Assembly (NCBI GenBank): GCA_964016885.1
Contig: OZ024758.1
Location: 15,934,001 to 15,998,000 of the forward strand
DNA length: 64,000 bases
Source of the DNA: Eledone cirrhosa
Taxonomy: Eukaryota
Direction: 5' to 3'
Of this stretch, positions 1 through 64,000 are shown piece by piece. The translations under genes were made by a program, and so were the position numbers. The notes under the pieces are model-generated. The model worked only from the letters and a program-made list of their open reading frames with translations. It searched no databases and was not told the DNA's origin. Numbering within the stretch: position 1 is the stretch's first letter; the number at the start of each line of letters is the position of its first letter.

Positions 1-249
1 TGGGCGTGGTTCATAAAAATCAAAAACAACATAAAACATAGGCCAGCAAATACGGTATATTGTTATTAATAATTTAGCGTTAAAAAGCATAGAAAAAATA
101 TATATTGCCACGAAAAAAAAAACATTAAAAAATCGCAGAAGATATTTACAATTCCGCGAATATGTGGTGGTTTCACAAACAATTAGTTAGGTTCTAAGGA
201 AAATTCTGCGAATAACTGGGACCGCGAATGCCGAGGATGCACTATATGT

Positions 250-570
250 ATAATAATAATAATGAAATTATTGTGTACAGTGCTCAGGTGCACTACAACT
301 CATCAAAGGTGCATGTATAGTACATAGAATAATGTACAAATGTCAGGAAAATGAACAGTGCACGAGTCATGATATAATAACAATAACAATAATGAAATAT
401 TGTGTACAGTGCCCAGGTGCACCACAACTCATCAAAAAAGTGCATGTACAGTACATTAGGGCAATGCACAAACATCAGTAAAATGAACAGTGCACGAGTC
501 ATGATACACACATGTGTGCATGTGTATGGAAGGGGTACATCAGGTGTAGTTTTGATAAACTATTAATATA
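250..570 (-). mobile_element. LINE-type 3' tail repeat with (ATT)n end
   Basis: GAGTTGTAGTGCACCTGAGCACTGTACACAATAATTTCATTATT in a dimeric arrangement. Copies at 6640-6785, 34940-35140, 44880-44995 and 49060-49315. Confidence 0.6.
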
Positions 571-753
571 TATATTATCTGTGGGTAGAGCAGACCTCAG
601 ATCACTGAAACTCACAGAGGAGATGACGAAGGACCGTGACAAGTGGAGAGATGCTGTGCCGAATAGGACCCGTCCAACCCTTGCAAGCAGGGAAAAGCGG
701 ACGTAAAATAATGAAGATGATGACGATGATGATGATTTTTCTGTTTATTTCAG

Positions 754-3700
754 TGACTCTATTTGAGCTGACCATTGTTAATAACTGGTTTATCATCATG
801 GTGAGTACATTCTACTATTTAAAACAATTTATTTACTGGTTTCAGTCATTAGATCATGGCCATGCTGCAGCACCATTTTGAAAGGGTAGATCATAGCCAT
901 GCTGCGGCACCACTTTGAAAGGATAGATCATGGTCATGCTGTGGCACCACTTTGAAGGGGTTTAGTTAATGTTATTGACAACAGTACCCACTATTAGTTT
1001 TCTGATTCAGAGCGTGGAAAATGGACGTTAAGTGATGATGACAACACTACTACAATGTTATTTGTGGTCAGCAAATGTAATAACAGCTCCTTATTCTGTA
1101 TGTCTTCTAAAATGTATCTTTTGTATTATTTATACAGGAAGGTTATGCTAACACAGTCAGTGAATGGGTTCGACTCTACTTCATGATGTTCTACATTGTA
1201 TCTATGGTATGTCATCATTTTCCTAATTAATAATTGTTTCTACTTTAGGCACAAGGCCAGCAATTACCCAGTGCATTACTGGTACTTTATTTTATCGACC
1301 TCGTAAGGATGAAAGGGAAAGTCAACCTCGGCGGGATTTGAACTCAGATCATAAAGGGACGTAACTATGCTGGAAAGCATGGCGTCCGATCCTCTACCGA
1401 TACTGCCAATCCACCGCCTTATCCATTTTCCTCATTATCTATCATATTTTTAATGAAAAGTATTGTCTATGGTTTTTAAATAATTTTGAAAATAATCAAG
1501 AATCTAGAGGGATTTAGTAATATAACTGATTCTCATTATTCATCTGGTGTTTGGAACATGACTTAACATGATTGGATTGGCAGTATCGGTAGAGGGTCGG
1601 ACGCCATGCTTTGACGTATAGAGTTACGGTCCTTGCCATTCTGAGTTCAAATCCCGCCGAGGTTAACTTTGCCTTTCATCCTTACGGAGTCGATAAAATA
1701 AAGTACCAGTAATGCACTGGGTAATTGCTGGCCTTGTGCCCTAAAAATAGAAACAATTATTCATCCGGTGTTTGGAACATAACTTAACAAAGGTTCTTAC
1801 ATAGAACTATGATGGAAGGTTACAGGATAAATGTAAATATAAATACTTTAAAATAAAGTTTGCTATTGTGGAAAAGAAATTTTCAAAAATTTAAAAACTG
1901 AATTATAATCTTGTATATGTATAAATAATGTAAAAAATAAAATATTAGACATTAAATTTTCTTTCATATCGTTTTAGGTTGTGATGAATATTGTTGTGGC
2001 TTTTGTTTTAGATGCCTTTCTTTTCCGTATTCAGTACAGAAGGACAATGAACTGTAGAGATATTGAAGGTATGAAACACATGTCTTGTTTTATGATTCTC
2101 CAGCAACACATACTTATAACTGTGCTTATACAACTAAAATCATACATTGATGAACATTCTTCTTCAAATATTTACCTATTTGTCAAGCAATCTTTAGTCA
2201 TTTTCACTAATGAAATATCTTTTCTTTATCCTAAAAGTAAATACAAGTAAAACTTTAAAGAGATATTTATTTTATAAATGCAGCAACATTGGGTGTGTTA
2301 AAGCCATTTTTGTTGTTGTTATTGCTAAAGCAGGAGTTATCCTGCCAAACCATGTAAGGCTTCATGCTCGTCAATGTTTTATGGCCGGATGCCATTCCTG
2401 GTGCCAACCCTTTTAGTTGTCTCTTACAACATACAAGAGTAGTACTACTACTATTGCCACCGCTGCCATCACTACCCTCACCACTACCACCACCATCATC
2501 ACCACTACCACCACCACCATCGTCACCATCACTACCCTCATCACCACCACCACCATCATCACCACTACCACCACCATCGTCACCATCACTACCCTCATCA
2601 CCACCACCACCACCATCATCACCACCACCATCACCACCACCACCACCACCACCACCACCACCACCACCATCATCACCATCACTACCCTCATCATCATCAC
2701 CATCATCACCACTACCACCACCATCATCACCACCACCACCACCACCATCATCACCATCACTACCCTCATCATCATCACCACCACCACCATCATCACCACT
2801 ACCACCACCATCATCACCATCACCACCACCACCATCATCACCACCACCACCACCATCATCACCATCACTACCCTCATCACCACCACCACCACATTAATTG
2901 CCCCAGTTCTTCACAAGATAGTTCGGTATCTTCGTCAATGACTCTCTTTAATGCCTGGAGAAGTCTTTCCTGGTGCCAACCCTTTTAGTTGCCTCTTGCA
3001 ACATACAGGAGTAGTACTACTACTACTGCCATCACTACGCTCATCACCACCACCACCATCATCACCACTACCACCACCATCGTCACCATCACTACCCTCA
3101 TCACCACCACCACCACCATCATCACCACCACCACCATCATCACCACCACCACCATCATCACCACCACCACCACCATCATCACCATCACTACCCTCATCAT
3201 CATCACCACCACCACCACCACATTAATTGCCCCAGTTCTTCACAAGATAGTTCAGTATCTTCGTCAATGACTCTCTTTAATGCCTGGAGAAGTCTTCCAC
3301 GTTTATGTTTCACACACAGGAATATCATAAACTTATACTTAATACATGCAAATATTTCATCTTATTTCATACAGCACTTAATAATAATTGTTTCTACTTT
3401 TGGCACAAGGCCAGCAATTACCCAGTGCATTACTGGTACTTTATTTTATCGACCCCGTAAGGATGAAAGGCAAAGTTAACCTCAGCACGATTTGAACTCA
3501 GAATGGCAAAGGCCAATAATAATGAAAATTATTGTGTACTGTGCTCAGGTGCTCTACAACTCATCTAATTTGCAGCCATTTGCAAAATAAAATACATTTG
3601 CTTATTTTAGATATATTTATTTGTCAAGTCAACTCTAGAGTTTGTATGTATATTTTATTTTTCTTGGTCTCTTGCAGATGAAAGCATACAACAGGTAGAC

Positions 3701-5161
3701 ATACCTTTATCAGCCGAAGAATTACAAATGTGTGATAAAGAGACAACTCCTCTAACACCTTTATATTTAGGTGATCAGTCCAACACAAATGTAAGTATTT
3801 TATAGGAAATATAATGGTTTCTTATATAGGCACAAGGCCAGCAATTTTTGGGGAGAGGAAAGTCAATTAAATCCACCCGTGCGTGACTGGTACTTTATTT
3901 TATCGACCCTGTATGGCTGAAAGGAAAAGTTAACCATGGTGGGATTTGAACTCAGAGCATAAAGGGCCATAAATCTATGCTGCCAAGTATGGCATCCGAC
4001 CCATCTACCGATACTGCTGGTTTCTGATTTAGGCACAAAGCCAACAATTTTGGTGAGAAGGGTAACTCGATTAAATCGGCTCCAGTACATTACTGGTACT
4101 TGGGCTTAACCTGTGAGTATAAATAATATCGCTGAAGCTCACAGAAGAGATGATGAAGGACCGTGAGGAATGGAGAGATACTGTTCTGAATAGGACCTGT
4201 CCCATTCTTGCAAGCAGGGGAAAATGGACGTAAAATGATGATGATGATGTTTATAACAATTACTTCATACTATTTATGAGACACTTTTGTTTTGTTTCTT
4301 CTTCCAGGCAAAAGTAGTTTATCAAGGTGAACGTCGTAAAAACCGAGAAGATTTTAGTCTACAAATGTATGAAGATGAAGTCAAGGTAAATAAATAAATT
4401 CTATTTCTTATATAAAAGTTGTTGTTTTTCCTTCATAGATTCTCTACTTTCTATATTTTCTTGGTAAAAATATGAATATGTTACTTATTAGCATAACTTT
4501 CTGACTACTTTGACTCTGCTAATTCATATCATATCATACACAGGTTCTATTACTACTACTACTATCATCACTACCACCTTCACCATCATCACCACCACCA
4601 CTACTACAATCACCACCATCATCATCACTATCATCACCATCACCATCATCTTTATCATCACCACCACCACCATCACCTTTATCATCACCACCACCACCAT
4701 CACCACTACTACAATCACCACCATCATCACTATCATCACCATCATTACCACCATCACCATCATCACCACCACCACCATCACCACTACTACAATCACCACC
4801 ATCATCATCACTATCATCACCATCATTACCACCATCACCATCATCTTTATCATCACCACCACCATCATCATCACTATCATCACCATCATTACCACCATCA
4901 CCACCATCATCATCACTATCATCACCATCATTACCACCATCACCATCATCTTTATCACCACCACCACCATTATCACTATCACCTTTAAATATCTGCTTTT
5001 ATTTTATTTCACAGAATTGGATAGAGGAAGAAGTGAGTGAACGAAAGCATCTCATAAATTATATGAAGAACCTTCAGCAAAGGAGCCGAGCTAATTCTCT
5101 CAACTGTGAAGATTTGTCTTCATTTGACCATGGAACTAGACGTCTGTCCCTCTCTTTATAA
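754..5161 (+). CDS. TPCN1: Two-pore calcium/sodium channel 1, 3' part (last 6 coding exons; 5' part lies outside the window)
   Basis: Exons 754-800, 1138-1206, 1978-2068, 3678-3790, 4308-4385 and 5015-5161 (TAA). All have AG/GT boundaries and the frame is continuous: VTLFELTIVNNWFIIM|EGYANTVSEWVRLYFMMFYIVSM|VVMNIVVAFVLDAFLFRIQYRR...YQGERRKNREDFSLQMYEDEVKNWIEE. This matches the TPC domain-II pore helix, VNNW filter, S6 and TPC1-type C-tail. Confidence 0.9.
2393..3297. repeat. Tandem duplication containing (CAC/CAT)n low-complexity tracts
   Basis: TTCCTGGTGCCAACCCTTTTAGTTG...CATTAATTGCCCCAGTTCTTCACAAGATAG...GCCTGGAGAAGTCTT occurs twice (~2395-2967 and ~2967-3297). Confidence 0.9.
4550..4983. 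repeat. (CAT/CAC)n compound microsatellite
   Basis: Trinucleotide tract in the last TPC1 intron. Confidence 0.95.
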
Positions 5162-6828
5162 CTGACCAAAGATCTATTTTTGTGTTATATACATCATCAT
5201 CATCATCGTATGTCAATTTTTTCCATACTTACATTAGTCAGACTGGCCATCTTCAGCACAACCTGCCTCAACTCATTATATTCCACCTTAGTCATCTCTT
5301 CTGTTAGATTCAGTTATTTTGAAATCAGCTATTACCACTTCTGTTCAGGTTTTCCTTGGTTTTCTTCACCCCCCCCCCCCCCCCTCCTTCCTCACAACCC
5401 ACCCACTTCGCTGGCATCTTTTGCCACTTCTTCACTCAATAATCATCATATTGTTTGTAATAATTCTATTTATTTCATCCTCATTGATTGAATAATACCC
5501 CTGCTCACCATTACATTATGTTAAAATCATTTTATAGTTATACAAATTCAAATAAGTTTAAAGATTTAGAAGTCTGACAATGCGTGAGAGATTAAAAGTG
5601 CCAAGGTAATAGGAATTATAGAGAGTAAAAGGACTGATAAAAGAGTGAGACAATAGAATTTTACCTTAGCTAAGGTAAAATTCTATCATTCTCACTCTTT
5701 TATTTTCTCTAATTCTTATTATCTTGCACGCATTGTAGGGCTTCCAAATATTTAAACTTATTTAAATTTGTATTTCTTATTCCACAATGCTTCAAGTAAA
5801 CTATAACACTTTGTTATTTTATAGTTGTTTTGTTCAGTTTTCTCATCAGATATAATATATGCCCTATGTTTCTCAAGGAAACATGGTTGTGTGGGTGAGG
5901 AGTTTGGCAACTATGTAACTTTATGTTCATTTCCACTGTGTAGCATCTTAGTCAAGTCATCTTCTACATTAGCCGTGGGTTGACCAATGTATATACATAT
6001 ACCTATATATATACACATACCTATATATATATATATTTATATATATGGGTACAAGCTGAAGCATATAGACAATATGCCCCCACACCCCCCACCGCAAGGT
6101 GGTCGTGGAGGTGCCACGGAAAAAAGTACCCAGCACTCACTGTAAATGAGGTTGGTGTTAGGAAGGGCATCCAGCTGTAGAAACCAAGCCAAATCAGTTC
6201 CTGTATGAGCAAGGCATGGTCAGCCGACCAGACACTGCCCACAACAGGACAACCCGTCTAACCCATGCTAGTAAAACGTAAAACGGTGATGATGAGTCCA
6301 CTCTGTAAAGTGGTTGTGCTGGTGTCATGACAAAGAGCACTCAGTCTACTCTGTAAGGTGGTAGTGCGGCTGCCACAAAAAAAAAAAAAGAAGCTTCCGG
6401 TACACATTGTAAAGAGGTTGATGTAAGGAAAACATCAGACTGTAGAAAACCAAGTGGAAATCGGAGTATATGAGCAAGACATGGTCATCTTGCAGTTGAA
6501 TGTACAGCTCTTTACTGTGTGATTTCTTCCATGCTGGCATGGATTAGTAGATAAGTCTACATGATCATATTTCTTCAGTTCTCTCTACTTGGTTAATCTT
6601 GGATTTTTATGTCATATATTCCCCCTCCATAACCACACATGCATTTGTATCTGTGTGTATATCATGACTCATTCACTGTTTATTTTCCTTACATTTGTAC
6701 ATTATTCTATGTACTATACATGCACCTTTGATGAGTTGTAGTACACCTGAGCACTGTACATAATAATTTCCATTATTATTATTATATATATATATATATA
6801 TAAATAATAATTTCAATTATTATTATAT

Positions 6829-7013
6829 GTGGATTGGCAGTATCGGTAGAGGGTCGGACGCCATGCTTTCCAGCATAGTTACGTCCCTTTACGATCTGAG
6901 TTCAAATCCCGCCGAGGTTGACTTTGCCTTTCATCCTTACGGGGTCGATAAAATAAAGTACCAGTAATGCACTGGATAATTGCTGGTCTTGTGCCTAAAG
7001 TAGAAACAATTAT
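6829..7013 (+). mobile_element. tRNA-derived SINE family A (Deu/Nin-like core)
   Basis: A box TGGCAGTATCGG, B box GAGTTCAAATCC, core CTTTGCCTTTCATCCTTACGGGGTCGATAAAATAAAGTACCAG. Many similar copies: 1231-1420(-), 1572-1760(+), 11332-11955 (x3), 25790-26150 (-, x2), 37786-37980(-), 39034-39221, 48345-48528, 59812-60008, 61573-61738. Confidence 0.85.
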
Positions 7014-7192
7014 TATATATATATATATATATAAATAATAATTTCAATTATTATTATATATATATATATATATATATGTTAAGTATTTCCGAAGAAAAAA
7101 AGAGTGCTCTATATTTAAAACAGAGTTATTTAATAAGAAAATATATAACACAATATATAACTACTCCAGATAGAGGGGTTAATAGAAAACCC

Positions 7193-7260
7193 TTCTGTCT
7201 GATGAGTGAACTAGACATATGTTAATATTGTCTAGGGTCCTGAAACCTTTGGTAATAGAG
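7193..7260 (+). ncRNA. Type I hammerhead ribozyme motif (helix II base degenerate)
   Basis: TTCTGT-CTGATGA (7199-7205), helix II (CTAGACA/TGTCTAG), GAAA (7242-45), CC-TTT-GG-TA, then ATAGAG. Helix I is 6 bp with G-U pairs; GUA site ends at 7254. Confidence 0.55.
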
Positions 7261-7311
7261 TAGTTATATATTGTGTTGTTCACTTTTTAATTAAATATAT
7301 ATATATATATT

Positions 7312-7760
7312 TATACCATGATATTAAATAAATGGAAACTATATTTATAAAACCATATTTATTTTATATATTTCAAGGGCAACCAAGACAACATTGGTGC
7401 GCTTTCATCAGATAAAATACAAAGTTTGTTTTATAAATAGAGACATACCCATGAAAATTCTACCTTACCGGTTGGAAATTCACTGAATTCAGTGAATTTC
7501 CGACCGGTAAGGTAGAATTTTCATGGGTATGTCTCTATTTATAAAACAAACTTTGTATTTTATCTGATGAAAGCGCACCAATGTTGTCTTGGTTGCCCTT
7601 GAAATATATATAATAAAATAAATATGGTTTTATAAATATAGTTTCCATTTATTTAATATCATGGTATATTTACTCTAGTAACTTGTTGAGTGCTCTAAAT
7701 CAGTTATAAACATTTATGTTTGTTGGACTTCCAACAAATTAAATACAACTTCCATATCAT
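7312..7760 (+). mobile_element. Penelope-like/retrozyme-type element with tail-to-tail inverted arms (palindrome 7312-7668)
   Basis: ~176-bp arms centred on GAATTC (7485-90) and adjacent to (TA)n. It contains the hammerhead motif and ends in a TTGTTGAGTGC-containing tail. Confidence 0.55.
7556..7620 (+). ncRNA. Minimal type I hammerhead ribozyme motif
   Basis: Helix I TATTTTAT (7556-63) pairs with ATAAAATA (7613-20). Core CTGATGA at 7564-70. Helix II AAG-GCA-CCAA/TTGG-TGC-CTT. GAAA at 7601-04. Short palindromic helix III TATATA. Cleavage triplet AUA ends at 7612. Confidence 0.7.
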
Positions 7761-8285
7761 CATCATCATTTTATGTCCGCTCTTGCAAGAGTGGGACGGG
7801 TCTTATTCAGCACAGCATCTCTCCACTTGTCACGGTCCTTCGTCATCTCCACCGTGAGCTTCAGCGATCTGAGGTCTGTTCTCACCACCTCTGCCCATGT
7901 TTTTCGTGGTCTACCTCTACCACATCTTCCTTCAACTGGTATTTCCTGGCACTTCTTTATCCATCGGTCATCCTCCATGCGCATCACATGTCCATACAAC
8001 CTCAGTCTCCTCTCCCGTACGCTACATTCTATCCCTCTCAGACACAGTTTCTCTCTCAACACATTCATGCTGGGTCATTCATGTTCATTGACACTGCACA
8101 TCCAACGGATCATGCCTGCCTCATTTCTCTCCAGCCGTCGCATATCCTCTGCAGTTGCTGCCCATGTCTCACTACCATGCAACATCGTGCTCCTCACACA
8201 GGCATCATATAACCGGCCTTTCGTATGCAGGGAGAAACCCTTCTTCGTCAGCAGAGGAAGCAGCTCCCTAAACTTCTTCCAACCC
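7760..8285 (-). mobile_element. RTE-clade LINE 3' fragment
   Basis: GWKKFRELLPLLT..KGRLYDACVRSTMLHGSETW...RRLRLYGHVMRM...GRGRPRKTW, followed by a (TGA)n tail. Other copies at 587-735, 4130-4250, 10870-10980, 46587-46907 (+) and 50818-51125 (-). Confidence 0.88.
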
Positions 8286-9124
8286 AATTTATATATATTC
8301 TTCTCTAGTCATAATGAAATATCTTTATCTCAAAGCTACTTCATTCACTGTTTGCTTGCTCATATGAACCCAATGATGTTTCTAGTCACAAGTTGATTTC
8401 TCATACCTGATCTGACAGGGATTTAAATTCTATAACGATTAGATCATATCAAATAATATTGTTATCATCATCATCGTTTTCACAGCTCTAGCACCAGTCC
8501 TTCATAGGCTGACCAAGATACTCTCATGGAATGCACCAAATGAGATTTATTTCTCAACATAATCCTTGGAAAGAAACAATGCAGTTATTAATAAGAGATG
8601 AAATTAATGCATGCAAGATTTTACAGCTCTAGCATCAATTCTTCATAGGATGACCAAGATACTCTCATGGAATTACCAAATGAGATTTATTTTTCAACAT
8701 AATCCTTGGAAAGAAACATTGCAGTTATTAATAAGAAGAGTTGAAATTAATGCATACAAGATTTCACAGCTCTAGCATCAATCCTTCATAGTCAGCTTAT
8801 GAACTTTTCAGCCACCCTAGTGTGTTTGTTTCTAATGTGGTCTTTGTATTACTCCTCAAATACCTGGTAAAATTACTCTCTCTCTCTTTCTCTCTTTGTC
8901 GACAAAATGAATAAATATATTTTTATAATGAATTTGAGTTCTGAATTCTGTGAACAAAAATATTTTTATATTTACATTTAGAATTTAAACAAAACTGTAA
9001 ATAATTTAAATATCTAATAAAGAATTTACAAATTTGAAGACCACAACCATTTGTAAAATGTAATTTTGTATGTTGATCTTATAAAAGATGTTTCTTATAT
9101 GATGAGATGATTTATTTCTGTAAG

Positions 9125-9158
<34 letters not shown>

Positions 9159-9329
9159 CATATATATAATCATCATCATCATCGTTTAACGTCCATCTTT
9201 CATGCTAGCATGGGTTAGACAGTTTTGTTCCATTTGATGCAGGATTGGTTGGGAGACCATGTCTTGCTCGTACGGAACTGTCTCTGGCAGGTTTTTCTAC
9301 AGCTGAATGCCGTTCCTAACACCAACCAC

Positions 9330-9600
9330 ATTTACAGTGTGGACTGGGAGCCTTTTTACCATGTCCCTTAGATAACCACTTTACAGTGTGGACTGGGAGC
9401 CTTTTTACCATGTCTCTTACACAACCACTTTACAGTGTGGACTGGGAGCCTTTATCCCATGTCTCTTACACAACCACTTTACAGTGTGGACTGGGAGCCT
9501 TTATCCCATGTCTCTTACACAACCACTTTACAGTGTGGACTGGGAGCCTTTATCCCATGTCTCTTACACAACCACTTTACAGTGTGGATTGAGTGCTTTT
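9330..9600. repeat. ~49-bp tandem repeat amplified from a SINE internal segment
   Basis: TTTACAGTGTGGACTGGGAGCCTTTATCCCATGTCTCTTACACAACCAC, about 5 copies. Similar arrays at 40025-40250 and 51915-52350. Confidence 0.85.
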
Positions 9601-10197
9601 TGTTGTGTCACCAACACAGAGGACGGAAATGTATATATATATATATGCATACACACATTCATGTATATATGTTTGGTTATACATAAAATATATACATTAA
9701 TATACGAGGGGGTATATTTTGGTGATTTATACTGGATAACATAGACATACATTGGTGTACATTTTGGTGATGTCCACTCTGTAAAGTGGTCGTGTAGGTA
9801 TCATGATAAAAAGCACCCAGGTCACACTGTTAAGTGGCCATGTAGGTGTCATGACACAAAGTGCCCAGCACACAATGTAAATGTGGTTGGCGTTAGGAAG
9901 GGCATCCAGCTGTAGAAAGGAGGCCCAAATCAGTTCCATGTGTGCGAATCAAGGTCCTCTGGCCTGATCTCTCACAAAGGGACTGCTCGAACGGAAATGA
10001 TGGATGATACAGGATAATATAGACATTGGTATATATTTTAGAGATTATACTAGGTGATATAGACATTGGTGAGAAAAACCGATGCAGTGTTGTCTTTTCA
10101 TGAGAATCTCTTGTGATATTTATTTTCCATGAGTTAAGAACTACAAAACAAATGAAAACCAACAGCAATAAATAGATGTAAAAATATTTATCAATAT

Positions 10198-12770
10198 TTA
10201 GTTCACTTCTTCAGGTTCAGGCTCTGGTTTATTGAACTGGTCTTCAGTTATTTCTGTATGATTATTGTAGTTCTCCATCACAACGCCTGCCAATTTCTCA
10301 AGATTGCAGTCAGCCAGGGCCGTTGTAAGAAGAGTTACCTTCTCTTTAGGTTTGTTGTTTTCTTTTGACCGGTACCAATTAAAAAGTACGCTCTTAGACA
10401 GTTGATAGATTTCTCTCTCACCAGCATCTCTAAGACCATACTTCCCACATATCCCCAACACATAATTTATTATGGTTGTATTGGAGATGTTTAACAGCAT
10501 TCCAAGTTGAATTGCATCAACGCCATCTTTAACTTGTTTCGCCAACAGAGTTAAGCTATTCTCGCATATAATAACAGCTCTGTCAATAGTTGGCGGAGTC
10601 TCTGAAAAAAATATATAGAAGAAAGGCTAAATAGTCAGAGATTAATTCTTTTATTAGTATAAAATGGTGGCATTACAAAGAGCATCCAGCTGTAGAGACC
10701 AAGCCAAAATCAGTTTCGGTATGAGCAAAACATGGTTACCTGACCTAGCATTGCCCACAACAGGACAACTTGTCTAACCCATGTTAGCGTGGAAAAATGG
10801 ACGTAAAACGGTGATTATGATTTCTAAAGAAAAATATTGCCTATTATTTTCAAGTCATTTTGAAAATAATAGGAGATGATGAAGGACCGTGACAAGTGGA
10901 GAGCTGCTGTGCTGAATAGGACCTGTCCCACCCTTGCAAGCAGGGAAAAGCGGACATAAAATGATGATGATGATGATGAAGGATTTGATAAATAAAATAG
11001 TTTGGAACATAACAAATGTTCTTACATAAAATTATGATGGAAGATTTTTAGATTACTATAAACAGCTTAGTATCACAGAATCAGGGGCAGTTTACAGTGC
11101 CAAATTTACCATTGTGTTTAGATGTGCTTAAGCACAGGGACCTGTTGGCCAGGGGGTTGGCCCATCTTCCTGCTGGACAGAATAGAGAAGGCGGTTCCCT
11201 GGAGGATGGTGAGGGAGATGCGCTGGAAGAGCCATTCCAGCTCGCGAGGCTCACACCTGCGGGGAGACTAATCTGTATTGATGGTGGTGAACAGGGAGGT
11301 GGCCCTAGGGCCAAGGACAACAAAAGTCTCCAGTATCGGTAGAGCGTCGGACAACATGCTTTGCGGCATAAAGTTACAGCCCGTTACGTTCTGAGTTCAA
11401 ATCCCACCAAGGTTAGCTTTGCCTTTCATACTTACGGGGAGGGGGGGGGGGGTCGATAAAATAAAGTACCAGTAACACACTGGGGTCAATTTAACCGCCT
11501 TTTCCTTCCCCCCAAATTACTGGCCTTGTGCTTATACTAGAAATCATTATTATCTCACGAGGGCTTGGGATTGGCAGTATCGGTAGAAGGTCGGACGCCA
11601 TGTTTTCTAGCATAGTTACGTCCCTTTACGTTCTGAGTTCAAATCCCACCAAGGTTAACTTTGCCTTTCATCCTTACGGGGTCGATAAAATAAAGTACCA
11701 GTAATGCACTGGTATAATTGCTGGCCTTGTGCCAAAAGTAGAAACAATTATTATCTCACGAGGGCGGTGGATTGGCAGTATCGGTAGAGAGTTGGACGCC
11801 ATGCTTTGCAGCAAAGAGTTACAACCCTTTACGGTCTGAGTTAAAATCTTGCCGAGGTTAACTTTGCCTTTCATCCTTACGAAGTCAATAAAATAAAGTA
11901 CCAGTAATACACTGGAAATAATTGGCTTTGTGCCAAAGTAGAAATAATTATTATCTCACGCATTTTTATCAGAAGAAATTAAAAACACGACCATACTAAC
12001 ATATTTAGGGTCAATAGAAAATCAGTATAGTAAAAACCAAAGCACAAGTATATTGAAACAAATTATTTTCCACATTTTTGGAGGGGCTTAAGCTCTAAAA
12101 CCCCATAATGTGCTGGAAGGCTCGGATAGATAAGATAATTGTCGCAGAAGTTAGGTGGACTAAACATTTTGTTAAACGTATATAAAAAAGGAGATATGGT
12201 GGTATGACTAGACATTTACTTACAATTGTCGATAACTTTATTAATGTCTTTTGTGATTATGAAAACAGAAAGGGAAAGACTAGGGCTCTAGGGTCACAGA
12301 AGAATGACGAGGGGTAAGGATGATGGGCTCTGTGCTTAGGAGGCGGCGGTATTGGGGTTTACATATTTACGAAATTGTTAAATCGTAGCTAAAAAGATAT
12401 AAAATAATTAGTTCTGGTATATTTCGTTCGTCTCTAAGGTTTAAAATTTACTTATTTGTTTATTTGTGGGAATTTATCGTAAATTAGGTTTTGAGGTTTA
12501 AAAAAAAATATCTAAAAAAAGAAAACATATTTTATTTTATCAAGGTGTATGAAAATTTAATAATATAATTCATTGAACAATAATGATAAAGGTTTAAAAT
12601 TATTCTAATAATAATGATTTCTACTACAGGCACAAGGCCAGCAATTTTGGGAGGAGGGGGAAGTCGATTAAATCGACCCTAGAGTATTACTGGGGTGTTT
12701 TATTCTAATAATACATGTAACATTACTAACCTGCATCCGAATCACTAAACGTTACCGATTGTTGACGCAT
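10198..12770 (-). CDS. Small death-domain-like protein (~147 aa)
   Basis: Terminal exon 10601-10198 (acceptor ttttcag, stop TAA) encodes ...LLAKQVKDGVDAIQLGMLLNISNTTI...LSKSVLFNWYRS...VTLLTTALADCNLEKLAGVV, a death-fold helical pattern. A phase-compatible upstream exon 12770-12731 (MRQQSVTFSDSDA, donor gttagt) joins it. The N-terminus is uncertain; another donor ATG|gtaagt sits at 14690-14682. Confidence 0.6.
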
Positions 12771-12939
12771 TTGGATCAAATTCAGAAGATTTCTTTCTTT
12801 GAGTTTTCCTCAGATGGCTCAGAATTCAACTCAATTCAGGGAAGATAATGGCCGGTCGACTGGCAGTATCAGTGGAGCGTCAGACGCCATGCCTTGCAGC
12901 ACAGAGTTATGTTCCTTTACGTTTTTCGTTCAAATCCCG

Positions 12940-13335
12940 AGATCTGCCGGCTAACTACCCTTTTCAGCCTGTGGAGTTCGAGACATTTGGGCCGCTAACT
13001 GCGAGGTTCTTATCTTCCCTGGCGGCTCGCATAACAGAGGTAACAGGTGAAGCTCATGAGGGCGCTTGGCTGTTCAGCCTCGCCATCATCCGAAGTAATA
13101 CTACGAGCGTGCTGGCTTGCCTCAATAATTATTAAAGAGGTTTCCCAGTGCTCCTCGCGATATTGTTATCTTTTACTCTAGTAGCGGCTCGTTTGTCCAC
13201 CTCTTTCGCCTGCCTTTTGTTGTATGTGGTCCTAGATGTGTGTATTACCTGCTTGTGTGTTATATGTGGTCCTAGATGTATGTATTACCTGCTTGTGTGT
13301 TGTATGTGGTCCTAGATGTGTGTATTACCTGCTTT
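12940..13335 (+). mobile_element. Second CRE-like 3' fragment with 40-bp repeat tail
   Basis: YPFQPVEFETFGPLTARFLSSLAARITEVTGE, homologous to 14040-14230. Confidence 0.75.
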
Positions 13336-13627
13336 GTATATATTATATGTGTTTGTGTTCAGTAACCATTATATTCGCCGAGGTTAGCTTTGCCTTTCAT
13401 CCTTACGGGGATAATAAAATAAAGTACCAGTAATGTACTGTGATAATTGCTGGTCTTGTGCCAAAAGTAATCTTTCTGAATGAATCGCGAGCAATTTATA
13501 ATGTTATCTAAGCATTTGTAATGTTATTTATGTATTTATTTAAAACATATTTGTTATGTTATTCTACTGTCAATTTATTTATATGCTCTGTTTATGTTTT
13601 CATTCTGAAAGAATTGCAAACGATTTG

Positions 13628-14320
13628 TTGGTGGCCTACTCAGCCTGGACGAACTTCGTGTCTCCATCGCCCTCAGAGTGGGAGCTGACGTCTGCATGGG
13701 TTTGAGGTACCGATGCGGCAAACTCCTCGACTCTACAGGCCTCCACGGTCTTTCTTGCTGCCTGAATGCCGGCCGCTTCGCGCGTCACACGGAGCTAAAC
13801 TTCATTCTGAAGAGAGCTTTGGCCCGGGCGAATATCCCTTCAGTCTTGGAACCATCTGGGTTGTCCAGAAGTGATGACCTTACCCTGTGCCCCTGGTTGA
13901 GAGGCAGGTGCCTTGTCTGGGACGTCACTGTTAGTGACTCTTTTGCTTTCCCCCACATCCTAGATGCTGCGGTTAGGACGAGAGCCACTGCTTCCGCAGC
14001 CGAGCGGAATAACACCCTCAAATACTCTGATCTGTCGGCCAGCTACATTTTTCAGCCTGTGGCTTTCGAGACGTTTGGGGGAGTCGGGCCGCTGACTGCG
14101 AGGTTCCTCTCTTCACTGGCGGCTCGCCTAATAGAGGTAACTGGCGAATCTCGCGAGGACGCTTGGCTGTTTCAGCGCACCAATTTCGTCATCACCTGAG
14201 GCAACGCTGCCAGTGTGCTGGCTTGCCTCAAAAGTCATTAGAGAGGTTGCCCAGTACTCTTCGCGACGTTGCTGTATTTTGCTCTGGTATTGGCTCGGTT
14301 ATTCACTTCTTCCTTTAATA
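13628..14320 (+). mobile_element. CRE/R2-group non-LTR retrotransposon 3' fragment (Zn knuckle plus restriction-like endonuclease)
   Basis: ORF 13678-14199: RCGKLLDSTGLHGLSC (decayed CCHC), RHxxLNxILKRAL, EPSGLSRSD..DLTLCPW..GRCLVWDVTV, KYSDL..YIFQPVAFETFG. Decayed, with the RPD motif partly deleted. Confidence 0.8.
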
Positions 14321-15239
14321 TTGTAACAAGAATATATCTTTCTGAATGAATCGCGAGCTATTTATAATGTTATCGAAGCATTTGTAATGTTATTTATGTA
14401 TATATTTAAAACATATTTGTTATATTATTCTACTGTAAATTTATATGCTCTTTATACTGTAAATTTATATGCTCTGTTTATATTTTCATTCTGAAAGAAT
14501 TGCAAACGATTTGTAATGTTATTTATACTTAATAAAAATTGAAATGTTACATTTAAAAAAAAAAAAAAAGTTGTAATATTATTTATACAACGATGAATTT
14601 TTTTTATACAAACAACTGTGACTAAAATATTTTCTTCCTACACGGAAAAACAACAACAAACAACAAAACTAATTAATAAGCACTTACCATCGTTCTCAAT
14701 ATTAATCATAACGATAACAATGAAGTTTGTTAAGTGAAATAAATTCTGGTTAAATAAACACAAATATTTCTCATTCGTTTTCACAATGCTTTTTTTTTTG
14801 TTTTTTTCACTTTAATCATATATATCTTTATGTATTATATTTAAATGATTACATGTATATACCGCTATTTAATCTTATATATTTGTTATATGATAATAAA
14901 ACTTTATCTTTACGATTATGTAGTCAGTAGGTTACCTTACTTGTTGCTTAGCAACATAGTTACCTATTATTTGTTAATGATTCAGGTGTCATTCACAATG
15001 GATCTCGTTTCAGATTTTTTTTTTCTTTATCAGTCCAATTGACTGATTCATTATTTATATATATATAATAAAGTACCAGTAATGCACTGAGTTATTGCTG
15101 GCCTTGTGCCTAAAATAGAAACAATTATTTATATATATATATATATATATTTATTTATTTATATATAGGAAAAGATTCAGGACCCCGACGGTTGAGCTCC
15201 GGCCGTTTCGACACTTGGTTCCTTACCACACTTTCTTTG

Positions 15240-15310
<71 letters not shown>

Positions 15311-15313
<3 letters not shown>

Positions 15314-15480
15314 AGGGTGTCTCGCCAAAATTTATACACACTTTGATTACCTGTAGAGGCAATATTTATTAGAATGCTGTTGAGGTGTGTATACATTTAT
15401 TTGCGACACCCTGTGTATGTATATATATATATATATATATATATACATACACAGGGTGTCGCAAATAAATGTATACACTT
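15311..15480. mobile_element. Small Tc1-like MITE (TA-CAGGGTGT...ACACCCTG)
   Basis: CAGGGTGTC/GACACCCTG termini inside (TG)/(TA) tracts. Relatives at 30355-30435, 31555-31628, 32020-32108 and 42240-42310. Confidence 0.65.
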
Positions 15481-16141
15481 ATATATATATATATAAGTAG
15501 AGTCGGGGGGAAACCACAATAAAAGGGTACTCAATACGTGTCTCTCTATATATATATATTATAAATACACATATGTATGTGTGTGTGTATATGTATATAT
15601 ATATATATATATATAATAACTCCGGAAAACTATCTGTTGAGTGCTTCCAATCTATTGTAAAACTAATTCTTTGATTTATTCATCGAACTTTGTTTAACCT
15701 TTAAATATATATATATATATAAACTATTTTACACTGAGTAAAATGATTTTCACCTTCTTTATTAATAATATCCAGTTAAACTCAAACATTTTGACCAAGA
15801 AATAAACTTCTATTTTTGGAGTAAAATTACTGGTATATTAAAACACAAAACAACTTTTACCCCTCCACCCGACTGTCAAATTATATAATTTTAAAATATT
15901 TAATATGGTGCAAGCTCTCGTAACTGGTTGACGGAATGTAAACACTATAATCGACATTTTCCGTCACATTTTAATAGGCACACACACATATTTATAAATA
16001 TATATATGGGTAAAGTTATACACATACACATATATATATATATACTGAAACATTTATTTAAATAAATATTTGCTCTACGGTTCTTATATATTTATCCTTA
16101 TTGAGCCCTCTTTGGATTTTAGTCTTCAAGTTTATTATTAT

Positions 16142-16182
<41 letters not shown>

Positions 16183-19100
16183 CACAAATATATGTGTAAA
16201 TATATAAATATGATTTATGGAAAATGACAAAAAAAAGAAGAAAAATTGCCAATTTTGTTGACATTACGTCTACCCTTGAAAGAAACCATTAACATTTGTT
16301 GCATCAGTACCAAAGAAGTCATTGAATTTACATTACGGAGTTCTCTCCCTTGAAAATATTATTTGAACGCTACAAGTTTAATTCTAATTGTGGAGATGCG
16401 TGGCCTAGTGGTGTGTTGGACTTACGATCGTAATGTCGAGGGTTCTCTTCCTGAACTGAATTGTATGTTATGATCTTGAGCAAAACATTTCATTTCACGT
16501 TGCCCCCATTATACTCAGCCGAAAATACATGTTTTATATATATTTTTTTTGTTTAGATGGAAGACAAAACAAAGAAGATGAATACAAAGATGAAGAGAAA
16601 AATAAAGATGAAGAACCTCACCGCACCACACTTCACGACACCCCATAAAAACATACAACACTACACCACACCACTCCACACCACAACACAACACACCACA
16701 CCTCACTACATCACACCACATAACACCCCAAATTTGTTCATGTGTTATCAACTAATCCGAACTCCAAGATGTTTGTTATTGACTCTCTCTTCTTGGAAAC
16801 CTTAGGTGGATGCACTTCTCTCATTTAACCCCAGAGTTTTCTCATGTTATCAAGGAATATGACCTCCAAACCAGTTGGAAATGATAGTTGTTCTAGGGAG
16901 GGGTAAAGCAGGTGGAAAAACCATTGTCGTTTTGTAGATATTTCACATCACATCACATCTCGCCTCATTTCACCACGCCACGCCACATTTCACCATGCCA
17001 CGCCACATCACATCACATGCTACCACACCACTGTCTATTCGACTGTTTTCTATTTCGTAGGTGTCCAGTTACAGTAAGAGAAAGTTATTTCAAAGGATCT
17101 GAGTAAGTAAACACTTCATTGACCATCATTTTAAGCAGAATCTCAGTGTAGTTTTAAATTGACCTTTTCATATGATTACACATCAGTCTTAACTTAATCA
17201 CCTGTAGATGGATGCTACATGTAATGTTAAAATTAGTTAAACACTGTTTCCTCTTTCTCATCACATGTGGATGCTACATGTGTATTGTTAACATTAATCT
17301 AACGTTGTCCCCCCCCCCCCCCCCGCCTCACCATATCATACCACACCACATCACACCATGATATGGACCCCAGTCCCTATCATCTCATTTCTACAGCTGA
17401 GTAAACTGGAGCAATGTGAAATAAAGTGTCTTGCTCAAGGAAACAACACATCACCCGGTCTGAGAATTGAACTCACAACCTTTCGATTGCAAGGCCAATG
17501 CTCTAACCACTCTTGATATTATTTATTTTGAGAACAATACCTTAATGCCAGTATGAGCGGCCGGTTATGACCAGTTTGAACAGAGAGAGGTGAGAGAATT
17601 CTGGCTGGATATGGCTAGTTTCAATGCTAAAGGGTTAAACAAGTTGAAGACTGTCTGAAGCCATCAGGTCAGTGCTTATCTTCCAGTTTTATTTGTTATT
17701 GATGTAAAGTGACTGAAAGTACAAGCTCCCACTTCCATCCATCTTGCTCGGGGTCTTCTGCTGGTTGGTTTTTGCCTGTAAAATCTGTCAACCTTATCTA
17801 TATTGCTGGCCTTGTGCCTAAGGTGGAAACATTTATATTTCCAATACAATTTTCATTCCAGTGTTTTTTCAAGTATGTCAATGCAGTTGGCGAGTTGTGA
17901 TGCATGGTTAACCTGTCCATGTGTGTGTTGCAATAACATATCTCACACAGTGGCCTGCCAATCACAATCTTTGTTGAGCTATCTTATGAGTTAATTTCAG
18001 TTGACCAGCATAACGTTCTATATTGATGGTGTAGTTCTTTCATGTGATTCTAAGAACTATCATGGAGGCACATGGTTTAGTGGTTAGAGCATTGGCCTTG
18101 CAATCGAAAGGTTGAGTTCAATTCTCAGACCGGGTGATGTGTTGTTTCCTTGGGCAAGACACTTTATTTCACATTGCTCCAGTTTACTCAGCTGTAGAAA
18201 TGAGATGATAGGGACTGGGTCCTTATCATTCCACTGCAAAAAGGCACCCAGCCCACACTGTAAAGTGGACGTGTAGGCACCCCGGAAAAAAAGCACCCAG
18301 CACTCACTGTAATTGAGGTTGGTGTTAGGAAGGGCATCCAGCTGTAGAAATCAAGCCAGAATCAGTTCCCGTCTCACCCTTGCAAGCAGGGAAAAGTGGC
18401 TGTAAAATGATGATGATGATGATGATGATCAGTAACATGTGGAATGTCTTGTTGATTCTCAAGCTTTATACAGGTAAAATTCCGTTATAACGAATACCAT
18501 TATAACAAAATTTTTTCCAATCCTTGGGGGAATAACAAGCAAATAATTAATTTGTTTCTGTGAATTTGTTACAACAAATTGTTTTTATATCCCATGAATT
18601 TCGTTATATCGGAATTTCACTGTATATGTGTCCATTTTTATATAAAGATCTGATGAAATTGTTGCTAAACTTACTGACCTACAATCATTTCCAAATAAAT
18701 CAAGAGGCCTTCCTATTTCTTAGCTCATCCAAATCCATTGTCACCATTAAATTTATTTAACAAATCTAGTGACTTGAATACAGAGAGGCCACTGAACTAA
18801 AAGTTAAGCATTGTATTTTAGAAATACAAGAGTGAAAACTAAAATAACATAAAAAACAAAACAAAAGTTTACACTTTTATCTTATATTTCACATTTTGCA
18901 GTTAGGACATCTTTTTCAAAAGAAAAGAATCAGAGGCCCTAATTATCATGAACTATAAGGTAAAAGTTTAAACTGTTTTGTATAGCATTTAGTGTGAAGG
19001 CACATGGGGCTTGCAATCCGAAGGTTGTGAGTTCGATTCCTGGGTGATGCGTTGTGCCCTTGAGCAAGACACTTTATTTCACGTTGCTCCAGTTTACTCA

Positions 19101-20525
19101 GCTGTAGAAATGAGTTGCCACGTCACTGGTGTCAAGCTGTATCGGCCATTGCCTTTCCCTTGGACCACATCGGTGGCATGGAGAGGGGAGACTGGTATGA
19201 ATGGACATGGGCGACTGCTGGTCTTCCACAAACAACCTTGCCCAGACTTGTGCCTTGGAGAGGAACTTTCTAGGTGCAAATCTCATGGTCATTCTTGACC
19301 GAAGAGGTCTTTACCTTACCTTTAGCATTTACATTATTTTCACGGTTAAGGCTTTACCTCACATTAATATTGAAGCTACGAGATTTTGATAACAATACCT
19401 TAACATAAGTATGAGCAGCCGGTTTGAACAGAAAGAGGTGATAAAATTCTGGCCGGATACAGCTGGTTTAAAGTTTCACTCTTATATTTCTAACTTGCAT
19501 TGTACCAGCTTTCCTAAAACAATCATAACCACATATTTTATAATGCTACATATAAACTATTTTATAATTTATTACATAAATTTCGAAAATTATAGTCTTA
19601 TCCATGAAATTTTAATTTTTACTATGGACAAGTCCTCAGATTTGTAGTTAAAGAGTGTAGTCAGTTGAATTAACCTCAGTACTGGAATGTTTTCCCTCAA
19701 TTCCTATGATTAAGGCAATTGATTTAAGATAAAATGTAAAGGTATGCATCTTTTCCTCAACAAGCCTAGATTTTTTAACCTTTAACCCTTTGGCATTTAC
19801 ATTACTCTATATTTACTATTGTATTTTCATAGGCTTTACCTCACATAATATCGAATCTATGAGATTTTGATATTATTCATTTTGAGAACAATACCTTAAC
19901 AACAGTATGAGTGGCTGGTTATGTCCGGTTTGGACAGAAAGAGGTGAGAGAATTCTGGCCTGATATGGCCGGTTTAAAGTTTATGATACTGAAATACACA
20001 GTTAAATATCATGATGTAAGGGTATAACTTCCATCTTAAAGGAAATTATAAAATTATAATTAAAGAATGAAACAACATTTGATATTAAACACAGAGACAC
20101 AGTTTTATATATACATATTGCCTACCTAAATATTCCGAGTGTAGTTAAAGAAGCTAAACACACTTATTTAAATAGGTCAGGCTGCAAAAAATATATAATT
20201 ATCATAGGGAAAATGTAGAATATACCCCTACATTTGTAACTATTTTTATAAAAAAAAAAAAAAAGAGAGAGGACAGTACTTTTGTTTTCTAAAATAAGTG
20301 AAAGAAAATCAAGGAATTTCAAATTTACAAGAAATTGTTCATGAGAATCTTCAAATAGACAAAAGTAGATGTTTGTAATTTCTGTCAGCCATCAGCAACA
20401 ACAGCACACTAGCACAAATACTCAAAGACCCCCGAGTAGAAAGTTTATTTAGACAGCAGCAGAGTCCAAGTGAGTTTACAACAAAAACAGCAAAGAGGAG
20501 AAACTTGTTTGCTAGAATGCTGTAG

Positions 20526-20561
<36 letters not shown>

Positions 20562-20665
20562 TATATGGGTGTGTTTTTTTTTCGGATTTGGATGCTGTTT
20601 TAAAATTGTTCAGATACTTGTTAAGTGCAATCCACTTCTAGTTGCTAGAATGTTTTACAAGACAG

Positions 20666-23600
20666 CTATTGGTAAGAATTTCCAAAAATTGGTTTCGCTG
20701 GCAACTGCGATGGATCTTCTATCATACTTCTGTTTGCTACAAAGATTTAAAAAAAAAAAAAATGTAAAGAATACAAACAATTCAGTTATTAAAAGCATAC
20801 ATGTGTGTGTGTGTACACATGTATGTGTACACACATACATGTGAAACATTTATGTAAGATCTATTTAAAATTTCTTGAGAGCAGGTGTGGAGGAGGGCTT
20901 TTTATTACGAAGTCAGAGGATGGTCTGCCAGAACGCTTTATTTGTTGATCTGAAGTCGGATTTCAGATTAACCTCAAAGTCCTCCCATGTTTTAACTTTG
21001 GATGCTTTTTACTGTCCCTGCTGCGATTTTTCGTACCTGCTTGTACCACAAGTGCAAGAAGGAGGACTTATTTCCAAGCTTTGTAAGTTAGAATGTCTCA
21101 GGAAAGAATTGCTGGACAGATTTTACAAGCAAAACCAACCAGCAGGAGACCCAGGGGTAGACACTGAGTAAGATCGCTGGATAACAACCACGATCTTGGC
21201 TGGTCATGTTTGGGGATCCAGCCGAATCAGATGGAGACAGTTGCTTCTGATAGGGCCCGCTAGAATGACAGTTTGAGGACTCTGCCTCCACGACCCTCTC
21301 AGGAATAAGTGGGCGAAGTAGTAGTAGTAGTATTTAAAATTAAAATTAGGGAAATAATCCAAGTCTGCTTTGTGAAGGCGCATGGCTTAGTGGTTAGTGT
21401 GTTGGGCTTGAAATCGAGAGGAAGTCAGTTCGATTCCTGGACCAGGTGATGCATTATGTCCTTGAGCAAGACACTTTATTTCACCTTGCTCCAGTTTACT
21501 CAGGTGTAGAAATGAGTTGCGATGTCACTGGTGCAAAGCCCTATTAGCCATTGCCTTTCCTTTCAACAACATTGGTGGTGTTTGATGTTTATGCAGATGC
21601 TGCGAGCCGCATATATTCTAACCATTAGAGAAAGCAAACATGAATGCTTCACCTTTGGCGCAAGACATGGTGATAACCCATCTAAACCATGCCAGCATAG
21701 AACACAGATGTCAAATGATATTTGATGATGATGATGATTATAGCACATAACCTTTGAAGGTACATCTAAAGAATCACCATCATCATCACCGTTTAACGCC
21801 CACTTTTCCACATTGGCATGGGTTAGACGAGATAATACAAGAAAGAAAAACAACAATCTCTCCACATCAGAAACTCACCTGGATTGAACTGTTCTGCTGA
21901 AAACCGGGTAATTAAAATGCCAACACCTTCAATTAATGCAAGTAACACACCACCTGGTAAAAGACAGGTAAAAGACAAAGGTAGATGAAGAAAAGTGGAA
22001 GGTGTGAAGTTTGAAAATCTTAACTCTGAAACTGTAAACTCAAAGACTTAACAAACAAGTTTAACCCTTTAGCGTTTGCATTACTCTATATTTACTATTG
22101 TATTTTCAGGGTAAAGGCTTTATCTCGCATAATATTGAAACAGATTTTGAAATTATTTATTTTGAGAACAATACCTTAACATAAGTATAAGCAGCCAGTT
22201 ACAGCTGGTTTGAACAGAAAGAGGTGAGAGAATTCTGGCCGGCTATGGCAAGTTTAAATGCTAATGGGTTAACCCTTTAACATCTAGATTACTCTACTAT
22301 TATATTTTCGTGGTAAAGGCTTTATCTCACATAATATTGAATCTATGAGATTTTGATGATGATATTTAGTTTGAGAACAATACCTTAATGTCAGTATGAG
22401 TGGCTAGTTATAGCTGGTGAGAGGTGAGAGAGTTCTGGTCAGATACGGTTGGTTTAAATGCTAAAGGATTATATTTTAGAATAAAACCATATCCAAGAAT
22501 AATATGAGTATTGCTTCATTATATACATTAGTATGAATACATTCATGGCCCTGTAATTCCTGAGGGAGTTGTAGGGACACTGTATTGATATACAGTGTTT
22601 GTAGTGCATTTTAAAACCTGGTGGAATCCATCCCATCTCCAGCGGATTTCTTCCAGAGAATGTGAGAAAGAGATATAGAGGAAAAATCGACCGCAGTATT
22701 AAACTGGTACATTTTTTTTATCAACCTCGAAAGGCTGAAAAGCAAAGTTGACTTCAGCGGGATTTGAACTCAGAAAGAAGAGAGCCAGAACAAATACTGT
22801 AAAGTATTCTATCCGATGTTCTAACAACTCTGCCAATTCATCGCCCACATACGTTAGTATGATATATATTAACATATATCATTTGAGATAATTTTAATTA
22901 GAGAAATTGACTGAAATTAGAGATAAAAAAAAGATCTAACTCACCAATTATTGCTGAGCCAACCATTGCACCAGCACCATCTGTAATGTAACAAGAAAGA
23001 GTTAAAATATAACCAACAGTAGGAGACTTAGACTATCAGCAACATGACATTTTTGGAAAGGATCCAAGATTGGTGGGATAACCACTACTGGATAATCCCT
23101 AGACCAGAGACCTGGTCTGAAATATTTTTTGGCTTAGTGGATAGAGCATTGGCCTTGCAATCAAAAGGTTGTGAGTTCAATTCTCAGACCGGGTGATGTG
23201 TTGTTTCCTTGAGCAAGACACTTTATTTCACATTGCTCCAGTTTACTCAGCTGTAGAAATGAGATGATAGGGACTGAGGTCCATATCATTCCACTGCAAA
23301 AAAGCACCCAGCACTCACTGTAAATGAGGTTGGTGTTAGGAAGGGCATCCAGCTGTAGAAATCAAGCCAGAATCAGTTCCCGTCCCACCCTTGCAAGCAG
23401 GGAAAAAGCGGACGTAAAATGAAATGATGATGATGATGAATCCCTAGACCAGAGACCTGGTCTGAAATATTACTGGATAATCCCTAGACCAGAGACCTGG
23501 TCTGAAATATTACTGGATAATCCCTAGACCAGAGACCTGGTCTGAAATATTACTGGATAATCCCTAGACCAGAGACCTGGTCTGAAATATTACTGGATAA

Positions 23601-26600
23601 TCCCTAGACCAGAGACCTGGTCTGAAATATTACTGGATAATCCCTAGACCAGAGTTCTGGTCTGAAATATTACTGGATAATCCCTAGACCAGAGTTCTGG
23701 TCTGAAATATTACTGGATAATCCCTAGACCAGAGTTCTGGTCTGAAATATTACTGGATAATCCCTAGACCAGAGACCTGGTCTGAAATATTACTGGATAA
23801 TCCCTAGACCAGAGTTCTGGTCTGAAATATTACTGGATAATCCCTAGACCAGAGTTCTGGTCTGAAATATTACTGGATAATCCCTAGACCAGAGACCTGG
23901 TCTGAAATATTGCTGGATAATCCCCAGATGAGAATTCTGGTCTGAAATATTGCTGGATTATTCCCAGACCAGAGAGTCCTGGTCTGAAATATTGCAACAG
24001 TGCGAACTCTGTTAAAGGCACTCCAAATCAGGTGCTACCGTTCATCTAATGAGTTTCTGTATATACACTTTGCCTTCTAAGGCTTGGGTTGCCCAGAGGT
24101 TATGGTAGAAGAAGCTCAATGGAATCAAATTCTGGACCTTGTGATTGTGAAACAAACTTTTTAGCCACACAGCAGTGCTTGGAACGACAAATGTAGGTGA
24201 TCGACTATGATATTTTAATACAAAATCTGTGAAGATTAATAAAGAAAAAAATATTAGCGAAAAGCCCAAATATGAATCAATAAGAAAATTTGATTACATC
24301 ACCGCTCACACACAATTTGTTTTTGCATATAATAAAGAGCATTTTTATCTTTTTTTTTAAAATCAGGATTAACTGAAGAGTACTATTCCTCGTTATTAAC
24401 TTGAAAAACCAGATATCGAAACTGTCTAAATGACATTAAACATCTCATCTTCCACCTTTTCCTACTTATGGTCACGTATTGCTGGTGTTGTACTTATCAT
24501 TCTAAGTCTCAAGATTATTGTAAATAAAAATCAGATAACTTACTTCGAATAGAGAGTACGGCTCCTGTCAGGGCACCACTTGTGATTGAATTCCAGGGGT
24601 CCTCTTTTTTTCGAACATATACTAAAGAGCAATCAATGGCAGAAAACAGACCTCCCCACACTGCAAAATTACCTGTGAGAAAATGAATAAGGACCACTGA
24701 AAATATCTTATACAGCTAAAAAAAAATGGTCTCCCAACCATTCCTGCATCAAATGGAACAAACCCGTCTAACCCATGCTAGCATGGAAGATGGACGCTAA
24801 ATGATGATGATGATGATGATGATGATGATAATAACAGTGTACACCCAGCATCACAGAATTCTTTTTTAGAACCTAACTAATAATTATTTGTGGAATCGTA
24901 AATATCTTCCGCAATATATATTTTTTAATCACAATATACCATATTTGCCAGCCTATTGGACAGCCCTTCGCATAAGACGTTCCCTCTTGTTTTATTATAT
25001 TTTGATATTTATATGCATTTTTATGGACCACGTCCAATATTCGCGGCTTTTCATGGGTGCTGTAGGAACGTAAGCCCGACCGAGACACGATTTCCCGACC
25101 AATCTCGCCTGAAGTGGGACAAAACCGTCCAGCCCATGCTAGCGTGGATGATTGACGTTAAATGATGATGATGATATATAGAAAATACTATCACTGTCAC
25201 TTGCAATCGAGTATGACTTGGTTGTATGTGTACCATGCTTATGCTAAGGGTTTTAGGTGTCCATCAGTCATGAGTAATTCACTGAATCACCTATATATAT
25301 ATATATAGGAAGGGTATCCAGCTGTAGAAATCAAGCCAGAATCAGTTCCTGTATGAGCAAGGCATGGTCAGCCAACGGACACTGCCCTCAACAGGACAAC
25401 CCGTCTAACCCATGCTAGCGTGGAAGAACGGACGTAAAACGGTGATGATGATGATATGTATATATATTATAATCCAATGTGCATCTGCTATAGTTCAGCT
25501 GCAACTTCGGTTATACTCATTAATTTTATTATATCCGTCTAACCCATGCTAGTGCGGAAAGTGGACACTAAACGACGATGGTGATGATGATGATATATAT
25601 CTTAACTATAATAAAGAAAGGAGTGCGGGACTGCGTCCAGAAAATATTTTTTTATCCCGTTTGTAAAATAAGTTGGATTCTATCTATCTATCTATCATTT
25701 TATGTCCGCTTTTCCCTGCTTGCAAGGGTGGGACGGGAACTGATTCTGGCTTGTTTTCTACAGCTGGATGCCCTTCCTAACACCAACCTCAATTACCCAA
25801 TGCATTACTGGTACTTTATTCTATCGACCCCGGAAGGATGAAAGGCAAAGTTAACCTCGGCGGGATTTGAACTCAGATCACACAGGGAGGTAACTCTATG
25901 CTTCAAAGCATGGCATGCGACCCTCTACTGATACTGCCAATCCACCGCCTTTGAATAAATAATTGTTTCTACTTTAGGCACAAGGCCAGCAATTACTCAG
26001 TGCATTACTGGTACTTTATTTTATCGACCCCGTAAGGATGAAAGGCAAAGTCAACCTCGGCGAGATTTGAACTCAGATCGTAAAGGGACGTAACTATGCT
26101 GGAAAACATGGCGTCCGACCCTCTACTGATACTGCCAATCCACCGCCTTTGAATAAATAATGAATGAATATTACATAATTTATGTACTAAATTCATGATT
26201 AAATATAAATAATTTTATTGCTTATTTAATGATTCACTTTTTTAAAATTTTCAAATGTCAACACTTCCGGTTAGCAATCGCTTATATAAACATTCATATA
26301 TTTCCGTCGCTAATTTTTTTCCTAATGCAGTTTATATATAATATCGTCTTTTTTTAAATGTATCATGGATTACTTTACTGATTACATAAGACAGTGCAAC
26401 ACAGTCTTCGTTCAATTTCTGTGGATATTGTCAATTACGATTTTATTTGATATATCATATCTACATGTATATATATTTGCATATAATATCAATATGCACA
26501 CTACACATGCTAGCAGAAAACCACCCGGTAGGTGGTTTTTCTGCTAGTGTATATAATACATATGCATGTGTGTGAGAGTATGTCAATGGTAGGTGATGTC

Positions 26601-29600
26601 ATATTGATACAGTTTATGAAAACCAACTGACAGCGGTTTAGATTCTCCAGAAACAATATAAACAATTTAACAAACATTAGCAATACAATCCATACTTAGA
26701 ATAAAGTGTAGGTCACCACCAACAAGGGAATCCAGTCAAAATGCACCCTGTGATGAACATGAATCCCATAATAGGGTCCATAAGGTGAGCCCCAGCTTTA
26801 ACAGGGAAAATGTCTTAACTCTTTAGCATTTACATTACTCTATATTTACTATTATATTTGCATGGTAAAGGCTTTATCTCACATAATATCGAATCTATGA
26901 AATTTTGATATTTATTTTGAGAACAATACCTTAGCATCAGCATGAGTGACCAGTTACAGCCGGTTTGAACAGAAAGAGGCGAGAGAGTTCTGGCCGGATA
27001 CAGCCGGTTTAAATGCTAAAGAGTTAAAGCCTTTTGATACCAAACCACCCGCTGTAAGGAGGTTGTGTTGGTGAAAGAAAAAAAAAAAGCATCTAGTCCA
27101 CACTGTAAGGTGGTTATGTTGGTGACACGAGAAAAAGCACCCAGCTCATACTGTAAGGTGATCGTGTTGGTTGAAAAATAAACCTCATTTGGTCATTCCA
27201 TGAGAGTATCTTGGTCACACTATGAGCTTTTCAGCCGGCCCCAGTACACACAAGTATAATACTTACCACCCGTAACAGGAGCTCGTTGTTTGATGGAAAC
27301 AAAACTACCAATTAGTCGCCTATAATGTCCCTGAAAATATAAATTGAAATAAGATACACATTTAACCCTTTAGCATTCATATTACTCTATATATATACTA
27401 TTATATTTTCATGGTAAAGGCTTTACCTCGCATAATTATCTCACATAATATCGAATCTATGAGATTTTGAAAGTATTTATTTTGAGAACAATACCTTAAC
27501 ATCAGTTTGAGCGACCAGTTAGAGCCAGTTTCAACAGAAAGAGGTAGAGAATTCTGGCCGGACTTGGCCGGTTTGAACATTAAAGGGTTAAAACAAACAT
27601 ACTGTTCACCTCAATGTCGTTTAACGTCCCTTTTCTACGTTAGCTTGGGTGGGACAGGTTGTCCTGTTTGAGGAAAGTTAGGTTAGGTGACCGTGTCTTG
27701 CCCACACAGAATTGTTTCTGGCTGGTTTCTATGACTGGATGTCTTTCCTAATGCCAACCACATTTACAGTGGGTGCTTTTTGTGTTGACACCTACATGAC
27801 CACTTTTACTGTACGGACTGGGCACTTTTTGTCATGACACCTATACAACCACTTGACAGTGTGGACTGGTTGCTTTTTGTCATGACTCCAACACGACCCT
27901 GCTGGCATGAGCTGTGTGTATCATTATAGACCAGTTCAGTACTTAATTGGAGCAACTGACCTCAGTTGGGCTGGGAGCCTACATCTACATATATTCCAGC
28001 ACTTTACAGAGTGTACTGGGTGTGTTCTATTGTGGCACCAGCACTAGGGAGATTGTTATGTTCTCGACACAAAGAATCTTCTCAATCCTTTGTATGGTAA
28101 ATTTTCTATAGCTGGATGCCTATCTTAATACCAAACAACTATTTTACAGAATGTACTGGATGTATTTTTCAAGACACCAGCACTAGAGGGGTTGTCATGT
28201 CCTTGACATAACTGAAGAGTCCTCTCAACTCTTTTGGCATGGTTTCTATGACTGGATGCCCTTTCTAATGCTAACTATTTTACAAGGTGTTTTGAGTACA
28301 TTTTATTGTGGCACTATCATTAGAGTGGCTGTCGGTCAATGATTGAAAATCTCTCTCTACTCTATGAGTAGGGGGTGGATGCCCTGTCTCTAGACAGCTG
28401 TATTTAAGGGGTGAGAATAGGAGGGGGTGTGTAAGAAGGATGACAAGTATACAAACACTTTAAAATGTTTTTATATCACAGAACCAGGAGTGGTTTGGTA
28501 TCAAAAGAGTTAAACAGAATCCTAAGATGTTAAAAATAGAAAGGAAACTTACACTGGGTGCATTCCTGAATCCTTTGATTCCATGAAATACAGAGCCTCC
28601 AATGGCACCCATAGAAAAGGCCCCACCGCAATCATCTACGATTCTCCAAGGACTAAAAAAAAAAAAAAAAAGTAAAAACAGATTTGAAAGTACAAGTTCA
28701 TCACTGGATACTTTAAAGTATATTTTAGGTTATTATTTCAGGATGGTTTTGGATTTAACAGGTTGATCTGTGTTGGGGTTATTGATGGAACATAACTGTG
28801 GAGTTGATCAGTTGATCAACCCTTATGTTGCCAGGGTAAGAGTGACCAGCGGCACGCCTAACCGAGGTACTTGGTGATGTTTGTGTAGGCGCTTGGCTGT
28901 TCCAGCGCATCAGTCTCGTCGTCATCACCCGAGCGTGTTGGCTTGCCTAAAAAATTATTAGAGAGGTTTTCCAGTGCTCTTTGCGATATCGTTATCTTTT
29001 GTCCACCCCTTTTGTTGTCGTATGTGGTCCTAGATGTATCTATTACCTGCTTGTGTGCTGTATGTGGTCTTAGATGTGTGTATTACCTGCTTGTGTGTTG
29101 CGTGTGACTCCTAGATGTGTGTATTACCTGCTTGTGTGTTGTATAAGTCCTAGATGTGTGTATTAGCTGCTTGTGTGTTGTATATGGTCCTAGATGTGTG
29201 TATTACCTGCTTATGTGTTGTATGTGGTCCTAGATGTATGTATTAGCTGCTTGTGTGTTGTATAAGTCCTAGATGTGTGTATTAGCTGCTTGTGTGTTGT
29301 ATGTGGTCCTAGATGTATGTATTACCTGCTTGTGTGTTGTATGTGGTCCTAGATGTATGTATTACATGCTGGTGTGTTGTATGTGGTCCTAGATGTGTGT
29401 ATTAGCTGCTTGTGTGTTGTATGTGGTCCTAGATGTGTGTATTAGCTGCTTATGTTGTATGTGGTCCTAGATGTGTGTATTACCTGCTGGTGTGTTGTAT
29501 GTGGTCCTAGATGTGTGTATTACCTGCTTATGTGTTGTATGTGGTCCTAGATGTATGTATTACCTGCTTGTGTGTTGTATGTGGTCCTAGATGTGTGTAT

Positions 29601-30443
29601 TACCAGCTTGTGTGTTGTATGTGGTCCTAGATGTGTGTATTACCTGACTAGGTGTTGTATATGGTCCTAGATGTATGTATTACCTGCTTATGTGTTGTAT
29701 GTGGTCCTAGATGTATGTATTACCTGCTTATGTGTTGTATGTGGTCCTAGATGTATGTATTACCTGCTTATGTGTTGTATGTGGTCCTAGATGTGTGTAT
29801 TACCTGCTTATGTGTTGTATGTGGTCCTAGATGTGTGTATTACCTGCTTATGTTGCATGTGGTCCTAGATGTGTGTATTACCTGCTTATGTGTTGTATGT
29901 GGTCCTAGATGTATGTATTACCTGCTTGTGTGTTGTATGTGGTCCTAGATGTGTGTATTACCTGCTTGTGTGTTTTCTTTTTCCCTTTTCAATACTATTT
30001 ATACAATTGTAAATAAAGTCCAATATCCACAGGTCATATCAACAATGATGTCTCCCAGCTCACTTACGATATATATCTAAAAACAGAATTTACTTTCAAC
30101 TCTTGCTCGTCTTTTTGGTGACCTAAATAAGAAGAACCCCAAAAGAATCTCCTCACCCGCAGTTCACATAAGGTGTTGACTTTGCTGAGGTGAACTCGCT
30201 AAGGAGATCTACGAACTAAGAAAATAAGGATGTATTTCCTTATCTACAGATTCATTTGTGTTTAACAAAAACTTTAGAATAGAAACACAACATACATTTT
30301 TCCATATCTATTTTTTTGGATCACTTAATACGATAAAAAGTGTAAATATATATATACAGGGTGTCCTCAAAAGTGTATACACACTTCAACAGAATTCTAA
30401 TAAAAGTGTGCATACATTTTTTGGGACACCTTGTATGTATGTG

Positions 30444-30475
<32 letters not shown>

Positions 30476-33400
30476 TATATATATAGTAATAATAATAAAT
30501 TTGAAGACTAAAATCCAAGGAGTGCTCGATAAGGATAAATATATAAGAACCGTAGAGCAAATATTTAACGGGATCTTCTGAAACTGTTTCAGAAGATCCC
30601 GTTAAGGGTGAAAGCAGCGATTCTTTGCTTAAACTTTAATCTATTATTTTAATAAATATATATATACATATCAGAGAGAGAGAGAGGTTGGGGGGCGGGG
30701 CGGGGATAACGTCGATGTTTGTAGAAACATTTATTCTTGGTATGTTTTGTTGTGCTCTATACGCAAAACTAGTCTGAGCATTAAAATAGAGGCCGGGATA
30801 TTTTGAAGCAGCACACTTGGTAGGTTTAGTACACACCATTGATAGCACCCACATTTTACGAGAGAGAGAGAGAGAGAGAATGTGTGTGAGAGGGAGAGAG
30901 ACAGAGATAGAGAGAGAAGATGAGAAGAGAAGAGAGAGAGAGAGAGAGTAAGAGGTAAATGGAAAGAGTTGTACTTTCCATCCATTTAATTATTATTCGT
31001 CATTAAAAAAATAGTTAATGGCAAGTGTGTGTGTGTGTGTATATACATATACATATATATACACACACAAATATAAATATAAATATATCCAATTCATTCA
31101 TGTGTGTAAACCAGCTTCCAAAGTGTGTGTAATGTTAGAAGAATGAAGGTTAAGGAGACAGAGAACATGATTTATCAAGGTCAAGAGAATGGGAGGGCGG
31201 CGACATCGTAATTTTGTGAAATGGCATGTTTAAGATAAATGAAACATATACAGATCTTTATATTAATAAGATAAGGAACAAATCCTGTACGTGTTTAACT
31301 AGGTAAAAGGGGACGTATCTATATGACTGATATATATTGACATTTTTAAACAGATTTCAGTTAGATAAATACTCTTATATAACATATTGGGCAACATGTA
31401 TTGTTTGTAAACGTAGTTTCAGTATATCACCAGAATAAATGAGATTAAACATTTAACGGGGGTTGTCCCTTTAAGAAAGGTTTTCATATATAAACTGTCT
31501 TGATGTATTTAATTGCCCTTTTCCCCTAATATTTCCTTTACAGAAAATTCATCCAGTGTCCTCCCCAAAATGTACACACTTTTATTAGAATGCTGTTGAA
31601 GTGTGTATACATTTTTAGGGACACTATATATATATATAACGAAGGAAATGTGGCAAGGAACCAGATGGACCATAACGCACCAAAGTACTCAATACTTAGG
31701 GTAGTAGAGTGTGTAATAGGAACGAGTAGGACCCCGACGGCTGAGCTCCAGCCGTTTCGACGGCTAATTTTAGTCCAGAATTAGCCGTCGGGGTCCTACT
31801 CGTTCCTATATATATATATAGAGAGAGATTATATCGGTTTTAATCTAGTAAGACCATTATCCAACAGAGTACTCGATACTTGGGACAGTAGAGTGAAACT
31901 ATAACAGAGAGTTGGGGTCAGACGGTTGAGGTCTTAACGTTTCGATAGCAAATTTCAGAGACTGGAATTTGCTGTCGAAACTGCAACAGCTCAGCCGTCG
32001 GGCCCCCGACTTTCTACCAAAAATGTATACACACTTCAACAACATTCTAATAAATATTGCTTGTGCGGGTAATCAAAGTGTGTATACATTTTTGGGAGAC
32101 ACCCTGTGTATATCGACTAATTTAAAAAGATGTAATGTAACAATGTTCATTAAAAGTTAACAATAAATCAACGCTGTTTGAACGGTTTGTAAATATATAT
32201 ATTTCCAGTGAAACATTGTCAACTAGTGAAATACCGATATTTTCCCAAGGTTACTTTTTATATGCCAAAAATAATAGTTTAAGAGAAAAAAAAAACATGT
32301 TTCTTTTTCCTTCTAAATTACAAATATTAGACTGGGAGCCTAGAAGTTTATACTTAATCTCAATGTACATAAAACACCTTTTATGCGTTTATATTTGTAT
32401 ATAGATCGTTTGTGTTTTCGTTCTGTAAACATATTATCCTTACGGTGTCGATAAAATAAAGTACCAGTAATGCACTGGTTTAATTGCTGGCCTTGTGCCA
32501 AAAGTAGAAACAATTATATTATAGTTTTATACAACTAACGGTGAATAAAAGACTTTAAAAGATTAAAAAACACGTTGTTAATTCAAAAATTTCAAATTAA
32601 CGTAAATACAACCAACATCCAACCAAAAAGTATTAAAAGGTTGTTAAGCTGTTTTGACCTTTCGTTTTATGAACTCTTTCTATAATAATTATATTCAAAT
32701 TATGAACATGATTCATTTAAACATTTAAATGATTCCTTTAGAAAATAAAGGAAAGGAAAAAATATTGAATTGGTGATCTGTGTCAGCTTAAAAAAACAGT
32801 TAAAGTAGGTTTTTTTTAATAAAAAAACCCAAAACAAGGTCATTTTGTGTTGTGAGGAGAGGTTAAGGTGTTAAAAATTGGGAGTAGGGACTTTCTAAGA
32901 TTGGGACGGGTCATGTTATATTGCCAGAAATATATAATAAAACACACTCACTGTGAGTGTGTTTTATTATATATTTCTGGTAATATTATAACATGACCCT
33001 TCCCAAATATAACAATATTTGTCTCAACATACGTTTTCATATAAAAATAACTAGCAAAACAAATTCATCGACTTCACTTCCTAAGAAAACGGAAACGATT
33101 ATAGACATGTGTGGCTTACGTAATAACTAATATTGTGATATGTAGGGATATTATAAATTTAAATAATTTTAAAAGCCATACAATGCACTAGAAAATTAAA
33201 GATGCCAAGATAACAATACAATCTTACCATAGAAAATTTAATAATCCTCAATATTTTCGAGTTTAAAATCCCATTATTAAGGGAGTATCCCAGTGAGTCT
33301 TAAAGGATCTACAACACTGTTATTTATATATATATATATATATATTACATTGCAGAGCGAAAACATAGATCAGGTGTGGTATATGCTAACATGTTTATTA

Positions 33401-33683
33401 ATTTAGTTATTAATAGAAGTAAAAAACCCCAACAAAACCCATTATTATTTCGTATTTGTATAAAACAACACACAATAACGAGTTATGCAAACGAACATGT
33501 AAAGCTGGAGATATCGCAACATATACAAGATTACACAAATATTGTAATTATAAATCATAAATGAAACAATATATAATTATGGATATAATTTCATAGATAA
33601 ACAAAATAATTAATTAATAAACTATTTAAAAAATAAAACAGTTTTAAATCCACTGACCATGGATCACGTGCATACTCCTCCAT
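20666..33683 (-). CDS. TIMM17: Mitochondrial import inner membrane translocase subunit Tim17 (166 aa, 7 exons)
   Basis: Exons 33683-33658, 28652-28553, 27330-27267, 24672-24544, 22980-22945, 21953-21879 and 20736-20666 total 501 nt. Translation: [28 protein letters not shown]...[40 protein letters not shown]...[23 protein letters not shown]...EDPSQLP. Confidence 0.96.
20870..21332 (+). mobile_element. Decayed RTE-like LINE 3' fragment with (GTA)n tail
   Basis: Remnants PAGRPRG...[17 protein letters not shown]. Homologous minus-strand copies at 58658-58875 and ~17735-17790. Confidence 0.6.
23440..23995. repeat. 40-bp minisatellite (~14 copies) in TIMM17 intron 4
   Basis: Tandem TCCCTAGACCAGAGACCTGGTCTGAAATATTACTGGATAA. 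The first unit at ~23085-23127 is separated from the rest by a SINE B. Confidence 0.95.
26150..26550. repeat. Unclassified dispersed repeat, with an inverted copy at ~42985-43460
   Basis: ORFs 26365-26547(+) and 42985-43179(-) are near-identical translations of a repeat and do not look like real coding sequence. Confidence 0.65.
28845..29975 (+). repeat. CRE-like 3' end followed by a 40-bp minisatellite (~24 copies)
   Basis: GCTTGGCTGTTCCAGCGCATC... homologous to 14161-14250, then tandem GTGTTGTATGTGGTCCTAGATGTGTGTATTACCTGCTTGT units from ~29020 to 29975. Confidence 0.85.
31716..31809 (-). mobile_element. Fold-back element with partial hammerhead (helix II, GAAAC, helix III, GUC)
   Basis: Minus strand GACGGCTAATT..AATTAGCCGTC-GAAACGGCTG-GAGCT-CAGCCGTC-GGGGTCCT. 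Related copies at ~15165-15240, ~31905-32015, 34245-34330, ~38545-38700 and ~55140-55190, mostly beside (TA)n. Confidence 0.5.
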
Positions 33684-34111
33684 TGCTGTCAGAAAAGGGG
33701 GTGCAACTCAACACTGGCTTTAAAGACGGAACGAAAAATATATAACGAAACGAAATAGATTTTTAATTATTTTTATTTATATATTTATATATATATATAT
33801 ATTAAAAAAGAAATTAATAAAATCAGTTAATTACATTCAGGGTTAAACTTTATAACGATAGTTTAAAATATCGCAGTGTAATATTTAATTAATATTAATA
33901 TATCAAAAATATAAATATTAACACTTATGTACAATGACGTCTGTTGCTAGCCAATTTACATCATTATATCATAAAAATATCAATAATAGAAACTTTTTAC
34001 GAGCTGGTCTCTCTTACGTCAGAAAACCACGCAGTCTACATTCACTGAATTCTTTTATTCTTTTACATGTTCCAGCCATCCGGCTGATGCCATGCACCGC
34101 CCTAGAAGGAA

Positions 34112-34229
34112 ATGCTTACAGCACCTAGGTTTCCCAAGCGGTCACCCCATATAAGTATTAACTAGGCTCTACGTTGCTTAACTTCGGTGACCGGAGAACC
34201 GGTGTTTTCAGCGTGTTATGGCCGTAAAT
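34112..34229 (-). rRNA. 5S rRNA-like copy, probably a pseudogene
   Basis: Minus strand reads ATTTACGGCCATAACACGCTGAAAACACCGGTTCTC-CGGTCACCGAAGTTAAGCAACGTAGAGCCTAGTTAATACTTATATGGGGTGACCGCTTGGGAAACCTAGGTGCTGTAAGCAT. This is clearly metazoan 5S, but it has a small deletion near the GTCCGATC loop, substitutions in the box C region and no T4+ terminator. It is a solitary copy. Confidence 0.85.
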
Positions 34230-36714
34230 GATAATATATATATATAGGAAAAAGTATGACCCCGACGGCAGATCTCAAGGAGTTTCGACGGCTATTTCGG
34301 GACAGAAATAGCCGTCGAAACTTTTTCCTATTTCCCACTCTACTACCCTAAGTATTAAGTACTCTGGTGCGTTATGGTCCATCTGGTTCCATACCACGAT
34401 TCCTTTGTTACTGGCATTAGATTAACATCTACAGTACATTATATGTTTAAAAAAAGTGGGGTTGGGACCAGCTTTGCACTTTCGCCCTAGTTTCTTATTG
34501 TTGTTGTTGTTTAGCCCAAGGTCAGCGTAGACTGAGCATATCCATAATCAAAAACGTTACAGCAGTGATAATCCCATAATCTCTGTCCCAAGTATGCCCA
34601 GAACCCCAATATTTAGCGTATCCTCTCCTTTTTATGATGATAGGGTATGAATTAAGGAAGATTTAGCTGCTATTTCTAACAGGTCGAATGATCCTGTAGA
34701 GGTTCTCTCAACATTAGTTTTAGGTAGTGATATACAGCAAGAATTTTCTTTTGAATTTGCGAGAATATTAAAAAAAATACCATTGAAAAAATATATTTTT
34801 ACACTTTAATCTTAGAGTACAGCTACGTAAGGCAGACATAAACATCATTTTATATAAGATTCGCCATAGATAGACATAATCATCATAGTTTTAACGTATG
34901 TTCTTTCAAGTTGTCTTAGGATGGGTAGTTTTATAACGATAAATGATAATGAAAATTATTGTGTACAGTGCTCAGGTGCACTACAACTCACCAAAGGTGC
35001 ATGTATAATACATAGAATAATGTACAAATGTCAGGAAAGTGAACAGAGTATGAGTCATGATATACACACAGGAAACATGGATGTTTTGAAGGATGTAGTG
35101 TCTCGATAGTTAACAATTGATGCAGGTAGGTTTGTTCTACCTGTAACTCTGTAGATCCTCTATTAACCTGTGTGTAAAACCTAGAACAACAACAACAACA
35201 ACACTTTTGACATGCTTCTTACAAGTTACTGTTGCATAACAAAAGAACCCTCTGTTGCTCTTGGTAACGGAAGTAATAGTTGTCTAGACTTATTCGATCT
35301 TCTTTATTACTTTAACTATTATAACATTTTTTTTCTGCCAGGAGTTGCGACCAATAGATAGTATCAGCAATGGAAAGACCATTGGTTCAATTTGACGAGT
35401 TCCATCTTACTCGGTAAGCGAATAAGGTCAGAGATCTTGTCGATCGATCATCATCATCACCGGTTTACGTCCGTTCTTCCACGCTAACATGGGTTAGACG
35501 GGGGAACTGATTCTGGCCTGATTTCTTTCTTGATTTTTTGCCGTGGAATGATAGGGACTCCCAGTCCCTATCATCTCATTTCTACAGCTGAGTAAACTGG
35601 AGCAATAAAGTGAAATAAAGTGTCTTACTCAAGGAAACAACATATCACCCAGTCCGAGAATTGAACTCACAACCTTTCGATTGCAAGCCCAATGCTCTAA
35701 CCACTAAGCCATGCGACTTCATACACACATACACATACATATACATATATATATATAGGAAGTGTAACGTGCAGTTGCTGTAGGTTCACATGAGTGAGCA
35801 CTCTATGTGTAGTTTCCCATCAGTAGAGAGGTGTAGGACTAAGCAGAGTGTTCATTCTTTCATTACCACAGCAGAGGTCCAACGAGCTTTTGATTCCAGA
35901 GTCAGGCCAGATTGAACTCGAAATATTAGGACAGAAGAAAGAACAGCAACAACAAAAAACAAAACCAAGATTACTGGGTAATTTACTTTTTCGTTACCTC
36001 ATCTTACCATCCATTTTGCATTGTTTAACCTTCTATCTCTTTCCACATTATATATCATATACAATGCTTCAAGCACACTATAACATTTTATTAACCCTTT
36101 AGCATTTAAACTGGCTATATCCGACCTGTGTTCTTTCACCTCTTTCGCTTCAAACTGGCTGTAACCGGCCACTCATAATGATGTTAATGTATCTCAAAAT
36201 AAATAATATCAAAATCTGATAGATTTGATATTATGTGAGATAAAGCTTTTACCGTGAAAATATAATAGTAAATATAGAGTAATCTAATCTAATCTAATCT
36301 GGCCAAGTTTACACTCGCAAATAAGAACCAAGCTGCCCCTAGGAGCATTGGATTTGGTGTATTTCATATTTGTTTCAGTTGCTGAATACAATCAGAGGTT
36401 GCTGCTTCTCCTGAAGGTCAATAGCTCTCTTCTAACTTGAGCGGGAGTGCCTTTCCATTGTCAATTTACATTGATCATCTACAAAGCCACATTGTTCTCA
36501 GAACCACTTCAATGCATGCAGCTGGAACTACTGCCACCAATTGATTTGGCAGGGTTTTTTTTTTATATAGAGTAATGTAAATACTAAAGGGTTAAATATA
36601 GAGTAATGTAAATGCTAAAGGGTTAAAATAACTTTTGTTGTAAAATATAACAATAACATTAACAAAAAAGCAATTTGGATAAAAGCAGTTTAATTTTTCA
36701 ATGTTTCTATGTTG

Positions 36715-38484
36715 TTAAAATTCTAAATTAATTTGACCAGATTTAGGATAAAAAGTTAGCGTTAGGGGAAATTTCCCATTAGCAGTAGTATTAATAGGTT
36801 TGTTAAGTAAATGGACTCCTTGGCGTGTATGTTTATCCCAACAAACATAACCTTCTGATGTTTTCTCTTCACTGTTTACTATGCCTGTGCTAATAGATGA
36901 GTCGCCATATTGGAATTCTACCCAGAATGCAATGCCATTGCAGAGTCCATTTCTGAAAAGAAAAGAAATGAAAATAAATAAATGTTAACATTTATATATA
37001 TATATATTGTCGTGTCTTGATTATTTCTTGATGTGTGATTGAATAAGGAACAGTAATTTACAAATTTCTATTTCGACACAATGAAGCACAATAAACTGTT
37101 GAACTATAGATCTATAGAACTGTTGAACTATAGATCTATAGAACTGTTAAACTATAGAAATATAGAACTATTGAACTATAGATCTATAGAACTGTTAAAC
37201 TATAGAACTGTTGAACTATAGATCTGTTGAACTATAGAACTGTTGAACTATAGAACTATAGATCTATAGAACTGTTGAACTATAGAACTGTTGAACTATA
37301 GATCTATAGAACTGTTGAACTATTGAACTATAGATCTATTGAACTATAGAACTGTTGAACTATAGAACTGTTGAACTATAGATCTGTTGAACTATAGAAC
37401 TGTTGAACTATAGAACTGTTGAACTATAGATCTGTTGAACTATAGAACTGTTGAACTATAGATCTATAGAACTGTTGAACTATAGATCTATAGAACTGTT
37501 GAACTATAGAACTGTTGAACTATAGATCTATGGAACTGTTGAAATATAGAACTGTTGAACTATAGAACTATTGAATTGTTGAACTATAGATCTATGGAAC
37601 TATAGAACTATTGAATTGTTGAACAGTAGAACTATAGAACTGTTGAACTATAGATCTATGGAACTGTTGAAATATAGAACTGTTGAACTATAGAACTATT
37701 GAATTGTTGAACTATAGAACTATAGAACTGTTGAACAGTAGAACAGTAGAACTATAGAACTGTTGAACTGAAGCGAGCATATAATAATAATTGTTTCTAC
37801 TTTTAGGCACAAGGCCAGCAATTACCCAGTACATTACTGGTACTTTATTTTATCGACCCCGTAAGGATGAAAGGCAAAGTTAACCTCGGTGGGATTTGAA
37901 CTCAGAATAGCAAGGGCCGTAACTCTATGCGTCAAAGCATGGCGACCGACCCTCTACCGATACTGCCAATCCACCGCCCTTATATCCACGAGCATATAAT
38001 AATAATAACACTGAACATAATTCTGTGGTGACAGAAAGAATTGTGTACTCCTGAAACTGTCAGCTATACTTCAAACCCGTTGGATAGAATTGTGTACCCT
38101 CGTTTAGCTGAAGCTTAATATATTGGCAAAACACAGGAGCACGCTTGAAACACGTGATTGTGATATGATTGGCTGTTGTTAAATAATTAAACAATTACAC
38201 AGCACTTGTTAGATAACACTCAATACGAGTTCAATACATGACATATATATAAATATATATATATAAATATACGATATTAATAAATGGAAACTATATTTAT
38301 AAAACCATATTTATTTCATTATACATTTTCAGGGATACCACATTAAATTATGGTATGCTTTCATCAGACAAAATACAATATATAACAGTTTTACAAATAG
38401 GTTTGACGTACCCTTTAAAATACAACCATTACTTTTGGAGGCTGTCTGGATAGTATAAATATATATATATATATAACAAAGGTG

Positions 38485-38541
<57 letters not shown>

Positions 38542-38693
38542 CAAAGGTGTGGTAAGATACCGGGTGCGTTATAGCACCAGAGTACTCAATACTCAGGGTA
38601 GTAGAGTGGGTAATAGGAAAAGAGGTAGGACCCCGACGGCTGAGCTCCGGCCGTTTCGACAGCTAGATCCAAACGGGGGTCCTGACTCTTTTC

Positions 38694-38728
<35 letters not shown>

Positions 38729-41700
38729 TATATAAAACGTTTAATATAGAAATGGCTTCTACAGGACTAGAACTGTTTCATTCAAAAGTAAACATCAGGA
38801 TGTTTACACTCTACTAATGTATTGAGTACCTTAATAACTATGGTCGCCCCCCGATTGAACCTGGGACTCACTGATTATCGGCTCCCTTTTTCTTCCAGGG
38901 GTTGTGACCAGCAGATAGTACCTGCTACGGAAAAACCAAAGGAAACATTGTTTCTTTGGTCTGATCTGGCAATCAGTTACTTTTTTTAAATTTTTTATTT
39001 TTTTTACTATCAATACATTAAGACAAAAGATGGAGGGCGGTGGATTGGCAGTATCGGTGAAGGGTCGGACGCCATGCTTTCCAGCATAGTTACGTCCCTT
39101 TACGATCTGAGTTCAAATCCCGCCGAGGTTAACTTTGCCTTTCATCCTTACGAGGTCGATAAAATAAAGTACCAGTAATGCACTGGGTAATTGCTGGCCT
39201 TGTGCCTAAAGTAGAAACAAATACATTAAGACAAAAGATAGCTCACCTGTTGAATGTCAGTGTGTGTTCATAATATACTTTATTCTCATCTAAAATCGAA
39301 GAAAGATCAAAAGAAGAAATTTCCAGTGGTTCAGAGAGTGAAAAACCCGGATATTCCCAGAGAGCTTCAGCTTCAACATTTCGGTCAACTCTCAGAGAGG
39401 AATCCTGAAATTTAAATAAGATAATTCATATAAACTTGGTAATTAAACAACATTAACCTTTTAGCATTTAAACCGGCTGTATCCGGCCAGAACTATCTCA
39501 CCTCTTTCTGTTCAAACTGGTTGTAACTGGCCACTCATACTGATGTTAAGATATTGTTCTCAAAATAAATAATATCAAAATGTCATAGATTCAATATTAT
39601 GTGAGGTAAAGCCTTTACCATGAAAATACAATGGTAAATATAGAGTAATGTAAATGCTAAAGGGTTAAAGACATACATGATAAAAGCACCCAGTACACTC
39701 TGCAAAGTAGTTGGTGATAGAAAGAACATCCAGCAATAGAAAATCTGTCAAATAAAGAGTCGGCAGGACTCTACAGCTGTGTCAAAGGTATGGTAACCTC
39801 CCTAGTACTAATGCCATGATAAAATGCACTCAGTACAAAGTGAGAAGATATGTGGGCGAAATGCAGGCCTCTGGGGATTCGGTAAAGCATGGAAAAGAAT
39901 GTAAGCAAGCTGCAGGTTCCAGTCCATCTGAGAGGTCAGAGGCTTTGCTTAATCACTGGCCTGGTCTGTGATGATTTGTCCAACCCTTGCTATCAGGGAA
40001 AACCAACGTTAAATGATGATGATGGCACCAAAACGACCACTTTACAGTGTGGACTGGGTGCTTTTTGTCATGGCACCAAAACGACCACTTTACAGTGTGT
40101 ACTGGACGCTTTTTGTCATGGCACCAAAACAACCACTCTACAGGGTGGACTGGGTGCCTTTTGCCATGGTACCAAAACAACCACTTTACAGTGTGTACTG
40201 GGTGCTTTTTGTCATGGCACCTAAACAACCACTTTACAGTGTGCACTGGGGGCTGGGTCAAGGGAGGTGCAAGGGATTGGAGAGGTAGATCTAAGGTGAA
40301 AGACTTATGTGAATATAAAGATTAATAAGAAAAGCTTCTTACCTCAATCAAAGTATCAAATTCTTCTAAATAAAAACCTTCACACGTATTTACTGCCGAA
40401 CGAATCTTAGAGAGATCTTTGAATTGCATGGCCATACCGTAGATTTTCATTTTACTGGGGTAACATGTAAGTGTGGGAGATAACTCACTGAGAATGTACC
40501 AGAAATGTAAATTATGCCAGGGTAGAAGACAGGAACTAAAACTTGGTTCTCCAATAGCGATATCAACCTATAAGAAATTAGCAATAAAGTCATGATAAAT
40601 ACATATATAATGAAGGTACTATATGTATATATATATATATATATACACATGAGTCACGGGTTCAATTGGGTGTAACCACAGTAAGTAAGGTACTCAATAC
40701 ATTAGTAGAGTGTAAACATCAAATTTAATATAGAAATGGTTTCTACAGGATGGACTACTACTGTTTCATTTGAATGAAACAGTTCTAGTCCTGTAGAAGC
40801 CATTTCTACATTAAATTTGATATATGTGTATATCTGTGCCTCTCTCTATGTAAATATATATGTTAGTGTTCATGTATATATGAAAGATTTATACACTACA
40901 ATAAAAACAACAAAAACAACACTTTGTACACTTCATAAAGTGGTTAGTATTTGAATGGTAGCCAAAGATAGAGAAGTGGAGGCATGTGGCCTAGTGGTAA
41001 AGGTGTTCGACTTACGATCATAAAGTCGTGGGTTCAATTCCTAGACTGGGTTGTGTGTTGTGTTCTTGAGCAAAACACTTCATTTCACATTGCTCCAGTA
41101 TACTCAGCTGAAAACGTGTACCAGCATTTAAAGACCATCTTCCCTGCTAAAGCCGGAATTAGCCTTGTGGACCCCATGACAGATATCATATTGATAATGG
41201 GGTCCTTTTTAGGGGGCAATGTTGGATGCCCTTCTTGGCATACACACATTCAGAAAAAAGATAAAAGAAGAAAGAACTAAAGGGAAATAATACAATTTAA
41301 AATCTTACCTTCATTGAATCAAACTGTTGTTTTGTTGGTATTTTGTCTAATAATGTGATAACATCTTCAGCATTATTATATTTAATAAAAGTCTCTAAGA
41401 TGTGATAATTGTGTTTATGGGTTTCAATGGCAAACACCTGATATGAATAGAAATAAAAATGATATTAGACATTAGACCCCACAGTCAGTGACTCTTTCAG
41501 ACCTGCCAACCTCTAAATACCCTAACGGGGATCACCATGAAAAAAAGTGCCCCCAAAACGGGGAGAAATGAGGCAAAATGGGGAGATTTTACATAATGAA
41601 AGCTATACCCATTTTCATAAGAGAAGACATTTCTCACCTACCCCAAAGTGGGTGGGAGATCTCCCTGTCGGACGGGGGAGAGTTGATAGGTCTGATATAT

Positions 41701-44700
41701 ATATATATATATATATACCAGAGCATTGGCCTTGCAATCGCGAAAGGTTGTGAGTTCAATTCTCAGATTGGGTGATGTGTTGCTTCCTTGAGCAAGACAC
41801 TTTATTTCACATTGCTCCAGTTTATTCAGCAGTAGAAATGAGATGATAGGGACTGGGGTCCATATCATTCCACTGCAAAGTGGTCGTGGAGGTGCCACGG
41901 CAAAAAAGCACCCATCACTCACTGTAAATGAGGTTGGTGTTAGGAAGAGCATCCAGCTGTAGAAATCAAGCCAGAATCAGTTCCCGTCCCACCCTTGCAA
42001 GCAGGGAAAAAGCGGACGTAAAATGGTGATGATGAGGATGATGATGATACAAATTTAAGACAGAAAAGAGCAACAGGTGTACTGAAAGGATGTAAATCAT
42101 ACATTTCTTACCTGCAGAACAACAGTGACTGCTACACCTCCTCTCTTAGATTAGGTACTTAAGGCTTTTTCTATTAATTATTAAGGATGATTGATTGCCA
42201 GTATTGGTAGAGCATCGGACAATATACTTTGTAGCATATACATGGTGTCCCCAAAAAATGTATACATACTTCAACACCATTCTAATAAATTACCTGTACA
42301 GGTAATCAAAATTGAACTAGGAACATGTTCTATTAAAGTCAAATAAGCCTCGTCAGACAGTGAAAAAAAGAAACTCCTTCAGATGTATGATCTGTCTCTG
42401 AATATCAGGGGTGAGAAACATTATGGTGGCTAGATCATTAAATCATTTATATAAATTATTAGATAAATATACAGTGCTGGGTAGGGGCGCAATTTCACTG
42501 CTTGCCATAGGCACTATTACCACCAGTTATGCCTCTGTACTCAACCCATATGACATGTAGGGATAGGATGTATCTGTTCTAAACTAGATATACACACAGC
42601 AACGTTTCCGAGGTGTATCTACAATATTCAACTAAAACAAAGAGTAAATATAATTTTATAGGGCTTTAGAAAGGACTTAAATGTAAACAAATACCTTTTT
42701 GGCCCCTAACTTGGCAGCAATAAGAGGAATTAAACTACCATCTCCAATAGATAGGCACACAGTATCCTTGTTGATAACCTGCAACAGATAAATAAAATAC
42801 AGTTTTTACTTATTCCTGTAAAGTAACATGACAAAAGGTATGTAGTCCACAGAACAAAAAACACCCAGTCCACACTGTAAAGTGGAACTTGTTTAACCCA
42901 TGCTAGCATGGAAAAAATGGACATTAAACAGTGATGATGATGATGATGATGATGATAATAAACCTATATCAAATTATGTGGAATTTATTCTTTATAATAG
43001 CAGAAAAAACACCCTTCGGGTGGTTTTCTGCTAGCATGTGCGATGTGTATATTGATATTATACGCAAGTATATATACATGTACATATGATACATCAAATA
43101 AAATCGTAATTGACAATATACACAGAAATTGAACGAAGACTGTGTTACACTGTCTTATGTAATCAGTAACGTAATCCATGATACATTAGAAAAGACGATA
43201 TTATATAAAAATTAGTGACAGAAAATAAGTATGTTTATTTAAGCGATGGCCAACCGGAAGTGTTGACATTTCAGAAATTTTAAAGTGAATCTTTAAATAA
43301 ACAAAATATATTTAATCAACAGCCACAAAATTTAGTAGATAAATTATGTAATATTCATTCATTATTTATTCAAAGTAATCCAACTTATTTTACTAATGGG
43401 ATAAAAAATTATAAACCATACACAGTCCTGCGCTCCCTACTTTATTATAGTTTAGATGGTTGTGTAAGAGTCACAACAAGAAGTACCCAGCCCACACTGT
43501 AAATGTGGTTGGCATTAGGAAGGGCATCCAGCTGTAGAAATCTAGCCAGAGACAGTTCTGTATGAGCAAGACACGGTCACCTGACCCAACTTGCCTCAAA
43601 TGGGACTAGTCTAACCTATGCTAGTATGGAAAGTAGACGTTAAACGATGATGATGATGATGATGATGCATGTGGCTTAGTAATTAGGGTGCTTGGCTAAT
43701 GATTGTAGCTCAAAACTTCTGGTTCTACAAAAGTTCACTGTTTATTTTAAAGTGTTTATATTCATCTAAAAACCTTCCACCTTAATTTTATGTAAGAACC
43801 TTTCTTAACCCTTTAACATTTACATTACTCTATATATACTATCATATTTTCATGATAAAGGATTTACCTCATAATTATCTCACATAATATCGAATCTATG
43901 AGATTTTGATATTATTCATTTTGAGAACAATACCTCAACCTCAGTATGAGTGGCTGGTTACAGCCTGTTTAAACAGAAAGAGGTGAGAAAATTCTGGCCG
44001 GATATGGCCGGTTTAAATACTTTAAGGGTTAAACTATATTCCAAATACCACCTTAAAAATGAGAAAATTAGCTATTTTACTAAATTGCTCTAAATTCTCG
44101 ATTATTTTCAAAATTTACTGAAACACTTATGCAGTGTATTTCATTTGAAAATATAACAGAATTTATTAAAATACATTAAAAAAAAATATTTCAGTACAAA
44201 TTTACCTTCTTTAGCTCATTGATGTAAACTTCGTTTCGAACAGAGTCATTCAGCATCCCTAAACGATTTCTACCGTAGGTTGAATGTACACCACATGTAC
44301 ATGTTGGCAAGACATCACTGACGGCTCTTTGGGGGCTGGTTTTAAAATAAGGAAAACAAATAATGAAATTAACCATTTAGCATTTACATTGCTCTATATA
44401 TGCTATTATATTTTCATGGTAAATGCTTTATCTAATATAATTATCTCACATAATATCGAATCTATGAGATTTTGATGTTATTTATTTTGAGAACAATACC
44501 TTAACAAAAGTTCTGTACACGCAAGACACGGCCTCCCGACCAATCTTGCCTCAAGCGGGACAAAACCGTCCAACCCATGCTAGTGTGGAAGATGAATGTT
44601 AAATGAGGAGCAGCCAGTTACAGCCGGTTTGAATAGAAAGGTAAGAGAATTTTGGCCTGACACAGCCGGTTTAATTGCTAAAAGGTTAACAAATGAAATT

Positions 44701-47700
44701 ATTGGTATCAGCAAAGTGCATTTAGTAGTACAGCAGAATCTTGAACAAATATTTAGATTTACAAAACCTCATAAGATTTGTTGTAGTTTGTGTTTAGGTC
44801 CAGGTCAACCCTGTGAAAGAGAGAGAAAGAGGTATTCCTCCTCCAAACACACGCACACATTTATGTGTGCGTCTGTGAGTATATCATGATTCGTACACTG
44901 TTCATTTTCTTGACATTTGTACATTATTCTATGTACTTTACATGCACCTTTGATGAGTTGTAGTGCACCTGAGCATTGTATACAACAATAACAATACACT
45001 GTAAATGTGGTTGGTGTTAGGAAGGGCATCCAGCCGTAGAAAACCTGCCAGATAGTCCTATACGAGCGAGACACGGTCACCCAACCAATCTTGCCTCAAG
45101 TGGGACAATTCCTGTCTAAACCCATGCTAGCGTGGAAGATAGACGTTAAACGATGATGATGATGATAAGTACCAGGAAAAAACAAGCTTTAGCATTTACA
45201 TTACACTATATATATTATTGTATTTTCACGGTTAATGCTTTTATCAAACAAAATTATTTTACATAATATCGAATCTATGAGATTTTGATATTATTTATTT
45301 TAAGAACAATACCTTAACGTAAGAATGAGCAGCCGGTTACGGACGGTTTGAATAAGAGATGAAAGAATTCTGGCCAGATACAGTCAGTTTAAATGGTCCC
45401 CAATCAAAAAACTGAAACCAGTAAAAGAATAACAGAATACAAGATAATAACTTACTGTGTTTTGGTAGACAAATCAAACCACCAACTGTACTCATCGTGA
45501 CAACTGGTTAGAGAGATTTCTTCTCCAGCTTCAACAGTTATGTATTGTGTTGGGTAGTATATAGCTTGCATCCAATGATCTCTCCACTAGAGAGAGAGAA
45601 GACATATTACATTTGAGGGAGAGAGAGAGAGAAGAAAACATATCGCACTAGAGACAGAGAAAAGAAAACATATTACACTAGAGAGAGAGAGAGAGAGAGA
45701 GAAAAGAAAAAAAGAAAACCTATTACACCCAGAACAGAAAGCACCCAGTCCTTTTTTTTCTGCCTTCTTCTTCCTCACTTCCGACCTCTGAGGTGAGAAG
45801 TTGGCTGGGAGGTTGGGGTGAGAGAAAATAGCAGAATAAATGAAGTGGAACTGGCAGACATTGGTTGAGATAAAGAGAGAGGAGAGAGAGAGAGAGAGAA
45901 AGATAGAATATATATATAGAGAGAGAGACAGAGCGGGGGCCCAAGTTCATAACTTCAAAGCTAGATGGGGTTACTAGTTTATTGATGTGACATTTGTCAA
46001 TCAAAATAGTCATTTTACTGAAAAAACAAACAAACCTAGCACAGCAACTGTAGCTGTGTAAAATATACGCAGCAGTCAACAGTTTAAGGTGTTGCCCAAG
46101 CATGGCCAATGTCTAATGATTGAAACATCATCATTATCATCATCATCGTTTAACGTCTATCTTCCATGCTAGCATGGGTTAGACGGGAATTGTCTCACTT
46201 GAGGCAAGATTAGTTGGGTGACCGTACAATAAAAAAAAAAAAATAATAAATAAAATAAAAGAATATCAAGAATTTCATACCTGGACTTCTTTCTTCTCTG
46301 GATGTGCCCAGTATGGAGCACAACTCAACAAGATGTCTCTCTCTTTGTCCATATCAAGATCCCACCACATAAATATAGTATCCACAGTTCCACTGGAGTT
46401 TGCTGTGACATGGGACGAGGATTTTCCATTAAAAGGTTGCATTGAATTTGGATTTTTAGCAGTGATTAGTTTCTCTTTGTCACTAAAATCAAACCTGTTA
46501 TAAAACAAAATAAAGACATGAATAAATAAAAGGGAGGGCCATGGCTAGAATGTCAGTAGGATCAGTTTGATATGTTACTAAGTTAATTGGATGAGTTGAG
46601 AGTGAAACTGTGTATAAGAGGAATAAACTGTAGTGTGCAGGAGAGAAGACTGTGTTGGTATGGACATGTGATGTGCATGGAAGATGACTGCTGGGTAAAG
46701 AAGTACCAAGTAATTCCGATGGAAGGAAGAGATGCAGTAGAGGAAGAACACGAAAGACATGGGCGGAGGTGGTGAGAGCTGACCTCAGATCGCTGAAGCT
46801 CATAGGAGATGACGAAGGACCACGAAGAATGGAGAGATGCTATGCTGAAGAGGAACTGTCCCACCCTTGCAAGCAAGGAAAAGCGGACGTAAAATGATGA
46901 TGATGATAATGAATTTTGTTATATATATATATATTCATTATAGTGGTCGTTCTGGTAACATGACAAAAAGCACCTGGTCCACACTGTAAAGTGGTTGCTT
47001 TGGTGCCACAATAAGAGCACCAAGTTCACACTGTAAATGTGGTTGGTGTTAGGAAGGGCATCCAGCTGTAGAAATTAAGCCAGAAAACAGATCTGTTTGA
47101 GCAAGACATGGTCACTTGACCTGATCTGGCTTGTCTCACAATGGGACAACTCGTCTAACCCATGCTAGTTGCCTCCACCATCACCATCACTACCACTGCC
47201 ACCTCCTCTACCATCACCACCACCACTGCCTCCTCCTCCATCACCATCACTACCACTGCCACCACCACCACCACCACCGCCGCCTCTACAATCACTACCA
47301 TCACCACCACCACTGCCACCTCCTCCATCACCATCACAACCACTGCCACCTCCTTCGCCACCACCACCACCACCGCCGCCTTTACCATCACCACCGCCAC
47401 TGCCACCTCCTCCATCACCATCACTACCACTGCCACCACCTCTACCATCACCACCACCACCACTACAATCACTACCATCACCACCACCACTGCCACCTCC
47501 TCCATCACCATCACTACCACTGCCACCTCCTTCGCCACCAACCACCACCGCCGCCTCTACAATCACCACCACCCCCACCACTATCACTACCACTGTAATC
47601 ATCTGCTTTCCTTGCTAGCAGGGGTTAACCAGTGGAACTATACAATAGAGAGTAATAGCACAAAATATTTAAACGTACTGAAACACAGTGATAGGATCTG

Positions 47701-50700
47701 TTATAAGCTGGAATTTCGACCGATGTAACTGGTTTAGCTGTAGGTCATGCAAATATAAAGCTCCGTTGCAGTTATGCATTTCTTTCGGTACAGAAACAGA
47801 TTTGGTCTCATCAATGGCAATGGGTTGAATCTGATTCCACTTTTTTCCCAAAGGACATTGAGCCAGTTGAACATAGACTCTTGCAGAATGAGGCACCACA
47901 GAACAGTTAGGCTAGCAAAAATAAGAGAAACAAATTAATAATGGTTTCTACGTTAGGCACAAGGCCAGCAATTACCCAGTGTATTACTGGTACTTTAAAA
48001 AATAAGAGAAACAAATTAATAATTGTTTCTACGTTAGGCACAAGGCCAGCAATTACCCAGTGTATTACTGGTACTTTAAAAATAAGAGAAACAAATTAAT
48101 AATTGTTTCTACGTTAGGCACAAGGCCAGCAATTACCCAGTGTATTACTGGTACTTTAAAAATAAGAGAAACAAATTAATAATGGTTTCTGATTTAAGAA
48201 CAAGGCCAACAATTATGGGGCAAGTCGATTAAATTGACACCCGTGTGTTAACCTATTAGCATTTACATTACTCTATATTTACTATATGTTCAAAGTAAAC
48301 GCTTTACCTCACATAATATTGAATCTATGAGATTTTAATAGTTATTAGAGGTTCGGACGCCATGCTTTGCAGCATAGAGTTACGCCCCTTTATGGTCTGA
48401 GTTCAAATCCCGCCGAGGTTAACTTTTAACTTTGCCTTTCATCCTTACGGGGTCGATAAAATAAAATAAAGTACCAGTAATGCACTGGGATAATTGCTGG
48501 CCTTGAGCCAAAAATAGAAACAATTATTTATTCTGACAACAGTACCTTAACATCAGTATGAGTGGCTAGTTATAGCCAGTTTGAACAAAAGAAGGTGAGA
48601 GAATTCTGGCCAGATACGACCGGTTTAAATTTTAGGATAAAACTTTATCTAAGGATAATAAGAATATTGCTTTATTATATACATTAGTATGAATGCATAC
48701 ATGATCCCGTAACCCTGACTGGGTCACAGGGGTGCTGTAGGGACATACAGCATTTCTAGGGCATTTTAAAACCTGGCAGAGCCCATCCCTCTCCCAGGTC
48801 TGAATACAGAAGATTTCTTCTCGAGAAGGATAGAGAGTGAGAGAGAAGAAGTAAAAAAGAGATATAGAGGAAGAATTGACCCCAGTTCTATTTGTATCAA
48901 CCTCGAATGGATGAAAGACAAAGTTGACCTCAGCAGGATTTGAATGAATATCGCAAAGCACTCTATCCAACATTCTAATGACTCTGACAATTCACCTCTT
49001 CACATGTATAAAACCATAAAGAATTTTAACAGATGCTTTAACAATTCAGTCAATTTAATAATAATAATGATAATAATGAAATTATTGTGTACAGTGCTGA
49101 GGTGCACTACAACTCATCAAAGGTGCATGTATAGTACATAGAATAATGTACAAATGTCAGGAAAATGAACAGTGTATGAGTCATGATACAATAATAATGA
49201 AATATTGTGTACAGTGCCCAGGTGCACCACAGCTCATCAAAAAGTGCATGTACAGTACATGGGGCAATGCACAAACATCAGTAAAATGAACAGTGCACGA
49301 GTCATGATACACACATTTTGACCCCCTTTATGGAAATACCAGAAATATTAACAGCTAAACTGAGACTTACCTCAAGAAGGTACTGAAGTGCGTGGAAATA
49401 AGTACTGAGTGCACCTTCTCCAATAAGTTCAGTATCAAAAACTTCAGTAACAAGGATATTGGCTTTCTGGAGCATATCTTTACCTATAATAAATCAAACC
49501 AGATCAGATCAGATCAAGATAAACCACAGGAAAAGAAACAAATAAATTATTAAAAAAAAGACAAAATCATCATCATCATCAGCATTTAATGTCCATGATG
49601 GTGATGATAATGATAATTTTGTCTAGTTAAATAATCTATATTGGGATGATGCAAAATTAACGACCGCAAGCAATCAAATGAATCAACAGCAAAGGATGGG
49701 AAAAGCCTGACTCCACCCACTCATATATTCACAAGTCAACCCTGTCTTTTAAATGCTCTTTAACTCTTAACCAACACTAATTTGAGTTAAGAGCAAGACA
49801 TATAATACAACTTGCCAGCCTACCTACATAAGTTATTAGTAGTACAAATATCACCTGGCTGTAATGACCATATTTTCAAGTTACATATCTCTGTTGTATG
49901 AAACTAATAGATAATTCTTTCTAACACTAGCACAAGGCTAACAGTTTGGCAGAAGAAGGAAAGTTGATTATGTCAACCCCAGTACTTGACTGGTACTTTA
50001 TTTTATCAACCCCGGAAGGATGAAAAGCAACGTGGACCATGGCGGAATCTGAACTCAGAACATAAAGAACCATAACTAAATACTATTAAGTATTTTGTCC
50101 AATGCTCTTCTAACAATTCTGTCAACCTACCTCTAAAGATTTCTTCTTTAACCCTTCAGCATTTAAACCAACCGTGTCCGACCAGAATTCTCTTACCTCT
50201 TTCTGTTCAAACTGGCTGTAACTGGCCACTCATACTAATGTTAAGGTATTGTTCTCAAAATAAATAATAACATCATCAAAATCTTGTAGATTTGATATTA
50301 CATGAGATAATTATGTAAGGTAAAGCCTTTACCACAAAAATACAATAGTATATATAGAGAAATGTAAATGGTAAAGGGTTAAGTGAAAAATAAAAATAAA
50401 AAAAAAAAAAAACGAAGTGTATAGCTTACTACAAACCTTCACCAACAGTCAGTTCTGTTGATCTTTTTGGAATTAATTTAATTTTATCTTCAAACCCATT
50501 TCTTTTTATTACTTTCTTTGCACATTCTGCCATAGGTGTAAAGGCCTAATGGAAGGAGAGAAGATTAAACACAATCATTTAGGAATACTAATTAAGGGGA
50601 TAAAAACTCCTTTTGGTCAATTATCCGTCATTTTTTACATATTTTGAAAATTGTTTTGGTATACATGCACACAAACATACAAACATAAACAATAGGTAGA

Positions 50701-53700
50701 AACATGTACTTACGCCGTATTTGACTACATAAATTAGTCTGAATGGAATAGCTTCTAATTGAATGGAAGGCGGAATGGGTGGCGTGTTGGTGTAATGGTA
50801 GTATATTGGTCTGGAAAATCATCATCATTTTACGTCCGCTTTTCCTTGCTTGCAAGTAGGGGGGGGGGGGACGGGTCCTATTCAGCACAGCACCTCTCCA
50901 CTTGTCACGGTCCTTCATCATCTCCTCTTTTGTAGCTTCAGCGATCTGAGGTTTTCTCTCACTACCTCCGCCCATGTTTCTCTCACCACCTCCACCCACT
51001 TCTTTACCCAGCAGTCATCCTCCATGCGCATCGCATGTCCATACCATCGCAGTCTTCTCTCCTGCACACTACAACTTATCCCTCTTATACACAGTTTCTC
51101 TCTCAACTCATCTAAATGTCCCATGTACGTCAATACTCATCCTTTTTTCTATTCAGAAGGTTTTTAAAATCCCAACTAACAGACTAATTCTATGTAGTCA
51201 AATACAGCGTAAGCACATGTTACTACCTAATTTTCAAATTCGCTAGCTGCTTGTAAACAAAGCCTGCTTTGTGTCTACGTATTTATATAAACATAAACAT
51301 ATTGACACATGCACAAAATGTTATTACTAATCAACAAACCTCACATGCTGTAATAGAATCTGCTCCACATTTAGCAGCCATCATAGAAAGCAACCCAGTG
51401 CCGGTACCAATGTCAAGAACATTGACTGCTTCATTCTTAGCTCGACGTTGTTCAATAGCTTTTTTAAGAGCTTTAAAATATTTCTGGTTCTGTAAATTAA
51501 TAGCAAAGTTATTTAGTTCAACAAAACAATTTTTAAAAATACCATTTTCCCCTTATATAAATTGGTAAACCTGCAGATCATGCAAATATAAAACTTGATT
51601 CCAATTATGCCTTTTTTGCATACAGGCTTATCTTGGCATCGTGTATCTCATACTACATTACCCAAATGTGGTTTTAGATATCCTCATTTTTATGATAGTA
51701 GAGTGTGAGTTAAAGAAAATTTGTCTGCTATTTCTAGCATATCAACTGACCACATAGAGGTTATTTATTTGACTCAAGTGTATTATGTATTACAGTAGAG
51801 TATCAGACAGAGTTGGTTGAGGTGGTTAGAGTATGGCAAATATTGTTATTATTGAAACATTAGTACTATGACTCTTGGTTAATGTAAAATGCCTAGAGGT
51901 TCTTAAGGGCCCAAACCACTTTGTAAGGTGGTAGTGCTGGTGATATGATAAAACATATTCATCCCATTCGATAAAGTAGTGCTGGTGCCATAAAACATAC
52001 CAAGCCCACTCTGTAAGGTGGTAGTGCTGGTGATATGATAAAACATATCCAGCCCATTCTGTAAGGTGGTAATGCTAGTGTTATGATAAAACACACCCAG
52101 CCAACTCTGAAAGGTAGTGATGGTGCTATGATAAAAACATACTCAGTCCACTCTATAAAGTATGCCTGGTGACATGATAAAACACATCCAGTCCACTGTG
52201 TAAAGTTGGGCTGGTGCTATGATAAAACATACCCAGCCCACTCTGTAAAGTGGTAGTGCTGGTGTTATGATAAAACATATCTACTCAACTCTGAAAGGTG
52301 GTAGTGCTACTGCATGAAAAAATGCTCCTAGTATGCACTGTAAAGTGGTTGGCATTAGGAAGAGCATCCAGCTATAGAAACCAAGCCCAAAATGGAATGT
52401 ATGAGGAAGTGGTCATCTAACCAGTGTAGTCTCAGAGCATGACAACCTGTCTAACCAATGGAAGCAAGGAAAACAGACATCAGACAGTAATGATGATGAT
52501 GAATGAAGATAATATCTCACTTCTACACTTAGTAGCCTGTACAATAACATAAATATATAAACAACAGGTGTTTCAACTTACCCGTTCAGTATCATGTAGC
52601 ATATCAGCATATGAAGAGCTGGGGAAATAAAAAAAGTATGATAATACGGAGGCACATGGCTTAATGGTTAGAGCATTGGCCTTGCAATTGAAAGGTTGTG
52701 AGTTCAATTCTCAGACCGGGTGATGCGTTGTGTCCTTGAGCAACATACTATTTCTTGTTGCTCTAGTTTATTCAGCTGTAAAAATGAGTTGCGACCTCAC
52801 TGGTGTCTAGTTATATCGGCTATAGCCTTTCCCTTGGACATCATATATATATATAGTGTATACATATACTGGATATAGTGCATATATAATGTATATATAC
52901 TGGAGGCACATGGCTTAGTGGTTAGAACATTGGCCTTGCAATCGAAAGGTTGAGAGTTCAATTCTCAGACCGGGTGATGTGTTGTGTCCTTGAGCAAGAC
53001 ACTTTATTTCACATTGCTCCAGTTTACTCAGCTGTAGAAATGAGATGATAGGGACTGGGGTCCATATCATTCCACTGCAAAGTGATCGTGGAGGTGCCAC
53101 GGCAAAAAAGCACCCAGCACTCACTGTAAATGAGGTTGGTGTTAGGAAGGGCATCCAGCTGTAGAAATCAAGCCAGAATCAGTTCCCATCCCACCCTTGC
53201 AAGCAGGGAAAAGTGGACGTAAAATGAAATGAATACTAATCCTTCAGCACTTAAACCAAGTGTATCTGGCCAGAATTCTCACCTCTTTTTGTTCAAACTG
53301 GCTGCTCATGCTTATGTTAAGGTATTGTTCTCAAAATATATATGAAAATCCCATAGATTCGATATTATGTGGGATAATTATGAGAAGTAAAGCCTTTATC
53401 ATGAAAATACAATAGTAAATATAGAGTAATGTAAACGCTAAATAAGAAATAAAATATGCAAACCCATCACACCAAATGACATCCCTCCCATCCCTTTGTT
53501 TTCTCACTGTTACATCTGTTATCCTCTGTCTTCTATTTAGAAACCATTGGATTGGCAGAATCGGTAGAGCGTCAGACAACATGCTCTGCAGTGGCATTTT
53601 ACATTCTGTGTTCAAATCCCACTGAGGTTAACTTTGCCTTTCATCCTTATGAGGCTGATAAAATAAAGTATCAGTAACGGACGTACTGGAATCGATTTAA

Positions 53701-55982
53701 TTGACACCCCCACCCCCACAAAATTGTAAAACCCAGTTACATCCCTTGCACCATAAGACAACCATAGTTACCAACGATTACGAAGGATTATTTGGATGCA
53801 TAAAAAGATATATATTAGCATTTATTAAGCGTATACATGAACGATTGACAAATATATTCTTAATAGTTACTTATACGACTGAACTTGGGAAAATCTTTGA
53901 ACAGGATCTAAAACATTAGCATAAAAATAAACGAGGTGTCTTTGTTGAAACGGTGTCATTTTTTACTGTCTCCGGCTAATAGTTGAAATAGCTCACGAAG
54001 TATTTTCTATCGCCTCTCAAATGGATTAATAGAAGCTCTACTATATTTTATTAAACTCATTATTTATTTACTTATAGTTTTGACAATTTTAACTATGCTT
54101 TTTTATGCGGTAACATGGGTTATTACGGTGTAAGATGAATTATGACCTAGTTAATAGAGTAGGGTGAACTTTTTTTAATGTCCCATGTTATGTTTTTATA
54201 TAAAATGAATAAATATATACAGTTTTAACCAAAAGAAAAATGTCTGATATTAAGATATTCTGAAGTACACGGTCAGTATAGAGAAGTGAAGATGGGTATA
54301 AATATATAAATATATCTATGGTTAATAAGGTCGTTTTGCAACCACGTGGTTCTGTTTTCGATCTCACTGTGTGGTAACTTAGCCAAGTGTGTTCTTATCA
54401 GAACACTCCAAATAAAAGACAAAACAGAAACATATTAAACGTAGCATGTGACTGTTTGGCAAACTTCTCAAAATACGCCTTCTTTGCAGCTTGATCTGCT
54501 AGAAACAGCACTGAAATCTCCCTCAAACTGGATAAAGCTAGATCTATATGCACTAAATTTCAATAAAAATGGTCATAGCTGGAAAGTCGTAGCTAATACA
54601 TACGCCTCCCCCCAATATATACACACTCCACCAGCATTCTAATAAATATGTGTATACATTTTTTGGGACATCTTGTATATATCTGCTGGACCAGGGCGTT
54701 ATATCATAAAATCGAATGAGTTGGAAAAAAATATATTTCGTGTAGCAGATAACTACGTTAAAATATCGGTAAAGAGTAATCTAAAAAAACAATAACCTTA
54801 GGTGGTGAAATATTAATTTTTATACACTTTAGCATATTATAAATGACAGCCAAATAGGGAATCCCTGACAATAGATGTCGAAATAAGAGAAAAACGAAAA
54901 TATATCGTCCGAATCATAGGATTTATTGCGTTAGAGAAAAGGTTACGGTTCGTTGAGGTTCCCTCGTCGGCTCATATGTATGTGTGTTTAATCAGGGTAA
55001 CCACAGTTAGTAAGGTACTCAATACATTAGTAGAGTGTAAACATCGAGTTTAATATAGAAATGGCTTCTACAAGACTAGAACTATTTTATTCAAAAGAAA
55101 TCATCGGGGCTATCCCGATGATTTCTTTATATATATATATAGGAAAGTGTTCAAGACCCCGACGGCAGAGCTCAAGCCGTTTCGACGGCTATATATATAT
55201 ATATGAGGGGAGTAGATCAAATGAATCGGACCAGATATTTTCATTTTCTTATTTTGAGATCTCTTATCAAAGTTTCCCATCAGATAAATAAAATATCTCC
55301 CAAGAAAACTGTTGTTATTTTGCCCAAGGTAGGCTTAAATTAAACAGACTTACCATCAAAGACATTCCAGATGTGACAATCCCGTCATTTTAGCTATCTA
55401 ATACTATATTATCCGATGTATAAAAGATAGCAGGGTGTAATTAGAAATATTTTTAGATATAACCCAACGACCAAGAGATGACGTAGTTTAAGATATTTGA
55501 TATATTTATGTGTATTATATTTGTTATATGTGTTTATATTTTATTCCTGAAAAAAAATGTCAGCAATTTATAAAGTTATATAATTTATAATGTTCTTTAA
55601 TTGTCAATTTACTTTCGTAATAAATCCTTATTTCTACGTTTGCCATGTAAACAATATTTTAGTCGAAAATAAAATAAATAAAGCTGATTCTTAAACTATC
55701 AATTAATTCAGCTAAGATATTATATAAAATACAAAACAGCAATCGGGTTGTAAATATATTTTAAGAGAGGAATAAAGTAAAATAACATTAAACATGACAT
55801 CAATAAAATGCTTTCTAAGTATGCGGGGTATGAGGCAAGATTGCACAGCGCAGCCATTCACTGTTTCATAGTTATAAATATACTAACCGAGCTATTTCTT
55901 GATGGTAATCATAATTTTCATCTTGTAATACCCATTCATTCTTTCCCAGGAGTGGATTGAACTGGGAAACGAATATACTCAT
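36715..55982 (-). CDS. PRMT7: Protein arginine N-methyltransferase 7 (681 aa, 14 exons)
   Basis: Exons 55982-55888, 52618-52582, 51489-51340, 50545-50437, 49483-49371, 47911-47679, 46494-46281, 45586-45456, 44335-44206, 42778-42695, 41437-41309, 40567-40343, 39404-39247 and 36952-36715 total 2046 nt in frame. Motifs: [32 protein letters not shown], double-E loop [19 protein letters not shown], and a degenerate second PRMT module ([18 protein letters not shown]). Confidence 0.96.
37095..37770. repeat. Degenerate satellite of 8-bp subunits (TAGAACTG/TTGAACTA/TAGATCTA)
   Basis: Direct inspection; lies in the last PRMT7 intron. Confidence 0.9.
38312..38375 (-). ncRNA. Hammerhead ribozyme motif, homologue of the 7556 copy
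   Basis: Minus strand TATTTTGT-CTGATGA-AAGCATACCA...TGGTATCCCT-GAAA-ATGTATA-ATGAAATA. Flanks are shared with the 7312-7668 element. Helix II differs in sequence but still pairs (ATACCA/TGGTAT). Confidence 0.55.
39452..39668. mobile_element. piggyBac-type MITE (TTAA target, CCCTTTAGCATTTA TIR)
   Basis: TTAA-CC(C)TTTAGCATTTA...TAAATGCTAAAGGG-TTAA. About 15 full or partial copies, e.g. 22062-22272, 26815-27026, 27362-27590, 36091-36626, 43806-44032 and 50147-50382. Confidence 0.8.
41498..41694. mobile_element. hAT-like MITE
   Basis: Imperfect terminal inverted repeat CAGACCTGCCAAC / GTTGATAGGTCTG. Confidence 0.5.
46587..46907 (+). mobile_element. RTE LINE 3' fragment
   Basis: [22 protein letters not shown], same family as 7760-8285, with a (TGA)n tail. 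Confidence 0.85.
47170..47595. repeat. (CAC/CCA)n compound microsatellite
   Basis: Trinucleotide tract in PRMT7 intron 6. Confidence 0.95.
47915..48200. repeat. ~80-bp tandem triplication of a SINE A tail at the PRMT7 exon-6 acceptor
   Basis: AAAATAAGAGAAACAAATTAATAAT..TTCTACGTTAGGCACAAGGCCAGCAATTACCCAGTGTATTACTGGTACTTT, about 3.5 copies. Confidence 0.85.
50818..51125 (-). mobile_element. RTE LINE 3' fragment
   Basis: [31 protein letters not shown]. Confidence 0.85.
52901..53232 (+). mobile_element. tRNA-derived SINE family B with RTE-derived tail
   Basis: TGGCTTAGTGGTTAG (A box), GAGTTCAATTC (B box), TGTCCTTGAGCAAGACACT core, GGAAGGGCATCCAGC, and tail CCCACCCTTGCAAGCAGGGAAAAG. Copies at 18062-18428, 23130-23438, 41718-42048, 35455-35720(-) and 17365-17510(-). 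Confidence 0.85.
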
Positions 55983-56881
55983 TGTGGATCGAAGTTGAAG
56001 AGACGTCAATATAGATTTTAACATTAAAACAACGTGATCCAGATGAAATATGTTAAAAAACAACAAAAACTAACAAGGGACATAACTCTATACTATTGAC
56101 TTCCTTTTCTTACTTCCAGTAATAGAAGTTGAATTATGTCACCGACCCTTCGCCGGTTTCGACGACGATTGTTTCAGTTGTTCGATCAACGGAACAGATA
56201 TAATTATCTATAAATAAATATATATATATATATATATACACCAGATCCAAACACAAAGGAACCAAATGCTCACCGTCACTACCTTCGTCTCTCCCGCCCT
56301 CCCCTGTCTCTCACTATTATGAGCAAATGGGGAGCCCACGCGCTGGTCACCTCGCGGCCCCGGTGCGCAGAATAGAGAAGGCTTTTCCCCGGAGGATGGT
56401 GAAGGAGACGCGTTGGAAGATCCATTTAAACAAAATCCAGTTAAGCAAAATTCACCGTCTAGCCATGGATGCAAAGTTTAACGGTCTACAATCCCCTCTT
56501 TTCCCCTTCTTTTTTTTTGTTATTGAAAGTAAAATTACAAATAGCAAATATATACGAGGCTCGGCTGAAAAGTTCATAGGTTGACCAAGATACTCTCATG
56601 AAATGACCAAATGAGGTTTATTTTTCAACGTAGTCCTTGGAAAGAAACAATGCAGTTATTAATAGGAAGAAGAGTTGAAATTAATGCATGCAAGATTTCA
56701 CGACGCTAGCATCACTCCATCATAGTCAACCTGTGAACTTTTCAGCCTATCCTCGTACCACCACCATTTCCACTACTACTATTAGCAACGAGGAAATGGT
56801 TTTGTTGACGCATGCGCACTGTGTTCAATTTGCCATGTGAATTTTTACCGTATTTTATGTCCCAAATTTATTTACACAAAC
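55983..56881. promoter_or_regulatory. Putative bidirectional promoter of PRMT7/CHCHD4 with an NRF1-like site
   Basis: The divergent ATGs are ~900 bp apart and CpG is locally retained. ACGCATGCGCA at 56808-56818 resembles the NRF1 consensus TGCGCATGCGCA. Confidence 0.5.
56552..56757. mobile_element. Tc1/mariner-type MITE (TA-CGAGG...CCTCG-TA)
   Basis: TIR CGAGG-N-GGCTGAAAAGTTCA/TGAACTTTTCAGCC-N-CCTCG with TA flanks. Relatives at 8480-8820, 27175-27245, 61830-62760 and 63710-63780. Confidence 0.75.
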
Positions 56882-59800
56882 ATGAGTTATTGTCGAAAAG
56901 AAGGTAAGAATTTAAACAGTAATTATCAAATTATCCGGTGAAAAATCGATATTCGATGACTGGCGGTTGAATCATTTTACGGTTGCATTGAAAACCAATG
57001 TTTTACAGTCATAACCTTTAATGTATTATTTATATATACTCGTCCCAAGTATGTGACCTTTACGGTATTCCCAATGACTTAAAACATTGAAAGAAAGTAT
57101 CGAAAATAAAAAAATTGCGAAATTATGTTCCCATTGCTTAAATGAAAAATAATAATCATTATAATTTAAAGGTATTGACGAAATAATTAACTGAACAAAA
57201 TATGATAAATCTAACGTTTAATTTAACCCTTTATCGTTTACATAACTCTATATACTATTGTATTTTCACGGTAAAGGTTTTATTTACCTTACATAATATT
57301 GAATCTATGAGATTTTGATATTTATTTTGAGAACAATATTTTAACATCAGTATGAGCGGCCAATTTGAACAGAAAGGTGAAAGAATTCTAGCCAGATACG
57401 GCCGGTTTAATGTAGGTCTAATACCATAAGACGTCTTTTTAAAAATCTCACCAAGAACTACCGAAAGACGTTTTTCTTCATAATTATTTTAATATTATTT
57501 ACATGACTAAATATTCATAAATGTTGACATACTAGTTTAATGTTGTCCCCAATGGAAAGTATTGGGACATTAATATGTACACACATGTCCTTCATAATAT
57601 TGGTTCCATTTACCAATTCTCTAGCCGGTTACTTATATTATTTAAACAAATAGACTATTTTGCCGGCAAATATGAATAGGGTTAAAGGTTAGATTTTAAA
57701 TTGCCTTAACAATGGTGGTGAAAATTAATAAACTTCTGTGTTAAATCTGTGTGCTGTTATTTTTAACATGATCTGCCTTCATAACAATAGAAATATTTAC
57801 CGTCAAAACAGCCTTTTCCTTATCTAAACCTAAACGAAATGACCCTTGCCAATTAGGTAGCCTCCACGTTTGTTGCATGTCCAGCTAGAAATAGCAACAA
57901 CAGTCTCCCTCAAAATATTCGTTATTGTCTTAAAACAGGGCTACATCGGACAATGTAGTCAAAGGTATATTTCTTCATTATAAAAAAAAAAAAGAAAGAT
58001 GTATCGCTGTAGAATTATTAAGATAGTTATGAAGCTTTATTATGTCACATCATGCATATAATATCTCCACGGCTTGAATGCTTTTGATGGCATTCGCTTC
58101 GCTATGAGCGACTTAGCGGTAAACATTACAATTAAAACCGGTCCTTTCAGATTATGTGATTCTTTTATCCCCCTGCTTTTGTCTTATCAACCAAACTTCA
58201 GATTGTGTAGACAGAATAGTGTCCGATATATAAAATAAGGATCTTTGTTTATTCAGAATTTTTAAAGGTGAAAAATATTGGTTGATCATTTCAGTGTAGA
58301 AGTCGTATTTTGAAAATTTAACCTTCGCCTTATTTCTTTTATGTATTTCTCTGGTACACCATTACAGAAGAACAAAAGTATACCTTTGATTATTAAATCA
58401 ATTCATTAAAAATGAAAGGCAAAAATCAGGATTTCAACCAGAACCATAAAAGCTTAACTTGATACCCAATACAATATTTCGTCCGTGTCAACCTCTTTTG
58501 ACATTGTTATATAAAATATATTGCTGTTAGAGTTATCTCCCCTGTTACAATGATTGTTTTTACTGTTTTTTACACTTCTTTCCGTTCACACCTACAATGC
58601 TTTATATGACGAAATGAATTGACACCAGATCATCCCAACATTTGAGCTTGTCGAAACTTCTACTACTACTACAGGGGGTCGTCGTCGTGGAGGCAGAGTC
58701 CTCAAACACTCCCTCCAGCGGGTCCTGTCAAAAGCAACCGTCTCCATCTGATCCAGCTGGATCCCCAAGCGAGACCATCCAAGCTCATAGATGTTATCCA
58801 ACCATCTTGCTCCGGGTCTACACCTGGGCCTCTTGCCGGTTGGTTTTGCCCGTAAAATCTGTCCAGCGAAACTCTTTCCTCATAACTTTGTTAACTATTG
58901 TTATATTTGAAGATGGTTACGTCTCCATTATTATTGCCTATAATAAAGTACCAGTGACACACTGGGGGTCGATTTAATCGACATTCCCCTCCTCCAAAAT
59001 TGTTGGCCTTGTTCCTAAATCAGAATCCATTATTATTGCCAATAAAAAGAAACACACACACCATATAATTTTCACTAGAGTGGCACCCCAACGACTGGCT
59101 GCACCAGTGGCACATCTAGAGTGGCACCCGAACGACTGGCTGCACCAGTGGCACATCTAGAGTGGCACCCAAACGACTGGCTGTACCAGTGGCACATCTA
59201 GAGTGGCACCCAAACGACTGGCTGCACCAGTGGCACATCTAGAGTGGCACCCGAACGACTGGCTGCACCAGTGGCACATCTAGAGTGGCACCCGAACGAC
59301 TGGCTGCACCAGTGGCACATCTAGAGTGGCACCCCAACGACTGGCTGCACCAGTGGCACATCTAGAGTGGCACCCCAACGACTGGCTGCACCAGTGGCGC
59401 ATCTGGTGTGGTACCCCAACGATTTAAATGCTAAAGGGTTAAAATAAATAGCTTAGTATTGTAAAAACAAGAGAAGCTTCAAGTGGTTTCGTATAAAAAA
59501 GGTTAATGTTGTTTTTTTGGTGCTATAATATAATTGAATCCGATGTCTGATTTCTGGAAAAAGAGGAATTATGTCTCATCTATTTTGTTAAAGGGAAAGA
59601 CCAAATTATTTTTGTTACAAAAGAAGATTATGAAAAACCGAGCACTGCACTCGTGACATCAATAAGTGATGAAGAGGAAGAACCAGGTAAGTTTGGCTTT
59701 AGTCACTTTGATTATTTATTGATTAGTTTATCTTATTTCAGGCTATTCCAGCAGCTCAGATGAAGTAGAGGGTGGGCCGAAAGTCACTTCTTACCTATTT

Positions 59801-61339
59801 TTATTATTACAAAGGGTGGTCGATTGGCAGTATCGGTAAAGGGTCTGACGCCATGCTTTGCAGCGCAGAGTTATGACACCTTTACGTTCTGAGTTCAAAT
59901 CCTGCCGAAGTTAACTTTGCCCTTCATCCTTACGGAGTCGATAAAATAAAGTACCAGTAATGCACTGGGATAATTGCTGGCCTTGTGCCAAAAGTAGAAA
60001 CAATTATTACAAATTATCATTACAAATTAACTCAAAACTAATTTATCTTGGAGAGTGTATTCTTCCATAATTGGATCTTGTTTTTATTCAACTTTAATCT
60101 GAAAGAAAAATAATAATGTCTTGTTCATACAGAACTGTTTCTTGCTTAGCTTCTACGGCTGGATGCCAACCACATTTACAGAGTGTACTGGGTGCTTTTT
60201 ATTGTGACTCCAAAACGACCACTTTACAATGTGGACTAGGCGCTTTTGGTCGTGGTACCAAAACGATCCCTTTACAGTGTGGACAAGGCACTTTTGGTCA
60301 TGGTACCAAAACAACCAGTTTACCAGTTTGTGCAATTGAGCTTGTAACTATTTCGTTACTATATTTTTAATGAATTAACCTGTGTTTCAATTTATTCTGA
60401 AATTTGTTACCGTTATATTTATTTATATATTTATTCAAGGTTTGTCCAAAAAGTAAGGCTATTGATGTTTTATTTAAATGTACATTAGATGTGTAAGGCG
60501 GCGAATTGGCAAAGTCAAAATGTCGGATATAATGTTTTGCAAGGTCAACTTTGCCTTTCATCCATTCGAGGTGGATAAAGTACCAGTCTAGTTACTGGAG
60601 CTGATTCTTCCTCTATACATCTTTTCCATACTGGCATAAGTTTGTGTTAAAGAATTGTTTCAATATCAGAATTGTTGAGTTTCACACAAAATTTGATTGC
60701 ATGTTGCTGTACCATATTTTCTATTACATATGTAATAGAGGTTATAAACACGTCTGTACATAAACAGCAATAACTCTTGACTCACTCAATTGATCATGTT
60801 GAAACAAGTATGTATGTGCAGTTCATATACATAAACGAGGTGCTGTGTTACCATGTCGTACATAGGGAAATTAGTACCCTTACTTTTGGGACAAATCTCA
60901 TATAACGTTATTACATGTTCTAGTTGACAGGCTGAGGCCATGCTGGGGCACCACCATTATATAAACTTTAAACATTTTTTTTTTAGGTTTGATTCTTAAA
61001 GATGGAAGCATCAACTGGAATTGTCCATGTCTTGGCGGTATGGCTTCAGGCCCTTGTGGTGTACAGTTCCGAGACGCATTTTCCTGTTTCCACTACAGTG
61101 AGATGCAGCCAAAAGGCTCTGAGTGCTACGACGCCTTCAAAACTATGCAAGAATGTATGAGTGAATATCCTGACCTTTATCCAAGCAAAGATGATGATGA
61201 TGTAGCTGAAATTGACTCTAAAAAAGACTCAGAAACTGTTCAAAATAAGGATGAATCTGACACTATTGTCACCTCAACACCACCGCCTCCACCACCACCA
61301 GCATCATCATCATCAACATCATCAGTTGAAGTATCTTGA
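56882..61339 (+). CDS. CHCHD4: Mitochondrial intermembrane space import oxidoreductase MIA40/CHCHD4 (155 aa, 3 exons)
   Basis: Exons 56882-56903 (MSYCRKE), 59594-59686 ([14 protein letters not shown]...) and 60987-61339. Contains [24 protein letters not shown] (CPC motif) plus twin CX9C. Confidence 0.95.
59075..59422. repeat. 41-bp minisatellite (~8 copies) in CHCHD4 intron 1
   Basis: Tandem CTAGAGTGGCACCCGAACGACTGGCTGCACCAGTGGCACAT. Confidence 0.95.
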
Positions 61340-61829
61340 CCTAAGCATTTAGTTAGCCAAATGAATTACAATTTTTATTTAATAACTCTGAAGTTTGTTG
61401 ATCGTTTTCAGGGCTATCAGATTTTATCTGCTAATGTCCTTGTTTTAGAGTCAAATATAGGTATTTGATTCCTTCTAAGTTTATTACCATTTAGTATCAG
61501 ACTAGCATGGCGTCCGAAGATACTATGGATAGATAATTGTGCCTAAAGTAGAAGCAATTATCTATCTATAGTATCTTCGGACGCCATGCTTTCCAGCATA
61601 GTTACGTCCCTTTACAATCTGAGTTCAAATCCCGCCGAGGTTGACTTTGCCTTTCATCCTTACGGGGTCGATAAAATAAAGTACCAGTAATGCATTGGGG
61701 TAATTGCTGGCCTTGTGCCTAAAGTAGAAGCAATTATCTATCTATAGTACATCTGGTTTTTCTGAATTAGGTTTCTTGCTCTGAAAAATAACAAAGAACA
61801 AGTTGGCTACAATTTTTGATTAACATGTA

Positions 61830-62758
61830 AAGGTCAGCTGAAAAGTTCATAGGCTGACTAAGATACTCTCATGGATTGACCAAATGGGGTTTAATTTTCA
61901 ACATAGTTCCTAGAAAGAAACAATGCAGTTATTAATAAGAAGTGTTGAGAGTCAGCTGAAAAGTTCATAGGCTGACTAAGATACTCTCATGGATTGACCA
62001 AATGAGGTTTAATTTTCAACATAGTTCCTAGAAAGAAACAATGCAGTTATTAATAAGAAGTGTTGAGAGTTGGCTGAAAAGTTCATAGGCTGACCAAGAT
62101 ACTCTCATGGAATGACCAAATGAGGTTTAATTTTCAACATAGTTCCTAGAAAGAAACAATGCAGTTATTAATAAGAAGTGTTGAGAGTTGGCTGAAAAGT
62201 TCATAGGCTGACCAAGATACTCTCATGGATTGACCAAATGAGGTTTAATTTTCAACATAGTTCCTAGAAAGAAACAATGCAGTTATTAATAAGAAGTGTT
62301 GAGAGTTGGCTGAAAAGTTCATAGGCTGACCAAGATACTCTCATGGAATGACCAAATGAGGTTTAATTTTCAACATAGTTCCTAGAAAGAAACAATGCAG
62401 TTATTAATAAGAAGTGTTGAGAGTTGGCTGAAAAGTTCATAGGCTGACCAAGATACTCTCATGGATTGACCAAATGAGGTTTAATTTTCAACATAGTTCC
62501 TAGAAAGAAACAATGCAGTTATTAATAAGAAGTGTTGAGAGTTGGCTGAAAAGTTCATAGGCTGACCAAGATACTCTCATGGAATGACCAAATGAGGTTT
62601 AATTTTCAACATAGTTCCTAGAAAGAAACAATGCAGTTATTAATAAGAAGTGTTGAGAGTTGGCTGAAAAGTTCATAGGCTGACCAAGATACTCTCATGG
62701 AATGACCAAATGAGGTTTAATTTTCAACATAGTTCATAGAAAGCAACAATGCAGTTAT
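61830..62758. repeat. 118-bp tandem satellite (~8 copies) derived from a mariner MITE
   Basis: GCTGAAAAGTTCATAGG recurs every 118 bp (e.g. 62073, 62191, 62309). Confidence 0.93.
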
Positions 62759-62874
62759 ACCAATACATATATACCGATGCAAGCTTGGAAAAGTGGATGG
62801 CTTATCCTCAAGAAGTTACAACGTAACAACTGTGTATAAACAACTTATCTTCTGCAATATATGCATATATATAT

Positions 62875-63092
62875 ATCCAGCCGACATCCAGAGTTGACAT
62901 TGCACTCAGTGCTCCTTTGGGAGCCCCTACATGGACACACTAGAAGAGGAAGACCAAGGTTAACATATGTTGATGCCCTAAGGACAGACACTGGTCTGTT
63001 GGAGATGCAGGATATGGCAGCGATAATGAGGGACAGAGACCGCTGGAGAGAACTCGTCCATGGATCTCGGGAATTTTACCCGCCTTAGATAG
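62875..63092 (+). mobile_element. LINE (RTE-like, different family) 3' fragment
   Basis: HPELTLHSVLLWEPLHGHTRRGRPRLTYVDALRTDTG...MRDRDRW is a typical RTE C-terminus. Confidence 0.7.
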
Positions 63093-63119
63093 ATATATAT
63101 ATATATATATATATATATA

Positions 63120-63303
63120 GTTTTAATATAGAAGAGATTCTACAGGACTAGAACTGTTTCATTCTTTAGAAATCATCTGATGATTTCTAAAGAATGAAAC
63201 AGTTCTAGTCCTGTAGAATCTCTTCTATATTAAAACTTTTATACTCTGCAATGTATTGAGTACCTTACTTACTGTGGTTACCTCCGACTCAACCCGGAAT
63301 AAC

Positions 63304-63305
<2 letters not shown>
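63120..63305 (+). mobile_element. Fold-back element (palindrome 63120-63236) with hammerhead-like core
   Basis: CTGATGA (63177-83)-TTTCTAAAGAAT-GAAAC-AGTTCTA-GTC, followed by a GTATTGAGTACC tail, between (TA)n tracts. Relatives at 38740-38870, 40650-40821 and 54990-55130. Confidence 0.5.
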
Positions 63306-63368
<63 letters not shown>

Positions 63369-64000
63369 CACACATTTAAATTCGGTGGTTTATTACTGCA
63401 ATGTTAACCATTACGTAATATGAGAAAAGCACTCAACGTTATGCAACTCATCCATCTCTGATGTTGAATCATTTTTGGCCTCCTGTAATTTAACTTTATA
63501 TAATATACATACATATATATATATATATATATGTACATTTCAATGTGGTCTACCCTTCGTGGTAGTTGAAATAACTTGACTTTGTTATTGTTTTCATTGT
63601 TAAATTAATATCTAATATATATATGTACACACACACATACACAATTGAAAGTGGTATATCTTTTCAATTGTTCTTTCCAGTTGTAATCCTACTAGTTTTT
63701 ATAAAATACAGAAATGCATGCAAGATTTCGCAGCTCTAGCATCACTTCTTCACAGTCAGTCTAAACTTTTCAGCTGACCTTTATCTAAGCAATATAGTTG
63801 CATGAATTCATTAGAAAATACATCTCTAAGATTTTCTTTTAAATCAACAAAATTTAACTGCTGTTTCAGTGTGTGTAAAATGCATTTCATGCTCTGATTT
63901 ATTTTGGTTGGTAATTCAGTGGAGGGACAGCACCCTTAATCTCTGTAGGCTCTCTCAGACTGTTAATACCAATATAGTTGATGTCAGCTTGACATTGTGT

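Follow-up and report, generated by a model that had tools for sequence, protein, structure and literature searches.

The window is a 64,000-nucleotide stretch of the Eledone cirrhosa genome. It carries a TPC1-like gene and, beyond the stop codon of this gene, a compact region (7077-7752) which contains two hammerhead motifs, A and B. The features involved are as follows.

5015-5161, plus strand: last coding exon of the TPC1-like gene, from its translation, with the stop codon TAA at 5159-5161
7077-7187, minus strand: family A inverted arm, a reverse copy of the element 3' end plus a terminal extension, from alignment to locus L114
7188-7295, plus strand: family A direct arm, read as the 5'-truncated 3' end of a Hydra-like Penelope element
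7193-7260, plus strand: predicted type I hammerhead, motif A (core CUGAUGA at 7199-7205, GAAA at 7242-7245)
7296-7311, no strand: (TA)n tract between the insertions, from the sequence
7312-7487, minus strand: family B inverted arm with a minus-strand hammerhead copy, from gapped alignment to the right arm
7488-7752, plus strand: family B direct arm, read as the 3' pLTR of a Hydra-clade Penelope-like element
7556-7620, plus strand: predicted type I hammerhead, motif B (core at 7564-7570, GAAA at 7601-7604)
8800-9120, no strand: AT-rich stretch with a single genome match (AATAAA at 8910 and 9016 on the plus strand and at 9111 on the minus strand)

The TPC1-like gene and its stop codon are supported. 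Two-pore channel 1 in PDB is hit by the exon at 1978-2067 (E 4e-4) and, weakly, by an exon further upstream (E 0.18). A neighbouring gene falls in a Mollusca cluster, which together with the repeat make-up points to an octopus-like mollusc as the probable host. Both motifs lie on the TPC1 strand, 2.0-2.4 kb beyond the stop, in agreement with the first-pass annotation, which had placed them about 2 kb downstream in the sense orientation. It had also pointed to AATAAA in unique sequence at about 8900-9020, and these hexamers are present at 8910 and 9016 where it put them, with one genome match. Judged from the sequence, 8800-9120 is a candidate polyA region of either TPC1 or a convergent gene. 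AATAAA is weak evidence for a TPC1 polyA site, because it occurs six times in 5162-9100 where 3.7 are expected, and because polyA hexamers are found earlier, at 5591 (ATTAAA) and 6952. Four sequencing runs of unrecorded kind, present as contigs only, cover 4990-8470; their depth is low and even over unique sequence and rises very high over repeats. This pattern looks like genomic DNA, so the runs are uninformative about where the UTR ends. A literature search found no report of a ribozyme in a TPC1 UTR, and the word 'hammerhead' does not occur in the available text of an octopus repeat annotation (PMC13282606).

Several other features were seen in the window. A 142-codon open frame on the minus strand (10201-10626) converges on TPC1 and ends near 10200; it is likely a last exon with death-domain-like features (Atlas 0.87-0.88, a lead only), and has no Pfam Death match. 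There is a single 5S rRNA match at 34113-34229 (80 bits) and a tRNA-like match at 35650-35713, which is probably a SINE head. A repeat of 118-140 nt is present at 8478-8791, 56556-56669 and 61719-62844; it is dispersed in two of these places and forms a tandem array (98% identity) in the third. A LINE-like 3' end with a (CAT)n tail (7753-8290, minus strand) abuts the family B end.

Motifs A and B both contain the type I core CUGANGA ... GAAA ... UH. The core columns are kept among the family copies, and both cores are intact in the window. In motif A the cleavage triplet is GUA, with a predicted cut after 7254; helix I (7193-7198/7255-7260) has 6 bp including two G-U pairs, and helix III is ACC-UUU-GGU. 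In motif B the triplet is AUA, with a predicted cut after 7612; helix I (7556-7563/7613-7620) has 8 bp and no mismatch, and helix III is the palindromic AUAUAUAU. Helix II is closed by a pair other than G10.1-C11.1: G-U or A-U in copies of A and A-U in those of B (G-U and A-U, respectively, in the window). Coordinates, cores and triplets match the two plus-strand type I hammerheads described in the first-pass annotation at 7193-7260 and 7556-7620, and the perfect 8-bp helix I reported there at the AUA site is present in B. The short palindromic helix III holds for B; helix III of A has a UUU loop and is not a true palindrome.

The same annotation had proposed searches with Rfam hammerhead models and with a motif descriptor. 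The Rfam models give no match at gathering thresholds and none at E<=5 on 6500-8500. Rfam matches to FasX and to microRNAs fall below gathering; they reflect the palindrome and were set aside. A relaxed descriptor, run over both strands of the whole 64 kb, finds exactly two sites, A and B, whereas 60 block shuffles yield 0.017 on average; the contrast is flattered, because the descriptor was composed after the motifs had been seen. A stricter descriptor finds B only and misses A. Taken in isolation, motifs A and B have no folding advantage over shuffled sequence (z +0.16 to -0.80). With no Rfam match and shuffle-like folding, the case for the fold therefore rests on the families and not on single-sequence energy.

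Alignments were made from 27 rows of the 43 collected for family A, leaving out near-duplicates and badly broken rows, and from 25 of the 54 collected for family B, 24 of them distinct. The predicted helices I, II and III, of which helix I is open-ended, pair in 90.8% of cells in A and 96.1% in B (24 distinct rows), compared with 32-54% in slid controls. Four pairs in A and three in B have changed on both sides, and such two-sided changes occur in helix II of both families. Covariation in A is weak: its score is reached in 18 of 500 shuffles, and the copies are related. Pairing among the copies thus supports the structure without proving it, because the copies are related. Most copies of both families have a C-C mismatch in helix II, which is U-C in the A copy of the window. 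The mismatch falls at column 28/61 of alignment A1 and column 32/56 of alignment A2, at distances from the core which differ between the families. The hammerhead fold appears to have been maintained by selection in the parent elements and not at the window locus.

Each motif has an inverted copy of its own element end upstream of it. These fold-back arms were absent from the first-pass account. The family A inverted arm lacks 56 nt, the hammerhead core among them, when aligned to L114; its predicted pairing partners are 7188-7201 and about 7259-7281, and the pairing involves the first part of the core and helix I on its two strands. In family B, motif B lies in the right arm of a palindrome at 7312-7668, whose 176/181-bp arms differ by a single mismatch and an indel of 5 nt. 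The minus-strand hammerhead in 7312-7487 lacks 5 nt at helix III and the cleavage triplet. The palindromic part of the direct arm extends to 7668 and the remainder is found on the direct side only. Inverted arms of at least 30 nt are present at 8 of 20 B loci, counting the window, and at 13 of 15 A loci, a figure inflated by a query which contained the arm. Further TA repeats are found at 7014-7077 (TRF), and insertion into (TA)n is seen in the window and at most of the loci printed for both families. An assembly artefact is unlikely, as other copies have the same fold-backs with their own junctions. One contig pair from the sequencing runs, possibly from the source sample, spans 7087-7223 without differences; the centre of the B palindrome is bridged by none of the pieces listed (31-letter rule).

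Motifs A and B mark the 3' ends (pLTRs) of two separate dispersed repeats. The family B arm has at least 51 matches when 40 of 1,477 first-look genome candidates are scored, the top ones at 95-97% identity, and the family A region has at least 55 when 40 of 1,236 are scored; both counts are lower bounds. In 8 of the 10 long loci of family B, the repeat lies downstream of a reverse transcriptase (RT) ORF and shares its strand. At L055 it occurs at 1718-1940 and 5550-5710, flanking a 743-aa frame which contains RW, DKT, CxCX5C, CxxC and CxH motifs and a C-terminal endonuclease-like region. DKT and the CxCX5C linker are both found in L053, L054, L055 and L056, and the N-terminal RWK position reads RWR in L055 and RWC in L054. 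The direct arm in the window aligns with the 3' end of L056. The Naiad clade was considered for B after a first ORF was found without an endonuclease (L016/L036); it was rejected as fuller copies show the C-terminal endonuclease.

The parent of family A was reached by walking upstream in three steps. L114 and L122 have a related ORF end (CxCX5C, CxxC, CxH), a common 3' region and then motif A, all on one strand. Among 15 loci found with the family A protein, four have motif A within 1.5 kb; it is downstream on the same strand in two of these, and the other two have only an inverted upstream copy. In L114, L122, L130 and L137 the motif is linked to the 3' end of an apparent RT-endonuclease ORF with CxCX5C. 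DKT is degenerate (D*T or GKT) in the family A copies seen and intact in L142, a more distant relative. Two other candidate parents were dismissed. An RT adjoining L024 lies downstream of the element end, and among 25 loci with the L081 protein, motif A is present only at L081's own place. L081 also holds, at 1160-2960 on the minus strand, a Penelope-like fragment with its own inverted arm inside the (TA)n of a family A 3' region; Penelope ends nest within one another's TA tracts.

When the two long family B ORFs are scanned with Pfam, neither an RT nor a GIY-YIG domain is recognised. The C-terminal CxxC and CxH of the A and B proteins were spotted by eye, with no Pfam GIY-YIG match for B. The assignment to a clade rests on motifs compared by eye with the available parts of PMC8557442, because Pfam found neither domain. 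Read in this way, families A and B trace to ORFs which apparently encode an RT and a C-terminal endonuclease with Hydra-clade motifs, and the link to Penelope-like elements made in the first-pass annotation is right for both motifs. A third Hydra-like family (G000:C1:437202004-437213040 and others) has tandem copies every 3,531 bases. These bear identical 784-aa open frames, suggesting recent activity. Its 60,933 first-look candidates are a count common to related families.

The penalty for cleavage was taken as the energy needed to force helix I with a free core, in an equilibrium model without proteins or editing. It is predicted to be 22.2 kcal/mol for A and 81.3 kcal/mol for B in context, compared with about 2.5 kcal/mol for the isolated motifs; the open-fold probabilities in context are 2e-16 and 5e-58. 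A transcript starting at 7488 or later, inside the B palindrome, would leave motif B as free as when isolated (ddG 2.1-2.6). In RNA made from TPC1, the upstream antisense arm would be transcribed first and would sequester the core together with helix I; cleavage is therefore predicted not to occur. Dimers offer little relief. Helix III has only 2-3 bp and homodimer duplexes reach -5.1 and -3.2 kcal/mol. An A-B heterodimer is ruled out from sequence, since the helix III strands differ. Neither helix III has a further copy of itself in cis, and the locus has no head-to-tail tandem of one hammerhead unit, a trait of non-LTR retrozymes. In the available parts of the published work, a Schistosoma Penelope-like hammerhead is uncleaved as a monomer and weak as multimers (PMC4209133), and an anole one requires protein and has no cleaved reads in RNA-seq (PMC11167929). 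Cleavage of TPC1 mRNA by A or B is thus unlikely under this model, given the masking, the lack of a dimer partner in cis and the weak or protein-dependent activity of published hammerheads of this type. Both ribozymes are likely silent at the locus. Dimer action, which the first-pass annotation gave as frequent for such hammerheads, finds no partner here, and its idea of self-cleaving RNAs within TPC1 mRNA is not supported, both motifs being predicted to be sequestered by the inverted arms (ddG 22 and 81 kcal/mol).

The reading which best fits the locus, and which is very probably right, is that 7077-7752 consists of 3'-end fragments of two Penelope-like families in (TA)n, each with its hammerhead predicted to be masked by its own inverted copy. 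The region would have arisen by two independent 5'-truncated insertions into one (TA)n tract, each accompanied on its 5' side by an inverted copy, as Penelope elements typically are. The motifs are then likely ordinary transposon debris and not an mRNA switch. It is much less probable, though still worth considering, that the cassettes are small non-autonomous fold-back elements which move again as units. The 40-nt A fold-back junction (7166-7205) occurs at exactly two genome sites, the other being G000:C19:15752190-15752229 (L145); they are 189 kb apart, on opposite strands, with no unique flank in common. L024, L027/L028 and L029 on contig C1 have another junction in common, and local copying may take in whole fold-back cassettes. 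However, the junction is individual in most of the copies seen, the same picture would result from gene conversion or from microsatellite-mediated copying, and the masking argument is unaffected.

Should transcription reach the region, the likelier effect would be a long double-stranded hairpin and not cleavage; within a UTR it would form a hairpin of about 176 bp. ADAR acts on long duplexes. It is therefore conceivable, if improbable, that the TPC1 3' UTR spans the region and that its product is a long hairpin, a substrate for A-to-I editing or Dicer, which lowers or alters the mRNA while the ribozymes remain idle. The predicted folding energy of the 561-nt region is -346.8 kcal/mol (z -36), the arms are near-perfect, and the single-match stretch with AATAAA lies downstream; but polyA hexamers are already present at 5591 and 6952, and a local hairpin function is not needed because many other copies have the same architecture. 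A view in line with the first-pass annotation, in which TPC1 mRNA is cut in vivo by at least one of the hammerheads as a co-opted control of stability or of the 3' end, like that of Clec2, is very improbable. It draws on the intact cores, triplets and helices I on the TPC1 strand, on the finding that the broken copies are those on the minus strand, and on the precedent of the Clec2 3' UTR hammerhead (PMC6155905, available text) and the tendency of exonic retrozymes towards 3' UTRs (bioRxiv 2026.07.22.740005, available text). The masking, the short helices III which cannot cross-pair and the published behaviour of Penelope-like hammerheads oppose it. A variant which joins the two ideas, equally far from being favoured, holds that both cassettes lie in the TPC1 3' UTR and that the antisense arms are locks, opened by A-to-I editing of the AU-rich duplexes or by a changed transcript start or processing, upon which a hammerhead cuts the mRNA. 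If this were true, fold-back Penelope insertions would be a genome-wide source of conditional, editing-gated ribozyme switches.

Hammerheads in the ends of Hydra-clade Penelope elements are already known, one of them from octopus, according to the available parts of PMC8557442. A and B appear to be two families not listed in those parts, with a C-C mismatch in helix II; they may already be named in Repbase or Dfam, and the supplements of bioRxiv 2026.07.22.740005 may list mollusc families. Six short strings searched for in the available PMC8557442 supplement have no match there, although line breaks can hide one. Masked insertions as transposon debris carry a practical warning: a hammerhead match near a gene of this genome should be folded together with the sequence on either side, since masking by an inverted insertion arm is frequent. 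The locus would matter if the hairpin sits in TPC1 mRNA and is edited or cleaved.

The closest known system is the Hydra clade (Craig et al. 2021, PMC8557442), which includes Hydra-1_Obim from Octopus bimaculoides. As far as the available parts of that paper describe it, the clade has, like A and B, a CxCX5C linker, (TA)n targets, a hammerhead near the 3' end with a short helix III, and inverted 5'-truncated copies such as Penelope-13_HM. Its DKT is found in B, and its C-terminal GIY-YIG endonuclease, which lacks CCHH, carries the CxxC and CxH that were read by eye in A and B. File S2 shows a U before GAA and a UUU loop III in several Hydra hammerheads; the hammerhead of Hydra-1_oBim given there is matched by neither A nor B. 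The families also differ from the clade in reading RWR or RWC for RWK in B, and in having a 3' region of more than 1 kb between ORF and pLTR. Minimal hammerheads of Penelope-like elements, in the available text of Cervera and de la Pena 2014 (PMC4209133), are likewise type I with a long helix II and a short helix III (palindromic in B), and occur mostly as isolated truncated copies and as opposite-strand pairs 100-700 bp apart. They close helix II with G10.1-C11.1, whereas A and B close it with A-U or G-U and have the C-C mismatch in most copies. Non-LTR retrozymes resemble the locus in being non-coding, with a type I hammerhead and kinship to Penelope-like pLTRs; however, they are head-to-tail tandems which permit dimers, whereas the copies here are inverted and the sense motifs come from different families. 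The rodent Clec2 3' UTR hammerhead likewise follows a protein-coding gene in sense orientation, but it is a discontinuous type III motif kept in several mammals, whereas A and B are type I motifs in abundant repeats with antisense arms.

Follow-up and report, generated by a model that had tools for sequence, protein, structure and literature searches.

The fold-back repeats of this octopus DNA are likely clipped 3' ends of Penelope-like elements, probably of the Hydra group, placed head to head. With a probability of about 0.6, they are 5'-truncated 3' ends in which two cDNAs were joined head to head, probably by a Hydra-clade protein. The octopod fold-back family itself is a genuine, high-copy repeat; the octopod host proposed in an earlier note on this DNA was supported. 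Six copies lie in the window (the whole stretch of DNA analysed, 64,000 nucleotides), and in sequencing runs from the same species the repeat accounts for 12,825 contigs and for about 0.2% of reads. We infer a genome copy number of the order of 10^4-10^5 for repeats of this type. No RNA run was among the runs listed with fold-back sequence, and the list has no bearing on expression.

Three fold-backs had been described in the earlier note, at 31716-31809, ~31905-32015 and 34245-34330. Folding of 31716-31809, 31901-32016 and 34245-34331 confirmed them (z -6.4 to -12.4), as 0 of 200 shuffles folded as well, and a 32-nt core pattern matched four times in the window and never in 100 shuffles. Their boundaries had been drawn too narrowly, because the ~80-nt tail of one arm was omitted; the real spans are 31637-31809, ~31840-32016 and 34245-34410. 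In 5/6 window copies an inverted tail-less arm and a tail arm are arranged head to head, and opposite-strand joints are present in the reads as well. The extra tail of ~80 nt is present on one arm only, and the two right-hand ends, T1 and T2, are ~80 nt apart in window copies and reads alike. The features of the window are as follows.

Copy 1, 31637..31769, minus strand: tail-bearing arm, starting 11 nt upstream of GAAAC; in order GAAAC, helix III, GTC, GGGGTCC, T1 (31716), ~80-nt tail and T2 (31637)
Copy 1, 31736..31758, minus strand: 3' half of a type I hammerhead (GAAAC, 7-bp helix III, GTC)
Copy 1, 31684..31710, minus strand: tail hairpin (R-CTC, 3-bp stem and loop, 2-nt bulge, GAG-Y-AC), 5 nt downstream of T1
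Copy 1, 31770..31809, plus strand: tail-less arm, starting 20 nt upstream of GAAAC, with its T1 end against (TA)n
Copy 1, 31759..31789: "helix II" of the earlier note, the junction of two arms and not a native helix
Copy 2, 31840..32016: diverged; tail arm ~31840-31957 (minus), tail-less arm 31958-32016 (plus)
Copy 3, 34245..34410: tail-less arm 34245-34304 (minus), tail arm 34305-34410 (plus)
Copy 4, 38539..38696: tail arm 38539-38674 (minus), which extends to 17 nt upstream of GAAAC; tail-less arm 38675-38696 (plus), whose first base is the one after GTC; no "helix II"
Copy 5, 15166..15242: tail-less arm 15166-15215 (minus) fused to the last 27 nt of the tail only; no "helix II"
Copy 6, 55140..55191, minus strand: lone tail-less arm flanked by (TA)n runs, with its start 8 nt upstream of GAAAC
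Family B, 63119..63305, also 38735-38900, 40650-40833 and 54990-55130: CTGATGAT..TGAAAC core
Family C, 7290..7720: 130-bp fold-back; CTGATGA at 7564 and 7411; tail hairpin 7669-7696
Family D, 30500..30665, second copy near 16045-16145: core one letter off, same tail hairpin
Family E, 7077..7300: complete Hydra-style hammerhead with CTGATGA at 7199, borne by the tail-less arm; tail hairpin at 7125, on the arm opposite the hammerhead

Read on its minus strand, copy 1 shows GAAAC (31758-31754), helix III (ACGGCTG/CAGCCGT), GTC (31738-31736) and GGGGTCC in hammerhead order, in agreement with the earlier reading of this stretch as a hammerhead 3' half. Helix III, which that reading took as part of the element, is intact only in copy 1. 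Copies 2 and 3 have mismatches in it, and one arm each of copies 1 and 3 lacks it through deletion: in the tail-less arm of copy 1, GAAAC through helix III is missing between two AGCCGTC repeats, and the tail arm of copy 3 has lost helix III and GGGGTC by deletion. On the opposite strand, helix III pairs equally well or better in 7/7 arms, by way of G-U pairs, yet in Hydra consensus sequences it is the GAAAC strand on which the hairpin comes after the hammerhead; the opposite strand was rejected as the RNA.

The absence of CTGANGA upstream was likewise confirmed in 6/6 window copies, all of which stop before the position of the 5' half, and no complete hammerhead core was found in the family. 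Because the 5' half of the core was never included, the fold-back copies would be dead ribozymes. Rfam gave no hammerhead among 64 matches at E<=1 in the window, a search that also missed two complete cores elsewhere in it.

T1 and T2 are fixed against (TA)n, and the left-hand ends vary. Reads in which T1 follows (TA)n number 3321, 2824 and 2911 (agreement 0.81-0.85), depth continues to T2, and both sites close in TA letters that match the target. The TA association claimed earlier holds at 9/12 ends of the six copies, including the outer T2 end of copy 1 (31637), and fails at both ends of copy 2 and at the tail end of copy 3; together with the thousands of reads at T1, these nine ends agree with the (TA)n insertion of Hydra elements. 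The right end of copy 2 adjoins a clipped Tc1-like MITE, and an Rfam 5S match (34113-34229) lies outside copy 3, beyond a TA run.

The bulged tail hairpin is shared with four other hammerhead-bearing families of the window (B, C, D and E), and T1 sits 0-6 nt before it in 5/5 families. A descriptor of the hairpin matched eight times in the window, against 0.35 (maximum 3) in 60 block shuffles; seven of these eight matches are circular, and the eighth is new and stands beside a complete core. A covariance model gave four matches beyond its 10 training sites, two of them in ends of hammerhead families, and covariation in the window alignment was weak (2 pairs, 13/500 shuffles). By eye, among six published Hydra consensus sequences, the hairpin was clear in three, degenerate in one and unseen in two. 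Four of the seven nine-letter hairpin matches in the whole supplement of the Hydra-clade paper are those Hydra ends. The words "hairpin" and "stem-loop" are absent from the main text of that paper (PMC8557442), and the bulged hairpin as a Hydra trait is a feature of the present analysis, not one that the authors of the clade define. Of the present findings, only the tail hairpin next to the internal end is both new and testable.

Octopus is among the hosts of Hydra elements, which insert into (TA)n and can include an inverted copy truncated at its 5' end (Craig et al. 2021, PMC8557442); they are reported with canonical hammerheads, and the clade is recognised by protein traits (RWK, DKT, CxCX5C, no CCHH) and the RT tree. 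The lizard element PAc has two start sites bounding its tail and cuts and extends both strands, all in vitro (PMC11167929). Penelope-like elements make up 6.83% of the O. vulgaris assembly. The Penelope-type origin suggested in the earlier note is supported by the tail hairpin, the inverted arm, the one-sided tail and (TA)n targeting. No RT or GIY-YIG ORF was found in the window by six-frame motif scan or by Pfam on 7/28 ORFs.

In the mechanism that we propose, a Hydra-clade protein would nick both strands of a (TA)n target, and one cDNA would be primed at T1 and another at T2, as at the two in vitro sites of PAc. The start sites would likely be set by the tail hairpin, aided by the TA letters at both. 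Neither cDNA would extend past the 5' edge of the ribozyme region, and the two would be joined through 1-3 matching letters. Where both reached nearly to the ribozyme edge, the seam would resemble helix II; single arms may later have been trimmed by deletion between short repeats. As stubs of Penelope-like elements, the fold-backs would be an ordinary by-product, described in outline already.

A further reading, which we consider possible but doubtful, is that the repeat is a high-copy, ~155-nt non-autonomous half-hammerhead RNA parasite of Hydra elements, whose hairpin, the one feature retained, would dock the telomerase-like RT and set the start 0-6 nt upstream. Equally tentatively, its template would begin ~20 nt upstream of GAAAC, the catalytic core having been shed. 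We hold it no more firmly that UA letters at the internal start would pair with nicked (TA)n and that the hairpin would be conserved in coral, sea cucumber and octopus. The label "non-autonomous", already used in the earlier note, is not supported: an estimated 10-40% of the loose reads, in one subfamily, share sequence that continues upstream.

The two arms of a copy could instead stem from a single palindrome that lost its centre, an origin that we think unlikely. Palindromes are known to undergo centre deletion. Where they overlap, the arms are identical in copy 1 (27/27 letters) and copy 3 (18/18), private letters included, as expected of one template or of later conversion, and this counts against two cDNAs. 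The longer arm ends 17-20 nt upstream of GAAAC in 4/6 window copies, with the other arm variable; 9/11 insertion/deletion rows listed fall in the centre (31769-31775), and at least eight listed breaks of the tail arm lie at 31707-31722, the end of the paired part. By contrast, the arms of copy 2 are only ~77% alike and those of copy 4 differ at 2/22 letters, and copy 5 and the read joints to 31790-31792 have two short arms. Moreover, among the rows listed, ~93-95% of the GATC-subfamily reads that pass 31766 enter unlike sequence, with no second arm.

According to the earlier note, the template was a whole hammerhead, reverse transcription stalled or snapped back at a native helix II, and the resulting inversion replaced CTGANGA. 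We judge this improbable. Three window copies and dozens of contigs are indeed centred 11-20 nt upstream of GAAAC, 54 contigs continue past 31790 into a second GAAAC arm, and breakage close to the 5' edge of the core is also found in families B and D, where the arms join at or near the core (B) or 4 nt upstream of it (D). In one of three RAD runs, the loose-end consensus contains CTGCTGAT, one letter off the Hydra core and 20 nt upstream of CGAAAC; the consensus of the other two is one letter away from CTGCTGAT. A6C is a naturally occurring, active variant (PMC7151607). The chance of five of six core letters is ~0.04-0.09 over the available places, and the CTGCTGAT read consensus is noisy, with no helix I and no firm helix II.

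Against stalling stands the nature of "helix II", whose stem forms between a single stretch and the inverted copy of that stretch. Reads from other copies pass 31769 with the reverse complement of the "loop" (31770-31778), and the "loop" is therefore native upstream sequence, belonging to the longer arm; loose read ends behind 31766 and 31769 give the same native upstream letters. Read ends pile up at 31769, but this was not accepted as an element end: both AATT sites (31766-31769 and 31779-31782) are RAD read-end piles, so the position was taken as a library enzyme site. Upstream in the reads, there is no native 5' arm for this helix II or for helix I. Although centres recur 11-20 nt upstream of GAAAC, each has a different junction (-11/-20, -12/-18 and -14/-19), and the "loop" is found in both orientations. 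Three of the six window copies break elsewhere, as do 14/15 joints listed (33 in all), which break the tail arm at 31663-31735, in a table that under-counts centre joints. Snap-back of a T1-primed cDNA, finally, cannot yield the tail. Stalling at helix II is thus not borne out: the helix is a product of the junction, and breaks occur along the whole element. Nor is the pattern the signature of a new mechanism, since head-to-head truncated arms with a one-sided tail are known for Penelope-like elements (PMC8557442). As "helix II" is the seam between arms, the pattern is mostly ordinary.

A DNA element of MITE or Helentron type, with sub-terminal inverted repeats and a hammerhead likeness arising by chance, is very improbable: inverted repeats, TA flanks and genuine Tc1-like MITEs in the same (TA)n clusters speak for it, whereas arm length ranges from 20 to >130 nt, the centre shifts between copies, some copies consist of a lone arm, and families C and E combine this layout and tail hairpin with complete hammerhead cores. 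Fixed inverted repeats around a fixed core were not found, which largely refutes it.

Other identities were rejected: a tRNA- or 5S-derived SINE (ARAGORN found 0 genes, and no copy had an Rfam match), an HDV-like ribozyme read from the opposite strand (by eye, no P1/P3 arrangement fits) and a parvovirus-like T-shaped end (its third arm, present in one copy, arose by deletion). Exact-pattern scans found 0 loci in metagenome contigs, viral contigs and prokaryote genomes, as expected for an octopus repeat. For five family motifs, the five papers listed from the full-text literature were unrelated, and the text of the O. vulgaris annotation supplement holds no repeat sequences.

As a short marker, the tail hairpin might assign tens of thousands of ORF-less octopus repeats to the Hydra clade, and its fixed spot just past the internal end allows start-site choice by telomerase-related enzymes to be tested directly. 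The half-hammerhead parasite, if real, would define a minimal cis signal for Hydra retrotransposition. High-copy head-to-head repeats would also be a source of double-stranded RNA; the animal group of the octopus is one with heavy RNA editing.

Among known systems, Naiad_Obim and Naiad_Ovul (PMC8557442) share with the fold-backs (TA)n targets, the lack of a canonical hammerhead and GTCGAAAC, ~90 nt from the 3' end; beyond these there is no likeness by eye, and the Naiad ends examined have no tail hairpin, so that a Naiad identity was rejected. Non-LTR retrozymes (PMC7229834; bioRxiv 10.64898/2026.07.22.740005) are also short, protein-free, hammerhead-related and proposed to depend on Penelope, but they form head-to-tail tandems with whole type I hammerheads, whereas the fold-backs are head-to-head and incomplete, with no CTGANGA and no tandem array at any copy among 72 repeat rows. 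The minimal hammerheads that Cervera and de la Pena (2014, PMC4209133) attribute to truncated Penelope elements are dispersed as single motifs or opposite-strand pairs; the fold-backs carry half a core only. Like the canonical EN+ Penelope unit and PAc of Anolis (PMC8557442; Frangieh et al. 2024, PMC11167929), the fold-backs have arms set head to head, a tail on one side that is delimited by two right-hand ends, and AT-rich targets, and ribozyme cleavage is unneeded. Their tail is ~80 nt, against the 30-40 described for EN+ Penelope, no direct partial tandem (pseudo-LTR) flanking an ORF was seen within the 64-kb window, and they end in target-matching TA, whereas PAc starts without homology. 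Relative to the Hydra clade of C-terminal endonuclease Penelope-like elements, which includes Hydra-1_Obim (PMC8557442), the fold-backs have no ORF and no CTGANGA seen, a helix III longer than in the Hydra table and, by eye, no resemblance to the 3' end of Hydra-1_Obim. They are alike in (TA)n targeting, presence in Octopus and the inverted 5'-truncated copy, and they share with Hydra consensus ends a GAAAC..GT-H hammerhead 3' half placed 50 nt before a bulged tail hairpin.

Three fold-backs (copies 1–3) were used as BLAST queries against the window, and three further copies were found, at 15166-15242, 38539-38696 and 55140-55191. Five of the six have two arms in head-to-head arrangement, one tail-less and ending in TTCCTA (the internal end T1, 31716 in copy 1), the other about 80 nt longer and ending in TTTGTTA (the outer end T2, 31637 in copy 1); the sixth is a lone tail-less arm. 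(TA)n adjoins 9 of the 12 outer ends. Copies 1–3 fold much better than shuffled sequence (z −6.4 to −12.4 over six strand readings).

The six copies and their arm starts, counted from the G of GAAAC
31637-31809: copy 1, arms from −11 and −20
~31840-32016: copy 2, arms from −14 and −19
34245-34410: copy 3, arms from −12 and −18
38539-38696: copy 4, one arm from −17, the other from the first base past GTC
15166-15242: copy 5, one arm from about −3 to −6, the other consisting of 27 tail letters only
55140-55191: copy 6, arm from −8

On the GAAAC-reading strand of copy 1, the hammerhead order is GAAAC, a 7-bp helix III, GTC and GGGGTCC. The 5' core CTGANGA is absent upstream in all six window copies. 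All 7 arms that include helix III preserve its first two pairs (A-T, C-G), and the entire helix is intact in copy 1 only. One arm of copy 1 has lost GAAAC and helix III by a deletion between two AGCCGTC repeats, whereas in copy 3 it is the other arm that lacks helix III and GGGGTC. The earlier note's observation is confirmed in part and its interpretation supported in part: it recognized fold-backs with a hammerhead 3' half, but its coordinates cut every copy short, the tail-bearing arm extending about 80 nt further to T2, and what it called helix II is the seam between the arms. In copy 4, the 38574-38563 region holds an 11-nt local inversion within the tail; a similar small inversion occurs in one contig joint.

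The evidence for the seam comes from reads. Four of the six runs listed under the same species label were aligned to 31633-31813 at 80% likeness. The tables analysed cover 24 of the 648 rows of loose ends, 15 of the 33 joints and 12 of the 17 between-letter rows. This stretch was matched by 12,825 of 16.3 million contigs and by 23,224, 23,971 and 27,391 of 12.5–12.8 million RAD reads (0.19–0.22%). This share, with six copies per 64 kb, suggests 10^4–10^5 copies, an estimate limited by the bias of RAD and by contig depth not being a copy number. (TA)n directly precedes T1 in 3321, 2824 and 2911 reads. Coverage stays high between T2 and 31766 and collapses beyond, contig bin 31773-31779 reaching 6.6% of bin 31759-31765. 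Molecules in the RAD runs terminate at each of the two AATT sites here, which leaves these runs blind past 31769 for the copy 1 subfamily. Loose ends behind 31769 (56 contigs) start CTGGACTAAA; those behind 31766 (221 contigs; 3832, 4098 and 4096 reads) start with a related GATC variant.

The 'loop' of the supposed helix II in copy 1 is the reverse complement of the CTGGACTAAA start, indicating that it is native upstream sequence on the longer arm. No native 5' arm for such a helix was found within the 30 upstream letters of the loose-end reads. The stem of the supposed helix forms by pairing of positions −1 to −11 with an inverted copy of themselves. Among the 15 joints listed (33 in total), 14 break the tail-bearing arm at 31663-31735, in a table that is blind to centre joints because the reference itself contains one. 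Centre joints show as 54 contigs that enter a second GAAAC arm beyond 31790, and leave a second trace in 9 of 11 insertion/deletion rows, which fall at 31769-31775. The centres therefore do recur, as had been proposed, but because both arms have a common 5' limit and not because of a helix II. In the GATC subfamily, listed joints make up ~5–7% of joints plus loose reads at 31766.

Arm starts cluster at two places. The tail-less arm begins at 31771-31773 (−19 to −17) in 5 of the 12 listed between-letter rows, in agreement with 4/6 window copies. The other cluster, 31790-31792, comprises the first bases past GTC and is the landing site in 6 of the 8 listed right-arm joints (~4 loci after removal of duplicates, plus copy 4); lying near the shortest arm that the tool can place, it gives only a hint of cleavage after GTC or of stalling at the helix III base.

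Behind 31766 the RAD consensus is alike across three runs over 30 letters, and an estimated ~10–40% of the reads there carry it; the same sum gives no such share for the contig consensus. On the sense strand it reads CTGCTGAT in one run, 20 nt ahead of CGAAAC, and differs by one letter in each of the other two. CTGCTGAT lies at the correct core distance and is one letter from the Hydra form; 5/6 core letters arise by chance at ~0.04–0.09. A6C is a natural variant, according to the available text of PMC7151607. Around CTGCTGAT, no helix I partner could be drawn in the consensus and helix II only weakly, and the stretch common to the RAD loose ends could be one repeated flank.

The tail starts with a hairpin composed of R-CTC, a short stem and loop, a 2-nt bulge and GAG-Y-AC. 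In the available part of the PMC8557442 supplement, the same hairpin was clear by eye 3' of the hammerhead in Hydra-2_Amil and Hydra-2_Ajap; Hydra-1_Ajap clearly has it twice at its start, Hydra-1_Crog has a degenerate form, and neither Hydra-1_Amil nor Hydra-1_Obim showed it. Upper-stem pairs covary among these Hydra hairpins (TAC/GTA, TGC/GCA, TGTCC/GGACA). Six nine-letter forms of the 3' side gave 7 matches in the 584,334-character supplement, 4 being the Hydra ends just named and 3 lying within other records without a visible stem. The window holds further hammerhead-bearing families, listed here with one other end and one other fold-back.

7077-7300: family E, with a hammerhead at 7188-7252 (+)
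7290-7720: family C
30500-30665: family D
63119-63305: family B
38250-38380 (−): second copy of family C; CTGATGA at 38367, tail hairpin truncated
15616-15720 (+): another end flanked by TA, matching the tail hairpin weakly (E 2.1)
32918-32986: 34-bp fold-back

A hairpin descriptor gave 8 window matches against 0.35 (maximum 3) across 60 block shuffles, 7 of the 8 being already known when it was written; the eighth (7125) adjoins a complete Hydra-style core at 7199. A covariance model trained on 10 sites returned 14 matches at E<=5: those 10, another copy of family D (E 0.0069), the tail in family C (E 0.13), a family with complete cores, and two weak ones. The window by itself shows weak covariation (94.6% paired, 2 two-sided changes, 13/500 shuffles). 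T1 lies 0–6 nt upstream of the hairpin in 5/5 window families; the printed Hydra-1_Ajap sequence begins 2 nt ahead of its hairpin and has ATATATT at its end. A stretch of 13 letters in the family E hammerhead matches part of the printed Hydra-1_Obim helix II region exactly in reverse complement; family E may be a relative in which helix II is flipped.

In a lizard element, as described in the available text of PMC11167929 (Frangieh et al. 2024), both target strands are cut and extended, two internal reverse-transcription starts bound the tail, and ribozyme cleavage is dispensable. By analogy, one cDNA would be primed at T1 and another at T2, both would extend no further than the 5' edge of the ribozyme region, and the two would then be joined head to head. 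The arms of families B and D meet near the 5' edge of the core, which gives some ground for the earlier proposal that breaks relate to the ribozyme region, though not for its route through a helix II hairpin; families C and E run beyond. Alternatively, a single cDNA could fold back and later be trimmed from the centre, which better accounts for copies 1 and 3, whose arms are identical, but less well for copy 2, with arms 77% alike.

Other features in the window
34113-34229 (−): 5S rRNA match (80.2 bits) on the far side of a TA run, 15 nt away from copy 3; probably a dispersed pseudogene
38835-38900, 40650-40680, 63270-63300, 15497-15520: far ends of family B tails, tRNA 3' end-like on the opposite strand (GGTTCAAT..ACCA), with no call by ARAGORN or Rfam
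31545-31630, 32015-32110, 30355-30430, 15311-15420: ~80–110-nt MITEs with ends TACAGGGTGT in the same (TA)n clusters, presumably of the Tc1/mariner-like class; one clips the end of copy 2
13609-14199 (+): 196-aa frame, no Pfam match, which we take to resemble the end of a CRE/Hero-type retroelement that carries the restriction-like endonuclease
10198-10626 (−): 142-aa frame, no Pfam match, presumably death-domain-like
1225-1420 and about 20 other places: ~195-nt SINE-like repeat, the commonest dispersed family of the window; its copy at 61504-61590 is a fold-back
60989-61339 (+): MIA40/CHCHD4 exon

The host is an octopod, as the top two among 997 matches of the MIA40 exon near 61 kb are from Octopus sinensis (92% identity) and Argonauta (87%). 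Penelope-like elements make up 6.83% of O. vulgaris, in 190 families (PMC13282606, available text), and the family of copies 1–6 may already be in the O. vulgaris library, Repbase or Dfam. Our literature searches returned no description of this family or of the tail hairpin, and the available text of PMC8967140 does not mention hammerheads. We class copies 1–6 as a probable new family of Penelope-type stubs that work like Hydra ends, clade membership proper being defined by the ORF; a short non-autonomous template that keeps a conserved hairpin for docking seems to us an unlikely alternative. In the available parts of the published accounts, opposite-strand pairs and single motifs from truncated elements are already reported (Cervera and de la Pena 2014, PMC4209133), inverted copies truncated at the 5' end and tails on one side only are described as general features, and 26 of 27 Hydra families, one from Octopus, prefer (TA)n (Craig et al. 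2021, PMC8557442). Retrozymes, unlike these stubs, are described there as tandem and whole (PMC7229834; bioRxiv 10.64898/2026.07.22.740005).
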